Of a DNA stretch of 64,000 bases, positions 1 to 64,000 are shown in pieces; the stretch's first letter is position 1; every line of letters starts with the position of its first letter. The notes under the pieces were generated by a model, which was given only the letters and a program-made list of their open reading frames with translations, did not search any database and was not told the origin of the DNA. Location of the stretch: the IMG/VR virus record IMGVR_UViG_3300025121_000013. One strand, 5' to 3'. This DNA comes from a virus (taxonomy: Duplodnaviria > Caudoviricetes). The translations under genes and the position numbers were made by a program.

Positions 1-29
1 ATGTCAATCGCCATAATTTAAAACTCCTA

Positions 30-896
30 TTATATCTTTTTAAACATTTGTATAATTTTTGTATTTTTTAAATTGTTCTCTAAAAAGACAGATATCGGTT
101 CAGAAGGATAAACCAATTCTTGACCGGGAACGTTTACTATTTTTAACCCAAATGCCTTTTTATAAGAGATTGCTATTTTTCTTAATATATTTATTTTAGT
201 TTTATATATCTTCATAAAAGCTTCTGGGCTCAATATAAAAATTCTAGCCGTTGAGATATATTCAGTTAATATTTTTTCAAATTCAATACTATCCAATAAA
301 GATTTCTCTCTAAAAGTATTTTGTAGAATCCTATATAACTCTATAAACTTTTGACTTAAGTCTCTTCTCTCTTCTAATTCAAAATTATTAAAAATAAATT
401 TGACTATTTCTAAAGAATCTATTTTATTTGATAATCTAAACATTTCAAAATACAATTCAGAATAGAAAGAATTTAATTCATCATTAAAAATATTCAAAAA
501 ACTATTAGGGGATTCTTGAGAAACATAATGAACACATTCATGCACTGTAGTTTTTGTTAATTCTAAATCATTGGTTTTGGATAAGATATTTACATTATTA
601 TCTATCAAGATATATATTTTCTTTTTTTCAATAAATGCAGATATATATTTATTAGGACTATAACCTGATAATTTATATCCTATAAATCTTAATAATCCAC
701 GATTCATAAAACAGGGAATTATAATATTTTTATTTACCAAAGAATTTATTTCTTTTTCCAATTCTGGATTTTCAGCTTGAATAATTTGAAGAAATTTTTC
801 TTTTAAATTATCTGACGTATATAATTTAATACCATCTATAGAATCTATTTTTTTAAGACCTATAGGCAAAACAAAAAGTTCTGTCAAATCTGTCAT
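30..896 (-). CDS. hypothetical protein with HExxH zinc-metallopeptidase motif
   Basis: 288-aa ORF directly downstream of the terminase; TTVHECVHY fits HExxH at the end of a predicted helix. Confidence 0.5.
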   Translation of the reverse strand: MTDLTELFVLPIGLKKIDSIDGIKLYTSDNLKEKFLQIIQAENPELEKEINSLVNKNIIIPCFMNRGLLRFIGYKLSGYSPNKYISAFIEKKKIYILIDNNVNILSKTNDLELTKTTVHECVHYVSQESPNSFLNIFNDELNSFYSELYFEMFRLSNKIDSLEIVKFIFNNFELEERRDLSQKFIELYRILQNTFREKSLLDSIEFEKILTEYISTARIFILSPEAFMKIYKTKINILRKIAISYKKAFGLKIVNVPGQELVYPSEPISVFLENNLKNTKIIQMFKKI

Positions 897-898
897 TT

Positions 899-2530
899 TT
901 ATTCCATATTAAAAAGATCTAAAGTATTGATAAATCCATTTAAATTATCTTGCTTAACCACCTTTGTAATACTTTCATTCATTGTACGCGTTTGATATAA
1001 TCCATCATTTAGATTTATCACATCGCTTAAATTATGAATCTGTTCTGGAGATTGAGTCATATTTATCATAGTCGGTGGATCATATTTTCTCACATAAAAA
1101 CAAAATGATGTTGATAATGCAAGGTCATCATTCATCCCTGTATCCGCTTCAACCCTCCCATTATTTTTTTCAATTAAACCAACTAGTTCTAAAGCTAAAC
1201 GTTTTGACTTAACTATTTCTGGATATTTTACAACATAAGAATATAAAGCATCAATCATCAAAGGTCTTGATTTTCCTGTTGTAGATAAACCCAACTTTAC
1301 ATCTTTCCCTCTATTTTCTCGATATATTTGATTTGCTATTTCATTGTCGGCATTTAATCCACTTAAAACTTCTCCACCATACCCTCCAGTATTTTCAACA
1401 ATTATCAATGAATTTCTATATTGATAAGCTGCTGCCTTAACAACTTTTATAAAATCTGGGATTGGGAGTTTTCCTAAAAATTCCCAGACTTGTTCTAAAG
1501 TTTCATAATCCCAAATGGTTATTGCAGATTTATCACTTGCATATTCTGAAGCCGTATCAACGCCGATAAGATAAAACTTTCCAGATTGAGGGGGACAAAA
1601 TTCATACACAGAACCTGAAAAAAGTCTAAGTTCTTTATAAGGAATTTTTCTATCTTCTTGTAAATATATAACAATATCTTCAGGAAAAAATGTTCCTGAG
1701 GTTGAAACGAATTTTAGTTCAAGTTCCTGATTGATTTTCTTTGGATCATTATCTGCTAATTCACATTGTGTTTTATACCAAAGAGGATCATTGGCTAAAA
1801 CATTTATATCTCTCCAATGAATAACAAATGGCTTAAAAATATAATCTTCAGAAATAGCTTTACTATATTTATCAAAAAACCATTTTCCCACACCTACAGT
1901 TTTATTTGGAGTTGATAAAATAACTGTCCCATATGGAACATCATTTTTTTTCGCTTGCATTTGGTTTGTTGAAAGTGTTGAGATCATTGATGTCCAAGCT
2001 TCATCAATGAATTTGATAAAAGCGGCTTCGTCGATAATTAAAAATGTTACGGCCTTTCCTCTTAAAGTTTTATCTGGAGCGTTTGGGGCGACTGGAGTCG
2101 CATAACATTTTGAGCCATTAGATAATCTAAATGTTCTTTCAGTCTTTTTCGTAAATTTTGGCTTCATCCATATAGGCAGTTCTTCAATAATACCTATGAT
2201 AAATCTAGCAAAGTCTGTAGCTTCAGGGGCGTCTTTTGAAATCAACCCTATAACCACGTTTTTATAAAACACACAAAGCCAAGCAGCATATGCCTGAAGA
2301 ATTGTAGAGATTCCTATTTGTCGACTTTTCAAAACTAATACGAATTTATTATCTTCAACTTTCTCTATCAATTCTAATTGTTTATCATATGGATTCATCA
2401 GAACTTGTTTTCCTGGCAAATTCAATATAACATAATGTTTACAAAAATATTCAAAATCAGTTTTACATTTATGGATTTCTATAATATATTTTTCTATTTG
2501 TTGTTCTTTAGTCATTTCATAATTCTCCAT
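899..2530 (-). CDS. terL: terminase large subunit (T4 gp17-like); start probably at 2515 (MTKEQQ)
   Basis: Walker A-like LKSRQIGIST, Walker B FLIIDEAAF, coupling motif STP, RNase H-like nuclease IGVDTAS and DDLALS; GGAG lies 9 nt before the ATG at 2515. Confidence 0.92.
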   Translation of the reverse strand: MENYEMTKEQQIEKYIIEIHKCKTDFEYFCKHYVILNLPGKQVLMNPYDKQLELIEKVEDNKFVLVLKSRQIGISTILQAYAAWLCVFYKNVVIGLISKDAPEATDFARFIIGIIEELPIWMKPKFTKKTERTFRLSNGSKCYATPVAPNAPDKTLRGKAVTFLIIDEAAFIKFIDEAWTSMISTLSTNQMQAKKNDVPYGTVILSTPNKTVGVGKWFFDKYSKAISEDYIFKPFVIHWRDINVLANDPLWYKTQCELADNDPKKINQELELKFVSTSGTFFPEDIVIYLQEDRKIPYKELRLFSGSVYEFCPPQSGKFYLIGVDTASEYASDKSAITIWDYETLEQVWEFLGKLPIPDFIKVVKAAAYQYRNSLIIVENTGGYGGEVLSGLNADNEIANQIYRENRGKDVKLGLSTTGKSRPLMIDALYSYVVKYPEIVKSKRLALELVGLIEKNNGRVEADTGMNDDLALSTSFCFYVRKYDPPTMINMTQSPEQIHNLSDVINLNDGLYQTRTMNESITKVVKQDNLNGFINTLDLFNME

Positions 2531-2801
2531 TTTATATTTGTTCTTTGGTTTTCTTATCTTCCTTTCTTCTATATATATTAATAACTGATAGGATTTTATT
2601 GGTTAACTCTTGGCGAGTTATATTAAGTTCCAATATTATCCTACTCACTCAAAAGATCTGGGTGGTCCAGATCGGGTTCCTAGAAAGGGAGAAGATGATC
2701 GAAGAACCTTTTATTTTGAGGCCGATTTTGAATAACCTTCCTACTAATTTTAATTTTTTCCTATTCTAAAAATAGATATGTTTTTCTTTTAAAAATCACA
2801 T

Positions 2802-2828
2802 AAAGCGGTGGGGGTTTCCCACTGCTTT
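2802..2828 (-). terminator. intrinsic terminator-like hairpin, possibly bidirectional
   Basis: aaagcggtggg-ggttt-cccactgcttt stem with a single imperfect pair, T-run on + side, just after the stop of 2842..4089. Confidence 0.6.
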
Positions 2829-2841
2829 TTTTTGTACAATT

Positions 2842-4089
2842 TTATATTGAAGTTTGATTGGTTCTTATTAAATTCATTGTTGCCGTTGCTAACCAATCTT
2901 GTTGTCTTCTTAAATTTACCTCGGTCGATTTCAATATATAATTTCCTGACAAGCTTCCAAAGTCTTTTGTTCTTGAAGAAAACTTTACACAAGTTCCAAT
3001 TAATAAAGCTTTAGATAAAATAATATTTCTCTCGACCTGAAGAGTGAGAGGAGATAATTCCGATAAATTTTTTGCTAAAAATGAATTGATAAAGTGATCA
3101 GAATCATCTTGACCAGTATCATTATAAACATTGATTCTTCGATCATTGATTATATATGGGTTTAAATATGTTTCATCATTGCCGCTTATTAAACCTAAAT
3201 TTTTAAAAGAATCTGTTATATTCTTTTCAATTTTTTTGTACAATTTATTTTTTGGTTTAGAAATATTCATAATATTTGGAGCCATATAACTAAACATTGA
3301 ATTTCCATTATACCCAGAAGAAACTGCGGTATAGGTATACATATATTCATATTCTTTTTTACTAGAAAGATTTTCAATAAAGGTGGTATTATCTTCTCCG
3401 ATGCCTAAATGATAAATTATAAAAGATTGTTTTTGTTTTATAATATTTGATAAATTTTTAATTTTGATATTTCCTAAATGATCAGAAAATACAATTGGAC
3501 ACCCATCATAAATTCCAAAATTATCATCTATATATTTTATCGCTTGATAAAAAGACATAGAGGGAATTAATATTTGATCTATCACATCAGAATTGATTTT
3601 CCCATTATCAATTTCAATAGTTCCATATCCAGAATTATATTTTTGATAAAGCCTTGTGATGATATTTAAAACAGATTCATTTCTAAAAATTTCATTTACC
3701 GTTGATGTCATTATATAAAATGAAATGGAAGGGATTGTTACAAATGAAACAGGAATTCTATCAACCATTTCTGAGCCCAATTGTCCAGGTTGCATTGAAA
3801 ACTTTTTATCTATACGTAATAAAAGAAGTTCATAATTAAAAGTATCTAAAATAATATTTGATTCGGTTAATAATTTAATGGATAATTTTAAAGGGTCTTT
3901 TCCATATATTTTATTTAAAATAATATCTCTTGGATCCATTAAAAGATCAATTATTATTGTAGGATAAGGAACAGTGATTCCAGATAAAATTCTTATATTT
4001 GTAATTTCTTGACTATAATCCTGACCCTGAACTCTAAATATAATATCATAACTTTGAGAAGGCTTAAACCTAACTTCATTTGGTTTCAT
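2842..4089 (-). CDS. probable virion structural protein, baseplate hub/gp27-like
   Basis: ORF track gives 4161, but AGGAG precedes ATG at 4089 (MKPNEVRF) and 4161 falls inside a terminator; size, beta-rich pattern and C-terminal G-x-Y-I-L...T-x-M-x-L-x-R resemble hub/late-control-D proteins (by eye). Confidence 0.45.
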   Translation of the reverse strand: MKPNEVRFKPSQSYDIIFRVQGQDYSQEITNIRILSGITVPYPTIIIDLLMDPRDIILNKIYGKDPLKLSIKLLTESNIILDTFNYELLLLRIDKKFSMQPGQLGSEMVDRIPVSFVTIPSISFYIMTSTVNEIFRNESVLNIITRLYQKYNSGYGTIEIDNGKINSDVIDQILIPSMSFYQAIKYIDDNFGIYDGCPIVFSDHLGNIKIKNLSNIIKQKQSFIIYHLGIGEDNTTFIENLSSKKEYEYMYTYTAVSSGYNGNSMFSYMAPNIMNISKPKNKLYKKIEKNITDSFKNLGLISGNDETYLNPYIINDRRINVYNDTGQDDSDHFINSFLAKNLSELSPLTLQVERNIILSKALLIGTCVKFSSRTKDFGSLSGNYILKSTEVNLRRQQDWLATATMNLIRTNQTSI

Positions 4090-4135
4090 AATTTTTAATC
4101 TCCTTACATTTATATTTTGTTCTAAAAAAATGTAC

Positions 4136-4178
4136 AAAAAAATGAGCCGGGAAAGATACAAACTCCTGGCTCATTTTT
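4136..4178 (-). terminator. intrinsic terminator
   Basis: stem atgagccggga/tcctggctcat flanked by A and T runs; reads hairpin+TTTTTT on minus strand after the 4209..4439 stop. Confidence 0.75.
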
Positions 4179-4208
4179 ATTAAAATTGAGTTATCTATTC
4201 TTTTCATT

Positions 4209-4439
4209 TTAAAATTTCCAAGTCAAATATTTTTTTTGTTTTTTAATTGTTTTATTCCAATTAAATTCTTCTCCTTCCGCTAACCAATATGAAATAGGAA
4301 CTGAAAATGACATTAAGAAAAGAATTTTCAATCCAAGTTCAGTTGGAGTTTCTAAAAACACTATAAATAAAACAAGAGATAAAATAAAACTTAAAACAAA
4401 TAAAAGTCTGAACATTACTCGTAAAAAGCCTATCATCAT
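4209..4439 (-). CDS. small membrane protein
   Basis: two hydrophobic segments, basic C-terminus. Confidence 0.6.
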   Translation of the reverse strand: MMIGFLRVMFRLLFVLSFILSLVLFIVFLETPTELGLKILFLMSFSVPISYWLAEGEEFNWNKTIKKQKKYLTWKF

Positions 4440-4442
4440 ATA

Positions 4443-4829
4443 TCAATAGAATTGACTATTTTTATCCATTGCTTCAATAATATCAATTCTATGATCGATT
4501 ATCTCTAATGTTTTTTCATAAGATTTTCTTTCCTCTTCAAATTCCTTAAAGAATTTTTCCCTCTCTAATCTTAAATTTTTTAATAGCACAGATTTAGCTT
4601 CATCAAAAGATGCGGTATATAGGAAAGAATAATTATGTTTAAAAGGATAACCATAGATAACTGTGTTAGATAAAACTATAGGTTCTTTTAAAATTACGCT
4701 ATCTTTTGTCACGCCCTTAATTGCTCTATATTCTAATTTTGGAGGTCCATTCCATTCGGCATACCACATGAATTTAACGCTCTCATCAATTTCAATATTC
4801 GGCGGAGGCCATATCTTTTTACACATCAA
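4443..4829 (-). CDS. hypothetical protein
   Basis: 128-aa ORF tightly packed in the minus-strand run. Confidence 0.6.
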   Translation of the reverse strand: MMCKKIWPPPNIEIDESVKFMWYAEWNGPPKLEYRAIKGVTKDSVILKEPIVLSNTVIYGYPFKHNYSFLYTASFDEAKSVLLKNLRLEREKFFKEFEEERKSYEKTLEIIDHRIDIIEAMDKNSQFY

Positions 4830-5004
4830 GTTCTTCTGGGTTATTATTTTTATCTTTTTTTATAAGATTAAAAATTAAACGAATCTCAAATAATATCATA
4901 ATCCCACATATAAAAAATATGAATAAACTTTTAAATATAAATAATAAAATTATAAATATAATACATGCTAAGATATTAAAAATCAAAAATCCCTTATCAT
5001 TCAT
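4819..5004 (-). CDS. small membrane protein
   Basis: 61 aa, long hydrophobic stretch, co-oriented and tightly packed. Confidence 0.5.
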   Translation of the reverse strand: MNDKGFLIFNILACIIFIILLFIFKSLFIFFICGIMILFEIRLIFNLIKKDKNNNPEELDV

Positions 5005-5007
5005 TTT

Positions 5008-6183
5008 TTAATGCCTTTCAGTTCTATTTTTAGAAGATAAATAAGAAAACCCTAAACATTTTATATAGTTGGAAAAACTGATTGAATATTTTTTTGGAAT
5101 AATAACAATTCCTTCCCTAAGATGTTTATTAGTTATTTCTGATGGACTATCGGCTAATTCTCTTAATTGATCGATTGACTTAAAAGTAGTCGTATGAATC
5201 TGAACAACAGGAATTTCCCTTTCTTTACAATGTTCTATAATTTCTTCAGGACTCCATAATCTATTTTTATCTCTGATAGCAAAAATTCTAATTGTTTCCT
5301 CCCCAATTTTTAAACCATAATTTAAATGTTGAACTTTACCACCATATAATTCTCCATAATAAACTAATCCAGGTTCAATTTTAGTTTTTAATAATTTAGA
5401 ATAAACCTTCCAATAAATAGATGGCTCCAAATCTAAATTAATAGCTTTTCTTTTAGAAATAAATTTTCTAATGAAGTTTATAAATATAACAAAATATTTA
5501 AGCCATAATGGTATTGGATCATATGGGTTAAAAAGAGTTGAATTGTGTGTCCCGACAAAATCCTCAAAGGATTTAGATTTAGGATTTTCTAAACGACCAC
5601 ATCTAAATTGAGTTCCATGTATTTTTTCTGAATAATTGATTTCCTCTCCTTCTTTTAATAGGGTTGTATCATTTAAGATATTATTATTAACATGAAATAA
5701 CTGTTTAAAAATATTAGGAACATTTCTTCTAAAATGAAAACTTAAAATTTTTCCAACTAAAGTATTTTTTTCAGAAGGAAATAATTGCTCCATAAATAAT
5801 TCAGGTGGATCTTCCCATTTCATAATATATGGTAAATATTTTAAAACCTTTTCTTTATCAACAATCAATCCTTCAGAAATATTTCCTCTTAATTTAACGA
5901 CTTTCACTTTTCCTCTGGATAGATAATTTGTAATATTTAGCTCTTCTGCTAAAATTTCAGGAAGAACTGATTCTGCTGGAATTACAAATACCTTTTTTCC
6001 AATTTGATGAAGTCCTTTTTGGGATATAAATCTCCAACCCATTTCTTCAACTATAATACATTCTAAATTATCTGAATTCTCCGCAGGAATAATTTTAGAA
6101 ATTGTAACTTCTTTTACATATGGGGAAATATCACAATGAGACACATCCCTTGCATAGGATATGACCATTCTATTCATCTCCAT
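5008..6183 (-). CDS. RNA ligase, Rnl2/DRB0094-like family with N-terminal OB-like domain
   Basis: N-terminal I..AENSDNLE...GW and VKLRGNISEGL; adenylation motif I YSEKIHGTQ, motif III YGELYG, motif IV REGIVI. Confidence 0.85.
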   Translation of the reverse strand: MEMNRMVISYARDVSHCDISPYVKEVTISKIIPAENSDNLECIIVEEMGWRFISQKGLHQIGKKVFVIPAESVLPEILAEELNITNYLSRGKVKVVKLRGNISEGLIVDKEKVLKYLPYIMKWEDPPELFMEQLFPSEKNTLVGKILSFHFRRNVPNIFKQLFHVNNNILNDTTLLKEGEEINYSEKIHGTQFRCGRLENPKSKSFEDFVGTHNSTLFNPYDPIPLWLKYFVIFINFIRKFISKRKAINLDLEPSIYWKVYSKLLKTKIEPGLVYYGELYGGKVQHLNYGLKIGEETIRIFAIRDKNRLWSPEEIIEHCKEREIPVVQIHTTTFKSIDQLRELADSPSEITNKHLREGIVIIPKKYSISFSNYIKCLGFSYLSSKNRTERH

Positions 6184-6517
6184 CTTTTATTTCAGATGTT
6201 TGCCCCATTTGAGATTTCCATTTTTTAACATCTTGATATTTAATATCTGTTTTATAATTAATGCTTTTCCAAAAATCTAAAAAGAGCTTCATGTCAACTC
6301 TAAATCTACAGATTATACAATGTTCAATATTAATATCTACTACAAGAAATTCGTTTAATAATTCTCCTTCAACGAAAACAGATATATTATCCGTATGATC
6401 AAAAACTGAATGTTCCTTAGCTAAATCAAAACTTAAATAACATTTATAAGTTGCGCTTTCTAGTTGTCTAAATTCAATTTGAAGTACTCTATCAAATTTT
6501 TTCTCTTCTAATACCAT
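6170..6517 (-). CDS. hypothetical protein
   Basis: 115-aa ORF in operon-like run. Confidence 0.55.
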   Translation of the reverse strand: MVLEEKKFDRVLQIEFRQLESATYKCYLSFDLAKEHSVFDHTDNISVFVEGELLNEFLVVDINIEHCIICRFRVDMKLFLDFWKSINYKTDIKYQDVKKWKSQMGQTSEIKDGDE

Positions 6518-6528
6518 AAAAATTTCTT

Positions 6529-6741
6529 CTATATCTTTTGTTCCAAATATCTTTTGATAACAAGTTCTTTTGAAATATCTTTATTATCAAAAAATATAAC
6601 AAATTTGTGTGATAATTTTTTTAAATAGTTTTCTCTAATTTCATTAACCTTTACATCTTTAGAAACTTCAAGTTTGACAATATCATCGACCTTTTTTAGT
6701 TCAGGAATTTGTTTTTTCACTCCTCTTTTTATAAATTTCAT
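6529..6741 (-). CDS. hypothetical protein
   Basis: 70-aa ORF in operon-like run. Confidence 0.5.
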   Translation of the reverse strand: MKFIKRGVKKQIPELKKVDDIVKLEVSKDVKVNEIRENYLKKLSHKFVIFFDNKDISKELVIKRYLEQKI

Positions 6742-6789
6742 TAGATTATATTTTTCATGATTCTAGTTTTATATATCTTTTTATTCATG

Positions 6790-7089
6790 TTACTTTGTTC
6801 CTTCATATTTTTTCTTCAGTCTTTCATATTCTTCTTTTTCTCTATGTTCATTAATTATTATATATTTTTTTTCTCTTTCAATTCTCTCTTCAAATTCTTC
6901 ATCAGTTTCTAAACTTTTATAGCATAAATATAATGTTTCACCCATTCCATATTCTCCATGATCAACTTCAAAATAAGCTTCTTCTCCATACATATCTCGC
7001 CATTCTTCTATAGTTTTTATTGCCTCCCCTAAAGAATTATATAAAATATCAGATGCAGGAATCTTTTTATCAACCATTTTTCTTTCCAT
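6790..7089 (-). CDS. ETDEEF-motif small protein, paralogue 1 of 5
   Basis: SL..AIK.IEE...YGE...YKSLETDEEFEER...EYERLKKKYE, shared with 27598, 28741, 29069 and 48625. Confidence 0.7.
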   Translation of the reverse strand: MERKMVDKKIPASDILYNSLGEAIKTIEEWRDMYGEEAYFEVDHGEYGMGETLYLCYKSLETDEEFEERIEREKKYIIINEHREKEEYERLKKKYEGTK

Positions 7090-7092
7090 GTT

Positions 7093-8067
7093 TTATTCTC
7101 CTTGAAAAGAGTGAAAGAATTTCCATCTATTATTAAAATCTATATAAACGTCCAAACAATTTTTCTTGCAAATTGGGTCTAAAACTGTCCTATGATTTTC
7201 AAACCAATTTTTTCTTTCTTCTCTCATATTTTCTCCAACCTTCCCAATGGGCTTTCCTTGTTCTCTAAGATAAATAATGCAGGGATAATGTTGTCCATTT
7301 AATACCGCCATATCATCCAAAACTAAAGGACAACGATAATAATCTCCGCTCGTTATCCCTCTAACCCTTCGACCATTTTTAAAATTATTATATCTATATT
7401 TTAAAATAGGATGTTTATTTAAAATAATATCATCAATAAATAAATCTTCAAATAAAGAATTATTTTGTGATGCGGTTATAATCCTTATATCAGAAACATT
7501 CATTGATGAAGAAAATTTAATTATCTCGTTAATTTCATTCATATTATCATTTGTTAAAACCACTCCAATTGTAACATAAGTCTTTTTAGACAATTCTTTG
7601 ATATTCGAAATAACCTTCTCCCAAGACCCTTGAATATTTCCTGAAATTTTATCTCCATTTGTTGAACAACAGGAATCTAATGAAATTGAAAAATCATTGA
7701 TTCCACAGTCTATTAAATGAAGATAAAAGTCAAGATCATTAGAACCATTAGTGGATAAAGCAATTCTCTTAATTCCTTTGGTTTTTGAATATTTTATCAA
7801 TTCAGGAAGATTTACCCATAGGGTGGGTTCTCCGCCAGAAAACCTGACATTTCTCAATCCCTGCCCTGTCCAAAGATCTATAATTTTAATTGCATCTTGA
7901 AGAGAAATATCACCTTGATCTTCTTTTCTTATTCCACGACAATAAGTACAATTGAAATTACATCGATCCGTTAAAATCAATTCACATCTCCATAAAGGAG
8001 TTTTTTCATTTGAGGTTTTTGCTCTTTCATCTTCAAGAGTGTAAAACCCTATATCTTCCAAGATCAT
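7093..8067 (-). CDS. radical SAM enzyme (MoaA-like, C-terminal Cys-rich extension)
   Basis: CNFNCTYC CxxxCxxC, FSGGEPTL, STNG; extra C-terminal cysteines (RCP, YPC, ICKKNC). Confidence 0.88.
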   Translation of the reverse strand: MILEDIGFYTLEDERAKTSNEKTPLWRCELILTDRCNFNCTYCRGIRKEDQGDISLQDAIKIIDLWTGQGLRNVRFSGGEPTLWVNLPELIKYSKTKGIKRIALSTNGSNDLDFYLHLIDCGINDFSISLDSCCSTNGDKISGNIQGSWEKVISNIKELSKKTYVTIGVVLTNDNMNEINEIIKFSSSMNVSDIRIITASQNNSLFEDLFIDDIILNKHPILKYRYNNFKNGRRVRGITSGDYYRCPLVLDDMAVLNGQHYPCIIYLREQGKPIGKVGENMREERKNWFENHRTVLDPICKKNCLDVYIDFNNRWKFFHSFQGE

Positions 8068-8080
8068 ATGAATAGCCTTT

Positions 8081-8602
8081 CTAGCTTTCAGTCCACATGT
8101 CTTTTTCTAAAAAATTATATGTCAAATTGATTTTTAATTCACCATCTCTTTCTTTTTCAGAATCTATATTTTCTATATCATTAAGAACTTTATCTCTGAT
8201 ATTTTCAACCTCAAATTTATTTATGATGATAGAAAGGCACCTAATTAATCTATCTAAAATTAAAGGAATTTCAGTTTTAGATTTTTCATAATCCAAAATT
8301 TGATTATTTGTGATTCCAATATAGGTTGACAAAAGTGTTGTAGAAAAATTTATATTTTTTCTAAGAAATCTTAATTCATTCCCAGTTAGTGACCAATATT
8401 TTTTAATTAAAAGTTCAGAAATCTTTTTATGTAATTCAGTAATATAACCTATACTTACATATTTTTCAGTACAATATTTGCATTTAGCAACAAAAACATT
8501 ATTTAAATATATTTTATTTAACCCAGATTCAAGATAACAATGCTTATCTTGTTTGTATTCTAATGTGCTACCACAACTTTCACAGATTTTATATTTATTC
8601 AT
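8081..8602 (-). CDS. MqsA/YgiT-type zinc finger plus XRE HTH protein (orphan antitoxin-like)
   Basis: CESCG...NVFVAKCKYCTE zinc ribbon then LTGNELRFLRKNINFS...LSTYIGIT HTH. Confidence 0.75.
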   Translation of the reverse strand: MNKYKICESCGSTLEYKQDKHCYLESGLNKIYLNNVFVAKCKYCTEKYVSIGYITELHKKISELLIKKYWSLTGNELRFLRKNINFSTTLLSTYIGITNNQILDYEKSKTEIPLILDRLIRCLSIIINKFEVENIRDKVLNDIENIDSEKERDGELKINLTYNFLEKDMWTES

Positions 8603-8652
8603 TATCTCCTCTTTTTTCTACAATCTTTTTAGAATGTTAAAAATTTCATAAA

Positions 8653-8991
8653 TCAAAATTTAAACGTAATATATTTTTTAGATTTATTGAAAAATTTAGG
8701 AAACCAATGCCAAAATAAAGATAATGATAAAATAAATGAAAATGTCAATATCCAAAAATCATTCAAAAAAGCCGATATAATAAATGCTGAGATAGAACTT
8801 AACATCCAAAATAAAAGTAATGTTTTATTAATTTTTATTTCTTTCTTTTCTATGGGATATTTTTTAAGCGCATTAATGCTTTCATGAAGGTCACGGTCTT
8901 TAACTAATAATTTTCTTTCATATAAAATTAATTTTTCGGAGTAATCTTTATATTTTTCCTCATTTATATACCATACATTATCAATTTTCAT
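8653..8991 (-). CDS. membrane protein (coiled N-terminus, two TM segments)
   Basis: hydrophobic C-terminal half; 5' end lies within the 118-bp repeat. Confidence 0.6.
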   Translation of the reverse strand: MKIDNVWYINEEKYKDYSEKLILYERKLLVKDRDLHESINALKKYPIEKKEIKINKTLLLFWMLSSISAFIISAFLNDFWILTFSFILSLSLFWHWFPKFFNKSKKYITFKF

Positions 8992-9066
8992 ATTAATCTT
9001 TTATGTACCTTCTGAATTCTTCTTTTAATTCTTCAGAAGTCATGTGTCTAAAATATATAAGTCTTA
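8949..9066. repeat. 118-bp direct repeat, copy 1
   Basis: matches 9518..9635 with 5 substitutions on manual alignment. Confidence 0.95.
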
Positions 9067-9094
9067 AACCATATTTTACTTTTTTATTTTTCAC
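8993..9094 (-). pseudogene. 33-aa stub duplicating the C-terminus of 9562..9948
   Basis: GTG start overlapping the TGA of 9091..9501; reads VKNKKVKYGLRLIYFRHMTSEELKEEFRRYIKD*. Confidence 0.55.
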
Positions 9095-9501
9095 TTCTCA
9101 CTCTCAATATTATGAGTATAGTAGATTTCTGGATTTTTGTTAGATTGAATGATATTTTCCAAAAATTCTATTTTCTTTTTTAAATCTTTAATTATTTCAT
9201 CTCTATGAAGAATTTCTTTTTCCCATTCAATCCATTGAAAAATAAATTTCATGGCTTCCGCCGGAATGTACACAGAACAATTTCCTAAGTGTTTGTCTCC
9301 AGATCTATCAATTATTAAACCAAGACCGTGAATGATATTTTCTTTATCATCTTCAAGAGTCGAAAGATGATACTCAATAGTAGGAAATTCTTTAATTTCT
9401 CCTTTGAAAATAACCATGAAATCTTCACTAAGAGGAATTTTCTTTAGAGAGACTTCTTTCTGAAAATAGTTCATATCACTATCCACCGCGTATGTTTTCA
9501 T
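9091..9501 (-). CDS. hypothetical protein flanked by the 118-bp repeats
   Basis: 136 aa, RBS AAGGAG upstream. Confidence 0.65.
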   Translation of the reverse strand: MKTYAVDSDMNYFQKEVSLKKIPLSEDFMVIFKGEIKEFPTIEYHLSTLEDDKENIIHGLGLIIDRSGDKHLGNCSVYIPAEAMKFIFQWIEWEKEILHRDEIIKDLKKKIEFLENIIQSNKNPEIYYTHNIESEK

Positions 9502-9517
9502 AACTCTCTCCTTATCA

Positions 9518-9635
9518 TATATTTTTCCTCATTTATATACCATACATTATCAATTTTCATATTAATCTTTTATATACCTTCTGAATTCTGCTTTTAATTC
9601 TTCTCGAGTCATGTGTCTAAAATATATAAGTCTTA
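9518..9635. repeat. 118-bp direct repeat, copy 2
   Basis: matches 8949..9066; encodes the end of 9562..9948 and a 20-aa stub MKIDNVWYINEEKYMIRREL* (9498..9560). Confidence 0.95.
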
Positions 9636-9948
9636 GATTCAAAAATATTAATTCCTTATGGTCTACGCCAATTTTAAAAACTATTTGATTATATTTCATA
9701 TTTATCTTTTCAAATTCTAAATGTTTTAAAACTCCTTCTTTATACTCATCAAATTTTCTTGAATTTCTTCCAAAAGATTTTTTATGTCCTTCAAAATGTC
9801 CAGGATTAGTTTCTTCTAAATAAAGCCAAACAATTTCTTTCCATTCTTCTATAATTTTTTTAATACATTTTTCTTTTTTGTTAACCAATCTTTCAATAGA
9901 TTTTTCAATTGAAATTAATTTTAAAGTATCTTTAAAATTATCACTCAT
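9562..9948 (-). CDS. hypothetical protein
   Basis: 128-aa ORF, ATGA-coupled to the upstream gene. Confidence 0.6.
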   Translation of the reverse strand: MSDNFKDTLKLISIEKSIERLVNKKEKCIKKIIEEWKEIVWLYLEETNPGHFEGHKKSFGRNSRKFDEYKEGVLKHLEFEKINMKYNQIVFKIGVDHKELIFLNLRLIYFRHMTREELKAEFRRYIKD

Positions 9949-10166
9949 CGAATAACAAATCTTTTATAATTAGTAATTTTTTCAATTTTTCTCTTTACTA
10001 ATTGAAAAATTTCTTTTATAAGTTCAAAATCCCGAAACATAATATCCGTAATAATGAGAACTAAAAGAATAGTGATAAAAGAAATAGAAATTCCAAGAAT
10101 TATCTTTAACATTACTTCTAACATCGCATAGCCTAAGGTGATCATCTCGTTCTCCTTTTTCGGCAA
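9945..10166 (-). CDS. single-TM microprotein (family with 10685 and 11257)
   Basis: TM helix then ELIKEIF...YKRFVIR basic tail. Confidence 0.55.
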   Translation of the reverse strand: MPKKENEMITLGYAMLEVMLKIILGISISFITILLVLIITDIMFRDFELIKEIFQLVKRKIEKITNYKRFVIR

Positions 10167-10182
10167 ACTATGAAACGTAGAT

Positions 10183-10626
10183 TTAGAATTTAGTTAACCC
10201 CAAAATATATTCATTTCTCAATTTCATTAATAATTGTCCTAAATGGTTTTGTCCTTTTCCATTGCAAACGCCCCAATATGTATCATGCCACCAATTTCCT
10301 TCAATTAATTCATAACCATTTGTTTCTATTAACTTTTTCTTTAGTTCTAAGTTTTGATTAAATTTCATTCTCAATGCTTTTTCCATAATAAATATTTTTA
10401 CTTTATCCCAGTCGTTTCTCATAACAACTTTTCTTCCTAATTTTTTAGCAATTCCCGGAGATGGTGAATTTCTTATTTTTTCTTGATCATTCAAATCTAA
10501 AGTTTTTTGAGCTTGATAATAATGTTCTACGGTTTTATATTTTATGCCATCATTATCTATAATTTCTGAATCATAAAAATTTGATAAAAATCCATAGTCT
10601 CCTATAAAATTGCTTATCTGCTCCAT
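10183..10626 (-). CDS. NADAR family protein (YbiA/RibX-like)
   Basis: FLSNFY, TVEHYYQAQK, AKKLGR, W...K..IM, DTYWG, GQNHLGQLLMKLR. Confidence 0.9.
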   Translation of the reverse strand: MEQISNFIGDYGFLSNFYDSEIIDNDGIKYKTVEHYYQAQKTLDLNDQEKIRNSPSPGIAKKLGRKVVMRNDWDKVKIFIMEKALRMKFNQNLELKKKLIETNGYELIEGNWWHDTYWGVCNGKGQNHLGQLLMKLRNEYILGLTKF

Positions 10627-10684
10627 ATTTTTCTCCTAAGTTTGAAAGAACTCCTGTCTTAAAAAAAATACAAATATGTATAAA

Positions 10685-10867
10685 CTATTTTATAACTATT
10701 TTTCTATGTTTTAAAATTTTCTTTTTTAATGAATTGAAAATACCTTTTATCAATTCTGAATCATTAGAAATGACATCTGAAATTACAGTCCCAACTATTA
10801 CAAAAATAATAGAAAAAGAAAGTAAAATTGATACATGAATAATTATATTTTCAATCATCTTTTTCAC
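10685..10867 (-). CDS. single-TM microprotein
   Basis: TM helix then ELIKGIF...HRKIVIK, paralogous pattern to 9945..10166. Confidence 0.55.
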   Translation of the reverse strand: MKKMIENIIIHVSILLSFSIIFVIVGTVISDVISNDSELIKGIFNSLKKKILKHRKIVIK

Positions 10868-11252
10868 TCCTCGTATCTTTTATGATCATATTAAATTCTG
10901 TCTTTTTTTGATCATTATCCCAATAAATTATCACATTTAAAGAACACATATTTTTTGTTGGATTGTTAGATTTAATTTTAACGACTTCTTTAAATTCTTC
11001 ATATTGATATATTTCATTATAATCTCTGGTATATGAGATATCTGTTTCAGGAAAATTTTCTTCAAGAAATATATGTGTGATTTCACTCTCTATGGTGTTT
11101 TCTGCTAATTTTGTTGATTTTGTAATATTCTTGGAAAGATCATTTGTTTTAATTATTGTATAGACTAAAGTTATTACTCCCAAAAGTCCAACTGCTAATA
11201 AAAATATAGATATTAAAATCTCAAGAAGGGTGAAACCATTTGTCTTTTTCAT
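10851..11252 (-). CDS. type IV pilin-like protein (PilV-like minor pilin)
   Basis: class III signal peptide MKKTNG|FTLLEILISIFLLAVGLLGV with G-1, F+1, E+5; following S..IT..T.LAE..IE pattern as in PilV-type pilins. Confidence 0.85.
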   Translation of the reverse strand: MKKTNGFTLLEILISIFLLAVGLLGVITLVYTIIKTNDLSKNITKSTKLAENTIESEITHIFLEENFPETDISYTRDYNEIYQYEEFKEVVKIKSNNPTKNMCSLNVIIYWDNDQKKTEFNMIIKDTRSEKDD

Positions 11253-11256
11253 TTTA

Positions 11257-11445
11257 TTATAGCTTAACTGTAAATTTTTTATAATTACAAATTCTTAACA
11301 TATTTGTTTTTATTTTAATTATCATACATTTTGTTCTAATTATAATATATTTTTTTATTTCAGGAAACTCAATTAATAAAAATAGTGATACGACAATAAT
11401 TAAAAACGCTATCGGAAATAAATCATTTTCTAAAAAATTCATCAT
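11257..11445 (-). CDS. single-TM microprotein
   Basis: TM helix, tail NYKKFTVKL resembling NYKRFVIR of 9945..10166. Confidence 0.5.
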   Translation of the reverse strand: MMNFLENDLFPIAFLIIVVSLFLLIEFPEIKKYIIIRTKCMIIKIKTNMLRICNYKKFTVKL

Positions 11446-11446
11446 T

Positions 11447-11692
11447 TTAATTAATTGTTTTATTAACTTCGTTAAAAATTATAGTTTCTACTTTTTCATC
11501 ATTGATCAATTCATTATTAAAATATTCATCACTTCTGGATTTCAAAATCTTTCCGCCATTCATATGAATATATAAAACTAAATCAGCATATTTAGAACAA
11601 TCAAAAATTATAGAATTAAAATGTTCTAACCCAATTGCATCATGAGCCGAGAGATTTGCTTTTAAATCTGAAGGCGTTAAAATAATTATCAT
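11447..11692 (-). CDS. hypothetical protein
   Basis: 81-aa ORF overlapping the next start. Confidence 0.5.
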   Translation of the reverse strand: MIIILTPSDLKANLSAHDAIGLEHFNSIIFDCSKYADLVLYIHMNGGKILKSRSDEYFNNELINDEKVETIIFNEVNKTIN

Positions 11693-12297
11693 GATATAAG
11701 CTCATTTCTTTTAGCTATCATCCGCAAATAAATATCACGACCATCCAATGAAAAATCAGATCTTACTTCAATATCCCTAAAATATTTTTCAAGATCAAAA
11801 TAATAAATAAGACGATCTTCAGTCCAAATACTTGCATGAGGGTCTTCCGGGGTATTTAACATTTCAGTTGTCAAAATGATATTATGTAATTCCCATCCTG
11901 CTGTTCCTGGCGACTCATTTAAAATCATTCCTGATAATTTTTCATAGTCAGGAACAATGACATCAATAATTCCATTTGGTTTAAGAAGTTGTGACATGAC
12001 ATAAATAAAATAAGGAACCGCCGTAAATTCAACATGTTCCAAAAATCGATAAATACATATTTTATCAAATAAAAGAGTTGGATTTTCAATATAAAAATTA
12101 TCCCAGTGATACTTAAAAAAGTATTTTTGATTTCCAATTTTTGAATTCAATATTTTTTCTAAACTTTCAGGGTATAAAGGAGGGGTTGAATATATTGGGT
12201 CAATATTTACAACAATATCATTTTCAGAATCAAATGGCATTAATTTTCCACTTGCGACATTCAGAATAGTTTTTGGCATACGGGATTGCTCAGTCAT
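11689..12297 (-). CDS. class I SAM-dependent methyltransferase-like protein
   Basis: motif I ILNVASGK, FLEHV, LLKPNGIIDVIVPD. Confidence 0.7.
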   Translation of the reverse strand: MTEQSRMPKTILNVASGKLMPFDSENDIVVNIDPIYSTPPLYPESLEKILNSKIGNQKYFFKYHWDNFYIENPTLLFDKICIYRFLEHVEFTAVPYFIYVMSQLLKPNGIIDVIVPDYEKLSGMILNESPGTAGWELHNIILTTEMLNTPEDPHASIWTEDRLIYYFDLEKYFRDIEVRSDFSLDGRDIYLRMIAKRNELIS

Positions 12298-12550
12298 AGA
12301 CTTTTCCTTTCGAATCCTCTAAGCATATTACTTTTGGTTTAGGTTGAGAATATTCTTTTCTTGGTTTGATCATATTTATTAAATATTCTATTTCTTTTCC
12401 TACTAAAGATAATTTAACATTTTCAGAATGTAAAATATTTGAAGATTCTGTTTTATCTCCATTTAAAAAATATGAGCCTGCCTCCTGAATCCTCTTTAAT
12501 GAATCGTTCACATTTTCAAGAATATGTTGAAATCTTTCTATTTCGTTCAT
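12290..12550 (-). CDS. hypothetical protein
   Basis: 86-aa coupled ORF. Confidence 0.5.
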   Translation of the reverse strand: MNEIERFQHILENVNDSLKRIQEAGSYFLNGDKTESSNILHSENVKLSLVGKEIEYLINMIKPRKEYSQPKPKVICLEDSKGKVYD

Positions 12551-13725
12551 ATAATTATATTTGGAATAAAATCAACTGAGATAAATCCTTCAGACATTGA
12601 AGGCAATTCTTGATGCATAGCAAATTTCATTATAACATCCTTTCCAACTATATGATCTTTTCTATTAAAATCTAAATCAATTGCCTGATTTAAGGGAGAT
12701 AAAATATATACACAAGAAATTTTTATATTTCTTTTTATTTTATTTTGAATGAGTTTAATAATTTTTGATCTTGTTTTAAAAGTGGTATAAGTATTTGAAA
12801 TTATAATTGGAAATTCATTCTTATTAACTCTCTCAATAATTTTTTCTCCTATTAGATTTAAAGCAATTTCATCAGTACATGTTTTATACGCTTCGCTATA
12901 AATTTCTAAATCGTTCATATGATTTTTTATTTTTGGGTGTTTGCTAATAAAATATTCAACCCTACATTTATCATATGTTAAAACTTCAAAATTAGATCCA
13001 AACATTTCTGAATAACCATTTCCATAAAAGTCTTTTCCTACCCCTGGAATTCCGCAAAATAAAATCACTTCTCCATAATTATCTTGTTCTTTTTCCTTAA
13101 AATGAATAATACTATTTCTCAATCTTTCAGCCGTCTCCAATTTGCTTATTCTTGAATATAGATCAATGCTAATTTGTCCTTGAATATCAGCATTCCTTAA
13201 TCTCAAAAGAACATCAGCGAGATCTTTATTTTGATTTAAAAATGATATGAATTGTTCAGGTAAATAAAGTTCATCGAGACTATTATGTGCTGAAACACAA
13301 TAAACCACAATTTCTAAAATATCTTTAAAATATTTTCTATTTAAAAAAAGTTCAGAACATGAATCTTTAATTTCAGCTTTATAAAATAAATCAAAACAAA
13401 CATCTATTGCAAATTGAACTCCGGCATATTCATGCCCTCCAAAATTGATTCTCCCTGGTTTATGAGATTCTCTTGTAAATTGTCTTCCAGCGTCATGACA
13501 TAATGCAGAGATTAAACACGCTATGACTTTATATTCTTCATTTTCGGTAAAATCATGAATTTTAATGGATTCATAAACCATCATTGTATGAGACCAGCAA
13601 TCATCCTCTAAATGATAAGGAGATAAATTTTCTGAAGAATAAGAATGTAAACAACTTCTCATTCTATGAGGAAAGGTTGGAAATCTTTTAAGAAAGATAC
13701 TAAGAAACTTTCCTTTATCTAGCAT
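12547..13725 (-). CDS. HD-domain phosphohydrolase fused to P-loop kinase (polynucleotide kinase/phosphatase-like)
   Basis: YHLE..CWSHT, LCHDAGR (HD), NADIQG; C-terminal FCGIPGVGKD Walker A, ISNT...R, R...V...V..K lid. Confidence 0.8.
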   Translation of the reverse strand: MLDKGKFLSIFLKRFPTFPHRMRSCLHSYSSENLSPYHLEDDCWSHTMMVYESIKIHDFTENEEYKVIACLISALCHDAGRQFTRESHKPGRINFGGHEYAGVQFAIDVCFDLFYKAEIKDSCSELFLNRKYFKDILEIVVYCVSAHNSLDELYLPEQFISFLNQNKDLADVLLRLRNADIQGQISIDLYSRISKLETAERLRNSIIHFKEKEQDNYGEVILFCGIPGVGKDFYGNGYSEMFGSNFEVLTYDKCRVEYFISKHPKIKNHMNDLEIYSEAYKTCTDEIALNLIGEKIIERVNKNEFPIIISNTYTTFKTRSKIIKLIQNKIKRNIKISCVYILSPLNQAIDLDFNRKDHIVGKDVIMKFAMHQELPSMSEGFISVDFIPNIII

Positions 13726-13739
13726 ATGATCCCCTTTTT

Positions 13740-14981
13740 CTAAAATCTATTTAAGATATCATTTCTTGTTGGCCCATAACTACAAATAAATCTATCAAAC
13801 CCTAAAGTTACTTTTAGAAAATTAGGAAATAATTCTTTTCTTAATTTTAAAATATCATATAAATCTTTGAAAGGTATATCTTCATCTACCTGATCCATAC
13901 AAGTAATTACAATATTTTTTCGTATTATAAATTTATTTGCATATATTAAATCAAAATTTATTGTGTCATTCATTAAGGGAATATCTAAATATCCGAATCT
14001 CAAACTACCTTGAAAATTATTAGGGATATTAGTTTTATCAATAATTTTAGAATATATTTTTTCTGGTTGTTCTGTCGGAAATGGGCCAGCCCCATGTCTC
14101 GTCATATATGTTCTTGTAATATAATAAATATCTAACTTAGAAATTTCAAAATCATTACAAAGTTCAATTACATTTTTTAATCCGGTATTTGATCTGGTGA
14201 CATGAGGAAACCATTTATGATTTTGATCTAAGAGAAGCCCTTGAGCCCCTTCAAAAATAATATTCTTATTTTTAACAAAATTTAAATCAGAAGGAATTAT
14301 AATTTTTTTAATAAATTCTTGACAATCCAAAATAAAATTTTCAATTATATTTTCATTATATAATCTTTCCTTATATTTATCATCAATATTTTCTATTCCT
14401 AAAATTCGTAATCTATTAAAAAAATATTCTTCTTTTATTAATCTTAATTTATCTTTAAGTTCTTTTGGATTTTTTAATAGATCAGAAACTTCGATTAAAT
14501 ATCTGTTATTATTTAAAGATCTTTCAATTGTTTCATTTATTCCTAGACCACAACTACCATGTTTTTTATCTCCTCGTTTTTCCTCAATTATATGATTTAT
14601 CAATACATCAAATGGGGTTGTGACAATACATTCTTTATCAACAAAAACAATAGGGTTATAATTTTTAAGTAATTCATATTCATCTAAAAATACATAAGGA
14701 TTTACAATAAAATATCTACTTAAAAAAGTTGGAACATTATTAAAAGTTCCTGCACCAAAATGTCCAAAAACATGTCTTTTTCCATTTTCTAATTGTACAG
14801 AATGTGCTGCCTGAGAACCTCCATTAAATCGTATGACTATCCCACTTTCTTTAAATTTATTAGAAAGATAATCTGTAAAAAGTCCTTTGCCTTCATCACC
14901 AAAATTAGAGCCGATAACAACCTTAGCGTCTTTCATGATGGTTGGGGGACATATCCCTTTCGAGATATGCCCCCATTCCAA
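13740..14981 (-). CDS. purA: adenylosuccinate synthetase-like protein (divergent PurA family)
   Basis: GSNFGDEGKG, RFNGGSQAAH, GSCGLGI, IFEGAQGLLLD, VTRSNTG, TRHGAGPFPTE; start likely at MKDAKV. Confidence 0.85.
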   Translation of the reverse strand: MEWGHISKGICPPTIMKDAKVVIGSNFGDEGKGLFTDYLSNKFKESGIVIRFNGGSQAAHSVQLENGKRHVFGHFGAGTFNNVPTFLSRYFIVNPYVFLDEYELLKNYNPIVFVDKECIVTTPFDVLINHIIEEKRGDKKHGSCGLGINETIERSLNNNRYLIEVSDLLKNPKELKDKLRLIKEEYFFNRLRILGIENIDDKYKERLYNENIIENFILDCQEFIKKIIIPSDLNFVKNKNIIFEGAQGLLLDQNHKWFPHVTRSNTGLKNVIELCNDFEISKLDIYYITRTYMTRHGAGPFPTEQPEKIYSKIIDKTNIPNNFQGSLRFGYLDIPLMNDTINFDLIYANKFIIRKNIVITCMDQVDEDIPFKDLYDILKLRKELFPNFLKVTLGFDRFICSYGPTRNDILNRF

Positions 14982-15911
14982 TTATAAAGAAACTATTTCT
15001 GAGGAATCAATTTTGGATACAACAAGATCATTAATTGATTTACGAACAGAAACGGCTGTACTGCCATCCCAACTTGATAAAATTTCATCCTTATCTTTTC
15101 CACTTCTCAATTGAAGGATCGAAACAATGGTTTCAGAAATTTTGGTATGATCAGGAAGAAGGATCGCATTTTGTCCCAAAATATCACGCCATTTTTTTGT
15201 GACTCTATCACCATAACTCCGAAAATGATTTCCTTGTTCAACCATAATATGATAAACATCATATTGACGTCTAACCATAGTTAACAATTCTTCAGAGTTT
15301 AAATCGGTTTGGGGTCCAGTTCCCATAACCTTTTTAATATCATTTGCACGAAGATAAGGAGTGGGTTCTTCATCACCGATGGTGAAAAGAACTCCTTTTT
15401 GTCCTCGTTTTTCAAAACAATCAATGCTTGTTCTTGTCGCGGCAAAATACCACGCCAATGCATAAGATTCATAATGATTTCCGCCGCCACCATGTTCAAG
15501 AAAAATTTTCTGAAGCTGTTCAGCCAATTTAATATCAGCCTCAAATTGAGTGACTTGAAGGGGAACTTCATCTCCCACTTCAACATCATCAATGCCCATC
15601 AACATTACATGAGGATCTTCAACTGGTTTTCTTGCATAAATTTCTGTTAAGAGAATATTGAGGCCTTCTCTGATCATTGCGTCAGCTAAAATTCCCATTG
15701 ATCCAGACACATCCAAAGCGATGATAATTGCATTTGATTTTGGATTTAAATCTGAGTCTCTTGATTCACGAATAGTGATTTTTGATGGATCAAATTCAGG
15801 ATGTAAACGACTTGATGTGAAAATTGCCGAAGTTGATTTTCCTTTGGTTTTTGTCGAACTATATGCCGACCACGATTTATCATCCCACCGGGAATATCCC
15901 ATTCTATTCAA
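14982..15911 (-). CDS. vWA domain protein
   Basis: MIDAS DVSGS, GGGN..ESY, FTIGDE. Confidence 0.85.
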   Translation of the reverse strand: MNRMGYSRWDDKSWSAYSSTKTKGKSTSAIFTSSRLHPEFDPSKITIRESRDSDLNPKSNAIIIALDVSGSMGILADAMIREGLNILLTEIYARKPVEDPHVMLMGIDDVEVGDEVPLQVTQFEADIKLAEQLQKIFLEHGGGGNHYESYALAWYFAATRTSIDCFEKRGQKGVLFTIGDEEPTPYLRANDIKKVMGTGPQTDLNSEELLTMVRRQYDVYHIMVEQGNHFRSYGDRVTKKWRDILGQNAILLPDHTKISETIVSILQLRSGKDKDEILSSWDGSTAVSVRKSINDLVVSKIDSSEIVSL

Positions 15912-16989
15912 CCCTTTCGTACAGATCTTTTTTTTCTATGTCCATTTTGACAAATTTTCTTTTTCCAAAAACCTCTGTTAAAATTTCTCCCCAATTTTTA
16001 TATTCATCGACTGGATTAGATGTCGATGGCATTAATAAATATTCACAAATAGGCAAAGGTATTTTCATGGTTCTTAATTTTATTCCTGTTGGATCTCCTA
16101 ATAATTCTCTACCGATTTGTTTGATCAATTCTAAATCAATAATCGAATCATAAGTTTTTTCTTTGATAATTCTTGTGGGTAAAAGTTCTTTAGTTCTTTT
16201 TGGAATTAATTCTATTTTTGAGCCAATATCAGAAGAAAACCACCATCCTCCCAAAAGTAATCCACTATGATATTTTGGTGATAAAAATATTGAGGTTTGG
16301 GAAAAATCATTATGAACCAATTTTGCATAATTTAAATAACAAGCTATATTGTATAATGAATTTAAAATCCAGGCAACATGCACAGGGTCAATCTTTCCTT
16401 TAAAATAATTTAATATATCCTTTAAAACAAAAACATCTGGAGTTTTCTTTAAAATTAAAACATATTTATTATCATCCGTACTAAAAGATTTTTCAATCTG
16501 AGGTAAATATTTAATCATTTCATTTTTCATATCTTCAGAATAAAATTTAAACTTATTTATATTTTTAAATCCATTCAAATATAAATCTTTTTTATCCTGA
16601 TCAATTACAAACATGACAAGTGAATTACCCACATACATTTTTCCTACGTTGATTTCATGTTGAGTTAAATATTTAAACCTTATAATTTTTCCTTTAATTT
16701 TCAAAATTAAAAGATTTGGATAATCCCAAATATTTTCTTTTACTTTTTCCTTTGCTAATTTTCTTAATTTATTTATATGTTTAAATACTTCACCAGCATT
16801 TTTTTCTTTACATTTATCAGGATGCCATCTATGAGCCAACTTGATAAATATTTGATCTATTTGATCTGGCTCCTTGAATAATATCTCGGGATGCTTGATC
16901 TTAAGTATTTCTTCTCCAGATAAAATGGAGTTTTTATCTCCTACCATGGAAAAAGTATTTTTAATCCTTTCCTGATAAAGTCTTCCCAA
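15904..16989 (-). CDS. J-domain fused to protein-kinase-like (probably pseudo-kinase) domain
   Basis: LAHRWHPDK J-domain HPD; later LVHNDFSQTSIFL catalytic-loop-like, with GGW in place of DFG. Confidence 0.7.
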   Translation of the reverse strand: MGRLYQERIKNTFSMVGDKNSILSGEEILKIKHPEILFKEPDQIDQIFIKLAHRWHPDKCKEKNAGEVFKHINKLRKLAKEKVKENIWDYPNLLILKIKGKIIRFKYLTQHEINVGKMYVGNSLVMFVIDQDKKDLYLNGFKNINKFKFYSEDMKNEMIKYLPQIEKSFSTDDNKYVLILKKTPDVFVLKDILNYFKGKIDPVHVAWILNSLYNIACYLNYAKLVHNDFSQTSIFLSPKYHSGLLLGGWWFSSDIGSKIELIPKRTKELLPTRIIKEKTYDSIIDLELIKQIGRELLGDPTGIKLRTMKIPLPICEYLLMPSTSNPVDEYKNWGEILTEVFGKRKFVKMDIEKKDLYERVE

Positions 16990-17162
16990 CTTAGAACTTT
17001 AAAATATACACAATACTTAAAACATTCAACACTTATATTTAATTTTGAACATTTTCCATCTATGGATCTTTTTTTAGATTTAAAAAATTTACAATTTTCA
17101 CATCTTTGATATGAGAGAATGCTAGAAAGATAAAATAATCTCTCTCTTAAATTAAGACTCAT
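16941..17162 (-). CDS. small Cys-rich protein
   Basis: CENCKFF...GKC...CVYF; true start probably internal (MSLNL). Confidence 0.45.
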   Translation of the reverse strand: MSLNLRERLFYLSSILSYQRCENCKFFKSKKRSIDGKCSKLNISVECFKYCVYFKVLSWEDFIRKGLKILFPW

Positions 17163-17171
17163 GCTATGTGA

Positions 17172-17465
17172 TTATCTTTTTCTTGTTTTCAAACTATTTT
17201 TAATCTCTTCAAATTCTTCATTGGTCAATGGCTTAAAACAAGGTCCAGCGGGAATTACTTGCATGTTAAATCCAGAACTAAACTTTTTTCCATCTTTTTT
17301 AATTTTGAAGATCTGAGGAAATTGAAGGGCACAATCCATTGTTTCATCGAGATTCCATAATGCCTTACACCCTTTGCAATAAAAAGCATCTTTCAGTTCA
17401 AGACTTAAACCTTTCATTCTATTCTCCTTTTGATAAGTCTGGTAGCCTTCTGAGTTTTTCAGCAT
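17172..17465 (-). CDS. hypothetical protein
   Basis: CKGC...C...C pattern, packed ORF. Confidence 0.5.
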   Translation of the reverse strand: MLKNSEGYQTYQKENRMKGLSLELKDAFYCKGCKALWNLDETMDCALQFPQIFKIKKDGKKFSSGFNMQVIPAGPCFKPLTNEEFEEIKNSLKTRKR

Positions 17466-17781
17466 AATTACGAAAATCGAATTTCTTAATTGTGATTTCT
17501 AAAATAAAATCATCATCCCAAAAACCTCTATCTTTCATTTCTAATAATATGCATCTTGGACAGTGTCTTTTATTAATTTTATTAACGTCATTACAATTAA
17601 CATTTTCATGATCTTTAAAATATTCTAAAAGGAGATCTATATTTTGAAATCCAAATGTGTTTCTTCTATGTTCTTTTTTAAGATTCTCAAGTTCCAATTC
17701 TTGTTGTCTTTGATTCAATTCATTTTTTAAATCTTTTATTTTATTGATTATCTCCTGATTAGTCATCTTTTTTTCTGACAT
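17419..17781 (-). CDS. hypothetical protein
   Basis: 120 aa, H..C...CPRC metal-binding pattern. Confidence 0.55.
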   Translation of the reverse strand: MSEKKMTNQEIINKIKDLKNELNQRQQELELENLKKEHRRNTFGFQNIDLLLEYFKDHENVNCNDVNKINKRHCPRCILLEMKDRGFWDDDFILEITIKKFDFRNYAEKLRRLPDLSKGE

Positions 17782-17784
17782 CGT

Positions 17785-18696
17785 TTAGGAAGGTCCTCTC
17801 CAATCGTACTTAGATAAAATATTTTCAAGGTCTAAAAATAATTTTTGAAAATCTCCCAATCCATCTAACGATTTCATTGCAGAATCCAGAGAACCATAAT
17901 GTTCTTCAAGACATGACATTAATAAATTTTTCAGCTCTCTTTCCCTTGGATATTGAGGCAATTTACTTTTCAGATATAACCCTTCTAATTGTTTTTCTTT
18001 ATCAGATACATATTTAATTAATTCATCCATTGTCCATTCGCCACGACGTATTGCCTTTAATTGTTCACGATCTCTTTGAAGATCTATATCCCCTTCATTT
18101 AATATTTGCTCTACTTCTAAAAGAAGTCGAACCGCATGGCTACCAAATTTTGTATCCCATCCATATTTTTCAATTAAGGATTTTCTTTTACCAATCGGAT
18201 TTTTAGTTTTTAATTTATGAATTTGTGAAAAAGAATACCCTTTAAAACTCCACCATGCCTTTTTACTTAAAAATATTTTTCTATTTTCTCTAACAATATT
18301 TCCAACCTTTGTCATATGATTAATACAATTGAAAGGGACAAACAAACTGTCAATCATGTTTGGATTATTGTCCATACATAATTGAAAATATTTAACAATA
18401 TTATATATTGTAATATCAAATTCTTTCTTTTGTTCTTTATCTAAAATATGATGTTGTTGAAATTGATCGAATCTCTCTCCTTGATTTCCAAAACTACGAA
18501 TAATTCCTAAAGTATGAGGAAATACAATTTCTCTTGGAGGGATACAAAAACCGTATAAATCAACATCAGATAATTCTTGGGAAATGCCGTACGCATAACT
18601 TCCCATGGTCACTAAATAATGACAATCTTCAATAATCCATTTTTTAATTCCTTTGGGTAATAAACCCTTTTTAAATAAGTCAGCTAAAATATTCAT
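17785..18696 (-). CDS. Pol-beta superfamily nucleotidyltransferase (RlaP-like)
   Basis: GSYAYG...SDVDLYGF, N.N..D.LF, K...HAVRLL...IL..G, IRRGE. Confidence 0.85.
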   Translation of the reverse strand: MNILADLFKKGLLPKGIKKWIIEDCHYLVTMGSYAYGISQELSDVDLYGFCIPPREIVFPHTLGIIRSFGNQGERFDQFQQHHILDKEQKKEFDITIYNIVKYFQLCMDNNPNMIDSLFVPFNCINHMTKVGNIVRENRKIFLSKKAWWSFKGYSFSQIHKLKTKNPIGKRKSLIEKYGWDTKFGSHAVRLLLEVEQILNEGDIDLQRDREQLKAIRRGEWTMDELIKYVSDKEKQLEGLYLKSKLPQYPRERELKNLLMSCLEEHYGSLDSAMKSLDGLGDFQKLFLDLENILSKYDWRGPS

Positions 18697-18705
18697 TTTA
18701 TATTT

Positions 18706-19185
18706 TTAAGGTTTATAATCATAAATAAAAATTGGAATATTATTTTTAGAAAAATATTTAATCAATAAAGGTTCAATTTTTTCCCATTTTCCCCCGGCTA
18801 ATCCACAGCCTATTCTTGGGGCATGAATTGATATATTATTTAACTTTTTATATAAAATAAATTCTGAAATTTCTTTTAAACATTTTTCTAACGCATCATA
18901 ACGTATTGGTGAAATATTATTTTTTGATCTTATGCCATGTTGAGCGATCATATTTATAACTGTGATTTCATCTGATACTTTACAAAATTGACAACTGCCC
19001 AAAATAGAATTACCAGCTTTGGATATAACTAAAAATTTAGCTTGCGGAAAAGACCATTTTTTAGAAATTGCTAAAACAAACCCAGCGCCCCATTTTCCAA
19101 TATCATTGCAAACATGAATAATATATTTTTTCCCAGATCCTATGGGATTTGTCGCATCTCCATTTGTATATGTTATATCAATCAT
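18706..19185 (-). CDS. macrodomain ADP-ribose hydrolase (Poa1p/TARG1/DarG-like class)
   Basis: GDATNP, IIHVCNDIGKWGAGFVLAISKKW, VINMIAQ, PRIGCGLAGGKW. Confidence 0.88.
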   Translation of the reverse strand: MIDITYTNGDATNPIGSGKKYIIHVCNDIGKWGAGFVLAISKKWSFPQAKFLVISKAGNSILGSCQFCKVSDEITVINMIAQHGIRSKNNISPIRYDALEKCLKEISEFILYKKLNNISIHAPRIGCGLAGGKWEKIEPLLIKYFSKNNIPIFIYDYKP

Positions 19186-19477
19186 TATATTCCTCTGGAT
19201 GAAACTTTCTATTTATTTCATCCCATTTTTCTTCAATATAATTTCTTTCATCCCAAGAAGAATCTATATAAATTATACCAGGTACATTATGACAAGTTGC
19301 CCCATGCTCAATAATTTCTTTTTCAAAATCTTCTTCATTGTTTCCATCATAATCTTCTGAGGTAAAAACTCCAGCAAATGCACCATGCATTATATTTCCT
19401 CGTAAAATAACTTGTCGTTCTCCAAAACCTTTATCAATAAGATCTTCAATTATTTCTTTCATTTCTAGAAGAGTCAT
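19178..19477 (-). CDS. hypothetical protein
   Basis: 99-aa acidic ORF with RBS. Confidence 0.55.
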   Translation of the reverse strand: MTLLEMKEIIEDLIDKGFGERQVILRGNIMHGAFAGVFTSEDYDGNNEEDFEKEIIEHGATCHNVPGIIYIDSSWDERNYIEEKWDEINRKFHPEEYND

Positions 19478-19523
19478 AAAAATTGATTCCTTTCTTTTAA
19501 TCTTTGAGATTCAAGAAAAATAC

Positions 19524-19826
19524 TCACTTTATTTCAGTTTTGATAAATGTTTCATAAATCCAATTTTTAAAATCCATAAGTGAGTTGAACATTTCAACCT
19601 CATAACCTTTTTTAATTGCTTCCTCTAAAAACTCCTTAAGATCCTCAGATGGTTCAATCCCTAATAATTCAGTTCTTGTTTCCAAAGAAATAAATGAATA
19701 AATATTATCATTAGTTTTGATCAAAAATCCACTTTCATCGTCTCTTCTAGCTATAAACCATTTTTCATCATCACATTGATCAGCAAAAATAACTTGTTCT
19801 TCCCCATAAGTCGGGATGACTTTCAT
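19524..19826 (-). CDS. hypothetical protein
   Basis: 100-aa ORF with RBS. Confidence 0.55.
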   Translation of the reverse strand: MKVIPTYGEEQVIFADQCDDEKWFIARRDDESGFLIKTNDNIYSFISLETRTELLGIEPSEDLKEFLEEAIKKGYEVEMFNSLMDFKNWIYETFIKTEIK

Positions 19827-19835
19827 TCTATATTC

Positions 19836-20090
19836 CTATTCCTCGAGATTTGGCTCTTCAATAATTCCAGTGAAAAACTTATGCCATTCTTCCGCCCAAT
19901 CTTTTCGATAAATATTTGGATGAACTGTTCCCATTCTTCTTAAAGGATTTAATGCCACTGAACATAAACGAACAGGACATTTAGAACAAATTTCACAGTC
20001 ATTCAAAATTTTGAAATATTTGCAATTAGGAGGACAAAGCATTGGAAAAGAAAAACCAGAAACTTTGATTTTACAACGATCTTCACTCAT
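19836..20090 (-). CDS. small Cys-rich protein
   Basis: CPPNC...CEICSKCPVRLC. Confidence 0.55.
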   Translation of the reverse strand: MSEDRCKIKVSGFSFPMLCPPNCKYFKILNDCEICSKCPVRLCSVALNPLRRMGTVHPNIYRKDWAEEWHKFFTGIIEEPNLEE

Positions 20091-20142
20091 TTGCTTTTTA
20101 TCCTTTCTACTCCGTTTTAAAACTATTTTTTAGTTTTCTTTT

Positions 20143-20874
20143 TTAAGAAAATTGCCAAACAATACTTTTTGAAAAAGGTAATATATAAATATCAAAATAT
20201 TTTTGTTTGTCAACCTCATTTATATCAATCAATTTAAAAGAATTTTCGTTTAGATAAACTTCTCCATATTCTTTAAGGAGAATACTATATTTATCTTCAA
20301 ATGGAATGCAAAATAATTCTATATCATCGCATTCAAATAAATAATTTTTTATTTTTTGTAACCCTTTAAAAATTGAACCCCTTTCAGCAAAATTTAGTTT
20401 TATTATTTTTTCATATAGATAATTCATTCTTTCATATTGATGTGAAACTCCTTTTATTTTAAGTTTGTTTTTTTGACTATCAAAAGATATATACATATTT
20501 CTATTTATCGAAATCAAGAATTTATCAAAAATATTTTGTAATTCTAATGGTAAAAATAAATCTATTTTTTCTCTGTTTAATTTTTTTGTTAATAACAAAC
20601 CATCATATTGTCTTATTACGATTTCTGAATTATCAATATTATTTATTCTTATATATTCGTCTATAATTTTTTCTGTCGTATTTCTAAGTAATTTAATAAG
20701 TTTAGGATTATCCCTCATTTTTTTACCGATTTCAATATTTCTTTGTTCTTTATCATTCTCATTTATATTAGATAAATCTGTACATAAATTTTTTAAAATA
20801 GAATAATGACAAGATCTTATGTCATAAGAATAAACATTATTTAAATAATATGAAACCGATTCATTTATTTTCAT
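20143..20874 (-). CDS. small DNA polymerase B palm-like protein
   Basis: YSYDIRSCHYSIL resembles motif A (DxxSxYxS); IRQYDGLL resembles motif C; KIKG follows. Confidence 0.45.
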   Translation of the reverse strand: MKINESVSYYLNNVYSYDIRSCHYSILKNLCTDLSNINENDKEQRNIEIGKKMRDNPKLIKLLRNTTEKIIDEYIRINNIDNSEIVIRQYDGLLLTKKLNREKIDLFLPLELQNIFDKFLISINRNMYISFDSQKNKLKIKGVSHQYERMNYLYEKIIKLNFAERGSIFKGLQKIKNYLFECDDIELFCIPFEDKYSILLKEYGEVYLNENSFKLIDINEVDKQKYFDIYILPFSKSIVWQFS

Positions 20875-21823
20875 TCAAGACACGTTCTATTTCTAAAGGG
20901 GTTACAAAGCTAGTTCCAATTTTTCCAACTACAATCCCTCCTGCAATATTTGCAATTTTTATCGCTTGAAAAATTTCACTTTGTTTGGATATCTCTAAAC
21001 CAAGTGTGGCTAGAACTGTATCCCCAGCCCCGCATACATCAAAAACTTGTCTTGGCCTTTTTGCTGGAAACTGTTTTTCATAAGTTTTTCCATATAATGA
21101 CATACCATTTTTTCCTCTGGTTATTATTACATTTTGAACATCTGCTTCATTTAAAATATATTTTCCCATCTCTGATAATTTTTCTTTTTTAGAAAACTCT
21201 TTTGCTTCTTTTAAATTTGGTGTAATTGCATAAACTTTTCCATATTTCTTATAATCAGTTCCTTTTGGATCAACCAAAATATAAGAGTCTTTAAACTTAT
21301 TAGAAAGATAATTTATAATTGAACTTTCAACAACTCCTTTTAAATAATCAGAAATTAATATGACATGAATTTCTACATTTATTTTTTCAATAATATCTTT
21401 AAAATTTTTTATTTGACTATCAGACACTATAGTTTTTATTTCTTCATCAATTCTTAAAAGTTGTTGTCTATTTGACATAATTCTAACTTTAGTCGTTGTT
21501 TTTCTTTCTTTAGTTCTTAAAACTCCATCTGTATTAATATTATTTCTTTCACAAATCTCTAAAATTTTTCTTGATGATTTATCATCTCCAATAATACTAC
21601 ATAAAAAAGCATTTCCACCCAATGAAGAAATATTATTTGCAACATTTCCACACCCACCAAGATTATAAGATTTGTCAACCACTTCGACAATTGGAACTGG
21701 AGCTTCTGGGGAAATTCTTTCAACATTTCCCCAAATATAATAATCTAACATTAAGTCTCCAAAAATTAAAACATTTTTTCCTCTGTAATCAATTTTTTTA
21801 TAATCATCTTTTTTTTCTTTCAT
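20861..21823 (-). CDS. rfaE1: D-glycero-D-manno-heptose-7-phosphate kinase (HldE/RfaE domain I, PfkB fold)
   Basis: GDLMLDYY.WG.VERISPEAPVP, GGCGNVA.NI, ISDY.KG, VDPK, TPNLKE, DVCGAGDTV. Confidence 0.9.
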   Translation of the reverse strand: MKEKKDDYKKIDYRGKNVLIFGDLMLDYYIWGNVERISPEAPVPIVEVVDKSYNLGGCGNVANNISSLGGNAFLCSIIGDDKSSRKILEICERNNINTDGVLRTKERKTTTKVRIMSNRQQLLRIDEEIKTIVSDSQIKNFKDIIEKINVEIHVILISDYLKGVVESSIINYLSNKFKDSYILVDPKGTDYKKYGKVYAITPNLKEAKEFSKKEKLSEMGKYILNEADVQNVIITRGKNGMSLYGKTYEKQFPAKRPRQVFDVCGAGDTVLATLGLEISKQSEIFQAIKIANIAGGIVVGKIGTSFVTPLEIERVLNENK

Positions 21824-21844
21824 TATTTTTCTCCCTTCAATTCT

Positions 21845-21882
21845 AGGGGGTTGGGAGAAATTTAGTTTTCTCCCAACCCCCT
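21845..21882. other. perfect 16-bp inverted repeat
   Basis: agggggttgggagaaa-tttagt-tttctcccaaccccct, intergenic, no U-tract in the sense direction. Confidence 0.85.
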
Positions 21883-21916
21883 TTTATCGTTTACGGGTTT
21901 AGTTGTTCATATTCGC

Positions 21917-22687
21917 TTAACTTTTTTCAACATTAAAAAACAAATTTAACAAAACTTCATCAATCTGAATATAATGATTAACGTCAAAAATATTTGTAAG
22001 TCTTTCATTAAACCATTTAACCACTTCACCCAAAGTTTTAAATTCAATATTTGTTTTTGAAATCTGGGGGTAAAGTAAAACGATATCTTCCATATTTACA
22101 GGTTTATTCATTTGAGATTGAATCGCTTCAATATTCTCGATTGGAATAGAAATTGAAGCTTTGCCGATATCTTTTCTTTTGATTTTATTTCCAATGGGAA
22201 ACGGTACACACCCATCTTCAGTGATGCCACATAAACGATAAAAAAGGCCAGTTTTTGTTCCATACGTTTTAATAAAAAGTTTTTCATTTATTCCATAAAG
22301 AATAAAAAATCCATTATTAAAAATTTTCATTCCAACAGGAGGTAGGGACAAAACCGGTGTGGTATTTGCCCTAGTAATAACCTTAATCAATTTCTTTGGA
22401 TTTCCTTTGAATTCCCCACCTTTTGGATCAAGGTATGAACACACCATAGTTTCCATAGGGTCAATGCCCCTAATGTCAATTTGAGAATGATTAATATTTG
22501 GAAGTTGTTTACTATATTTTAAAAACCAAGATGAAAAATCTATAATTGGCGCAGAAAAATTATTTGTCGTTTGACTAATTTCTTTTTTTTCTTCGACAGG
22601 ATTTTTTTCTGTCTGTTCAATTGATTCTTTAGATTGATTTACCATATTGTCTGGATTCTCATTCTTCACAAGATCTGCTAAATTCAT
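21917..22687 (-). CDS. hypothetical protein
   Basis: 256 aa, low-complexity N-terminus, globular remainder. Confidence 0.65.
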   Translation of the reverse strand: MNLADLVKNENPDNMVNQSKESIEQTEKNPVEEKKEISQTTNNFSAPIIDFSSWFLKYSKQLPNINHSQIDIRGIDPMETMVCSYLDPKGGEFKGNPKKLIKVITRANTTPVLSLPPVGMKIFNNGFFILYGINEKLFIKTYGTKTGLFYRLCGITEDGCVPFPIGNKIKRKDIGKASISIPIENIEAIQSQMNKPVNMEDIVLLYPQISKTNIEFKTLGEVVKWFNERLTNIFDVNHYIQIDEVLLNLFFNVEKS

Positions 22688-22941
22688 TTTTTCTCTCTCC
22701 GTTTTTTATTGTTGTCTCTCAGTGAAAAGTATTCAGATAATGATAAAATATTATCGTCTTTTTCTGTGCTCAATACTCTTTTAACAAATGTGAAATCTTC
22801 AATTTCCTTTGAAACATCTCTCCTATAAAATTTTGGATAACCTAGTCCTAATTCTAAAAATGAACACAATTCAGAATCAGGTGGAATTTTTATCATAATA
22901 TTTAATTTGGTGTCTTTATATACATGAAATATATTAGACAT
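22684..22941 (-). CDS. hypothetical protein
   Basis: 85-aa coupled ORF. Confidence 0.5.
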   Translation of the reverse strand: MSNIFHVYKDTKLNIMIKIPPDSELCSFLELGLGYPKFYRRDVSKEIEDFTFVKRVLSTEKDDNILSLSEYFSLRDNNKKRREKK

Positions 22942-23605
22942 TTTTTATATCTTCAATAACAATATTTTTAAATCCTGGCCAATTTAATTTTCCTGCTAAA
23001 GTTAAACAAGAATCATAATATTCACAATCTTTTTCATATTGATTTTTTCCAGATTTTAAAAAGTTAGAACAACGATCTTCGACTTTTCCTGAAATCAAAA
23101 TACACTTCCCATTTTTAATTTGTTGTTTTTCAAAATAAGGATTTTCTTTAATAGCTTTTACACATTTAAAACAAATGTTATATTTTTCTAAAATTTCCAC
23201 TTGAGACTTTTGATAAATTGGAGATGAAACCATTCTAGATTCTTGACAATTAGAACATTTCAAAGAAAAAGGTTTTAAATTATTATCACTTCTTGTTTTG
23301 ATTCCTGTTGAATTCTCAATCCTTCTACAAGAAATACAAATAATTTCTCCCTTAATATATCTTTCTTTTTTAATATTAAATTCATTTAATGAGACTCCTC
23401 TTTTTATATTACATTTTGGACATTTAATAATTTTAATTTCTTTTTCATTAACTACAAAAACTGATCCCTCTTCAACAGTTTCATAACAACGTTTACAAAT
23501 TAAAAAATTCATATTTCGGCTTGGCCAAAATTTATCTCCTTTGACTTGAAATCTTTTATTGCAGCAAGGGCAAAAAACAGAAAAAATCCGAAATGGATCG
23601 GGCAT
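22934..23605 (-). CDS. multi-zinc-ribbon protein
   Basis: six CxxC pairs (CPCC, CKRC, CPKC, CISC, CSNC, CFKC) plus a C-terminal Cys cluster. Confidence 0.65.
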   Translation of the reverse strand: MPDPFRIFSVFCPCCNKRFQVKGDKFWPSRNMNFLICKRCYETVEEGSVFVVNEKEIKIIKCPKCNIKRGVSLNEFNIKKERYIKGEIICISCRRIENSTGIKTRSDNNLKPFSLKCSNCQESRMVSSPIYQKSQVEILEKYNICFKCVKAIKENPYFEKQQIKNGKCILISGKVEDRCSNFLKSGKNQYEKDCEYYDSCLTLAGKLNWPGFKNIVIEDIKNV

Positions 23606-23621
23606 CCAAAGATCTTTCTTT

Positions 23622-24254
23622 TTAGATTTTTTCTAAAAGGTTCTTTTTTAGATTCTTATTATTCATCCAATGCTCATCAGTTTGAACATGATGTTTCCTA
23701 ACATATTTAACAACTGATTTATTAAAATCTTCAAATTTAAAAGAGTCAAATAATCTTATGACATACCCTTCAGTTTTTTCAAAATTTAAATCATTTTGAA
23801 CATGTAATATTTCTTCTTCATCCCATAAAAATATTTTAAAAATTGGAACAAAAGTTAAACCAAAATAACTACATAGTCTTTTTGTATCATCCAAACTTAA
23901 ACATATATTATTTTCCCAAATCGAAAACACTAAAAAGAAATCTTTTAAGTTATCATATTTTATACTTTTTTGATAATGAAGATTCTCACCACATATTCTT
24001 ATATTTTCTGGAATTAAAGATTTAATATTTCCATGAATTCTATTTACATAATGTCTTGAAAAATGTCCAGAAAATGAATCTAAACTTCTGTGCCAAATTT
24101 TCTCTCTAGTCATGGATGTATTTTCACCATCCATTTTTTCAGTCATCACTACAATTTTGTTTTTAAAATTTTCTAAATCAAAAAGAGTCCTATCATCTTT
24201 TGTTTTCCCGGGACTCCATGGAAGATGAAATGTTTTTGGATATTTTTCTAACAC
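23622..24254 (-). CDS. RNA ligase, short Rnl2-like family
   Basis: KYPKT.HLPWSPG, TEKMDGEN, CGENL, FLVFSIW, EGYVIR, KYVR. Confidence 0.85.
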   Translation of the reverse strand: MLEKYPKTFHLPWSPGKTKDDRTLFDLENFKNKIVVMTEKMDGENTSMTREKIWHRSLDSFSGHFSRHYVNRIHGNIKSLIPENIRICGENLHYQKSIKYDNLKDFFLVFSIWENNICLSLDDTKRLCSYFGLTFVPIFKIFLWDEEEILHVQNDLNFEKTEGYVIRLFDSFKFEDFNKSVVKYVRKHHVQTDEHWMNNKNLKKNLLEKI

Positions 24255-25360
24255 TATTCCCTCTCTTGAATTGTCCTTTCAAAAGTTCTTTTTCTAATTG
24301 CAATTCCTGGTTGAAATGGCTTTGGTTGAAAAAGAACTAATCTTTCCCAATCAGTCCTCTTTCCTTTTTCTCGATAACCTTCTTCCCATTTAACATTTTT
24401 CAACCAGGATGGAAATTTTCCCTCTCCATATTTATAGAATGCAAATTCTGTAAGTCTTGTATTAAATCTAAGCAATGGAAGGGCTGTATACAAATAATAA
24501 TTTCTTTTATCAATTAGATCAAGCATAATTTCTTTCGTTATATCATATTTCTTAAAATCTCCTGAAAAATCTATATCAATATCGCATTCAAAACACTGAA
24601 CTTTATTTGATACTAAATCTGAGGTATCTTTTTTAGGCGATGGAGTAAAATCTTTATCAGAGGAAGTTAAAGGAATTTTTTTCTTCATCTCTTTAATCTG
24701 TTCAAAAATATTTTGACATTCTTCTGTGAGTCTCTTCTCTAAAATTTTTGTAATGAAATAATATTGACCATAAAAACTAATCCATCTATTTGGGTGAACA
24801 AAGTTTTTAAAGATAATTTTGTTCTCTGTCAAAATTTGGGTTTCTTGAAGAAATTTATTTTCATCATTATTTGGCAGAAATTGAATTTCATGCCACCCAT
24901 CATAAAATTCTCCAGAAGGATCTGTGATGTTGAAATTTCTGGGAAACCCGACTTTATCAGTTGTCATGACATTCATATCAATGACTCTAACTGAAAATGC
25001 AAATGTTTCTTTATTTGACATAACGCCAACTAATTTTCCATGTCGATTTTTCGAAGAAACAATCATTTGTTCTTCGTTAATGGTTTTAGCGGTTCTACTT
25101 TTATAAACTGGAAGATTGATAATTGCGGAACGTCCTGATAGAGAATAAAGAAATGTCGCCAAATCTAAATCAGTACTTTGAAAAGTATTTCCGTCATTAT
25201 AGGCTGGAGAAGGTTTTCGATTCATTAAATCGTATTTCCAAAAATTTAATACCTCTGGAATTAAATCCATAACATCTTTTTCTCTATTAATAATGTCAAG
25301 AACCATTGGGTTTTCAAGGATAGAAAGAAGCGCCATTGAAACTTTCTTTTTCTCGGTCAT
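24254..25360 (-). CDS. hypothetical protein
   Basis: 368-aa ORF with RBS, no motif recognised. Confidence 0.7.
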   Translation of the reverse strand: MTEKKKVSMALLSILENPMVLDIINREKDVMDLIPEVLNFWKYDLMNRKPSPAYNDGNTFQSTDLDLATFLYSLSGRSAIINLPVYKSRTAKTINEEQMIVSSKNRHGKLVGVMSNKETFAFSVRVIDMNVMTTDKVGFPRNFNITDPSGEFYDGWHEIQFLPNNDENKFLQETQILTENKIIFKNFVHPNRWISFYGQYYFITKILEKRLTEECQNIFEQIKEMKKKIPLTSSDKDFTPSPKKDTSDLVSNKVQCFECDIDIDFSGDFKKYDITKEIMLDLIDKRNYYLYTALPLLRFNTRLTEFAFYKYGEGKFPSWLKNVKWEEGYREKGKRTDWERLVLFQPKPFQPGIAIRKRTFERTIQERE

Positions 25361-25430
25361 CTTTTTTCCTTTTTCAAAGATCTTTTATGTTCTAAAGAAG
25401 AGGGAAACCTAAATTCATATAGATGTTGGA

Positions 25431-25842
25431 TTAAATATACAAACTATTTAATAGTATTTCTTCTTTTAATTTTATAGAGTTTTGATTATAAATTTCTGGA
25501 GAACGAGTTTTTAATCTTTCCATTAAAATTGAAATTTCTTCTTGAGTTATATTTTTATTAACAAACAATTTTAAATTTAATCCATTTTCTAAAATCTTTT
25601 TTCTATCAAAATTTATATTGAACTTTTCTCCTTCCAAAATTATATCCTGCATATATGTTGATAAAGTTTTTAGAGGAAACTCCGTAGTTAAGAAGGATTT
25701 AACACAAGGATGATTTTTACAACAATGTCCTTCACCATTTATTAATTTTTTTTAAAATTCCCTGGACTACAATTGAGTCATACCACAAACCTTGCAAACC
25801 TTTTTTATCTAGATATGATGGGTGAAAAGTCCATAATCTCAA
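25431..25842 (-). pseudogene. pyrimidine-dimer DNA glycosylase/endonuclease V-like gene, frameshifted at an A8 run
   Basis: TTG start at 25842 gives MRLWTFHPSYLDKKGLQGLW; removing one A from T8 at 25746-25753 joins it to ...KNHPCVKSF...FDRKKI of ORF 25431..25652. Confidence 0.75.
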
Positions 25843-26234
25843 AAGAATAAATATGAATATTTAAAGATCAAATACATGAGAAATAAATGGATTGTGTTAT
25901 CTGCAATTGTTTGAACCAAAGAAACAAATGATATGTTTATTTCAGTATGATATTTTTCTAAATTTAAAGGATTATCTTTAATGGTTTTCCATGATCGACT
26001 TTTAATTTTTGAAAGATACCACTCAATAAAATTCGTCCCATCTAAAATTGCATGAGAAATAAAAATTAAAAATAGAAATATAAGTCCATTATGAGATTTA
26101 TAATATGGACTTACAAAAATTAAAACTGATATAGAATATATCCAACAATGTAAAAGTAAATATTCTATCTTTTTCTTTTTAAAAAAAGCCATCTTATTTG
26201 TTTGAAAAAGATAATCTCCGAATAAATGCCCCAT
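25839..26234 (-). CDS. DUF3307-like membrane protein
   Basis: GHLFGDYLFQT, HCWIY, SHAILD, DNTIH. Confidence 0.8.
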   Translation of the reverse strand: MGHLFGDYLFQTNKMAFFKKKKIEYLLLHCWIYSISVLIFVSPYYKSHNGLIFLFLIFISHAILDGTNFIEWYLSKIKSRSWKTIKDNPLNLEKYHTEINISFVSLVQTIADNTIHLFLMYLIFKYSYLFF

Positions 26235-26260
26235 GATTAAAAGGAAGAAAAATTCTCCAT

Positions 26261-26590
26261 CTAACTTCGTTTCTTTTTCCTAATTTCATATCCGTGTTGA
26301 TCAGCAAGTTGTTTTAAAATTTTAATTTTATTATTTGATGGGGTATAATATAAATTTGCAATTGTTTGCCCCATGTTTCCACCAATAGAAATTATCTGTG
26401 TTACATCAGCATGTTCAGAAGATATCGCTGAAGCCGCATTTATAAAAATTCCAGAAGGAATGTCAACAATTTTTTCTTTCAAAACTGATAATTTTAAAAC
26501 TGCATGATATACCTTTTCTCCAAAATCTTTATCTTCTTTTATTTCATTCAAAGCATCATTTAAAACTAAGATACAAGAATTATAACCCAT
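26261..26590 (-). CDS. hypothetical protein
   Basis: 109-aa ORF with RBS. Confidence 0.65.
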   Translation of the reverse strand: MGYNSCILVLNDALNEIKEDKDFGEKVYHAVLKLSVLKEKIVDIPSGIFINAASAISSEHADVTQIISIGGNMGQTIANLYYTPSNNKIKILKQLADQHGYEIRKKKRS

Positions 26591-26664
26591 CTTTTATATT
26601 ATCCCCTTTCAAATCACGACATTCTAAAAGAGTTTTTATCCTTTTTAAATTTGATATAATAATT

Positions 26665-26901
26665 TTATTTTTCAATTATTTCTTCCTTCTCTTTATGAAA
26701 TACACACCTAAATGTATCTTGAATATAAATTTTTTCTAAAGAAATTAAACTATAATTTTCTATCTGTAGAAGTTTTAAAAGTAATTCACAATGTCCATCA
26801 GATCTTGGGCCTTCATCTTTTTCAGTATTCATATTTATGTATCTACCTCTTTTAAATATAGAACATGTTTTACATTGCTTTTCATCCATTAAATTCTCCA
26901 C
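26665..26901 (-). CDS. small Cys-rich protein
   Basis: CKTCSIF...GHC...CVFH, same pattern as 16941..17162. Confidence 0.5.
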   Translation of the reverse strand: MENLMDEKQCKTCSIFKRGRYINMNTEKDEGPRSDGHCELLLKLLQIENYSLISLEKIYIQDTFRCVFHKEKEEIIEK

Positions 26902-27145
26902 TTAAAAATAACTCAAGCACTTCTTCAAAAGGTATATTTTTATTTATTAATAATTTTTCAGCCTTCTGAACACATTCTTCAATTGTGTCTCCCTTAAAAA
27001 ATATTTTTGGACATGATGATTTTCCAATACCCAATGTCCATTCGCTTCCAGTATATTCTATTTCTTTCAAATTTTTTTGTAAGATCGTTCCAGGAACTCC
27101 TCCAACAATTTTTTCTAAATTTATGATCCTTTCTTCAAGATTCAT
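26882..27145 (-). CDS. hypothetical protein
   Basis: 87-aa ORF with RBS. Confidence 0.55.
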   Translation of the reverse strand: MNLEERIINLEKIVGGVPGTILQKNLKEIEYTGSEWTLGIGKSSCPKIFFKGDTIEECVQKAEKLLINKNIPFEEVLELFLSGEFNG

Positions 27146-27154
27146 CTTCTTCTC

Positions 27155-27601
27155 CTAAGGTTCAAAGTTATCATATTTATATCTATATTCTTCATCCCAC
27201 CATCCATTTTTAATCATATAATCTGCACTTTCTTTATATTTTTCTTTCCAATTTAATCTAATAAAAATAACATCATTGATATTTAATTTTCCTCTGGAAC
27301 ATTGATCGACACTTCCTATGTGTTTGACCCCATCTATCAAAGATATTCCACAAATAACAAAACCGTCTGTTTCAGTACAAATAGTTGGGTGGCTATTACA
27401 AGCTAAATAAATCATTCCTGGAAAAATAATATTTTTTCTATTTCTATACCCAGACAAATAACAAAGTATATTTGTAAGAAAAACAATCAGATAATGAAAG
27501 AAATAGAATAAATTCGGATGTTTAAAATAAAGATTATTAACCTTATAATTAAGCCAATCTGATTGAATATGAAATATAAAAAATTTCAAAATCCTTTTCA
27601 T
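27155..27601 (-). CDS. hypothetical protein
   Basis: 148-aa coupled ORF. Confidence 0.55.
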   Translation of the reverse strand: MKRILKFFIFHIQSDWLNYKVNNLYFKHPNLFYFFHYLIVFLTNILCYLSGYRNRKNIIFPGMIYLACNSHPTICTETDGFVICGISLIDGVKHIGSVDQCSRGKLNINDVIFIRLNWKEKYKESADYMIKNGWWDEEYRYKYDNFEP

Positions 27602-27939
27602 CCATTCTCTCCCTCAAACTTTTTCTTTAAATTTAAATATAATTCATATTGAACTTTTTTAACCCTATCTTCACTTTCTTTTGTTCTTTTTTCAAATTCA
27701 GCTTCACGTTTTTTTCTACGTTCAAATTCCAGATCCGTTTCTAAACTTTTAAATGTTATTCGATAGTTTCGTTCTTTTTCAGGATCATCATCTGTTTCTA
27801 AAAGATAATCAATTCCAAATCTATCAATTAAATTATTGACATATGCTAATAAATTTTTTAATGATAAAACTCTATATTCTTCTTCAAAATCTTCCATTGA
27901 AACATCAACTCTTCTTTCTACCATCAATCTTTCAGACAT
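27598..27939 (-). CDS. ETDEEF-motif small protein, paralogue 2
   Basis: SLKNL...FG...FKSLETDLEFERR...YLNLKKKFE. Confidence 0.7.
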   Translation of the reverse strand: MSERLMVERRVDVSMEDFEEEYRVLSLKNLLAYVNNLIDRFGIDYLLETDDDPEKERNYRITFKSLETDLEFERRKKREAEFEKRTKESEDRVKKVQYELYLNLKKKFEGENG

Positions 27940-28744
27940 CTTTTTTTCCCCTAAACTTAGTTATCATGACACATCTATAGCAATTAGGAATAAAACAAGA
28001 ATGAAATTTTTTATTAAAATCTTTAAAACTTTCAAGAAAACTATTTTCCTTTATATCATTTTCTATATCATCAATCTCCCATAATCCAAAAGGACATTTA
28101 AAAATTATTCCTTTTTCATCAATTAAAAAACTATACTTTCTTATTGGATTTCGACAATAACAACTAAATTGAGAATATGGCCCTTCAAGGAAGAAAAATG
28201 ATCTTCCGATGGGAACAATTGAGTTTGAGCTTCCTTCTTCTTCAGTCGTAATTCTATAATTAAATTTATATTTTTTTAAAAGTTTCTCAGCTCTTTTAAC
28301 ATTTTTATTTGAATGCCACCTATCTTTAGAAACGGCTATTCTTAAATTTGTTTTAAATTCTTGAAGTTTATCAATAATATCTTCTCCAAAATCTCCATTG
28401 GTAACTAAACGAACATTTGTGTTCATAGTGATATTTCTAATTATTTCTAACCAATTTGGATTACAAGAAAATTCACCACCCATTAAATTCACAGTTGATA
28501 TTTCATATTTTTTCAAAAATTCAGAGATTTTTTCAGACATTAAAATTGACATGTGACTTTCTTTTTGAGGAGAACACTCATAACAACAATGTGAACATTC
28601 TTGAGTACATTTCAAAGTCATTCTAACCGTGGGTTGTAAAATTCTATAACATGTATCGAACCTTTCACATGTTTCACAATTACAAGAAAATGGGGTATTT
28701 GTTTTCTTACATTCTTCCTCAAAACAAAAGTCACATGTTTTCAA
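27932..28744 (-). CDS. radical SAM enzyme with SPASM/twitch-like tail and Cys-rich N-terminus
   Basis: CTQECSHC, LMGGE, VTNG, IAVS; C-terminal CYC, KCP, SC..NCYRC. Confidence 0.85.
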   Translation of the reverse strand: MKTCDFCFEEECKKTNTPFSCNCETCERFDTCYRILQPTVRMTLKCTQECSHCCYECSPQKESHMSILMSEKISEFLKKYEISTVNLMGGEFSCNPNWLEIIRNITMNTNVRLVTNGDFGEDIIDKLQEFKTNLRIAVSKDRWHSNKNVKRAEKLLKKYKFNYRITTEEEGSSNSIVPIGRSFFFLEGPYSQFSCYCRNPIRKYSFLIDEKGIIFKCPFGLWEIDDIENDIKENSFLESFKDFNKKFHSCFIPNCYRCVMITKFRGKKDV

Positions 28745-29082
28745 ATTTTCGAATCCTTTTCAAACTTTTTCCTTAATCTTATATATTCTTTACGTTCGTA
28801 TTCTTCCTTTAATTCTTTTTCCCTTTTACATCTCATTTTAATTATCTCTTCTTTCCTCATTCTCTCTTTAAATTCATCATCAGTTTCCAACCGTTGATAT
28901 CTCAAGATAAGTCTACTATAATCCAACTCTGTTCTCGCATTTTCTCCAAAGTTTTTAATTAATTCATTTATTTTTATGATATTTTCTTTTAATGTATGTC
29001 CAATAAAATCATCTTGATCTAAATCTACAACTAAGGTGACAACTTCTTTTTCTGAAGAACATTTATTTTTATTTTTTCCCAT
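28741..29082 (-). CDS. ETDEEF-motif small protein, paralogue 3
   Basis: TLKENI...FGE...YQRLETDDEFKER...EYIRLRKKFE. Confidence 0.7.
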   Translation of the reverse strand: MGKNKNKCSSEKEVVTLVVDLDQDDFIGHTLKENIIKINELIKNFGENARTELDYSRLILRYQRLETDDEFKERMRKEEIIKMRCKREKELKEEYERKEYIRLRKKFEKDSKI

Positions 29083-29413
29083 CTATGATCTCCTTATCGA
29101 ACTCTTTTTTTAATTCCAAATATTTATTATACCGGTTTTTCCTTTCACGTTCTTGCATTTTATTTCTATAGATTTTAATTGATTCCTCGTCTTTTTTCCT
29201 TGCCTCAAATTCTTCATCTGTCTCAATTCTTTTATAAGATAATTCTATTGAACGATCATGTCCAGTCATATTTACTACAGCAGATTCTCCATATTTTTCC
29301 GAAAGATCCTCTACAGTTTTTATAATATCTTTTAAAGAGATGTTAAAAACATCATCATCCAGATAAATTTCTTTATATAAAAGTTTCTTTTCTTTTCTCA
29401 AAACGTCATTCAA
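29069..29413 (-). CDS. ETDEEF-motif small protein, paralogue 4
   Basis: SLKDII...YGE...YKRIETDEEFEAR...YLELKKEF. Confidence 0.7.
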   Translation of the reverse strand: MNDVLRKEKKLLYKEIYLDDDVFNISLKDIIKTVEDLSEKYGESAVVNMTGHDRSIELSYKRIETDEEFEARKKDEESIKIYRNKMQERERKNRYNKYLELKKEFDKEIIDGKK

Positions 29414-29476
29414 TTTTTAACTTCTCCTTTAGGATCTCTTTTTTCATTCTCCTTTGTTCCTTTCTTTTTTCAAATA

Positions 29477-30592
29477 CTATTCATAATCCCTTATCGCTAT
29501 ACCCGTAGCATGAACTGGAACTCCAGTTTCAGATCTTCCAATAAATCTAACCGTTAAAGGCAATCCCTTTAAAGATTGAATATTTTGGAGCCATGATTTT
29601 CTTAATTCTCTTGAACCTTTTGGTCTAACACTAAAAGTTTCTGAAGGATTGACGTCTAATTGTACTATAAAAATAACACAACCTTTTTCGACACCAGTTC
29701 CCTCTTCTCCACCAACAATCATAAATTCAGAATCTTCAAAAACTTTATATTTTTGCAAATCTTTATTTCTATAATCAAATGTGTATTGACCATTTATATT
29801 TCTTAAAATAATTCCCTCATACATTTCAGAAATAAATTTATCATGTAATTTTAACATTTCATTTTCATTATTTATTTTTATAGTTGGAACTTGAATTAAT
29901 TTTTTGAAATTTATTTTAGAAAATTTATTTGAAATATAATCTAATCTCTTCTCAAAATTCATTTTAGGAGCCAACTCAGCCATATCATAAATCCAATATT
30001 CAATCTCATTAGATGTTTCTCTTTGTTTCTTTACGTTTCTTATAATTTCTTGAAAACTCCATGTATGTTTATATAATTCCCCATCTCCAAATATATCAGA
30101 ACGTCCCTCTAAAAATTCACTTAATTCTTCATCTAAATGTTGAACCGTATTATATAATTTTCCATTTCTTGAAATATATTTTACTTTTTGTTTATCAATT
30201 AAATTTGAGATACTTCGAACCCCATTCATTTTTGGTTGGGCATAACATGGATAAACAATATGTCGTTTACTATTTTTATAATCTTGAGCTAACATAGGAA
30301 GATATAAAATCGAACCTATTTCAGGAGGATTATCTTCCTGATAGCCATGATCTTTTTTATTTGTCCAGGTTGATTGAGCCTCAGAAACCGCTTGCTCAAA
30401 CGGAGTTGTTTCATTCGATTTTCCAATATTTTTTCCTTCTGTAATTTCTTTTGCTGTGGTTATAATTTTCTTTCCTTGATAACCATGTTTTGTAATAATG
30501 GTTGGAACTCCATTTTTTTCTTCTACAAATATTTCCCATATTTTAACAAGATCTTTTGACGATCTACCATAAAGAATAGGAAAAGAAATCAT
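29477..30592 (-). CDS. lig: ATP-dependent DNA ligase
   Basis: QPKMNGVR (motif I), DGELY, YEGIILR, KYK, OB-fold; WGR-like N-terminus. Confidence 0.9.
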   Translation of the reverse strand: MISFPILYGRSSKDLVKIWEIFVEEKNGVPTIITKHGYQGKKIITTAKEITEGKNIGKSNETTPFEQAVSEAQSTWTNKKDHGYQEDNPPEIGSILYLPMLAQDYKNSKRHIVYPCYAQPKMNGVRSISNLIDKQKVKYISRNGKLYNTVQHLDEELSEFLEGRSDIFGDGELYKHTWSFQEIIRNVKKQRETSNEIEYWIYDMAELAPKMNFEKRLDYISNKFSKINFKKLIQVPTIKINNENEMLKLHDKFISEMYEGIILRNINGQYTFDYRNKDLQKYKVFEDSEFMIVGGEEGTGVEKGCVIFIVQLDVNPSETFSVRPKGSRELRKSWLQNIQSLKGLPLTVRFIGRSETGVPVHATGIAIRDYE

Positions 30593-30680
30593 ATGTATTC
30601 CGCCTTAGGTTTTGATTTTATAGGTGAAGTTAAAAGAAGTTTTTTAAAAGATTCTGATAAAAATTTTATACAATTAAATT

Positions 30681-31088
30681 CTAACATAGAGCCCATGTTA
30701 TAAGAATTTCATCATCTTCAAATAATGTTGTCCAACTGGAAACTGGTTTCCATTGATCTATTTTTTTAAAAGATTTTAAAATAACAATTTTAAATCCATA
30801 AGTTATTAAAAATAATCTAGTATATCTTATTAAATCCTTATAAATTTTAAAATCAAATTCAATTTCAAAAGAACATTTTGAACAAATTCCATCAAAAAAT
30901 TCAATATGACTATGTTCTTTATCTACATTAACATTAATGTTATTTTTACAAAAACAACACTTTATAATACAATCTTCAATAACATTTAATTCAATAAAAG
31001 TTTTTATATCAAAATCATTTAAAAAATTTATACAAGGTTCGGAACAAAATTTTTGTAAAATGCAATTATTGCAAGGAAACAACATCAA
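30681..31088 (-). CDS. Cys-rich hypothetical protein
   Basis: PCNNC....CSEPC, CCFC, CSKC. Confidence 0.55.
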   Translation of the reverse strand: MMLFPCNNCILQKFCSEPCINFLNDFDIKTFIELNVIEDCIIKCCFCKNNINVNVDKEHSHIEFFDGICSKCSFEIEFDFKIYKDLIRYTRLFLITYGFKIVILKSFKKIDQWKPVSSWTTLFEDDEILITWALC

Positions 31089-31930
31089 ACCTGAAGAAAA
31101 TATTTTTCATCAAATCCTCCTTGAATTCCTTTCCAAGAACTTGCAACTGCCTCTGATGTATGGATTGATTCCTCATGAGAACATTTTATGATCCAATCCT
31201 CTATCCCATCTATCGAATCGATTTTTTGAGAAATAACTCGAATTGCATCTTCAACAAAAATGGGATTTTCTGCTGCGATTCTAGCGATCTCTTGCTCATC
31301 TATTCTTTTGATTATAGGGTATGGCTGAGTTCGTATCGAGTTTTCGACAGTAAATATTAGATCCTCTAACCATATATAATTATTCTCTTTTATTTTTGCT
31401 ATGATTGATGAGAAAGATCTCTGTGCATGAGGAAAACCTTCTAAGCCATTATTTTTTAAATCTTTACATAATTCAGCAGAACATGGACAATATGAAGAAT
31501 ATTGAACTGTTACGCCCTGATAAAATGAAAATTTATCATCTAATAGATGCCCTTCAAACATACTTTTATAATATAAAGGAAATTCATTGTTTGAAATTGG
31601 AGATTTTTTAATAATAGGAAGTTTAAACTTAAATGTTAACATACTATTTTTTGTTTCAAGATTTTTTGCAATATCTTTTAAAATTTCAAGAATTAAAAAA
31701 TGTTTTAACGGTTTTCCTAAAAATGGTTTTAGGGTTAATAAAAGTCTTGACATGGAAATGCCTTTAATATCTTCTTTTAAATTTGTTTTTAAAGAAACTG
31801 AAGCTAAGACATCCGTATAACCACCTGATTTTAATTGAAGAATAAACGGAAGCTCAATATTTTCAACCCCAACCTGATTAATATATCTTTTAATCTCTGG
31901 CTCTGTTTTTTGAATGTCCGGCAGTGTCAT
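31085..31930 (-). CDS. folE2: GTP cyclohydrolase IB (FolE2)
   Basis: LPDIQ, QVGV, KGISMSR, SYCPCSAEL, HAQRS, KR.DE, FVEDAIR, EESIH. Confidence 0.92.
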   Translation of the reverse strand: MTLPDIQKTEPEIKRYINQVGVENIELPFILQLKSGGYTDVLASVSLKTNLKEDIKGISMSRLLLTLKPFLGKPLKHFLILEILKDIAKNLETKNSMLTFKFKLPIIKKSPISNNEFPLYYKSMFEGHLLDDKFSFYQGVTVQYSSYCPCSAELCKDLKNNGLEGFPHAQRSFSSIIAKIKENNYIWLEDLIFTVENSIRTQPYPIIKRIDEQEIARIAAENPIFVEDAIRVISQKIDSIDGIEDWIIKCSHEESIHTSEAVASSWKGIQGGFDEKYFLQV

Positions 31931-32035
31931 ATTTATACGCTCCTGATTTCATTGAGGAAGTTCTTCGTTAAACAATCATTTACCTTAAAACATAACAACT
32001 TTATTTGTACTTCTTACAATTTTATTACCTTTTTA

Positions 32036-32070
32036 GTGGGATGGGAGAAATGCCAAATCTCCCATCCCAC
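32036..32070. other. perfect 13-bp inverted repeat downstream of RNAP beta
   Basis: gtgggatgggaga-aatgccaaa-tctcccatcccac; no U-tract either way. Confidence 0.8.
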
Positions 32071-32076
32071 ATTATC

Positions 32077-35000
32077 TCACGGCTCTATTCCGATTGCCTT
32101 TAAATATGAATATAAGAGATTTACAGATTCAGGGGAAATATTTATTTCTTCATCAAACATCGTCATTCCAGTATTTCTAATACTATTTTTAATATGTTGA
32201 TTTTTTAAATCTATACAATCAGATTTTGTGGTAAACATCTCAAAAAGATTTGTGCTCGCTTCGTACCCAATCAAACTAGCGGACTCCATTTCACCACATC
32301 TTTGTCCGCCTTTATTCTTTCTTCCACCTAACGGTTGAAGAGTTTTCTTTGTATATGAGCCGATTCCTCTGGCGGCGAGCTTATCTTCAGCAATATGTGC
32401 AATTCTAAAAAAAGTTAAAAACCCTACTGCAACCTCATTTAAAATATCCATCTTAGAAATTGGATCAAAAACCTTATACTTAAAATTCTCATTTGTATAT
32501 TTTAAAGCGTCTTCAATTCCCTTCATATCTGTTGACTCAAAAGGTGGCTGATGAACTGAAAAATTCTCTAAAAATTCTTTTTCAATATTTTCTGGAAAAT
32601 TTTCAATAAATTGTTTTGTATACCAATTGCCTTCTGTTCTATCAATTATTTTAATAAACTCAATTAAAAATTCCTTTATTTTTTCCTGAGGTTCTGAATT
32701 TTTTAACATCTCTAAAGATTTCATTTTAAGGGTATTAACTGCCATCCCCAAATGAAGTTCAAATAATTGTCCAATATTCATTCTGGAAATTATTCCAAGA
32801 GGATTTATACAGATATCTAAATGTCTTCCATCTTCCAAAACAGGCATTTTTTCTTCAGGAATTATTGCTGAGATAACCCCTTTATTTCCATGTCTGTTAG
32901 CTATCTTATCTCCAACCTGGATTTTTCTAAAAAATATTCCTGACATTTCAACAAGTATACCGCTTATTCTTTCTCCCTTAATTTTATATCTTCCAGCCTG
33001 AGAAAATTTATTTAGAAAATTATCTCTAATAATATCTTCAATATCTCTTTTTTCAAAATGATCTTTTAGAGATTCTCTAAAAATATCTTCATTTCGTATC
33101 TGTTCATTTTTAACGGTTTCAACCCATCTTGAATATTCTGGAATTTCTTTGTTCCAATCATTTATATATAAATTGAGGTCTGTGATTATAACATTTTTAT
33201 CTGTAGTTTGTTCTTCCACTTCTTCAAAAACACTAGTAAATTCAGTTCCAGATAAAATACTTTTAGTTTTGGCATATGCTTGCCCTTTATAAATTCTTTC
33301 AAATTTTTCTGGAAGAGGTTTATATGAATTTTTTTCTAAAGATAAAAGAACTTTATTTGATGGAATATTAAAAGATAAATCTTTAAAATGAACTGAGGTA
33401 AATGAATCATCTTTTATCAATCGATCTGAAATTACAATGCCGTCTTCATAATTATATCCATAATAAACCATAACTCCGGTCAGAAGATTTTTTCCAAAAT
33501 TTATTTCACCATTTCTACAAAATAAACTCTCCGCTAAAATATCTCCTTTATTAAATGTATCTCCAACTTTCACATAAACTTTATAAATGTCTAAATTTTT
33601 TACATATATTTCTCTATGGCCAACCTCAAAAAAGTCAGGCGTTTCATCCTCATATTTTACAATTAAAATCTTTTGATCCAAATAAATTACAGTTCCTTTA
33701 TTTTTTGCAGTTTTTACAAATTGAGTTTTATCGGTATATAATCCTTCACAACCTGTTTTGATTAATTGTGAATCATTATTTTTTAAAAGAATTGTTTGTC
33801 TCATTTGTGATGATGCCATTTGCAATCTCGTCTGGTCATCTCTTTCAAGAAATGGGACAAATGATACTGGGATAGAAATTGGTTGATTGCTTCTCTCTTC
33901 TGAAAATCTTAAATTATTATCTAATTTTGTATTTATTAGAAGATTTTGTAAAACTCCACAATTTTCTCTATCTGGGGTATCAACAGGACAGATTCGATTA
34001 TACATAGAGTCATTTATATCTCTCAACCCCCTTGGAACATTTTCTCTCTTAAAACCACCAGGCCCAACTAAACTGGTTCTTGATAAACTGGTTAATTCTT
34101 CAATTGGATTTATCGCAAAATCAAATTGAACAATATCTGAAACATTACATTCAGAAATTATATGGCTAGTATTAATATTGAAATTTGGATTTCGTGTTGT
34201 TCTATTTGTAACGCATAAATCAAAAACGGCTTTAGCAACCTTTTCTAAAACAACATATTCAAAACATCTTATTCTTTTATTTCTTAAATCTAAATCATTA
34301 TAAAATCCATTAATTAAAGGATAAAGAATTTCATCTAAAACATTTTCAGTTCTGAAGAATTGGGAAGACATAATATCAACTTTTGGAATTATATCAAGAG
34401 CATATATAACATCATAACCTTTTGATTTAATATTATATTTTGTGTAATGCCGCCCTAACATTTCCATCAAAAATTCTTCTTCAATTCCTTCATTTTCAAC
34501 CTGAAATTCCTCAATATCTTTTAATAAATTTTCTGAAAAAACATTATGCTCTTTCATACCTAAAAGTTTTTGTTTTCTTTCTTCCAACTCTTTTTCAGAA
34601 AAATAGCATGCCATCAATAAAACTAAAGGGACTTTTTTACCCAAAAAAGATGCTTTTATAAAAGGCTCTGTTTTTTCATTTATTAACATTAATGTAGAAA
34701 CACAAGTTCTTAATTTAATAATTTTTCCTCTTGTCACAACAGGTAAATCGAACATTTGAAATAAAGGCATTTTCTTTCGACCGTTAATATAAAAATAATT
34801 ATTATCAATTAATTTTGGAACAGACATACTTAAATCAATCGTTGAATTTCTTTTCTTCAATTTGATAATCAAATTTCGTCTCAATGTTCTATGAAGTTCA
34901 CCAGAAGTAAATTTATGATCATAAAAATCCAATTCTTCGACAATAAAATCAAGATCTCTAGCAGGTTGTAAAATTATATTAACCTTGCTAAGTATTTCAT

Positions 35001-35085
35001 CATATTCATTTTTTCTGATTGAAAACATATTATTTACAGGATCGTCAATCTCATAAAAAGGATTTCGAATCATTGAATCCTCCAT
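32077..35085 (-). CDS. rpoB: multisubunit RNA polymerase beta subunit (copy 1); start probably 35073
   Basis: GPGG, RICPVDTPD..NCG, MASSQMRQ, GYNYEDGIVIS, GDKIANRHGNKGVIS, NPLGIISRMN, GGQRCGEME; GGAGG before ATG 35073. Confidence 0.93.
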   Translation of the reverse strand: MEDSMIRNPFYEIDDPVNNMFSIRKNEYDEILSKVNIILQPARDLDFIVEELDFYDHKFTSGELHRTLRRNLIIKLKKRNSTIDLSMSVPKLIDNNYFYINGRKKMPLFQMFDLPVVTRGKIIKLRTCVSTLMLINEKTEPFIKASFLGKKVPLVLLMACYFSEKELEERKQKLLGMKEHNVFSENLLKDIEEFQVENEGIEEEFLMEMLGRHYTKYNIKSKGYDVIYALDIIPKVDIMSSQFFRTENVLDEILYPLINGFYNDLDLRNKRIRCFEYVVLEKVAKAVFDLCVTNRTTRNPNFNINTSHIISECNVSDIVQFDFAINPIEELTSLSRTSLVGPGGFKRENVPRGLRDINDSMYNRICPVDTPDRENCGVLQNLLINTKLDNNLRFSEERSNQPISIPVSFVPFLERDDQTRLQMASSQMRQTILLKNNDSQLIKTGCEGLYTDKTQFVKTAKNKGTVIYLDQKILIVKYEDETPDFFEVGHREIYVKNLDIYKVYVKVGDTFNKGDILAESLFCRNGEINFGKNLLTGVMVYYGYNYEDGIVISDRLIKDDSFTSVHFKDLSFNIPSNKVLLSLEKNSYKPLPEKFERIYKGQAYAKTKSILSGTEFTSVFEEVEEQTTDKNVIITDLNLYINDWNKEIPEYSRWVETVKNEQIRNEDIFRESLKDHFEKRDIEDIIRDNFLNKFSQAGRYKIKGERISGILVEMSGIFFRKIQVGDKIANRHGNKGVISAIIPEEKMPVLEDGRHLDICINPLGIISRMNIGQLFELHLGMAVNTLKMKSLEMLKNSEPQEKIKEFLIEFIKIIDRTEGNWYTKQFIENFPENIEKEFLENFSVHQPPFESTDMKGIEDALKYTNENFKYKVFDPISKMDILNEVAVGFLTFFRIAHIAEDKLAARGIGSYTKKTLQPLGGRKNKGGQRCGEMESASLIGYEASTNLFEMFTTKSDCIDLKNQHIKNSIRNTGMTMFDEEINISPESVNLLYSYLKAIGIEP

Positions 35086-35092
35086 GAAAAAA

Positions 35093-37819
35093 TTAAACTT
35101 TTTCCCCTTTTAATATTCGGTCCATAATTCCAGTATATAAACCTTTATATACCATTCCATTTAATATGCTCTTTTTTGGATTAGAAAAAGCTAAAGCTAA
35201 AAGCCAACTTTCATAACTGGGAACCGATTGGACACTTTTCATTTCTAAAGATTTTTTATCACGATCTTTGGTTAATCTCCATTTTTTCATTCCATGCCAC
35301 ATTAACTGAGAAATCACACATTCAAAATGAACATGATGTATTTTTCCAGAAGAGGAATATACTTTAAATAAATTATTTAAAGAATTCATAAAATTATTAT
35401 CTTTAAATCTATGTAATAAATCAGAAGCGGTTTCTAAATCCCCAATAATATCCATCTGTTTCATCTCATCAATTTTTTCTTCAGATTTTTCATTAATTAT
35501 AGCAGACCCAGAAGTATGGAAAGTTCTTAAAACTAATTGAGTTCCTCTTTCACCAAGACACTGAGCCGCAACTACGCCAATAAATTTACTATTGATAATT
35601 TTGTATAAATCTCCATAACAAGTTTTACAAATATTTTCAGATTCACAATAAATAGGACTTCGTAGTTTTAAAGTTTTTCCAACTAAACTTTTAAAATTTA
35701 ACATTGTAATTTTTTTCAATTCATTATTCTCTATATAATTTCTGCCTATTAAAGATTTACTTTTATCTGCATTTTCAATAAAAAGTTCTATACAATCTTT
35801 AGTTCCACAATCTTCTAAATTTAAATCAAGTTGAAGATTACAACAGGTAAAAATCAACTTTCTTGAAAGATAGCCTGAGATTCCAGTATTTAATGCAACG
35901 TCTAATAAACCTTTTCGACATCCATATGTGGATATAAAAAATTCTCTTTTGGTTAACCCATTCATTAAACTATTTTTAATTGGTTCAGGTAAAATTTGTC
36001 CTTCAAAATTTGAGATAAACCCTCTTGATAAAACAATTTGTCTAACTTGGTCCCAAGTTCCTCTGGCTCCAGATTCAACCATATAAGAATATTTAAATAT
36101 TTTCTTTAAAGTTTCTATAGTTTCATTTGAAGATATATCTTCGATTTGTTTTCTTATATTTTCTCCTGAAAATATTTTATCTACATATTCCTTAGAATCT
36201 TTTGATGTACAATCAATTAAAGACATAGTGGTTCCGAAAATTGTTGAATATTTAAATCCCAATAATTTGATCTTATCTAAAACTATGGCTAATATTTCTT
36301 TAGAATAATTTTGTGAAATATCACTTAAGATTTTTAATAATTCATTTTTGCCTACAGAGTAATTTATTATAGGATAGTCTTCTGGAAAACACTCATTGAA
36401 TAATTTTCTTCCTTCTGTGATTTTAATATTTTTAAAAATAGTTTCTTTTGTTAAATCAGGAAATTTATCATTTGTTAACATATAAATTCCCAAAATTATA
36501 TCTTGATTTGGCATAGTCGCTAATTGTCCATTTGATGGACTGTTTAAATTATTTGTTATCAATAACTTATCAAGAACTTCATCTTTTGCCTCTTGAGATA
36601 TTGGTAAATATACCGCCATCTGATCCCCATCAAAATCAGCATTAAATGGCTCACATGCTAAAGGGTGAATTTTTATAACATTATCTGAGGATATTTTAAT
36701 TTTGAAACCAAGCATTCCTAATCTATGAAGCGTGGGTTGCCTATTTAAAATACAAACTTCACCCTTTACAATTTCTTCAGCTTCTTTATATAAATCCAAA
36801 CTTTTAAGATCAATGCATCTATCAACAAAATCTATTGCCTCGTTGAGAATTTTAAAACTTTCATTATTCACTAATTTTTGTGCAATTTGAATTTTAAATA
36901 ATTCTAAAATCATAACATAGGGTAAAACACATTCGTCAATATTAATAGTTGGAGATGGGACTATTACGGCTCTCCCTGAAAAATCAATTCTTTTTCCTAA
37001 AATATTTCCTCTTATCAATCCTTCTTTTTTAGAAAGTTTTTCCAATATAAAAACATAAAGTTGATTTACAGTTTTTTGAATTTCTTTAAAATACATATAA
37101 TATATCTTTTTATTTTTTTGAACTTCGACCAAAGTGTTTTCAATGATCTTTTTATTTGTTAAAAGTTGAACATAAAATCTATTTATTGGATCTGCGACAG
37201 GAACATTTTTTACCGTAGTTTTTGATGGGGGTCTTAAATCTGGAGGTAAAACAATTACTTCGTTTATTAAAATATTATTTAAATTTTCTTTTATTATATT
37301 CCAATAACTTAATTCTGGATTTTCTTCATCCTTTAAAATCTCTTTTGTAATTTGTGTAATAAATTCTTTTATTGCCTCAGTTTTTTCAAAAAATATTTTT
37401 TCTTTAGGGATGCTTTCAATATCTGTGGTTATAACAAATTCTCCATTATCATCTTTATATAAAATACTTTTATCATTTTTCATTAACATAGAAATCATTT
37501 CTTTAACTTTCTTTCCGCCAACAAAACTTAATAGTTCAAAAAACATTGGATTTACAATTGGAAAAGGCAAAACAATTTTTCCAAATCTTCTTCTTCTTAC
37601 ATTACTATTAACTATGTCAACATTACAAATATTACATTTTCCTCCGGATTTTGAAACGCCCCTATAAATTTTACATTGACATGTATAATTTCTTATTGGT
37701 CCAAAAAGTTGTTCTGAAAAAAGGCCATTTGGATGAAATTTTTTCTTATCAATAATCTCAAATGTAGTTACCTCTGGAAGATTTTCACAAAACTTAGAAA
37801 TATCTAAGAGTTTGGGCAT
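35093..37819 (-). CDS. rpoC: multisubunit RNA polymerase beta' subunit (unsplit)
   Basis: GLFSEQLFGP, CQC..CNIC zinc site, VLPPDLRP, GKRIDFSGRAV, LNRQPTLH, NADFDGDQM active site, second Cys site, AQCLGERGTQLVLRTFH trigger loop. Confidence 0.95.
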   Translation of the reverse strand: MPKLLDISKFCENLPEVTTFEIIDKKKFHPNGLFSEQLFGPIRNYTCQCKIYRGVSKSGGKCNICNVDIVNSNVRRRRFGKIVLPFPIVNPMFFELLSFVGGKKVKEMISMLMKNDKSILYKDDNGEFVITTDIESIPKEKIFFEKTEAIKEFITQITKEILKDEENPELSYWNIIKENLNNILINEVIVLPPDLRPPSKTTVKNVPVADPINRFYVQLLTNKKIIENTLVEVQKNKKIYYMYFKEIQKTVNQLYVFILEKLSKKEGLIRGNILGKRIDFSGRAVIVPSPTINIDECVLPYVMILELFKIQIAQKLVNNESFKILNEAIDFVDRCIDLKSLDLYKEAEEIVKGEVCILNRQPTLHRLGMLGFKIKISSDNVIKIHPLACEPFNADFDGDQMAVYLPISQEAKDEVLDKLLITNNLNSPSNGQLATMPNQDIILGIYMLTNDKFPDLTKETIFKNIKITEGRKLFNECFPEDYPIINYSVGKNELLKILSDISQNYSKEILAIVLDKIKLLGFKYSTIFGTTMSLIDCTSKDSKEYVDKIFSGENIRKQIEDISSNETIETLKKIFKYSYMVESGARGTWDQVRQIVLSRGFISNFEGQILPEPIKNSLMNGLTKREFFISTYGCRKGLLDVALNTGISGYLSRKLIFTCCNLQLDLNLEDCGTKDCIELFIENADKSKSLIGRNYIENNELKKITMLNFKSLVGKTLKLRSPIYCESENICKTCYGDLYKIINSKFIGVVAAQCLGERGTQLVLRTFHTSGSAIINEKSEEKIDEMKQMDIIGDLETASDLLHRFKDNNFMNSLNNLFKVYSSSGKIHHVHFECVISQLMWHGMKKWRLTKDRDKKSLEMKSVQSVPSYESWLLALAFSNPKKSILNGMVYKGLYTGIMDRILKGEKV

Positions 37820-46942: not shown

Positions 46943-47294
46943 CCGTTGTTAGCCCTTTCGTTCTAACCTTTTCAAAAAAATCTATTATTTCTTTTTGAAG
47001 TTCTTCATTGTCTATTTGAGATAAACAAAATAAACTCTTTTCTAAAAACGTAAATTTATTTATATTTTTTTCACTTCCTATATTATTATTTAATACAACA
47101 GCGCTATTACTATCTGAACAATTAATATCTATCATATTGAATTTTTCTATAATATTTTCATCCAGTTCTTCATTATTATTTCTTACAAAATTAACATTAT
47201 TAATTCGTAAAATACAACCACCTATTGAATTGATCCAAACTTTTTTTCCATATATATCTAAAACTATTTGACCGATTAAAGGCTTCATTATCAT
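46932..47294 (-). CDS. hypothetical protein
   Basis: 120-aa coupled ORF. Confidence 0.55.
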   Translation of the reverse strand: MIMKPLIGQIVLDIYGKKVWINSIGGCILRINNVNFVRNNNEELDENIIEKFNMIDINCSDSNSAVVLNNNIGSEKNINKFTFLEKSLFCLSQIDNEELQKEIIDFFEKVRTKGLTTDGK

Positions 47295-47308
47295 TTTTTA
47301 AGCCCTTT

Positions 47309-47614
47309 CTATCTTATGCTTATTTTAAATTTTTTATTCCCGTTTTCAACATATTCAGTCCTGTCAAAAGGTATAGATCTCCATTCTTTTTTCTCGAGAT
47401 CAAAAACATGTAAAAGATTTGACTTGCTTATCAAACTTAAAATTTTTGTAATATCAATTCCTTTTGGTCTCTTTTCTTTTGGTATCTTATCAAAATCTAA
47501 AGTGCATTTCATTATTCTTGCAGTTCCGTCTTTTTTAATAAAAGAAACTTTTGATTCATCAACTCTCAAAATACGAATAAAATCAATAGCCTTGTCAATG
47601 ATTTCCATTTTCAT
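47309..47614 (-). CDS. SH3-fold WYL_2/DUF2693-like phage protein
   Basis: VSFIKKDGTARIMKCTL...VFDLEKKEWRS. Confidence 0.75.
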   Translation of the reverse strand: MKMEIIDKAIDFIRILRVDESKVSFIKKDGTARIMKCTLDFDKIPKEKRPKGIDITKILSLISKSNLLHVFDLEKKEWRSIPFDRTEYVENGNKKFKISIR

Positions 47615-48632
47615 TCTCCCTATTTTTTGTATGGATGACTAAATCCCTATATTCATCTTTTTGAGAAAGTTTGCTAAATATCGGGCATGTCCAATTACAA
47701 CCTTGACAAAATCTCTTTTTATCCTCTTTTAATAATTCTAAAAAACCTTTATTAAAGGTTAAATCCGAATTAAAAATATTTTGAATTTTAAAAGGTAACC
47801 CAACGTATCCCATAATTCTTAAACACAATCTCAATGAACCGTCCGAATCAATTGTAATATTATGAAGATCTTCTTCTAATTTACAATCGTAGTTTGAGGG
47901 TAATATTTCAAATAATCTATCTAAAAATTCTTTTCCCATATGAATATTAAAGTCTTCTTGTTTTATTTCATCAAAAATTTTCTTTGTGTTTTCATCAGGC
48001 AATACTAATAAATTTTTATCTGTTACATTTGAAAAATCATAAAAATCATTCTTTGCAATATCTATAGATGTCACGCTGCTAGAAATTTTTCTGTTGGTTA
48101 AATCTTTTAATAAAGGCTTTAAATAATTTATCGTTTCTCTATCTATCGTAACCTCGGCTACAACGTCTTTTATTTTCTCCGTTAATTTTGTTAAACGTTC
48201 AAGACCTTTTTTACTTTTTTCATATCGATCTTTATCATAGTTTGTAGAAAATAAAACTGGATCAACGGATGAAGTAAAACCTTTAACTTCAACATTATCA
48301 ATCAATTTAATTATTCGTTCTTGAACTTGATCACTATTATTTGAGATAATTGTATAATGAATATTTTTCTTATTGCAAAAATCAATAATCTCAATTAAGT
48401 CTTTTCTTAAAAAAGGCTCTCCACCATAAAAAATATGAAAACAATTTGGATTATGTTCTTTTAAAATATCTAATGAATCAAGAACATATTGGGTGGACAT
48501 TTCATAATTTATAAAATATTTAAATGATGGATAATTTCTATTTTTATATTTTGGATCAGATATTCGACAATATGAACAATTTAAATTACATCGCCTCGTT
48601 AAAAGCCAATTTACAATTTGAATTCTATCCAT
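47595..48632 (-). CDS. radical SAM enzyme with twitch/SPASM-like tail
   Basis: LTRRCNLNCSYC, YGGEPF, ISN; C-terminal DC..., IDSDG.LRLC, CQGCNWTC. Confidence 0.87.
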   Translation of the reverse strand: MDRIQIVNWLLTRRCNLNCSYCRISDPKYKNRNYPSFKYFINYEMSTQYVLDSLDILKEHNPNCFHIFYGGEPFLRKDLIEIIDFCNKKNIHYTIISNNSDQVQERIIKLIDNVEVKGFTSSVDPVLFSTNYDKDRYEKSKKGLERLTKLTEKIKDVVAEVTIDRETINYLKPLLKDLTNRKISSSVTSIDIAKNDFYDFSNVTDKNLLVLPDENTKKIFDEIKQEDFNIHMGKEFLDRLFEILPSNYDCKLEEDLHNITIDSDGSLRLCLRIMGYVGLPFKIQNIFNSDLTFNKGFLELLKEDKKRFCQGCNWTCPIFSKLSQKDEYRDLVIHTKNRENENGNH

Positions 48633-48918
48633 TATTAATTTTTTCTTTAAGATCTAAATATTGTTTAACTTTTTTATCTTTTTCTAATTCTTTTAAGATA
48701 GAATAATACTCTACTTTTTTAAGACGTAACGCTTCTTCTTCTTTAGTTTCTTCCCTACATGTATGTAATGAAATATTTATATCTCCATAATCTTCCCTGA
48801 TAGCAATGGTAGAATCTTTTCCGTTCTGATCAATGAGAAAATTAATTTTTTCTTGTATTTTTTCCAGAGATTCGTCAAAGAAATCATAACCTAAATCCAA
48901 GGTACGATAAAGAATCAT
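48625..48918 (-). CDS. ETDEEF-motif small protein, paralogue 5 (divergent)
   Basis: SLEKIQE.I..LI...G...REETKEEEALR...YLDLKEK. Confidence 0.6.
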   Translation of the reverse strand: MILYRTLDLGYDFFDESLEKIQEKINFLIDQNGKDSTIAIREDYGDINISLHTCREETKEEEALRLKKVEYYSILKELEKDKKVKQYLDLKEKINNG

Positions 48919-48932
48919 TCTAAAGACCTTTC

Positions 48933-51134
48933 TTACAGTTTTATGAGCTCATCATATTCTATTTTTTCATTGTGCATATGGCTGATGATATATATCGACT
49001 TCTCTTTAGACTTTTCTTTTAAAAGGAACGAAACACTCTCAGTATTTTCCTCATCCAAACTATCAAATATTTCATCAAATAAAAGAATATTAAAATCGAT
49101 TCCATAAATATTTGATTGAAGATCGCTCAATGTTAAAATAGTTGCCAGATCAATCAATCTTTTTTGGCCACCTGAAAGCATAGATACGGAATTTGCTTTT
49201 GTGACATTATCAAAAACATTTACCGATATTTTATCTTTTAATTTTTCTTTATCTTTTGTCTCAGATAATGTATCAAAAGAAACCTTATATCTTCCATTAG
49301 AAATTTCATCTAAATATCTCTTAACATTTCGATTCATAAAAGGAATTGATTCATCTATTAATAAACTCTGAATACCTTGGCTAGAAAAGCCTGTTGACCA
49401 AAAATCTATAATATCTTTTTTCTTTATATTTTTTAACATTAATAAATCTATATTCTCAATAGAACCTTTTTCAATCAAAATTTTCTCTTTAATTTCAATG
49501 ATTTTAAAATTATAATCTTCATAAACCTTAGAATCTTTTAAATTTTCCAATTCTTTTTCAGTATTCTCAATTGTCGAATCTATTTTAACTAAATCTAATT
49601 TACAATAAGGTAGCATTTCTTTTTTTCTATTTAATACTTCTTGTTTTTCATTTAACTCAGATAAAAGAAATCTGTTAGTTTTTAAATCAGAAAGAAATTC
49701 TCTTGTTAAATTTTCTTTTTCTCTTAACATTAAATCTGATATTAAATTTAATTTATTATCTAATGCTTCCTTTATTCCTTTTATATCATTTTTATTTTGT
49801 ACATTAATTTTATCTTTTTCTTCAATAAACTTTTTTCTATTTACATCTTCGATTTTTCTTAATTTTGTTTTCTTTTCTTCTAGATCGAGTCTTTCAGCTT
49901 TTAACACTTCTAACTCTGTACATAAAAGATCTTTTTCTGTTTGATATTTTTGCACTTTTTTCTCAAGAACATCTTTTGCTTTTTTATCTAAAAGAGATTC
50001 ACATGTTGGGCACTGTGGGACATCTGTTTTAATAATTCTCTCAGTTATCTCTTTTATTTTATTTTCTAGATTTTTAATAAAAATATTTACCTCTTGAGAG
50101 TTTAAAAGATTTTTAGAAATAGCTATATCTATTTCTTTATTTTTTTCTGAAAGATGCTCTATAAATAAATCGTATTGTTTTTGACATTCTAATAATTTAT
50201 ATTCCTTTACTTCTTCAACGTCTTCCTTTAATTTATAATATTCTTTATTCGCATCATTGATCTTAATATTTTTTTCATTTTCTATCTTTAAAAATACAGT
50301 TCTTATTTTTTCTTCAATTTTTCGAATTTTATTTTCCGTCAAATTTATATTTCCTGATAAATCATTAAATGATTCTATTTCATGTTCCAATTTTTTTATA
50401 TCATCTTTAATAGTTTCTTTTTTAATATTTAATTCAGATATTTTATGATTTATATTTTCAATTTCTTTTTCTCTTCTTATAACTATATCTCGTATATTTC
50501 TATTAAAACTCATTATATCATTTTCATATTGATTAATCAATTCTAATTTGATTCTTTTTTGAATTTCAAGATCTTTAATTAAATCCTCTAATTCTTTTAA
50601 AAACTTATTTGCTTTCTTTTGATATTCAACATATTTTTCTAGCTTTAAAATGGTTCTAAAAATTTCTTTTTTGTTTGAGTCTGGAAGATTTGTGAAAAAT
50701 GTTTTTACTTGCTGAGCAAAATAAAATGTATTAAAGAACAGATTTTTTGGAACTAAAAGACGTTCAATTTCAGCTATAACATCTCTTTGTCCAACTTTAA
50801 TTTTTTCATTTTCTTTCAATAAAATTACTGTGTTCCCCATCTTATCATATTTTTGATATCTTTCGATTGTATAATTTATATTTTCTGGAGCCAAAATAAA
50901 TTTAGTCCATGTTTTGCAGTTTTTCCCTATTTCTCGATTTACACACTCGTCTCCAGAAGCTTCAGGGGTTGCTCCATACCAAGTAAATGGAATCGAATCA
51001 AAAAGGGTAGTTTTTCCAATCCCATTTTTCCCCATAATTAAAACTAATTTATTATCATAAATGGGCAATGATATTTGCCCTTTATATCCTTTAAAATTTT
51101 TCATCCCTATCTCAGTAAATTTTACTGTTTTCAT
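48933..51134 (-). CDS. sbcC: SbcC/Rad50/gp46-like SMC ATPase
   Basis: GKNGIGKTT, coiled coils, CPTC zinc hook, LSGGQ, LLFDE, IISH. Confidence 0.92.
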   Translation of the reverse strand: MKTVKFTEIGMKNFKGYKGQISLPIYDNKLVLIMGKNGIGKTTLFDSIPFTWYGATPEASGDECVNREIGKNCKTWTKFILAPENINYTIERYQKYDKMGNTVILLKENEKIKVGQRDVIAEIERLLVPKNLFFNTFYFAQQVKTFFTNLPDSNKKEIFRTILKLEKYVEYQKKANKFLKELEDLIKDLEIQKRIKLELINQYENDIMSFNRNIRDIVIRREKEIENINHKISELNIKKETIKDDIKKLEHEIESFNDLSGNINLTENKIRKIEEKIRTVFLKIENEKNIKINDANKEYYKLKEDVEEVKEYKLLECQKQYDLFIEHLSEKNKEIDIAISKNLLNSQEVNIFIKNLENKIKEITERIIKTDVPQCPTCESLLDKKAKDVLEKKVQKYQTEKDLLCTELEVLKAERLDLEEKKTKLRKIEDVNRKKFIEEKDKINVQNKNDIKGIKEALDNKLNLISDLMLREKENLTREFLSDLKTNRFLLSELNEKQEVLNRKKEMLPYCKLDLVKIDSTIENTEKELENLKDSKVYEDYNFKIIEIKEKILIEKGSIENIDLLMLKNIKKKDIIDFWSTGFSSQGIQSLLIDESIPFMNRNVKRYLDEISNGRYKVSFDTLSETKDKEKLKDKISVNVFDNVTKANSVSMLSGGQKRLIDLATILTLSDLQSNIYGIDFNILLFDEIFDSLDEENTESVSFLLKEKSKEKSIYIISHMHNEKIEYDELIKL

Positions 51135-52168
51135 TTTATGTCCTTTTCTATTATTTCTATTCCAACTTGAATAAATTCTTCTATATCCGAATTTTTAACT
51201 TCTTTAAATTTACAATATTTTTCCATTCTTTCTCTCTCACTCATATTCATTGACATTCCTCTATTCGTTAAATCGGACGTTTCATTTTTAATAAAAATAA
51301 TTCCTTTATTGTCAACCACATCAATATTTTCTTCACTTTCAATTTTTACATAATGTCCTTCATCTCTTAATTTTAAAGCATTTTTTAAAATCTCATTTTT
51401 ATTTTCTTCATTTAAACTAAAATAATAATGTTTTTTATAACCTTCAATAGGGATACTCTCGACAGATAAATTATCTGTATCAATAATTAAAAATCTTTTT
51501 TCCTCGCCTTTTTCACCCCAATCTTTTTGTATAATAGATCCAGAATAATATAATGATATTTCTGGAAGAATCATTTCTTGGGGTTTATGATAATGTCCCA
51601 ACAAAACTAATTTATATTTTCCAATAAGATCTTTTACACTTATTTCAGATTTTACGCTAATCCCTGAAGATAAAACCGCTTCAGAAAGTCCGAAGTGGGA
51701 TATTAAAATATCCGCTTTATTATTCTTTATGTCTTCAAACATCCCAAAAGTCCAGGGAACATGAAAAATCTTTTTATCTTCTATATTCATAAAAGAAGAA
51801 TTTTTTATTCTAACTACATTTGATTCGCTATCTAAACATTCTAGACCTGATTTTAAATATTTTCCTTTATCCGTAACATCATGATTTCCATCTATAATAA
51901 TAAATTTAAAGTCCTTGTGATTTCGAAAAAACTGTAATAAAAGATTTTGCGCAACTACATATATTAAAGATTTATCATTTAATAAATCTCCACCAATTTC
52001 CAACGTATTGATATTTCTTTTTTTACATTCAAGAATAATAAATTCCAAACATCTTTTAATGCTGGCGATTCTTAAAGGTAAATTTTCAACTGAGTCTATA
52101 GGATCATTTCCAAAACCAGAAAGATGTAAATCTGCAATAAAAGCAAATTTCATTCTATTTCCTTCCAA
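51131..52168 (-). CDS. sbcD: SbcD/Mre11/gp47-like nuclease
   Basis: ADLH, GGDL, GNHD, SHF, LGHYH metallophosphoesterase motifs. Confidence 0.9.
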   Translation of the reverse strand: MEGNRMKFAFIADLHLSGFGNDPIDSVENLPLRIASIKRCLEFIILECKKRNINTLEIGGDLLNDKSLIYVVAQNLLLQFFRNHKDFKFIIIDGNHDVTDKGKYLKSGLECLDSESNVVRIKNSSFMNIEDKKIFHVPWTFGMFEDIKNNKADILISHFGLSEAVLSSGISVKSEISVKDLIGKYKLVLLGHYHKPQEMILPEISLYYSGSIIQKDWGEKGEEKRFLIIDTDNLSVESIPIEGYKKHYYFSLNEENKNEILKNALKLRDEGHYVKIESEENIDVVDNKGIIFIKNETSDLTNRGMSMNMSERERMEKYCKFKEVKNSDIEEFIQVGIEIIEKDIK

Positions 52169-53585
52169 GAATTTTTATTGCATCATTTTTTGTTACTTTT
52201 TCTGTTTTTCCATCCTGAAAACATACTATAAAATTTATATCCCATTTTTTAGATTCATAATATTTAATCCTCTGAAATAGAGTTTGATAAATAAATCTGC
52301 ACCCAATATCAACAATATCATAAATCTCTGCATTCATTTTATCTTTAAAAGTTCTTGAAATTCTTCCTGAAATCTGATTGATATTTTTTATTGGAGACGT
52401 CATAATTAAACAATCTTTTTCAGGTTTATCAATGCCATCTCGGACTTTTCCAGGAGTCGCAAATGTAATTTTATTATCCATATTCTCTAATCCACCAGGC
52501 CCATAAAATTTTCCTTTATCTCCTTCAATTATCTCATACATAAAATCTAATAATTTTATTCTTTCAGCAACAAAAATTATTTTTCTTTTTTCTTTTAATT
52601 TATCAATTAAAGTCTTTGATAAACTCAAAAATTGAACTGATTTTTTCATTAAATTTAAATATCTTGATCTCTGAAATTGTCCTCCCCACATTAAATACCT
52701 AACTCTCTTTTCTGTATAAATATTATAATCTAAAAGTAAAATATTAACGGTAGGATTTATTGTATTTTCTAAATCCTCTCCTTGAAATGTTTCTCCCAAA
52801 TGATATTTAATAATATCAGTATTTCCATCATATCTATAAGGGGTCGCGCTCAAGCCATATGATCTATATGAAGGAATCCACAATGAACATTTTGAAAACT
52901 CATATGCCCCAACAGATATATGAATTTCATCGGCTATCAAAATTCCTAATTTCATTTCAATTAAACTTTTTATAAATTCTTCTTTATCTCTTCTAAGTAA
53001 AGATAAAATAGTCTGAACTGTGGTAACCATTATTTTTTTATTGATTCCTTCTTTATAATTATTAGAGGTTAACCTCATAATATCTTCTTTTTTACAATCG
53101 GTAAATTCTAAAATTCGATTCATCCACTGTTCAACAAGAGAATCTCTATGAGCAATTATCAAACTTCTTTTCTTTAACATAGAGATAACATAAATAGCAA
53201 TTACCGTTTTTCCAACTCCAGGATCTAATTGTAAAATGCAATTTTCATTTTTTAACATATAATCAATTGAAGTCTTTTGAACCTCACTTCTTGGAATGAT
53301 ATTATGATTAATTTCAATATCTTTCCCCTTTGGTAACATATTTTTTATTTCAATTTCATCACAAAAATCTTTTATTGGAAAATTTCTTGGAATTAAAAGA
53401 TAATCTTCTGCTTCATAAAAATATTCTTGTTTTATCTTTAGAGAGGGATCTTGCCAATCAACAGAGAGACGAGTTAGATCATTCTTTATATTTTGATAAA
53501 AATCTTCTTTTTGATATTTTGAGGGAATTAATATTCCCGATGTTTTAGGAAACTCTATAAGTCGCTTTTGAATTTTCATTTTCAT
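52155..53585 (-). CDS. superfamily 2 helicase (UvsW/XPB-like)
   Basis: DPGVGKT, ADEIH, LSATP.R.DG, DGID, QISGRISR. Confidence 0.9.
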   Translation of the reverse strand: MKMKIQKRLIEFPKTSGILIPSKYQKEDFYQNIKNDLTRLSVDWQDPSLKIKQEYFYEAEDYLLIPRNFPIKDFCDEIEIKNMLPKGKDIEINHNIIPRSEVQKTSIDYMLKNENCILQLDPGVGKTVIAIYVISMLKKRSLIIAHRDSLVEQWMNRILEFTDCKKEDIMRLTSNNYKEGINKKIMVTTVQTILSLLRRDKEEFIKSLIEMKLGILIADEIHISVGAYEFSKCSLWIPSYRSYGLSATPYRYDGNTDIIKYHLGETFQGEDLENTINPTVNILLLDYNIYTEKRVRYLMWGGQFQRSRYLNLMKKSVQFLSLSKTLIDKLKEKRKIIFVAERIKLLDFMYEIIEGDKGKFYGPGGLENMDNKITFATPGKVRDGIDKPEKDCLIMTSPIKNINQISGRISRTFKDKMNAEIYDIVDIGCRFIYQTLFQRIKYYESKKWDINFIVCFQDGKTEKVTKNDAIKILGRK

Positions 53586-53973
53586 ATACCGTTACATAGT
53601 CCATGTATATTTTATTGCTAAATTGATAATTCTTCAAAGCCCATTCTATCTCATTATACAGATTACATGATAAATTTTCAGCTGTGGGTTCTCCATCAAA
53701 TACAATAACCTTAAAATTTCGCCTTATATACAAATCTATAAGTTCCTCATCCAATGAATTTAACATAAAAGCGTGATCAAATTTATCCAAAACTTTATTA
53801 CAAATTTCTTTTAACACTGTAAAATCCATGACCATTCCTTCATTATTTACTTCTTCAGACTTAATCCCAACCAATATTGAGAAATTGTGGCCATGAGGGT
53901 TTTGGCACCGATTCTTATTCAAATAAAGTCTATGTCCAATTGGAATGGAAAACTTCTTTTCTATATAATACAT
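53545..53973 (-). CDS. queD: 6-carboxy-5,6,7,8-tetrahydropterin synthase
   Basis: GHRL....CQNPHGHNF, GMVMDF, DH, PTAENL, VYE. Confidence 0.9.
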   Translation of the reverse strand: MYYIEKKFSIPIGHRLYLNKNRCQNPHGHNFSILVGIKSEEVNNEGMVMDFTVLKEICNKVLDKFDHAFMLNSLDEELIDLYIRRNFKVIVFDGEPTAENLSCNLYNEIEWALKNYQFSNKIYMDYVTVYENENSKATYRVS

Positions 53974-53974
53974 A

Positions 53975-55303
53975 TTACCATCTCCTTGTTGTTTGTTGAT
54001 ATTCTTCTAAAGCGCTTTTTCTTATCTCTTTTAACTTTTGATTTTCAAATTTTAAAAGATCTAACATTTCTTCAGTACGTATATCCATATTTAGAATTTG
54101 TAACAATTTATATTTTCCTAATATTTCTTTTACTTCTTCAAATGAAACACCGGATTTTTCAGAAATTATTTTAATTTCTTTGTCAGAATCTTTAATGATT
54201 TTTAACAATGCTTGTGATAAATAAGGCCTAATTTTTTGTAATATTTCATATTCTTTAATTGAACCTTTTAATTTTTCTATTTGATCCTCGATAGAGATTT
54301 TTAGAAAATTTTCATATCTCGAAAAAGTCCTTTTTAAATAATCATCGACACCAATAACCTCAATTTCGTCATTTTCATTTACAATTGTAATTTGAAAATT
54401 TTGTGTTCCGTGTAATTCCCTTAAAATCTTTTGCTTAACCTTTTCATAAGTGACTTCTTTATTTCTTTGTCTTAAAATTGAAAATACTATTTTTGTTTCT
54501 GTTGTAGAATCATCTCTAAATCCAACATCTCCGTTTTTCAATTCTGTTTCTAAACACTTTAAAAATTTTTCAAATCTTTTAGGAAATGGCCAAGAATAAA
54601 TTTCTATTTCAAATGCTTCTTTATTTTCTTTATATTTCCCCATCACTTCTAATTTTGCTTCGCCAGTTGTTAATAATTTTTCAAGTTCTTCAGGTGGTGA
54701 TAAAATATCCAATTCCATTCTTGGTAAAATCAAAGGCTTTTCTTTCTTTTCTCCTAAAAGCCATAATAGCCTTTTATATAAATCTTTAACTTCATAACTT
54801 GGAATTACAGTTCTAAAACCAAAACCAATTCCAAAACTTGTAGTTTTTCCAATTAAACAAATAGGATATTTAACTGGTAAAATTACAGGTTCATTTTGAC
54901 CCAATGGATTTAAAAAATATGGAACAAAATTAATCAGATTAAAAGCCAATTCTTGTGTCTTTTCAGGCAAACGGCACTCAGTATATCTCGAAGCGGAAGC
55001 CTCTACCGGTTCGATTCCGGTATTGCATCCAAAGCTTCCCTGGCCTTCGAGGATATCCTGTTGAGCTAACTGTACTATTGTGCCATAAGAAGAACCGTGT
55101 GGGTGGAATCTACCCATCACATCTCCTTCTATTCTGGCAGACTTAACATATTTATTTTTTGCGATAAGATACGACGAGTAAAGTACTCTGCGCTCAACGG
55201 GCTTCAATCCATCGGGTCCAGGAAAAGCTCGATTGATATTTACATACATTCCATATTTTTTATAAAAATATTGAACTGTTTTAAACAAATCTTTTTTAAC
55301 CAT
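53975..55303 (-). CDS. type IIA topoisomerase subunit A (GyrA/ParC-like, no C-terminal pinwheel)
   Basis: NRAFP..DGLKPVERR, KSARI.G, HPHG, SRYTE catalytic Tyr; only 442 aa. Confidence 0.9.
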   Translation of the reverse strand: MVKKDLFKTVQYFYKKYGMYVNINRAFPGPDGLKPVERRVLYSSYLIAKNKYVKSARIEGDVMGRFHPHGSSYGTIVQLAQQDILEGQGSFGCNTGIEPVEASASRYTECRLPEKTQELAFNLINFVPYFLNPLGQNEPVILPVKYPICLIGKTTSFGIGFGFRTVIPSYEVKDLYKRLLWLLGEKKEKPLILPRMELDILSPPEELEKLLTTGEAKLEVMGKYKENKEAFEIEIYSWPFPKRFEKFLKCLETELKNGDVGFRDDSTTETKIVFSILRQRNKEVTYEKVKQKILRELHGTQNFQITIVNENDEIEVIGVDDYLKRTFSRYENFLKISIEDQIEKLKGSIKEYEILQKIRPYLSQALLKIIKDSDKEIKIISEKSGVSFEEVKEILGKYKLLQILNMDIRTEEMLDLLKFENQKLKEIRKSALEEYQQTTRRW

Positions 55304-55306
55304 TTA

Positions 55307-57112
55307 TTAAAACATCTCCTCTATTTTTATATCTTGGTTATAAATCAAGCTTCTTTTTTCCTCTGCGTCAGAAAATAATTTAAACATATCTTCAATATTT
55401 TCCGAATATTCAATTTGAATTAATCTGCGATTTTTTTCATCTAATAAACATTTCTTTAATTGTTGAGGAGTTAATTCTCCTAATCCTTTAAATCTCGAAA
55501 TTGGCTCATTATTTTTTCGAGCTTTTTCTAATTCATCTTTTGTCCATAACGGAGTAAAAACAGTCTTTTTATTTATAGCGAAAAGAGGAGTCATCGCTAA
55601 ATAATAAAATCCTTTTTTGATAATCTCAGGAATTGTTGCAACCAAATTCAAAGTCAACAAACAGAATATATGAAATCCATCGTCATCAGCATCGGCGGCA
55701 CAAATAATTTTATTATATCTAATATTATCAATATTAAAATCTGGCCCATACCCAGTCCCAATACTTTGAATCAATTCAAACATTTCTTTATTTTGTAATA
55801 TATCTTTATTAATCGTAGAAGGGGGTTTTCCTTTTAAAGGCAATATTGCATGTAATGAAGGGTCTCTGGCTTGAATTAAACTTCCGCCGGCGCTTTGTCC
55901 TTCGACAATAAATAATTCACCATTTGGTTTATTACAATCTCTTAATTTTGTATATTTAACAGAGACTCTTCTATTAGAATCTACGGTAATGATTTTTTTA
56001 GAATCTAATCTTCTTTGATAATTTTCCATGTGCGTTAATAAAGGAATTAACAAATCTTCTTCATGATCTTTAAAAAAATCTTCTAACCCAGTTTTCAATT
56101 GAGGAATAAATTTTACTAAATCTGTTTTTTTATTTGTCAAACTATCTTTTGTTTGTCCTGAAAAATCAGGCTTGACTAATGACAAAGAAAAATAACCTCT
56201 TAACCCACAAATTGCACAATTTGGCTGAAACTTAAAATTATATTTTTTAGCCTTAGAAATAAAAAATTCTCTTAATAAATCGATAAAAAGATTAACATGA
56301 GTTCCGCCCTTTTGAACAGGTAATAAATTTACACTAGACCGTATTTTTGGAGAAGAAGATCCATCGAATGAATAACAAAAAGACGCTCTAAATAATTCTG
56401 GAGATTTATCAGAAAATATCTCAATAATTGGAGTACAATCTTTATCTCCGTTGGCTAGACAATATTCTTTAAAAAAGTTTTGTTTGGAAATATTTATAAC
56501 TTCTTTTTTATTATCTATGATCAATACAAATTTAACTTTCGGCATCTCTACTGAGGCAACAAATAACCTTTCCCTAATTCTTTCGATAGAAGGTAAAAGT
56601 TCTTCAAAAATGTTTTTCATTGGTTTAAAAAGAATTCTTGTTGAAAAGGGTGGCTCGCCTGTAAATTCTTCTTTTTTCTCTTGAATTAATTTTGCATTAT
56701 TAAATTCGTAAATTGCGTGTCTTTTGTTTCTATAAACTTCAACAATATATTTTTCACTTAGGGCATTTACAGCAACCAATCCAACACCATGAAGGCCGCT
56801 AGAAATTTCATATGCGGTTTTTCGACCTTTAAATTTTGCTCCAGAAAACATTTCATAGGAAACAACTTTTGGCATATCTTTTTCTATAGGAATTCCTCTG
56901 CCATTATCAATTACAGAAAATTCATTATTTTTTGTATCCATATTAATTGCAACAATGTCAGCGTGTTTTCCTAAACACTCATCTAAGGAATTATCAAAAC
57001 ATTCTTCCAAAAGATGTGTGGGAGTTTCTGTACTCCCTATATACATTGTTGGATTTATTTGAATGTGACTTATATGATCTATAACTTCAATAGAATTATG
57101 GTCATAAGACAT
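55307..57112 (-). CDS. type IIA topoisomerase subunit B (GyrB/ParE-like)
   Basis: P.MYIGS, E..DNS.DE, DNGRGIP, GLHGVG, VEGQSAGG, PLKGK, DADDDGFHI, RFKGLGE. Confidence 0.93.
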   Translation of the reverse strand: MSYDHNSIEVIDHISHIQINPTMYIGSTETPTHLLEECFDNSLDECLGKHADIVAINMDTKNNEFSVIDNGRGIPIEKDMPKVVSYEMFSGAKFKGRKTAYEISSGLHGVGLVAVNALSEKYIVEVYRNKRHAIYEFNNAKLIQEKKEEFTGEPPFSTRILFKPMKNIFEELLPSIERIRERLFVASVEMPKVKFVLIIDNKKEVINISKQNFFKEYCLANGDKDCTPIIEIFSDKSPELFRASFCYSFDGSSSPKIRSSVNLLPVQKGGTHVNLFIDLLREFFISKAKKYNFKFQPNCAICGLRGYFSLSLVKPDFSGQTKDSLTNKKTDLVKFIPQLKTGLEDFFKDHEEDLLIPLLTHMENYQRRLDSKKIITVDSNRRVSVKYTKLRDCNKPNGELFIVEGQSAGGSLIQARDPSLHAILPLKGKPPSTINKDILQNKEMFELIQSIGTGYGPDFNIDNIRYNKIICAADADDDGFHIFCLLTLNLVATIPEIIKKGFYYLAMTPLFAINKKTVFTPLWTKDELEKARKNNEPISRFKGLGELTPQQLKKCLLDEKNRRLIQIEYSENIEDMFKLFSDAEEKRSLIYNQDIKIEEMF

Positions 57113-57130
57113 ATTTTTCCTCCAGAGATT

Positions 57131-57502
57131 TTATACCCCATCTGTTATTTTAAGACTGGTCCACTGTGGTGCATGAATACATTGCGCCCATGAGGATGTT
57201 CCTTCAAAAATATAAATTCCATGATCCGTATGAAGTTCGACTTTAACACTTTCAGAGACCCAAGATTTTTTTGGAAAGGTTTTATTAATTATTCTTCTGA
57301 TTCCCATTATAAAAAGATCAGAAGAAAATTGGAAAAATTCGTCATAAGATCCTTTTTGAAAAAATGTATCAAACCTTCTTGCACTACGTTGTATGTCATC
57401 AACGATAGATTCTCTAATATAAATAGTTTTTCCTTTAAATCTAATTTGAACATCATTTCTATCTATACGTTTTTGATGAAGTTTTCGATTAAACTTTTTC
57501 AT
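57131..57502 (-). CDS. hypothetical protein
   Basis: start moved from 57553 (inside a hairpin) to ATG 57502 preceded by GAGAGGA. Confidence 0.55.
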   Translation of the reverse strand: MKKFNRKLHQKRIDRNDVQIRFKGKTIYIRESIVDDIQRSARRFDTFFQKGSYDEFFQFSSDLFIMGIRRIINKTFPKKSWVSESVKVELHTDHGIYIFEGTSSWAQCIHAPQWTSLKITDGV

Positions 57503-57521
57503 ATTCCTCTCTATTATATTG

Positions 57522-57555
57522 ATGTGGTGGGAAGAGTTTCCCCTTCCCACCACAT
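57522..57555 (-). other. hairpin with GAAA tetraloop
   Basis: minus strand ATGTGGTGGGAAGGG-GAAA-CTCTTCCCACCACAT, 15-bp stem with one G-U, no U-tract. Confidence 0.75.
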
Positions 57556-57566
57556 ATATTTCTAAC

Positions 57567-58823
57567 TCATTCTTCGAAAAATTCCGGAAGCCTAATTATC
57601 GGGCCTGTCCCTTCAATTTGAGATTCACTGCCTCTGTGATTTAAAATCCATAAAATCGAATGTGGCAAATGACTATCTCCACGAGAATGTTTATCACACT
57701 CTCCATCGGTAAAGACTAAATTAACATCAGAATTAATTTCTTTTAATCTTGCAAGACCTGGTTGTAAAGTAGTTCCATGCCGCCCATGAAATTTAGGTTG
57801 AATGTCTGATATTTTTTTAACTGAATATTCTTTTTGAACTTGTGTATCATTTTCTAAAACGGTGATTGAGACATCTGGATCCTTTTCTAAAATATTTTTA
57901 ATCGATGATAATCCTTCAGCCATGTCGCGCAAACCCATTGATCCAGAGGTATCAATTAAAACCCCTATGGAAAAAGTCCTTTTCCTTTTATAGCCAGGAT
58001 AAGGAAGAATCCTTGTCATTTTCTCCTTGACAATATAAATTTTCTTTTTATTTAAAATCATTCTTCGTTGCATTATAGCTCTTCTACTTTTCTTAACAAA
58101 CCTTCGAATTAATTCATAATATGGCAATGACGCATTAAAAAATTGATTTAAAAGTTCTTCTAAGTTTCCCCCATCAGATCCTCTATTACTTATTCGTTTC
58201 CATTCATCTGCTGCTTTTGACATAACATTTTGTAAATTTCTTAATTCTTTTTCGATATCTTTAGGAATAAGATGCTCATCAAATTTGAATTCCTGGGGGA
58301 TGGATTCATCTTTCATTTTCTTTTCTAATTCATGATAATACCATTCAAAAGCCATATTTCTTGGTAAATTAAACATTTCAGGTCTTGCGACAGGAAAAAA
58401 TTTTCCCATGCATGTAACACCGCCTTTAATATCTCCAACGTCATTAGCTGCCATATCAACCGCAATAGCAAAAATTTCATAATTAAATTTCTCTTTTTTT
58501 ATCTCCTTCAATTCTCTTAATCTAAATAAGTGTTTTAAAATTAAATGATATCCCTCATGAACCAAAACTTTCTCAATATCTTCCTTTGACATTGTAGAAA
58601 AATATTCAGAATTTACGCAAAGGTTTATCTCTTTATTTTCAAGCGCAACAGCACATATTTGTCCCGGAAAATGATATTTTTTATTGACCCTTGAAAATAG
58701 AAAGCCCCAGAAACTGTTTCTGACAATTAAATCACAAATTACACCCTCAACTTTTTCCTTTATCTGTTTCTGAATCTGATCCATTAAGGGTCCTTTCATG
58801 AACTTCGACTCTGAATTTTTCAA
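57567..58823 (-). CDS. DUF2201-like metallopeptidase plus vWA protein
   Basis: LVHEGYHLI (HExxH), A.D.A.N, IDTSGSM, GTTL, VFTDG. Confidence 0.85.
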   Translation of the reverse strand: MKNSESKFMKGPLMDQIQKQIKEKVEGVICDLIVRNSFWGFLFSRVNKKYHFPGQICAVALENKEINLCVNSEYFSTMSKEDIEKVLVHEGYHLILKHLFRLRELKEIKKEKFNYEIFAIAVDMAANDVGDIKGGVTCMGKFFPVARPEMFNLPRNMAFEWYYHELEKKMKDESIPQEFKFDEHLIPKDIEKELRNLQNVMSKAADEWKRISNRGSDGGNLEELLNQFFNASLPYYELIRRFVKKSRRAIMQRRMILNKKKIYIVKEKMTRILPYPGYKRKRTFSIGVLIDTSGSMGLRDMAEGLSSIKNILEKDPDVSITVLENDTQVQKEYSVKKISDIQPKFHGRHGTTLQPGLARLKEINSDVNLVFTDGECDKHSRGDSHLPHSILWILNHRGSESQIEGTGPIIRLPEFFEE

Positions 58824-59943
58824 ACCTCGTTAGATCTCTCATCAATAAAGCTATATATTTAAAAGACTCTTCAGCCTTTATTTTATTAAATTCAGACAAA
58901 AATATTTGAAAAATATCCCTTGGAATCATACAAAAGAATTCAGAGATGCCTTCCTTTTGAGCATCAGTTAACCCAGGGGTATTATTTTTCAAAGTCAAAA
59001 ATAATCCAACTGTCAATTCTGAGGCACTAAAATTATCAGTTTCACAAATTACCTTCACCGCGTCCTTTATTGTTTCAAAATTAAAAATAATTTTATCAGG
59101 GCTAATGGTTTCATTTTTCTGTACATATTCAATGAATTGTGATGACATCCCAGTATTTATCAATCCAGAAATAAGTAAATCAATGCTTTCTATCTCCGAA
59201 GCATTCGTGCTTCTAATTTCCATCAATTTTAAAATTTCTGATACCTTTTCCCAAGATGATGGATTTGCAAATGCCTGCCCATTATGATGAGATTGATTAT
59301 CATAAAGTCTGTCTGTAAAATTCATAATAAAGTTTGTAACAAATGGATGAAATTTAGAATTTATTGCATAATTGATCCATTCTGAAGTACTGCATTCACA
59401 TCCAATATGCAACGACCGTCTCATTCCAGCGGAGTCGTCAATCGTATTCATTGAATAATTATCGTCATCTGGGTTATCAATAGAGACCACAAACCATCCT
59501 CTTGGAAAAGATTTTGTATGAATTCGGCATTCATTCTGAGCTTGCCAAAGAAGCATTTGAAGATTCGTGTCGCCCCTTGAAAATTCGTCTAAAACCAAAA
59601 TTCCAAATTCTTCCTTTGAAGGAACAAAATCTGAATAAAGCATCTTAAATTGATCGGATTCCCCAATCGGATAAGGAATCAAAAAATCATCTCTTGTAAT
59701 AACCGGGCACTTTAATTCAATAAATCCAAACTCAACTTTCAATTCTTCTTGAAGTTCCAATGCAATTTGCCTTAAAATATCAGTTTTTCCAATTCCCGCA
59801 TTTCCAATCAAACGAATAGAAATTTTAATTGGTGATTCTCCATTAAGTATTTTTTTAGTCATTTGGGTAAAATATTTTTTCAAAATTATTTTAGCTTTAC
59901 CTATACTTGTTTTTTGTATATTCAGCTTCTTGATATAGTCCAT
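58747..59943 (-). CDS. MoxR-like AAA+ ATPase
   Basis: GNAGIGKT, LVLDEFSRG, DNP, RR, NPSSW; adjacent to the DUF2201/vWA partner. Confidence 0.85.
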   Translation of the reverse strand: MDYIKKLNIQKTSIGKAKIILKKYFTQMTKKILNGESPIKISIRLIGNAGIGKTDILRQIALELQEELKVEFGFIELKCPVITRDDFLIPYPIGESDQFKMLYSDFVPSKEEFGILVLDEFSRGDTNLQMLLWQAQNECRIHTKSFPRGWFVVSIDNPDDDNYSMNTIDDSAGMRRSLHIGCECSTSEWINYAINSKFHPFVTNFIMNFTDRLYDNQSHHNGQAFANPSSWEKVSEILKLMEIRSTNASEIESIDLLISGLINTGMSSQFIEYVQKNETISPDKIIFNFETIKDAVKVICETDNFSASELTVGLFLTLKNNTPGLTDAQKEGISEFFCMIPRDIFQIFLSEFNKIKAEESFKYIALLMRDLTRFEKFRVEVHERTLNGSDSETDKGKS

Positions 59944-59962
59944 AACCTATTCCCTTCTGTGG

Positions 59963-60000
59963 AAAATAAGGCGAGAGGTTTCATCCCCTCGCCTTATTTT
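59963..60000 (-). terminator. intrinsic terminator
   Basis: AAAATAAGGCGAGGGG-ATGAAA-CCTCTCGCCTTATTTT on minus strand after 60020..60898. Confidence 0.75.
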
Positions 60001-60019
60001 TTTATTTGGTTTCGTATTA

Positions 60020-60898
60020 TTAAATATCTAAATTAAAATCAAACATGTTAGCGATTTTTTCTTTTTGAGAATTGGTTGAGGTATTTTCTTCTTTTGACTT
60101 TTCTTGCGTCTTTGCCGATTCAGAAAACATTTGATCCTTAGATACTTGCTTATTATTTTTTGACCAATCAAATTTTTCATCGAAGTCAGGTAAAAACTTT
60201 TTAGCAATTTTTAATACGGTGAGTACATTTTCTTTTGAAACTTCATTGATGGCCTCAAGTAAGAATACACTTTTAGGCCCGTAATTTGAATCTTCTTTAC
60301 CGACTGTGATCTTTGTTACAACCTTCTTATTATTCACGACCCTTTTTTCAAATTCTTCTTCACCAGGAAATAAAACTAAATCAAAGTTTTCTTCAGAAAG
60401 TTTATCAAGATAATCTCCAACATTTTTATATTTCATTCCATTCGCTCGGATAAAAACTAAAATCGGTTTATTATCTTTATCTATAATCGGCTTTCCTGTT
60501 TGGTCAGTATAAATACCTGACAAAATAATATGTTCTCTACATGTTGAACAAAAACTATCATTTCTTCGTTCCGAGCTATTTTCTGGACAAACTTTTTCTG
60601 ATGATCCTTTAAATGGAGAACTATTTTTATAAGAAAAACATTTTAATTTTCTCTGAGTTCCCATACTAATTTCATTTACAAAAACTTTTTTAACATGTAA
60701 AATTATCATATTTACATCATTGTGATTTGAAGAAACCCCACGTATTTGTAATTTGCCTGGTTCTTCTTTTACCCCAGAACTTTCATTAAATCTTGAGATT
60801 CCACTAATATAAATTGAATGAAAAATTTCATCCTCAGGCGCCACCATTTTTTTCTTACTGGAAGATTCCCCATACAGTCCTTCAAATTCATCCTTCAT
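60020..60898 (-). CDS. probable single-stranded DNA-binding protein
   Basis: replication neighbourhood, C..C.C cluster, low-complexity linker and acidic-aromatic tail MFDFNLDI; own terminator. Confidence 0.45.
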   Translation of the reverse strand: MKDEFEGLYGESSSKKKMVAPEDEIFHSIYISGISRFNESSGVKEEPGKLQIRGVSSNHNDVNMIILHVKKVFVNEISMGTQRKLKCFSYKNSSPFKGSSEKVCPENSSERRNDSFCSTCREHIILSGIYTDQTGKPIIDKDNKPILVFIRANGMKYKNVGDYLDKLSEENFDLVLFPGEEEFEKRVVNNKKVVTKITVGKEDSNYGPKSVFLLEAINEVSKENVLTVLKIAKKFLPDFDEKFDWSKNNKQVSKDQMFSESAKTQEKSKEENTSTNSQKEKIANMFDFNLDI

Positions 60899-60910
60899 GT
60901 TTTATCACCT

Positions 60911-61489
60911 CTATTTATTTGGGGTTAGGAAAAAGTTTTCTCCTTCTGAATAAATTGTAAATACATCATTAAACCAGCACTTCAATCTTTTTCCAGAAAG
61001 TTCTGTTGAAATAAAATCCCTAATTTCTTTTGGCTCAGGAAGTTTAAAATCTGGGGCCATTTGAATTGTAATGGGAGATACCTTCTTTACATTATCTACG
61101 GTTATTGAGGGAATTAATTTTGTATGGGGGCAATACACAATTACCAATTTATCCCCAACCATTCGATAAATTTCGTTCTTGTAAAAAAATAAATTAGTAT
61201 CCAAATCTCTCATAATTCGACCAGACCCCGATCCTATAATTCGAGTGATTGAGGTATGTCTGCGGCACAAAAGGTTCTTTTTCTTAGTATCTTTACAAGC
61301 TTCACAATCTGAATTATCAATTTTAATTTCAGTAAAGATTTCAAAATTTGGATCTGATGCCTTTTGAAAAAAGCTCATAATTCTCTGCTTCGACAAGATA
61401 AATTTCATTAAAGTGATAGGGTAAACTTCTTCATTCTCAACCATTTTTTCAAGGCTAAAAGCATCTAACATCGTTCTCGAACCTTTCAA
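60911..61489 (-). CDS. hypothetical protein with C2-CH zinc motif
   Basis: CEAC......LLCRRH. Confidence 0.6.
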   Translation of the reverse strand: MKGSRTMLDAFSLEKMVENEEVYPITLMKFILSKQRIMSFFQKASDPNFEIFTEIKIDNSDCEACKDTKKKNLLCRRHTSITRIIGSGSGRIMRDLDTNLFFYKNEIYRMVGDKLVIVYCPHTKLIPSITVDNVKKVSPITIQMAPDFKLPEPKEIRDFISTELSGKRLKCWFNDVFTIYSEGENFFLTPNK

Positions 61490-61625
61490 AAAAAGTTTAA
61501 AGAGAAAATAAAAAGTTCAAAAAATAGGTTTACAATTTTTAAAAATTAGTTCATCAATTCAATTAAAAAAATTAATAAACCTTCTCTTCATTTATTAATA
61601 TATATAGATAAAAGGTTAATACATA

Positions 61626-61883
61626 TTAGGTTTCGATTCGTGCAGGTTGCCTATAATTTAATAAATCAAAAAACAAATTTCCCTTAGGAATTTTACTTGA
61701 ATTAGAAATAAGATGTTTTGTATCAATGGGCATCTGGGTATCCACAAAATAAAGAAAACTCCCATTTGAAAAATTAAAAACAACACCATCATGTGTTTCT
61801 TGAACTCCAGTTAATGTTTTTCTGGGGCACGTTAAAATAACGTTTCCTTTCTTAATTGTAACCATAAATTCTTCCATCGTCAT
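61626..61883 (-). CDS. hypothetical protein
   Basis: 85-aa coupled ORF. Confidence 0.55.
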   Translation of the reverse strand: MTMEEFMVTIKKGNVILTCPRKTLTGVQETHDGVVFNFSNGSFLYFVDTQMPIDTKHLISNSSKIPKGNLFFDLLNYRQPARIET

Positions 61884-62473
61884 TTCCTTTCTCGAATCCC
61901 AAGTTCAATTTGTGGTTTTTGTTTATCTGAAATATATACTATCCAAGATAATATTCCATCTTTAAAATATGTTCTTAAAAAAAGAAAAATGAACATATTG
62001 TTTAAATATTTATTAGATAATAAAGAAACTCTATTAATTATTTTATTTCTATTCTCGATAGAAAATTTTTTAATATCAATGAAAATTGTAGGAACAACGC
62101 CCTCCCATAATTCTATTAAAAAATCAAGATTTTTAAAATGTAAAAATTCTAAAAATTCCATAAATAATTTAATATCTTCTTTGGTATAAAATTCCTTCTT
62201 AGATGGAAAACTAAAATTATAAACATTCTCTATTTTATCTAAAATCTTTTCACAAAAAATTTGTAAATATTCATCTGGTAGTTTTAATATATCTTTAATC
62301 TCAATTCGATAAATATTTTCAAAAGTGTCTTTCCCAATATTATCAATTATTTCTATTTCTTGATAATTTAAAAGACCACTATCAATTCTTTGATCTATTT
62401 CTTTTTGATCTTGATCTACCGATGGAATTGGAGTTGTGTCTCCAATTAAAATTTGAGAATTTTCATTATTCAT
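61880..62473 (-). CDS. hypothetical protein
   Basis: 197-aa ORF with RBS GGAG. Confidence 0.6.
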   Translation of the reverse strand: MNNENSQILIGDTTPIPSVDQDQKEIDQRIDSGLLNYQEIEIIDNIGKDTFENIYRIEIKDILKLPDEYLQIFCEKILDKIENVYNFSFPSKKEFYTKEDIKLFMEFLEFLHFKNLDFLIELWEGVVPTIFIDIKKFSIENRNKIINRVSLLSNKYLNNMFIFLFLRTYFKDGILSWIVYISDKQKPQIELGIRERK

Positions 62474-62526
62474 CTTTTCTCCAAAAAGTTACAAAAAAAT
62501 TATTTTAATTTAATCTAAATGTACTA

Positions 62527-63999
62527 TCACTTTGAGAGCATTAAAGAAATAAAATAACTATTCAAAATATCTTTTGTTGGACTCGTTTTTGATTCTTTCC
62601 ATTTTGTTTGACCGGTTTGAATTATATCTGAAACCATTTCATTTTTCATAGCGTGATCATCAGAAAGAGGCCCAAATAATTCTGAAAGAATAGTGGGGCA
62701 ATTGTAGCTCAGTAAAGCCCACGTATCACCCTCTCCAACTCGTTGTCCACCTTCCTTTTTCTTTCCAGCTAAAGGTTGTAATGTTTTTCCAGCGACGGGG
62801 CCTGTACTTCTTACGTGAACTTTCATTTCTCCAATATGTTCTAACTTATAAATATAACTATATCCAAAGGGAACTGGCTTAATTGTTTTTGTCCCATATT
62901 CAGGTAATGTTAAATAATAAGAATCTTGTAAGCCAAGAGATTTCAAGGCTTTTGTTATCTGTTCTTTATTTGGTGATTTAAATGGTGGAACTATGATTGG
63001 AACAAATGACTCTTTTTTAATTTGCTCAATTAATAAATTATAATTTTGATCTGAAAGATTTTTTATTCTATTTATAAAATCAACAGTATATTTTTTATTT
63101 TTTGTATTATCTAATAAACTCAATGTCTTATCAAAAATATTTAAAACATTTATTCTTTTGGGATTTTCGATAATCACCTGAGATAGTTTTTTAGAAATTA
63201 ATCCACAATACATTTCGTACATTTGACCAATATTCATTCGAGAAATGACACCAATAGGATTCATAATAATTTCAACTCTTTCTCCCCAAGGTGTCCTTGG
63301 CATATTTTCTCTTTTTTCAACTAACGAAACTATTCCTTTATTACCAAATCTTCCACATAATTTATCTCCGATATTTATATTCAATTCTTGTTCAATTTTA
63401 AATCTTATAATTAATCCTTTAAAAGGATTTCCTTTTATTGTGAAATTTTGTTTATCAGGTTTTCCATATCTCTGATTAGTTCTTTGAATTAATTCATTCA
63501 ATTTTTGAAACTTTGAACTTGGAAGATTTGACAAAACCTCAATATCAACTATTCTTCCACCCGGACTCTTTTTAATATATTGTCCTGAAGAAATTAAACT
63601 TGAATCGTCGTCATCAATATTATCAAACCCAATCAATTGTTCTATCTCTCCAACAGTTTTTCTTATTATTGGATCACCTTTTTTAATATAAGATCCAATT
63701 TCTGCTAAATATAATAATCTATCATTTTCAGACATAAATATATCTTCAATGATTCCATGGAGTGAAACCATTTTTTGACTTTCAACTAAATCTTCACTTA
63801 TCACAAGACCATCTTCAAAATTATATCCCTTATATGACATATAGCAAGTTGCCAATGTTCTGCCTAACGCAATGGACCCTTTTGAAATGCAACTTCCTTC
63901 AGATATAATTTCATCTTTTTTTACATTATCTCCACTCTTCACAGTATGATTAAAAACGCTTAATGTATTTTTTCCAGAGCCTGATCTTAAATGAACAGG
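62527..63999 (-). CDS. rpoB: RNA polymerase beta-like subunit, copy 2 (5' part outside window)
   Basis: frame open to window edge (PVHLRSGSGKN...); GYNFEDGLVIS, GDKLCGRFGNKG, NPIGVISRMN, GGQRVGEGD. Confidence 0.9.
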   Translation of the reverse strand, partial: PVHLRSGSGKNTLSVFNHTVKSGDNVKKDEIISEGSCISKGSIALGRTLATCYMSYKGYNFEDGLVISEDLVESQKMVSLHGIIEDIFMSENDRLLYLAEIGSYIKKGDPIIRKTVGEIEQLIGFDNIDDDDSSLISSGQYIKKSPGGRIVDIEVLSNLPSSKFQKLNELIQRTNQRYGKPDKQNFTIKGNPFKGLIIRFKIEQELNINIGDKLCGRFGNKGIVSLVEKRENMPRTPWGERVEIIMNPIGVISRMNIGQMYEMYCGLISKKLSQVIIENPKRINVLNIFDKTLSLLDNTKNKKYTVDFINRIKNLSDQNYNLLIEQIKKESFVPIIVPPFKSPNKEQITKALKSLGLQDSYYLTLPEYGTKTIKPVPFGYSYIYKLEHIGEMKVHVRSTGPVAGKTLQPLAGKKKEGGQRVGEGDTWALLSYNCPTILSELFGPLSDDHAMKNEMVSDIIQTGQTKWKESKTSPTKDILNSYFISLMLSK

Positions 64000-64000
64000 A

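Follow-up and report, generated by a model that had tools for sequence, protein, structure and literature searches.

A conserved jumbo-phage gene cassette that probably encodes a ubiquitin-like protein-conjugation pathway

Gene layout of the cassette

The window analysed here, a stretch of 64,000 nt, comes from an uncultured giant groundwater phage, a jumbo phage of the lytic type. The gene content of the contig is phage-like, with a terminase, ligases, topoisomerase II, SbcCD, and two RNA polymerase (RNAP) sets. Eight ORFs, all on the minus strand, occupy positions 37804-46942 (Table 1). The initial annotation had described eight co-oriented, mostly overlapping genes there, and its coordinates prove exact. 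Six junctions overlap, by 1, 1, 4, 4, 4, and 16 nt, the last of these being the junction of the small E2 gene with rpoC, and the only non-overlapping junctions of the cassette are the gaps of 85 and 56 nt that flank the gene for the ubiquitin-like (Ubl) tag. That rpoC and rpoB follow directly downstream also holds, given their RNAP domains, and this position is kept in 86 of 86 loci. The presence of the cassette in the window is confirmed, and seven of its eight ORFs can be assigned.

Table 1. Positions of the cassette genes, the terminator, and the adjoining RNA polymerase genes in the window
Feature	Position	Strand	Length	Domains or evidence
Giant E2 B	44585-46942	minus	785 aa	Prok-E2_D + unknown C-terminal region
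Giant E2 A	42141-44585	minus	814 aa	Prok-E2_D, divergent tandem paralog
JAB/JAMM metallopeptidase	41026-42141	minus	371 aa	Prok-JAB, PRTRC_A
Active ThiF-type E1	40337-41029	minus	230 aa	ThiF, modelled complex
Ubl tag	39814-40251	minus	145 aa	Rho_N, ThiS-like β-grasp
Intrinsic terminator	39772-39803	minus		Terminator scan + RNA fold
Variable accessory ORF	39119-39757	minus	212 aa	No family match
E1b, degenerate ThiF-like	38235-39122	minus	295 aa	thiF_fam2, Atlas
Small stand-alone E2-like	37804-38238	minus	144 aa	HPN-x8-C
rpoC-like, unsplit	35093-37819	minus	908 aa	Pfam RNA_pol_Rpb1
rpoB-like, unsplit	32077-35085	minus	1002 aa	Pfam RNA_pol_Rpb2

The Ubl tag, its activating enzyme, and its peptidase

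The tag begins with a Rho-N/HeH domain (residues 1-48; Rho_N at 1.8e-9), which is followed by a linker, a ThiS-like β-grasp (about residues 60-137), and the tail KPAGRKG plus F145. The tag family alignment closes with an invariant ...EFLKPAGxKG. The conserved terminus is Gly144 and Phe145 is an extension, which corrects the initial reading of a Ubl ending in KPAGRKGF. Of 69 distinct tag sequences, 41 stop exactly at the invariant Gly, the others carrying short extensions, and the precursor forms in the source phage and its relatives comprise an added Phe, an added Cys, and a di-Ubl. As the di-Ubl, encoded by one related locus, is arranged head to tail, a cut after the Gly is needed to obtain monomers.

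The AF2 model of the tag has a pLDDT of 80. Its N-terminal domain resembles the Rho N-terminal domain (Z 9.0) and also the HeH domains in solved phage baseplate proteins (Z about 5.3-5.4). For the C-terminal domain, the ThiS profile is matched by 34 of 42 family members, and the model matches an Atlas ThiS cluster with a TM of 0.60, normalised by the hit. This structural match comes from the Atlas search only; fold searches of the PDB and Swiss-Prot with the same domain did not find ubiquitin, MoaD, or ThiS, and placed TrkA-C and uL23 first, at Z about 5.

The tag gene is a GC-rich island (GC 62%, GC3 0.81) in a genome of 27% GC. It has a strong Shine-Dalgarno site, and past its end lies a terminator with a 12-bp GC stem, a UUCG loop, and a U run, folding at -30.9 kcal/mol (z -3.6). 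Among related loci, 94% have a strong hairpin behind the tag gene, against 11% for other genes. The strong Shine-Dalgarno site, the tag's own terminator, and the biased codons suggest that the tag is produced far in excess of the enzymes, an inference from gene features alone, as no RNA-seq run contains the locus.

The active E1 matches ThiF at 3.3e-20. The initial call of a ThiF/E1 with intact adenylation motifs and a candidate catalytic Cys is well founded, since all the motifs are present: GxGGxG (residues 7-12), D37, R48-Q49, K57, D101-N-H, R106, and SGGN (123-126) are invariant, as are two cysteines, C168 and C191. Modelling of the E1-Ubl complex, which had been put forward as a check, gave a complex that passes its controls, with an ipSAE of 0.71 against 0.00 for the best control; in calibration, 58 of 80 solved complexes attained the ipSAE mark, as did 2 of 110 mismatched pairs. 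At least 72% of the contacts are common to three runs, and the partner pLDDT is at least 77. In the model, residues 137-144 of the tag contact E1 residues G7-G12, V100-H103, R106, S123-N126, and Y151-I155, and the Gly tail lies in the adenylation/nucleotide site. MoeB-MoaD and ThiF-ThiS are sulfur-carrier pairs, and the model could pass by memory of these pairs; it therefore supports the pairing of E1 and tag, not conjugation.

The JAB protein matches Prok-JAB at 2.9e-5 and PRTRC_A at 2.5e-9, in the latter case with a score well below the family cut-off. Its JAMM motif is intact, with E84 and H129-x-H131-x7-S139-x-x-D142 invariant in 32 sequences, and the identification as a JAB peptidase stands on these matches and residues. 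A PDB sequence search with the JAB profile gave nothing useful.

Two classes of E2-like proteins

Both giants bear an E2 domain, as had been claimed. In giant E2 B, Prok-E2_D matches residues 162-220; in giant E2 A it is the N-terminal domain, with N159 and C167, and this domain taken alone scores 27.6 bits against a Pfam cut-off of 25. In the family, 42 of 46 members match Prok-E2_D. The Asn and Cys (N115 and C123 of the family alignment) are invariant and present in B. In an hhalign comparison, the PLxN...C of the giants lines up with the HPN...C of the other E2 class, at non-significant similarity. Behind the N-terminal Prok-E2_D domain of B lie about 550 residues of unknown fold; family and fold searches with the C-terminal region gave no match, and PDB sequence searches with the giant-E2 profile returned nothing useful.

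The two giants are 23% identical over 660 aa (E 1e-18). Only the source phage has two of them, its relatives having a single giant E2, and for most related loci the best match is paralog B. Giant E2 B is probably the ortholog of the relatives' single giant E2. Giant E2 A deviates from the family consensus at many conserved positions, and a single-protein scan of viral contigs with it found no matches. The "three E2 folds" originally counted reduce to two E2 classes, and the duplication of one is confined to the source phage.

The second class is the small stand-alone protein, in which P30, H72, N74, and C83 are invariant in 49 sequences that average 23% identity; P73 is invariant or nearly so. 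The HPN...C motif also holds in the wider family, among 352 cluster representatives, and the test of HPN plus a catalytic Cys at canonical UBC spacing is met. The protein is covered by no Pfam family, and UQ_con matches just a single member in each of two family sets, of 49 and 46 sequences. Its AF2 model (pLDDT 88) was compared without bias with 48,161 PDB chains; the top 19 were all E2/UBC folds, with Z scores of only 3.4-4.5. In the Atlas, UQ_con clusters take the first two places (TM 0.48-0.50), and an alignment of the family profile with solved E2s pairs the HPN...C motif with theirs (E 0.24 and 0.58). We therefore keep the stand-alone E2 (HPN-x8-C) of the original call as E2-like, on the invariant residues and on structural matches that are weak but, at the top, exclusively E2.

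The degenerate E1b and the variable ORF

What would a second ThiF-like protein do in such a cassette? E1b consists of a degenerate ThiF-like Rossmann domain and a C-terminal domain of about 90 aa. NCBIfam thiF_fam2 matches it at 3.7e-7, Atlas feature and structure searches return ThiF clusters, and its relatives carry precomputed Pfam ThiF matches. The family keeps GxGxxG, D35, K56, and DCRD and is without the Arg-Gln of active E1s; the copy in the window has additionally lost R101 and R107. The earlier description as a second, degenerate E1 agrees with all of this. The family ends in a conserved ...ETGAA (ESGAA in the window), and the C-terminal domain was considered as a second β-grasp tag, but its profile shows no resemblance to that of the tag family, and a PDB sequence search gave no match. 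By analogy, E1b would probably be a non-catalytic partner of E1, a dock for the small E2, or both.

The eighth ORF, described earlier as membrane-anchored, is real and has a hydrophobic N-terminus, but the anchor is not conserved: of 85 loci only 2 have a hydrophobic segment at this position, in some an ORF is missing there altogether, and we reject it as a conserved part of the system. Homologs of the ORF occur in 27 loci, and domain searches gave no family match. With this one exception the named parts stand, in that seven ORFs are assigned and their catalytic signatures are present and conserved across a deep phage clade.

Conservation in jumbo phages

A search for the same gene order in other large phages, also proposed at the outset, was fruitful. 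The alignment of the tag found 80 loci in viral contigs, and the order giant E2, JAB, E1, Ubl, (variable ORF), E1b, small E2, rpoC, rpoB recurs in 86 uncultured jumbo-phage loci. Since the rpoC of these loci is only about 55-60% identical to that of the window, the cassette is far beyond what chance would produce. Both E2-like families are tied to it in nearly every locus. The cassette is a core, collinear part of the clade and lies within the replication/transcription block. Its adjacency to rpoC and rpoB belongs to a long collinear core block that runs from SbcC to rpoB, and is for that reason weak evidence for a functional link. The GenBank phages yielded only two weak protein matches, both to E1, and nothing that matches the cassette at the DNA level.

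Relation to known systems

Operons of Prok-E2_D, Prok-JAB, ThiF, and Ubl genes were predicted on plasmids and ICEs by Iyer, Burroughs and Aravind 2006 (PMC1779556). The sequence-level criteria for class 6 of that study are fulfilled, while for the further criterion, ATP-dependent formation of Ubl thioesters and isopeptide conjugates, there is no support beyond the modelled E1-Ubl complex: the tag is a β-grasp Ubl with a conserved C-terminal Gly, by its invariant Gly and ThiS profile; the JAB protein has the JAMM motif E...HxHx7SxxD; the E1 is of ThiF type with intact adenylation motifs; and Prok-E2_D is an E2/UBC-superfamily domain with a conserved Cys.

The core of the cassette is a distant relative of the PRTRC-type (ParB-related, ThiF-related) cassettes of plasmids and ICEs (NCBIfam TIGR03735-03738). 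Both have the same four part types and the same internal order E2-JAB-E1, and both reside on mobile DNA; besides the match of the JAB protein to PRTRC_A, E1 matches PRTRC_ThiF (5e-12) and the giant E2 matches PRTRC_B weakly. Membership in the PRTRC families (TIGR03734-03742) is not reached, as all scores are far below the cut-offs (PRTRC_A 37/101.8 bits, PRTRC_B 14.8/131, PRTRC_ThiF 45.6/144.8), and neither a ParB-related protein nor PRTRC C to F is matched in the eight ORFs or their upstream neighbours. The phage cassette differs in that its E2 is fused to about 550 extra residues, its tag has gained the HeH domain, it includes one more ThiF-like protein and a further E2 that is UBC-like, and the carrier is a lytic-type jumbo phage. 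We found no tested function for PRTRC in the literature. On a Chloroflexota mobile element, all four parts (a ThiS-like Ubl, Prok-E2_D, Prok-JAB, and ThiF) are encoded next to a coupling ATPase and a relaxase; its tag shares the phage terminus, ending in ...EFLKPAGVKG plus LVA.

The Bil system (BilABCD) shares the logic of Ubl, E2, JAB, and E1; an E3 is encoded in neither, and the E2 is thought to choose the target. BilD has an inactive and an active adenylation domain (PMC11601596), and these halves may be mirrored by E1b and E1 as two proteins. In contrast to Bil, the phage E1 is a minimal protein without a separate Cys domain, and the cassette is encoded by the virus, not the host. Of the PADLOC Bil models only BilD is matched, by E1 alone (E 0.0017), and this E1 has a single adenylation domain in place of the IAD-AAD-CYS arrangement in one chain. 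For CBASS Cap2/Cap3, the E1-E2 models are matched weakly (E 2.6e-4 or worse), with no fusion and no CD-NTase in the block. Closest in a cultured phage is an adjacent pair of genes with a PRTRC_A domain (JAB) and ThiF, gp194-gp195 of the Bacillus jumbo phage vB_BauM_KLEB27-3 (OM634661.1), with similar JAMM and adenylation motifs. Identity to the window E1 is only 31%, the pair is not beside RNAP genes, and between gp194 and gp195 there is no evident tag gene, the upstream genes being unannotated.

Proposed pathway and alternative explanations

We consider it likely that the cassette encodes a ubiquitin-like protein-conjugation pathway. That the phage has its own E1-E2-JAB-Ubl system, as first proposed, is an inference at the level of sequence and models, without biochemistry, from motifs that are demonstrably conserved, an invariant Gly, and the model-supported docking of the tag on E1. 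The chemical steps are inferred. JAB is predicted to trim the tag precursor, removing Phe145 to expose Gly144; the corresponding step in relatives would take off an extra Cys or a short peptide, or split the di-Ubl. E1 would then bind the β-grasp, take the KPAGRKG tail into its ATP site, and adenylate Gly144, with transfer probably to its invariant Cys168. The thioester would pass to the invariant Cys of an E2, which may be the small HPN...C protein, the giant's Prok-E2_D domain, or both; their order is likewise inferred. The roughly 550-residue unknown region of the giant would choose the target, like an E2/E3 hybrid, and JAB, predicted also to remove the tag from targets, would reverse the mark. 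The role of E1b can only be inferred, from BilD and eukaryotic E1s, in which an inactive adenylation half is paired with an active one, much as E1b would be with E1. With its helix-extended-helix domain (Rho-N/SAP/LEM type), the tag would equip any target to which it is conjugated with a module for binding nucleic acid or docking proteins. No E3 and no target were found, and targets remain a matter of inference.

It is tempting to carry this further, to a layered cascade in which a split E1 passes the tag to the small UBC-like E2 and then to a giant E2/E3 hybrid, placing the HeH-Ubl tag in bulk on nucleic-acid machinery to reprogram infection. The C-terminal domain of the inactive ThiF-like subunit would dock the E2, the Cys-bearing giant would select targets such as the adjacent RNAP or the replisome, and the DNA/RNA-binding tag would come from its recoded, GC-rich, self-terminated gene. 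As a whole this scheme is unlikely, though, if true, it would be the first Ubl signalling pathway serving a bacteriophage's own purposes and an independent example of the eukaryote-like pairing of inactive and active E1s.

Phages commonly carry relatives of host immune enzymes as a counter-measure. The enzymes might accordingly act mainly on host Ubl immunity (Bil, Bub, CBASS Cap2/Cap3), with no tagging programme of their own: JAB could strip host tags off phage proteins, and the phage tag and E2s could serve as decoys. Host Bil systems do tag phage tail proteins (10.1101/2023.09.04.556158), and E1 and E1b have weak PADLOC similarity to BilD and the CBASS E1-E2 models; this defence-family similarity is marginal, at E 1e-3 to 1e-4. 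A decoy would not need all four parts (E1, E2, tag, peptidase) as a full and strictly conserved set, nor a tag predicted to be very highly expressed, and the cassette is not a variable accessory island. We regard this explanation as quite unlikely.

A sulfur carrier is another alternative, which we judge very unlikely. The adenylated tag would be turned into a C-terminal thiocarboxylate that serves as sulfur donor for a cofactor, a nucleobase, or RNA, on the pattern of ThiS/ThiF, MoaD/MoeB, or TtuB/TtuC, with the HeH domain holding the carrier on nucleic acid and JAB only maturing it. The docking model would look identical, the tag profile is ThiS/MoaD-like, the best NCBIfam matches of E1 are MoeB and ThiF, and JAB-plus-Ubl sulfur systems are known (PMC1779556). 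The genome also has nucleotide-modification genes, for a MoaA-like radical SAM, FolE2, and a PurA/PurZ-like enzyme. Like the phage tag and E1, MoaD-MoeB and ThiS-ThiF combine a ThiS-like β-grasp and C-terminal Gly tail with a small ThiF-type enzyme; the phage tag differs in its single Gly after Lys or Arg in place of Gly-Gly, its fused HeH, and its E2-like and JAB partners. No rhodanese, other sulfurtransferase, cysteine desulfurase, MoaE, ThiG, or PP-loop thiolase was found in the eight ORFs or their immediate neighbours, and E1 has no rhodanese domain, whereas two E2-like families with invariant Asn and Cys are present in nearly every locus. Poly-tag and extended precursors are, moreover, more typical of modifier proteins.

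It is scarcely credible that the β-grasp and JAB act non-covalently or in a single cleavage as a virion or assembly chaperone like lambda gpI/gpK, with the E1- and E2-like proteins structural or inactive: phage tail-assembly Ubl-plus-JAB pairs are known (PMC1779556) and the HeH domain recalls the baseplate proteins, but across the clade neither the E1 adenylation residues nor the catalytic Asn and Cys of either E2 class vary, and the cassette lies away from the structural genes.

Work on prokaryotic Ubl conjugation has recently become active where hosts use it to defend themselves against phages (CBASS Cap2/Cap3, Bil, Bub). To our knowledge, such tagging kits have been studied only in cells so far, mostly as anti-phage defence, and no work on a phage system of this kind turned up in literature searches that covered phage-encoded E1/E2/JAB/Ubl systems, Prok-E2_D, and the function of PRTRC. 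If the conjugation pathway is borne out, a complete and deeply conserved virus-side version would show that phages use covalent protein tagging too, for their own programme or against the host version. Three features of the architecture are not described for bacterial systems: a minimal E1 together with a degenerate one, two E2 classes unrelated to each other, of which one has a large unknown region fused to it, and a DNA-binding-type domain on the tag. They could inform the origin of eukaryotic heterodimeric E1s and E2/E3 hybrids. The parts look soluble and are small, so that activation of the tag by E1, trimming by JAB, and charging of the E2s should be directly reconstitutable.

The GC-rich tag gene

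The GC richness of the tag gene is an oddity without explanation. A chimeric assembly is rejected, as the identical protein occurs in the same context in 24 contigs from several groundwater and soil studies. Recent import from a sampled GC-rich donor is not supported: the nearest homologs (56% and 52% identity) are in AT-rich phage contexts, with a GC3 of 0.21-0.27, and GC-rich Chloroflexota homologs are only 31-37% identical. Nor is a structured RNA indicated in the island, for which there is no Rfam match and a fold z-score of only -2.0, terminator included. The extreme codon recoding of one gene in an AT-rich phage is a separate puzzle, which concerns the tuning of phage expression.

Setting of the Cassette and Its Conservation

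The window is phage DNA. It has a GC content of 27.5%, carries almost all of its genes on the minus strand, and encodes a large terminase, RNA and DNA ligases, topoisomerase II subunits, SbcCD, and helicases. Multisubunit RNA polymerase genes probably form two sets, since a second beta-like gene extends past the end of the window. The eight ORFs that the initial annotation read as a ubiquitin-like conjugation system lie exactly where it had placed them (see the table). They are closely packed, with neighbors overlapping by 1 to 16 nt, and the genes for E1b and the small E2 are coupled in translation and conserved together. The exception is the gene for the ubiquitin-like tag, which has an 85-nt leader on its 5′ side and a 12-bp GC hairpin terminator on its 3′ side.

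Coordinates of the cassette (minus strand) and of other features of the window
Feature	Position	Size	Remarks
MoaA-like radical SAM gene	7093-8067
Adenylosuccinate-synthase-like gene	13740-14981
GTP cyclohydrolase FolE2 gene	31085-31930
Small E2	37804-38238	144 aa	HPN...C motif
E1b	38235-39122		ThiF fold
Conserved C-terminus of E1b	38238-38459		family ends in ...IELIPETGAA
Variable ORF	39119-39757
GC island of the tag gene	39710-40339		62% GC
Tag hairpin terminator	39772-39803
Tag	39814-40251	145 aa	Gly144 conserved end, Phe145 extra
Tag domain 1	residues 1-48		Rho N-terminal/SAP/LEM helix-extended-helix (HeH) fold
Tag domain 2	residues ~60-137		ThiS-like
E1	40337-41029	230 aa
JAB	41026-42141
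Giant E2 A	42141-44585	~800 aa	N-terminal Prok-E2_D domain
Giant E2 B	44585-46942	~800 aa	N-terminal Prok-E2_D domain
Radical SAM gene (SPASM/twitch type) and WYL_2 gene	47309-48632
DUF2201 gene and AAA_5 ATPase gene	57567-59943
Second RNA polymerase beta-like gene	62527-63999		runs off the window's end

A search of IMG/VR with the tag alignment returned 80 loci, and further loci were drawn from NCBI, ENA, JGI, and Logan. Contigs as long as 274 kb carry the same tag protein, and tag-bearing DNA comes from groundwater and soil metagenomes. Across 86 loci the gene order is SbcC, radical SAM, WYL_2, giant E2, JAB, E1, tag, (variable ORF), E1b, small E2, rpoC, rpoB. The rpoC of the window is at most 62% identical to that of any of these syntenic loci, which marks the shared, collinear arrangement as an old core block of a jumbo-phage clade. 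With collinearity extending over the entire block, the position of the cassette beside the RNAP genes is only weak evidence for a functional link. In nearly all related loci, the cassette is immediately preceded by the radical SAM and WYL_2 genes.

The ORF between the tag and E1b genes had been described as a membrane-anchored part of the system. It varies in size, is sometimes missing, and proves hydrophobic in just 2 of 85 loci, so that it cannot be retained as a conserved component and is better regarded as accessory.

Two contigs of this clade, L091 (DAOVGR010000079.1) and L090, are filed in MAGs, one labeled a Thermoplasmatales archaeon and the other an “uncultured bacterium”. These placements are probably binning errors and not clues to the host.

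The Tag

The N-terminal domain of the tag is matched by Pfam Rho_N (1.8e-9), and its model superimposes on the Rho N-terminal domain with a Z of 9.0 and an rmsd of 1.8 over 48 residues. For the C-terminal domain, family profiles give ThiS in 34 of 42 members, TGS in 29, and TrkA_C in one. Fold searches with the two-domain model are a weak point: TrkA-C and uL23-like folds come first for this domain, with Z of about 5, and neither ubiquitin nor MoaD is listed; a ThiS cluster emerged from the Atlas search only (TM 0.60 normalized by hit, 67 residues, rmsd 3.0).

The 42 homologs share the C-terminus ...L-E-F-L-K-P-A-G-x-K-G, whose final Gly is invariant and, in most, the last residue. Of the 69 distinct tag sequences in related loci, 41 stop at this Gly, 12 carry an additional Cys, and a few extend by one to five residues; in this phage the extra residue is Phe. 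In one relative (L065:9515-10474), a single ORF contains two full HeH plus beta-grasp units, head to tail, the first ending in ...KPAGRKG and the second starting with no break. As judged from its sequence, this di-Ubl is a polyubiquitin-like precursor. Extended and di-Ubl precursors alike would need an endopeptidase that cuts after Gly, a job expected of the adjoining JAB. The tag thus behaves like a ubiquitin-type modifier, conjugation itself being inferred.

The tag gene also forms a sharp GC island. Its GC3 is 0.81, against 0.13–0.20 for all of its neighbors, making it an extreme outlier among the 87 ORFs of the window, and its codons are shifted throughout (ATC 10/10, AAC 8/8, AAG 6/6, CTG/CTC 9/9, and Arg as CGN only). 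An assembly artefact can be rejected because the same protein occurs on contigs from both groundwater and soil metagenomes, and recent import finds no support from any sampled donor. In 84 of 85 related loci the GC3 of the tag gene exceeds that of its neighbors, by up to 0.38, the trend being weaker in related phages, and high values are scattered across the rpoC tree. A consensus AAGGAG ribosome-binding site is common 5′ of the gene in those relatives whose upstream sequence was inspected, and a strong hairpin follows it in 94% of loci versus 11% after other genes. We infer that these features reflect selection on a stoichiometric modifier, either for very high or early expression or for the stability of its mRNA.

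The Enzymes

In an alignment of 46 members of the giant-E2 family, nine positions are invariant, among them an Asn and, eight residues on, a Cys (N159 and C167 of protein A), and 42 of the members match Prok-E2_D; no match was found for the other ~550 residues. Proteins A and B are only 23% identical, yet they are collinear over their whole length. Among the 86 syntenic loci, a second giant E2 occurs in this phage alone.

The small E2 falls in an uncatalogued family that numbers at least 352 cluster representatives, in which H72, N74, and C83 are invariant and P73 nearly so, corresponding to the HPN...C of UBC enzymes. In every search with its AF2 model (pLDDT 88), E2 folds alone took the leading places, among them the first 19 of an unbiased scan of 48,161 chains. 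The scores of these matches are low (Z 3.4–4.5, about 91–101 residues aligned, rmsd 3.6–5.5), and we hold with good, though not full, confidence that this protein is a divergent UBC-like E2.

JAB, whose likeness is to PRTRC protein A, has a complete JAMM signature, E84 and H129-x-H131-x7-S139-x-x-D142, invariant in 32 sequences. E1 retains all of the ThiF/MoeB adenylation residues; its C168 is invariant, and C191 is present in at least 90% of sequences. When E1 was modeled with tag residues 55–144, the complex reached an ipSAE of 0.71, compared with 0.00 for the best of three controls; of 80 solved complexes 58 reached this mark, as did 2 of 110 mismatched pairs. At least 72% of contacts are common to three runs, and partner pLDDT is at least 77. 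The modeled tail, residues 137–144, lies against the E1 glycine-rich loop 7–12, V100–H103 including D101, R106, S123–N126, and Y151–I155. The model is consistent with binding and lends it support without demonstrating it. Since the prediction may draw on memory of MoeB–MoaD-like structures, it is an argument for the pairing of E1 with the tag, not for conjugation as such.

E1b is a ThiF-fold protein, as indicated by family matches and by Pfam matches in relatives, that lacks the Arg-Gln pair of active enzymes; two further conserved arginines have been lost in this phage. The extreme C-terminus is nearly invariant in the family alignment; a docking tail, a pseudo-substrate, and a fused second tag are all conceivable. 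No profile similarity to the tag family was detected. An inactive and an active adenylation domain are combined in BilD and in eukaryotic E1s (PMC11601596). By analogy with this pairing, E1b may be an inactive partner of E1, a dock for E2, or both.

Proposed Mechanism

Most likely, the tag precursor would be trimmed by JAB, Gly144 would be adenylated by E1, and the thioester would pass via C168 of E1 to the cysteine of an E2. The tag would then be moved onto lysines of the target, specificity being putatively set by the giant E2's unknown region, and JAB would later take it off. Through its HeH domain, the mark would supply the target with a module for nucleic-acid binding or protein docking, such binding being inferred. 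Three other roles can be envisaged for the cassette, namely sulfur carriage, pure counter-defense, and assembly in the manner of lambda gpI/gpK. We rate all three lower than protein tagging, mainly because the cassette has two E2-like families as fixed members, both with invariant catalytic residues, and a sulfur-transfer partner is absent from it and its immediate neighborhood.

Relatives of the Cassette

Systems of this kind are already known: they were predicted in 2006, and Bil and CBASS have been demonstrated. The novelty lies in the carrier, a clade of lytic-type jumbo phages, and in the dual E1, the two E2 classes, the E2 fusion, and a tag bearing an HeH domain. A literature search, which left out most subscription journals, found no phage-encoded E1-E2-JAB-Ubl system in print.

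JAB, E1, and the giant E2 match PRTRC proteins A, ThiF, and B (NCBIfam), all far below the family cut-offs, and the PADLOC models for Bil and CBASS match the cassette only marginally. A scan of 185,579 species genomes yielded four Chloroflexota loci and two phage contigs that are probably mis-binned. One of the Chloroflexota loci (L093:3444-12200), in a chromosome on a 533-kb contig, has genes for a relaxase and a HerA/TrwB-type ATPase followed by a ThiS-like Ubl, a 259-aa Prok-E2_D protein, a Prok-JAB, and a 231-aa ThiF; an AAA ATPase also lies beside this four-gene set. The ThiS-like protein ends in ...EFLKPAGVKG plus three residues. From its gene content, we consider the locus a mobile-element relative of the core cassette in the phage. 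Mobile-element operons of E2, JAB, E1, and Ubl are a broad class predicted by Iyer et al. 2006 (PMC1779556), and the PRTRC likeness and the Chloroflexota locus place the phage core within it; the cassette is not a PRTRC system proper.

No close relative of the cassette was found among GenBank phages. The cultured Bacillus jumbo phage vB_BauM_KLEB27-3 (OM634661.1:167647-169897) has adjoining PRTRC_A-domain and ThiF genes, the former with an intact JAMM motif, and large unannotated ORFs upstream. It is a possible laboratory model.

Other Genes of the Window

The adenylosuccinate-synthase-like gene is matched best by PurA and weakly by PurZ, and its PHROG is named for aminoadenine synthesis. Together with the MoaA-like radical SAM and FolE2 genes, it hints at modified DNA bases. 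Elsewhere, a gene for a DUF2201 protein (VWA-like plus metallopeptidase) adjoins one for an AAA_5 (MoxR-like) ATPase.
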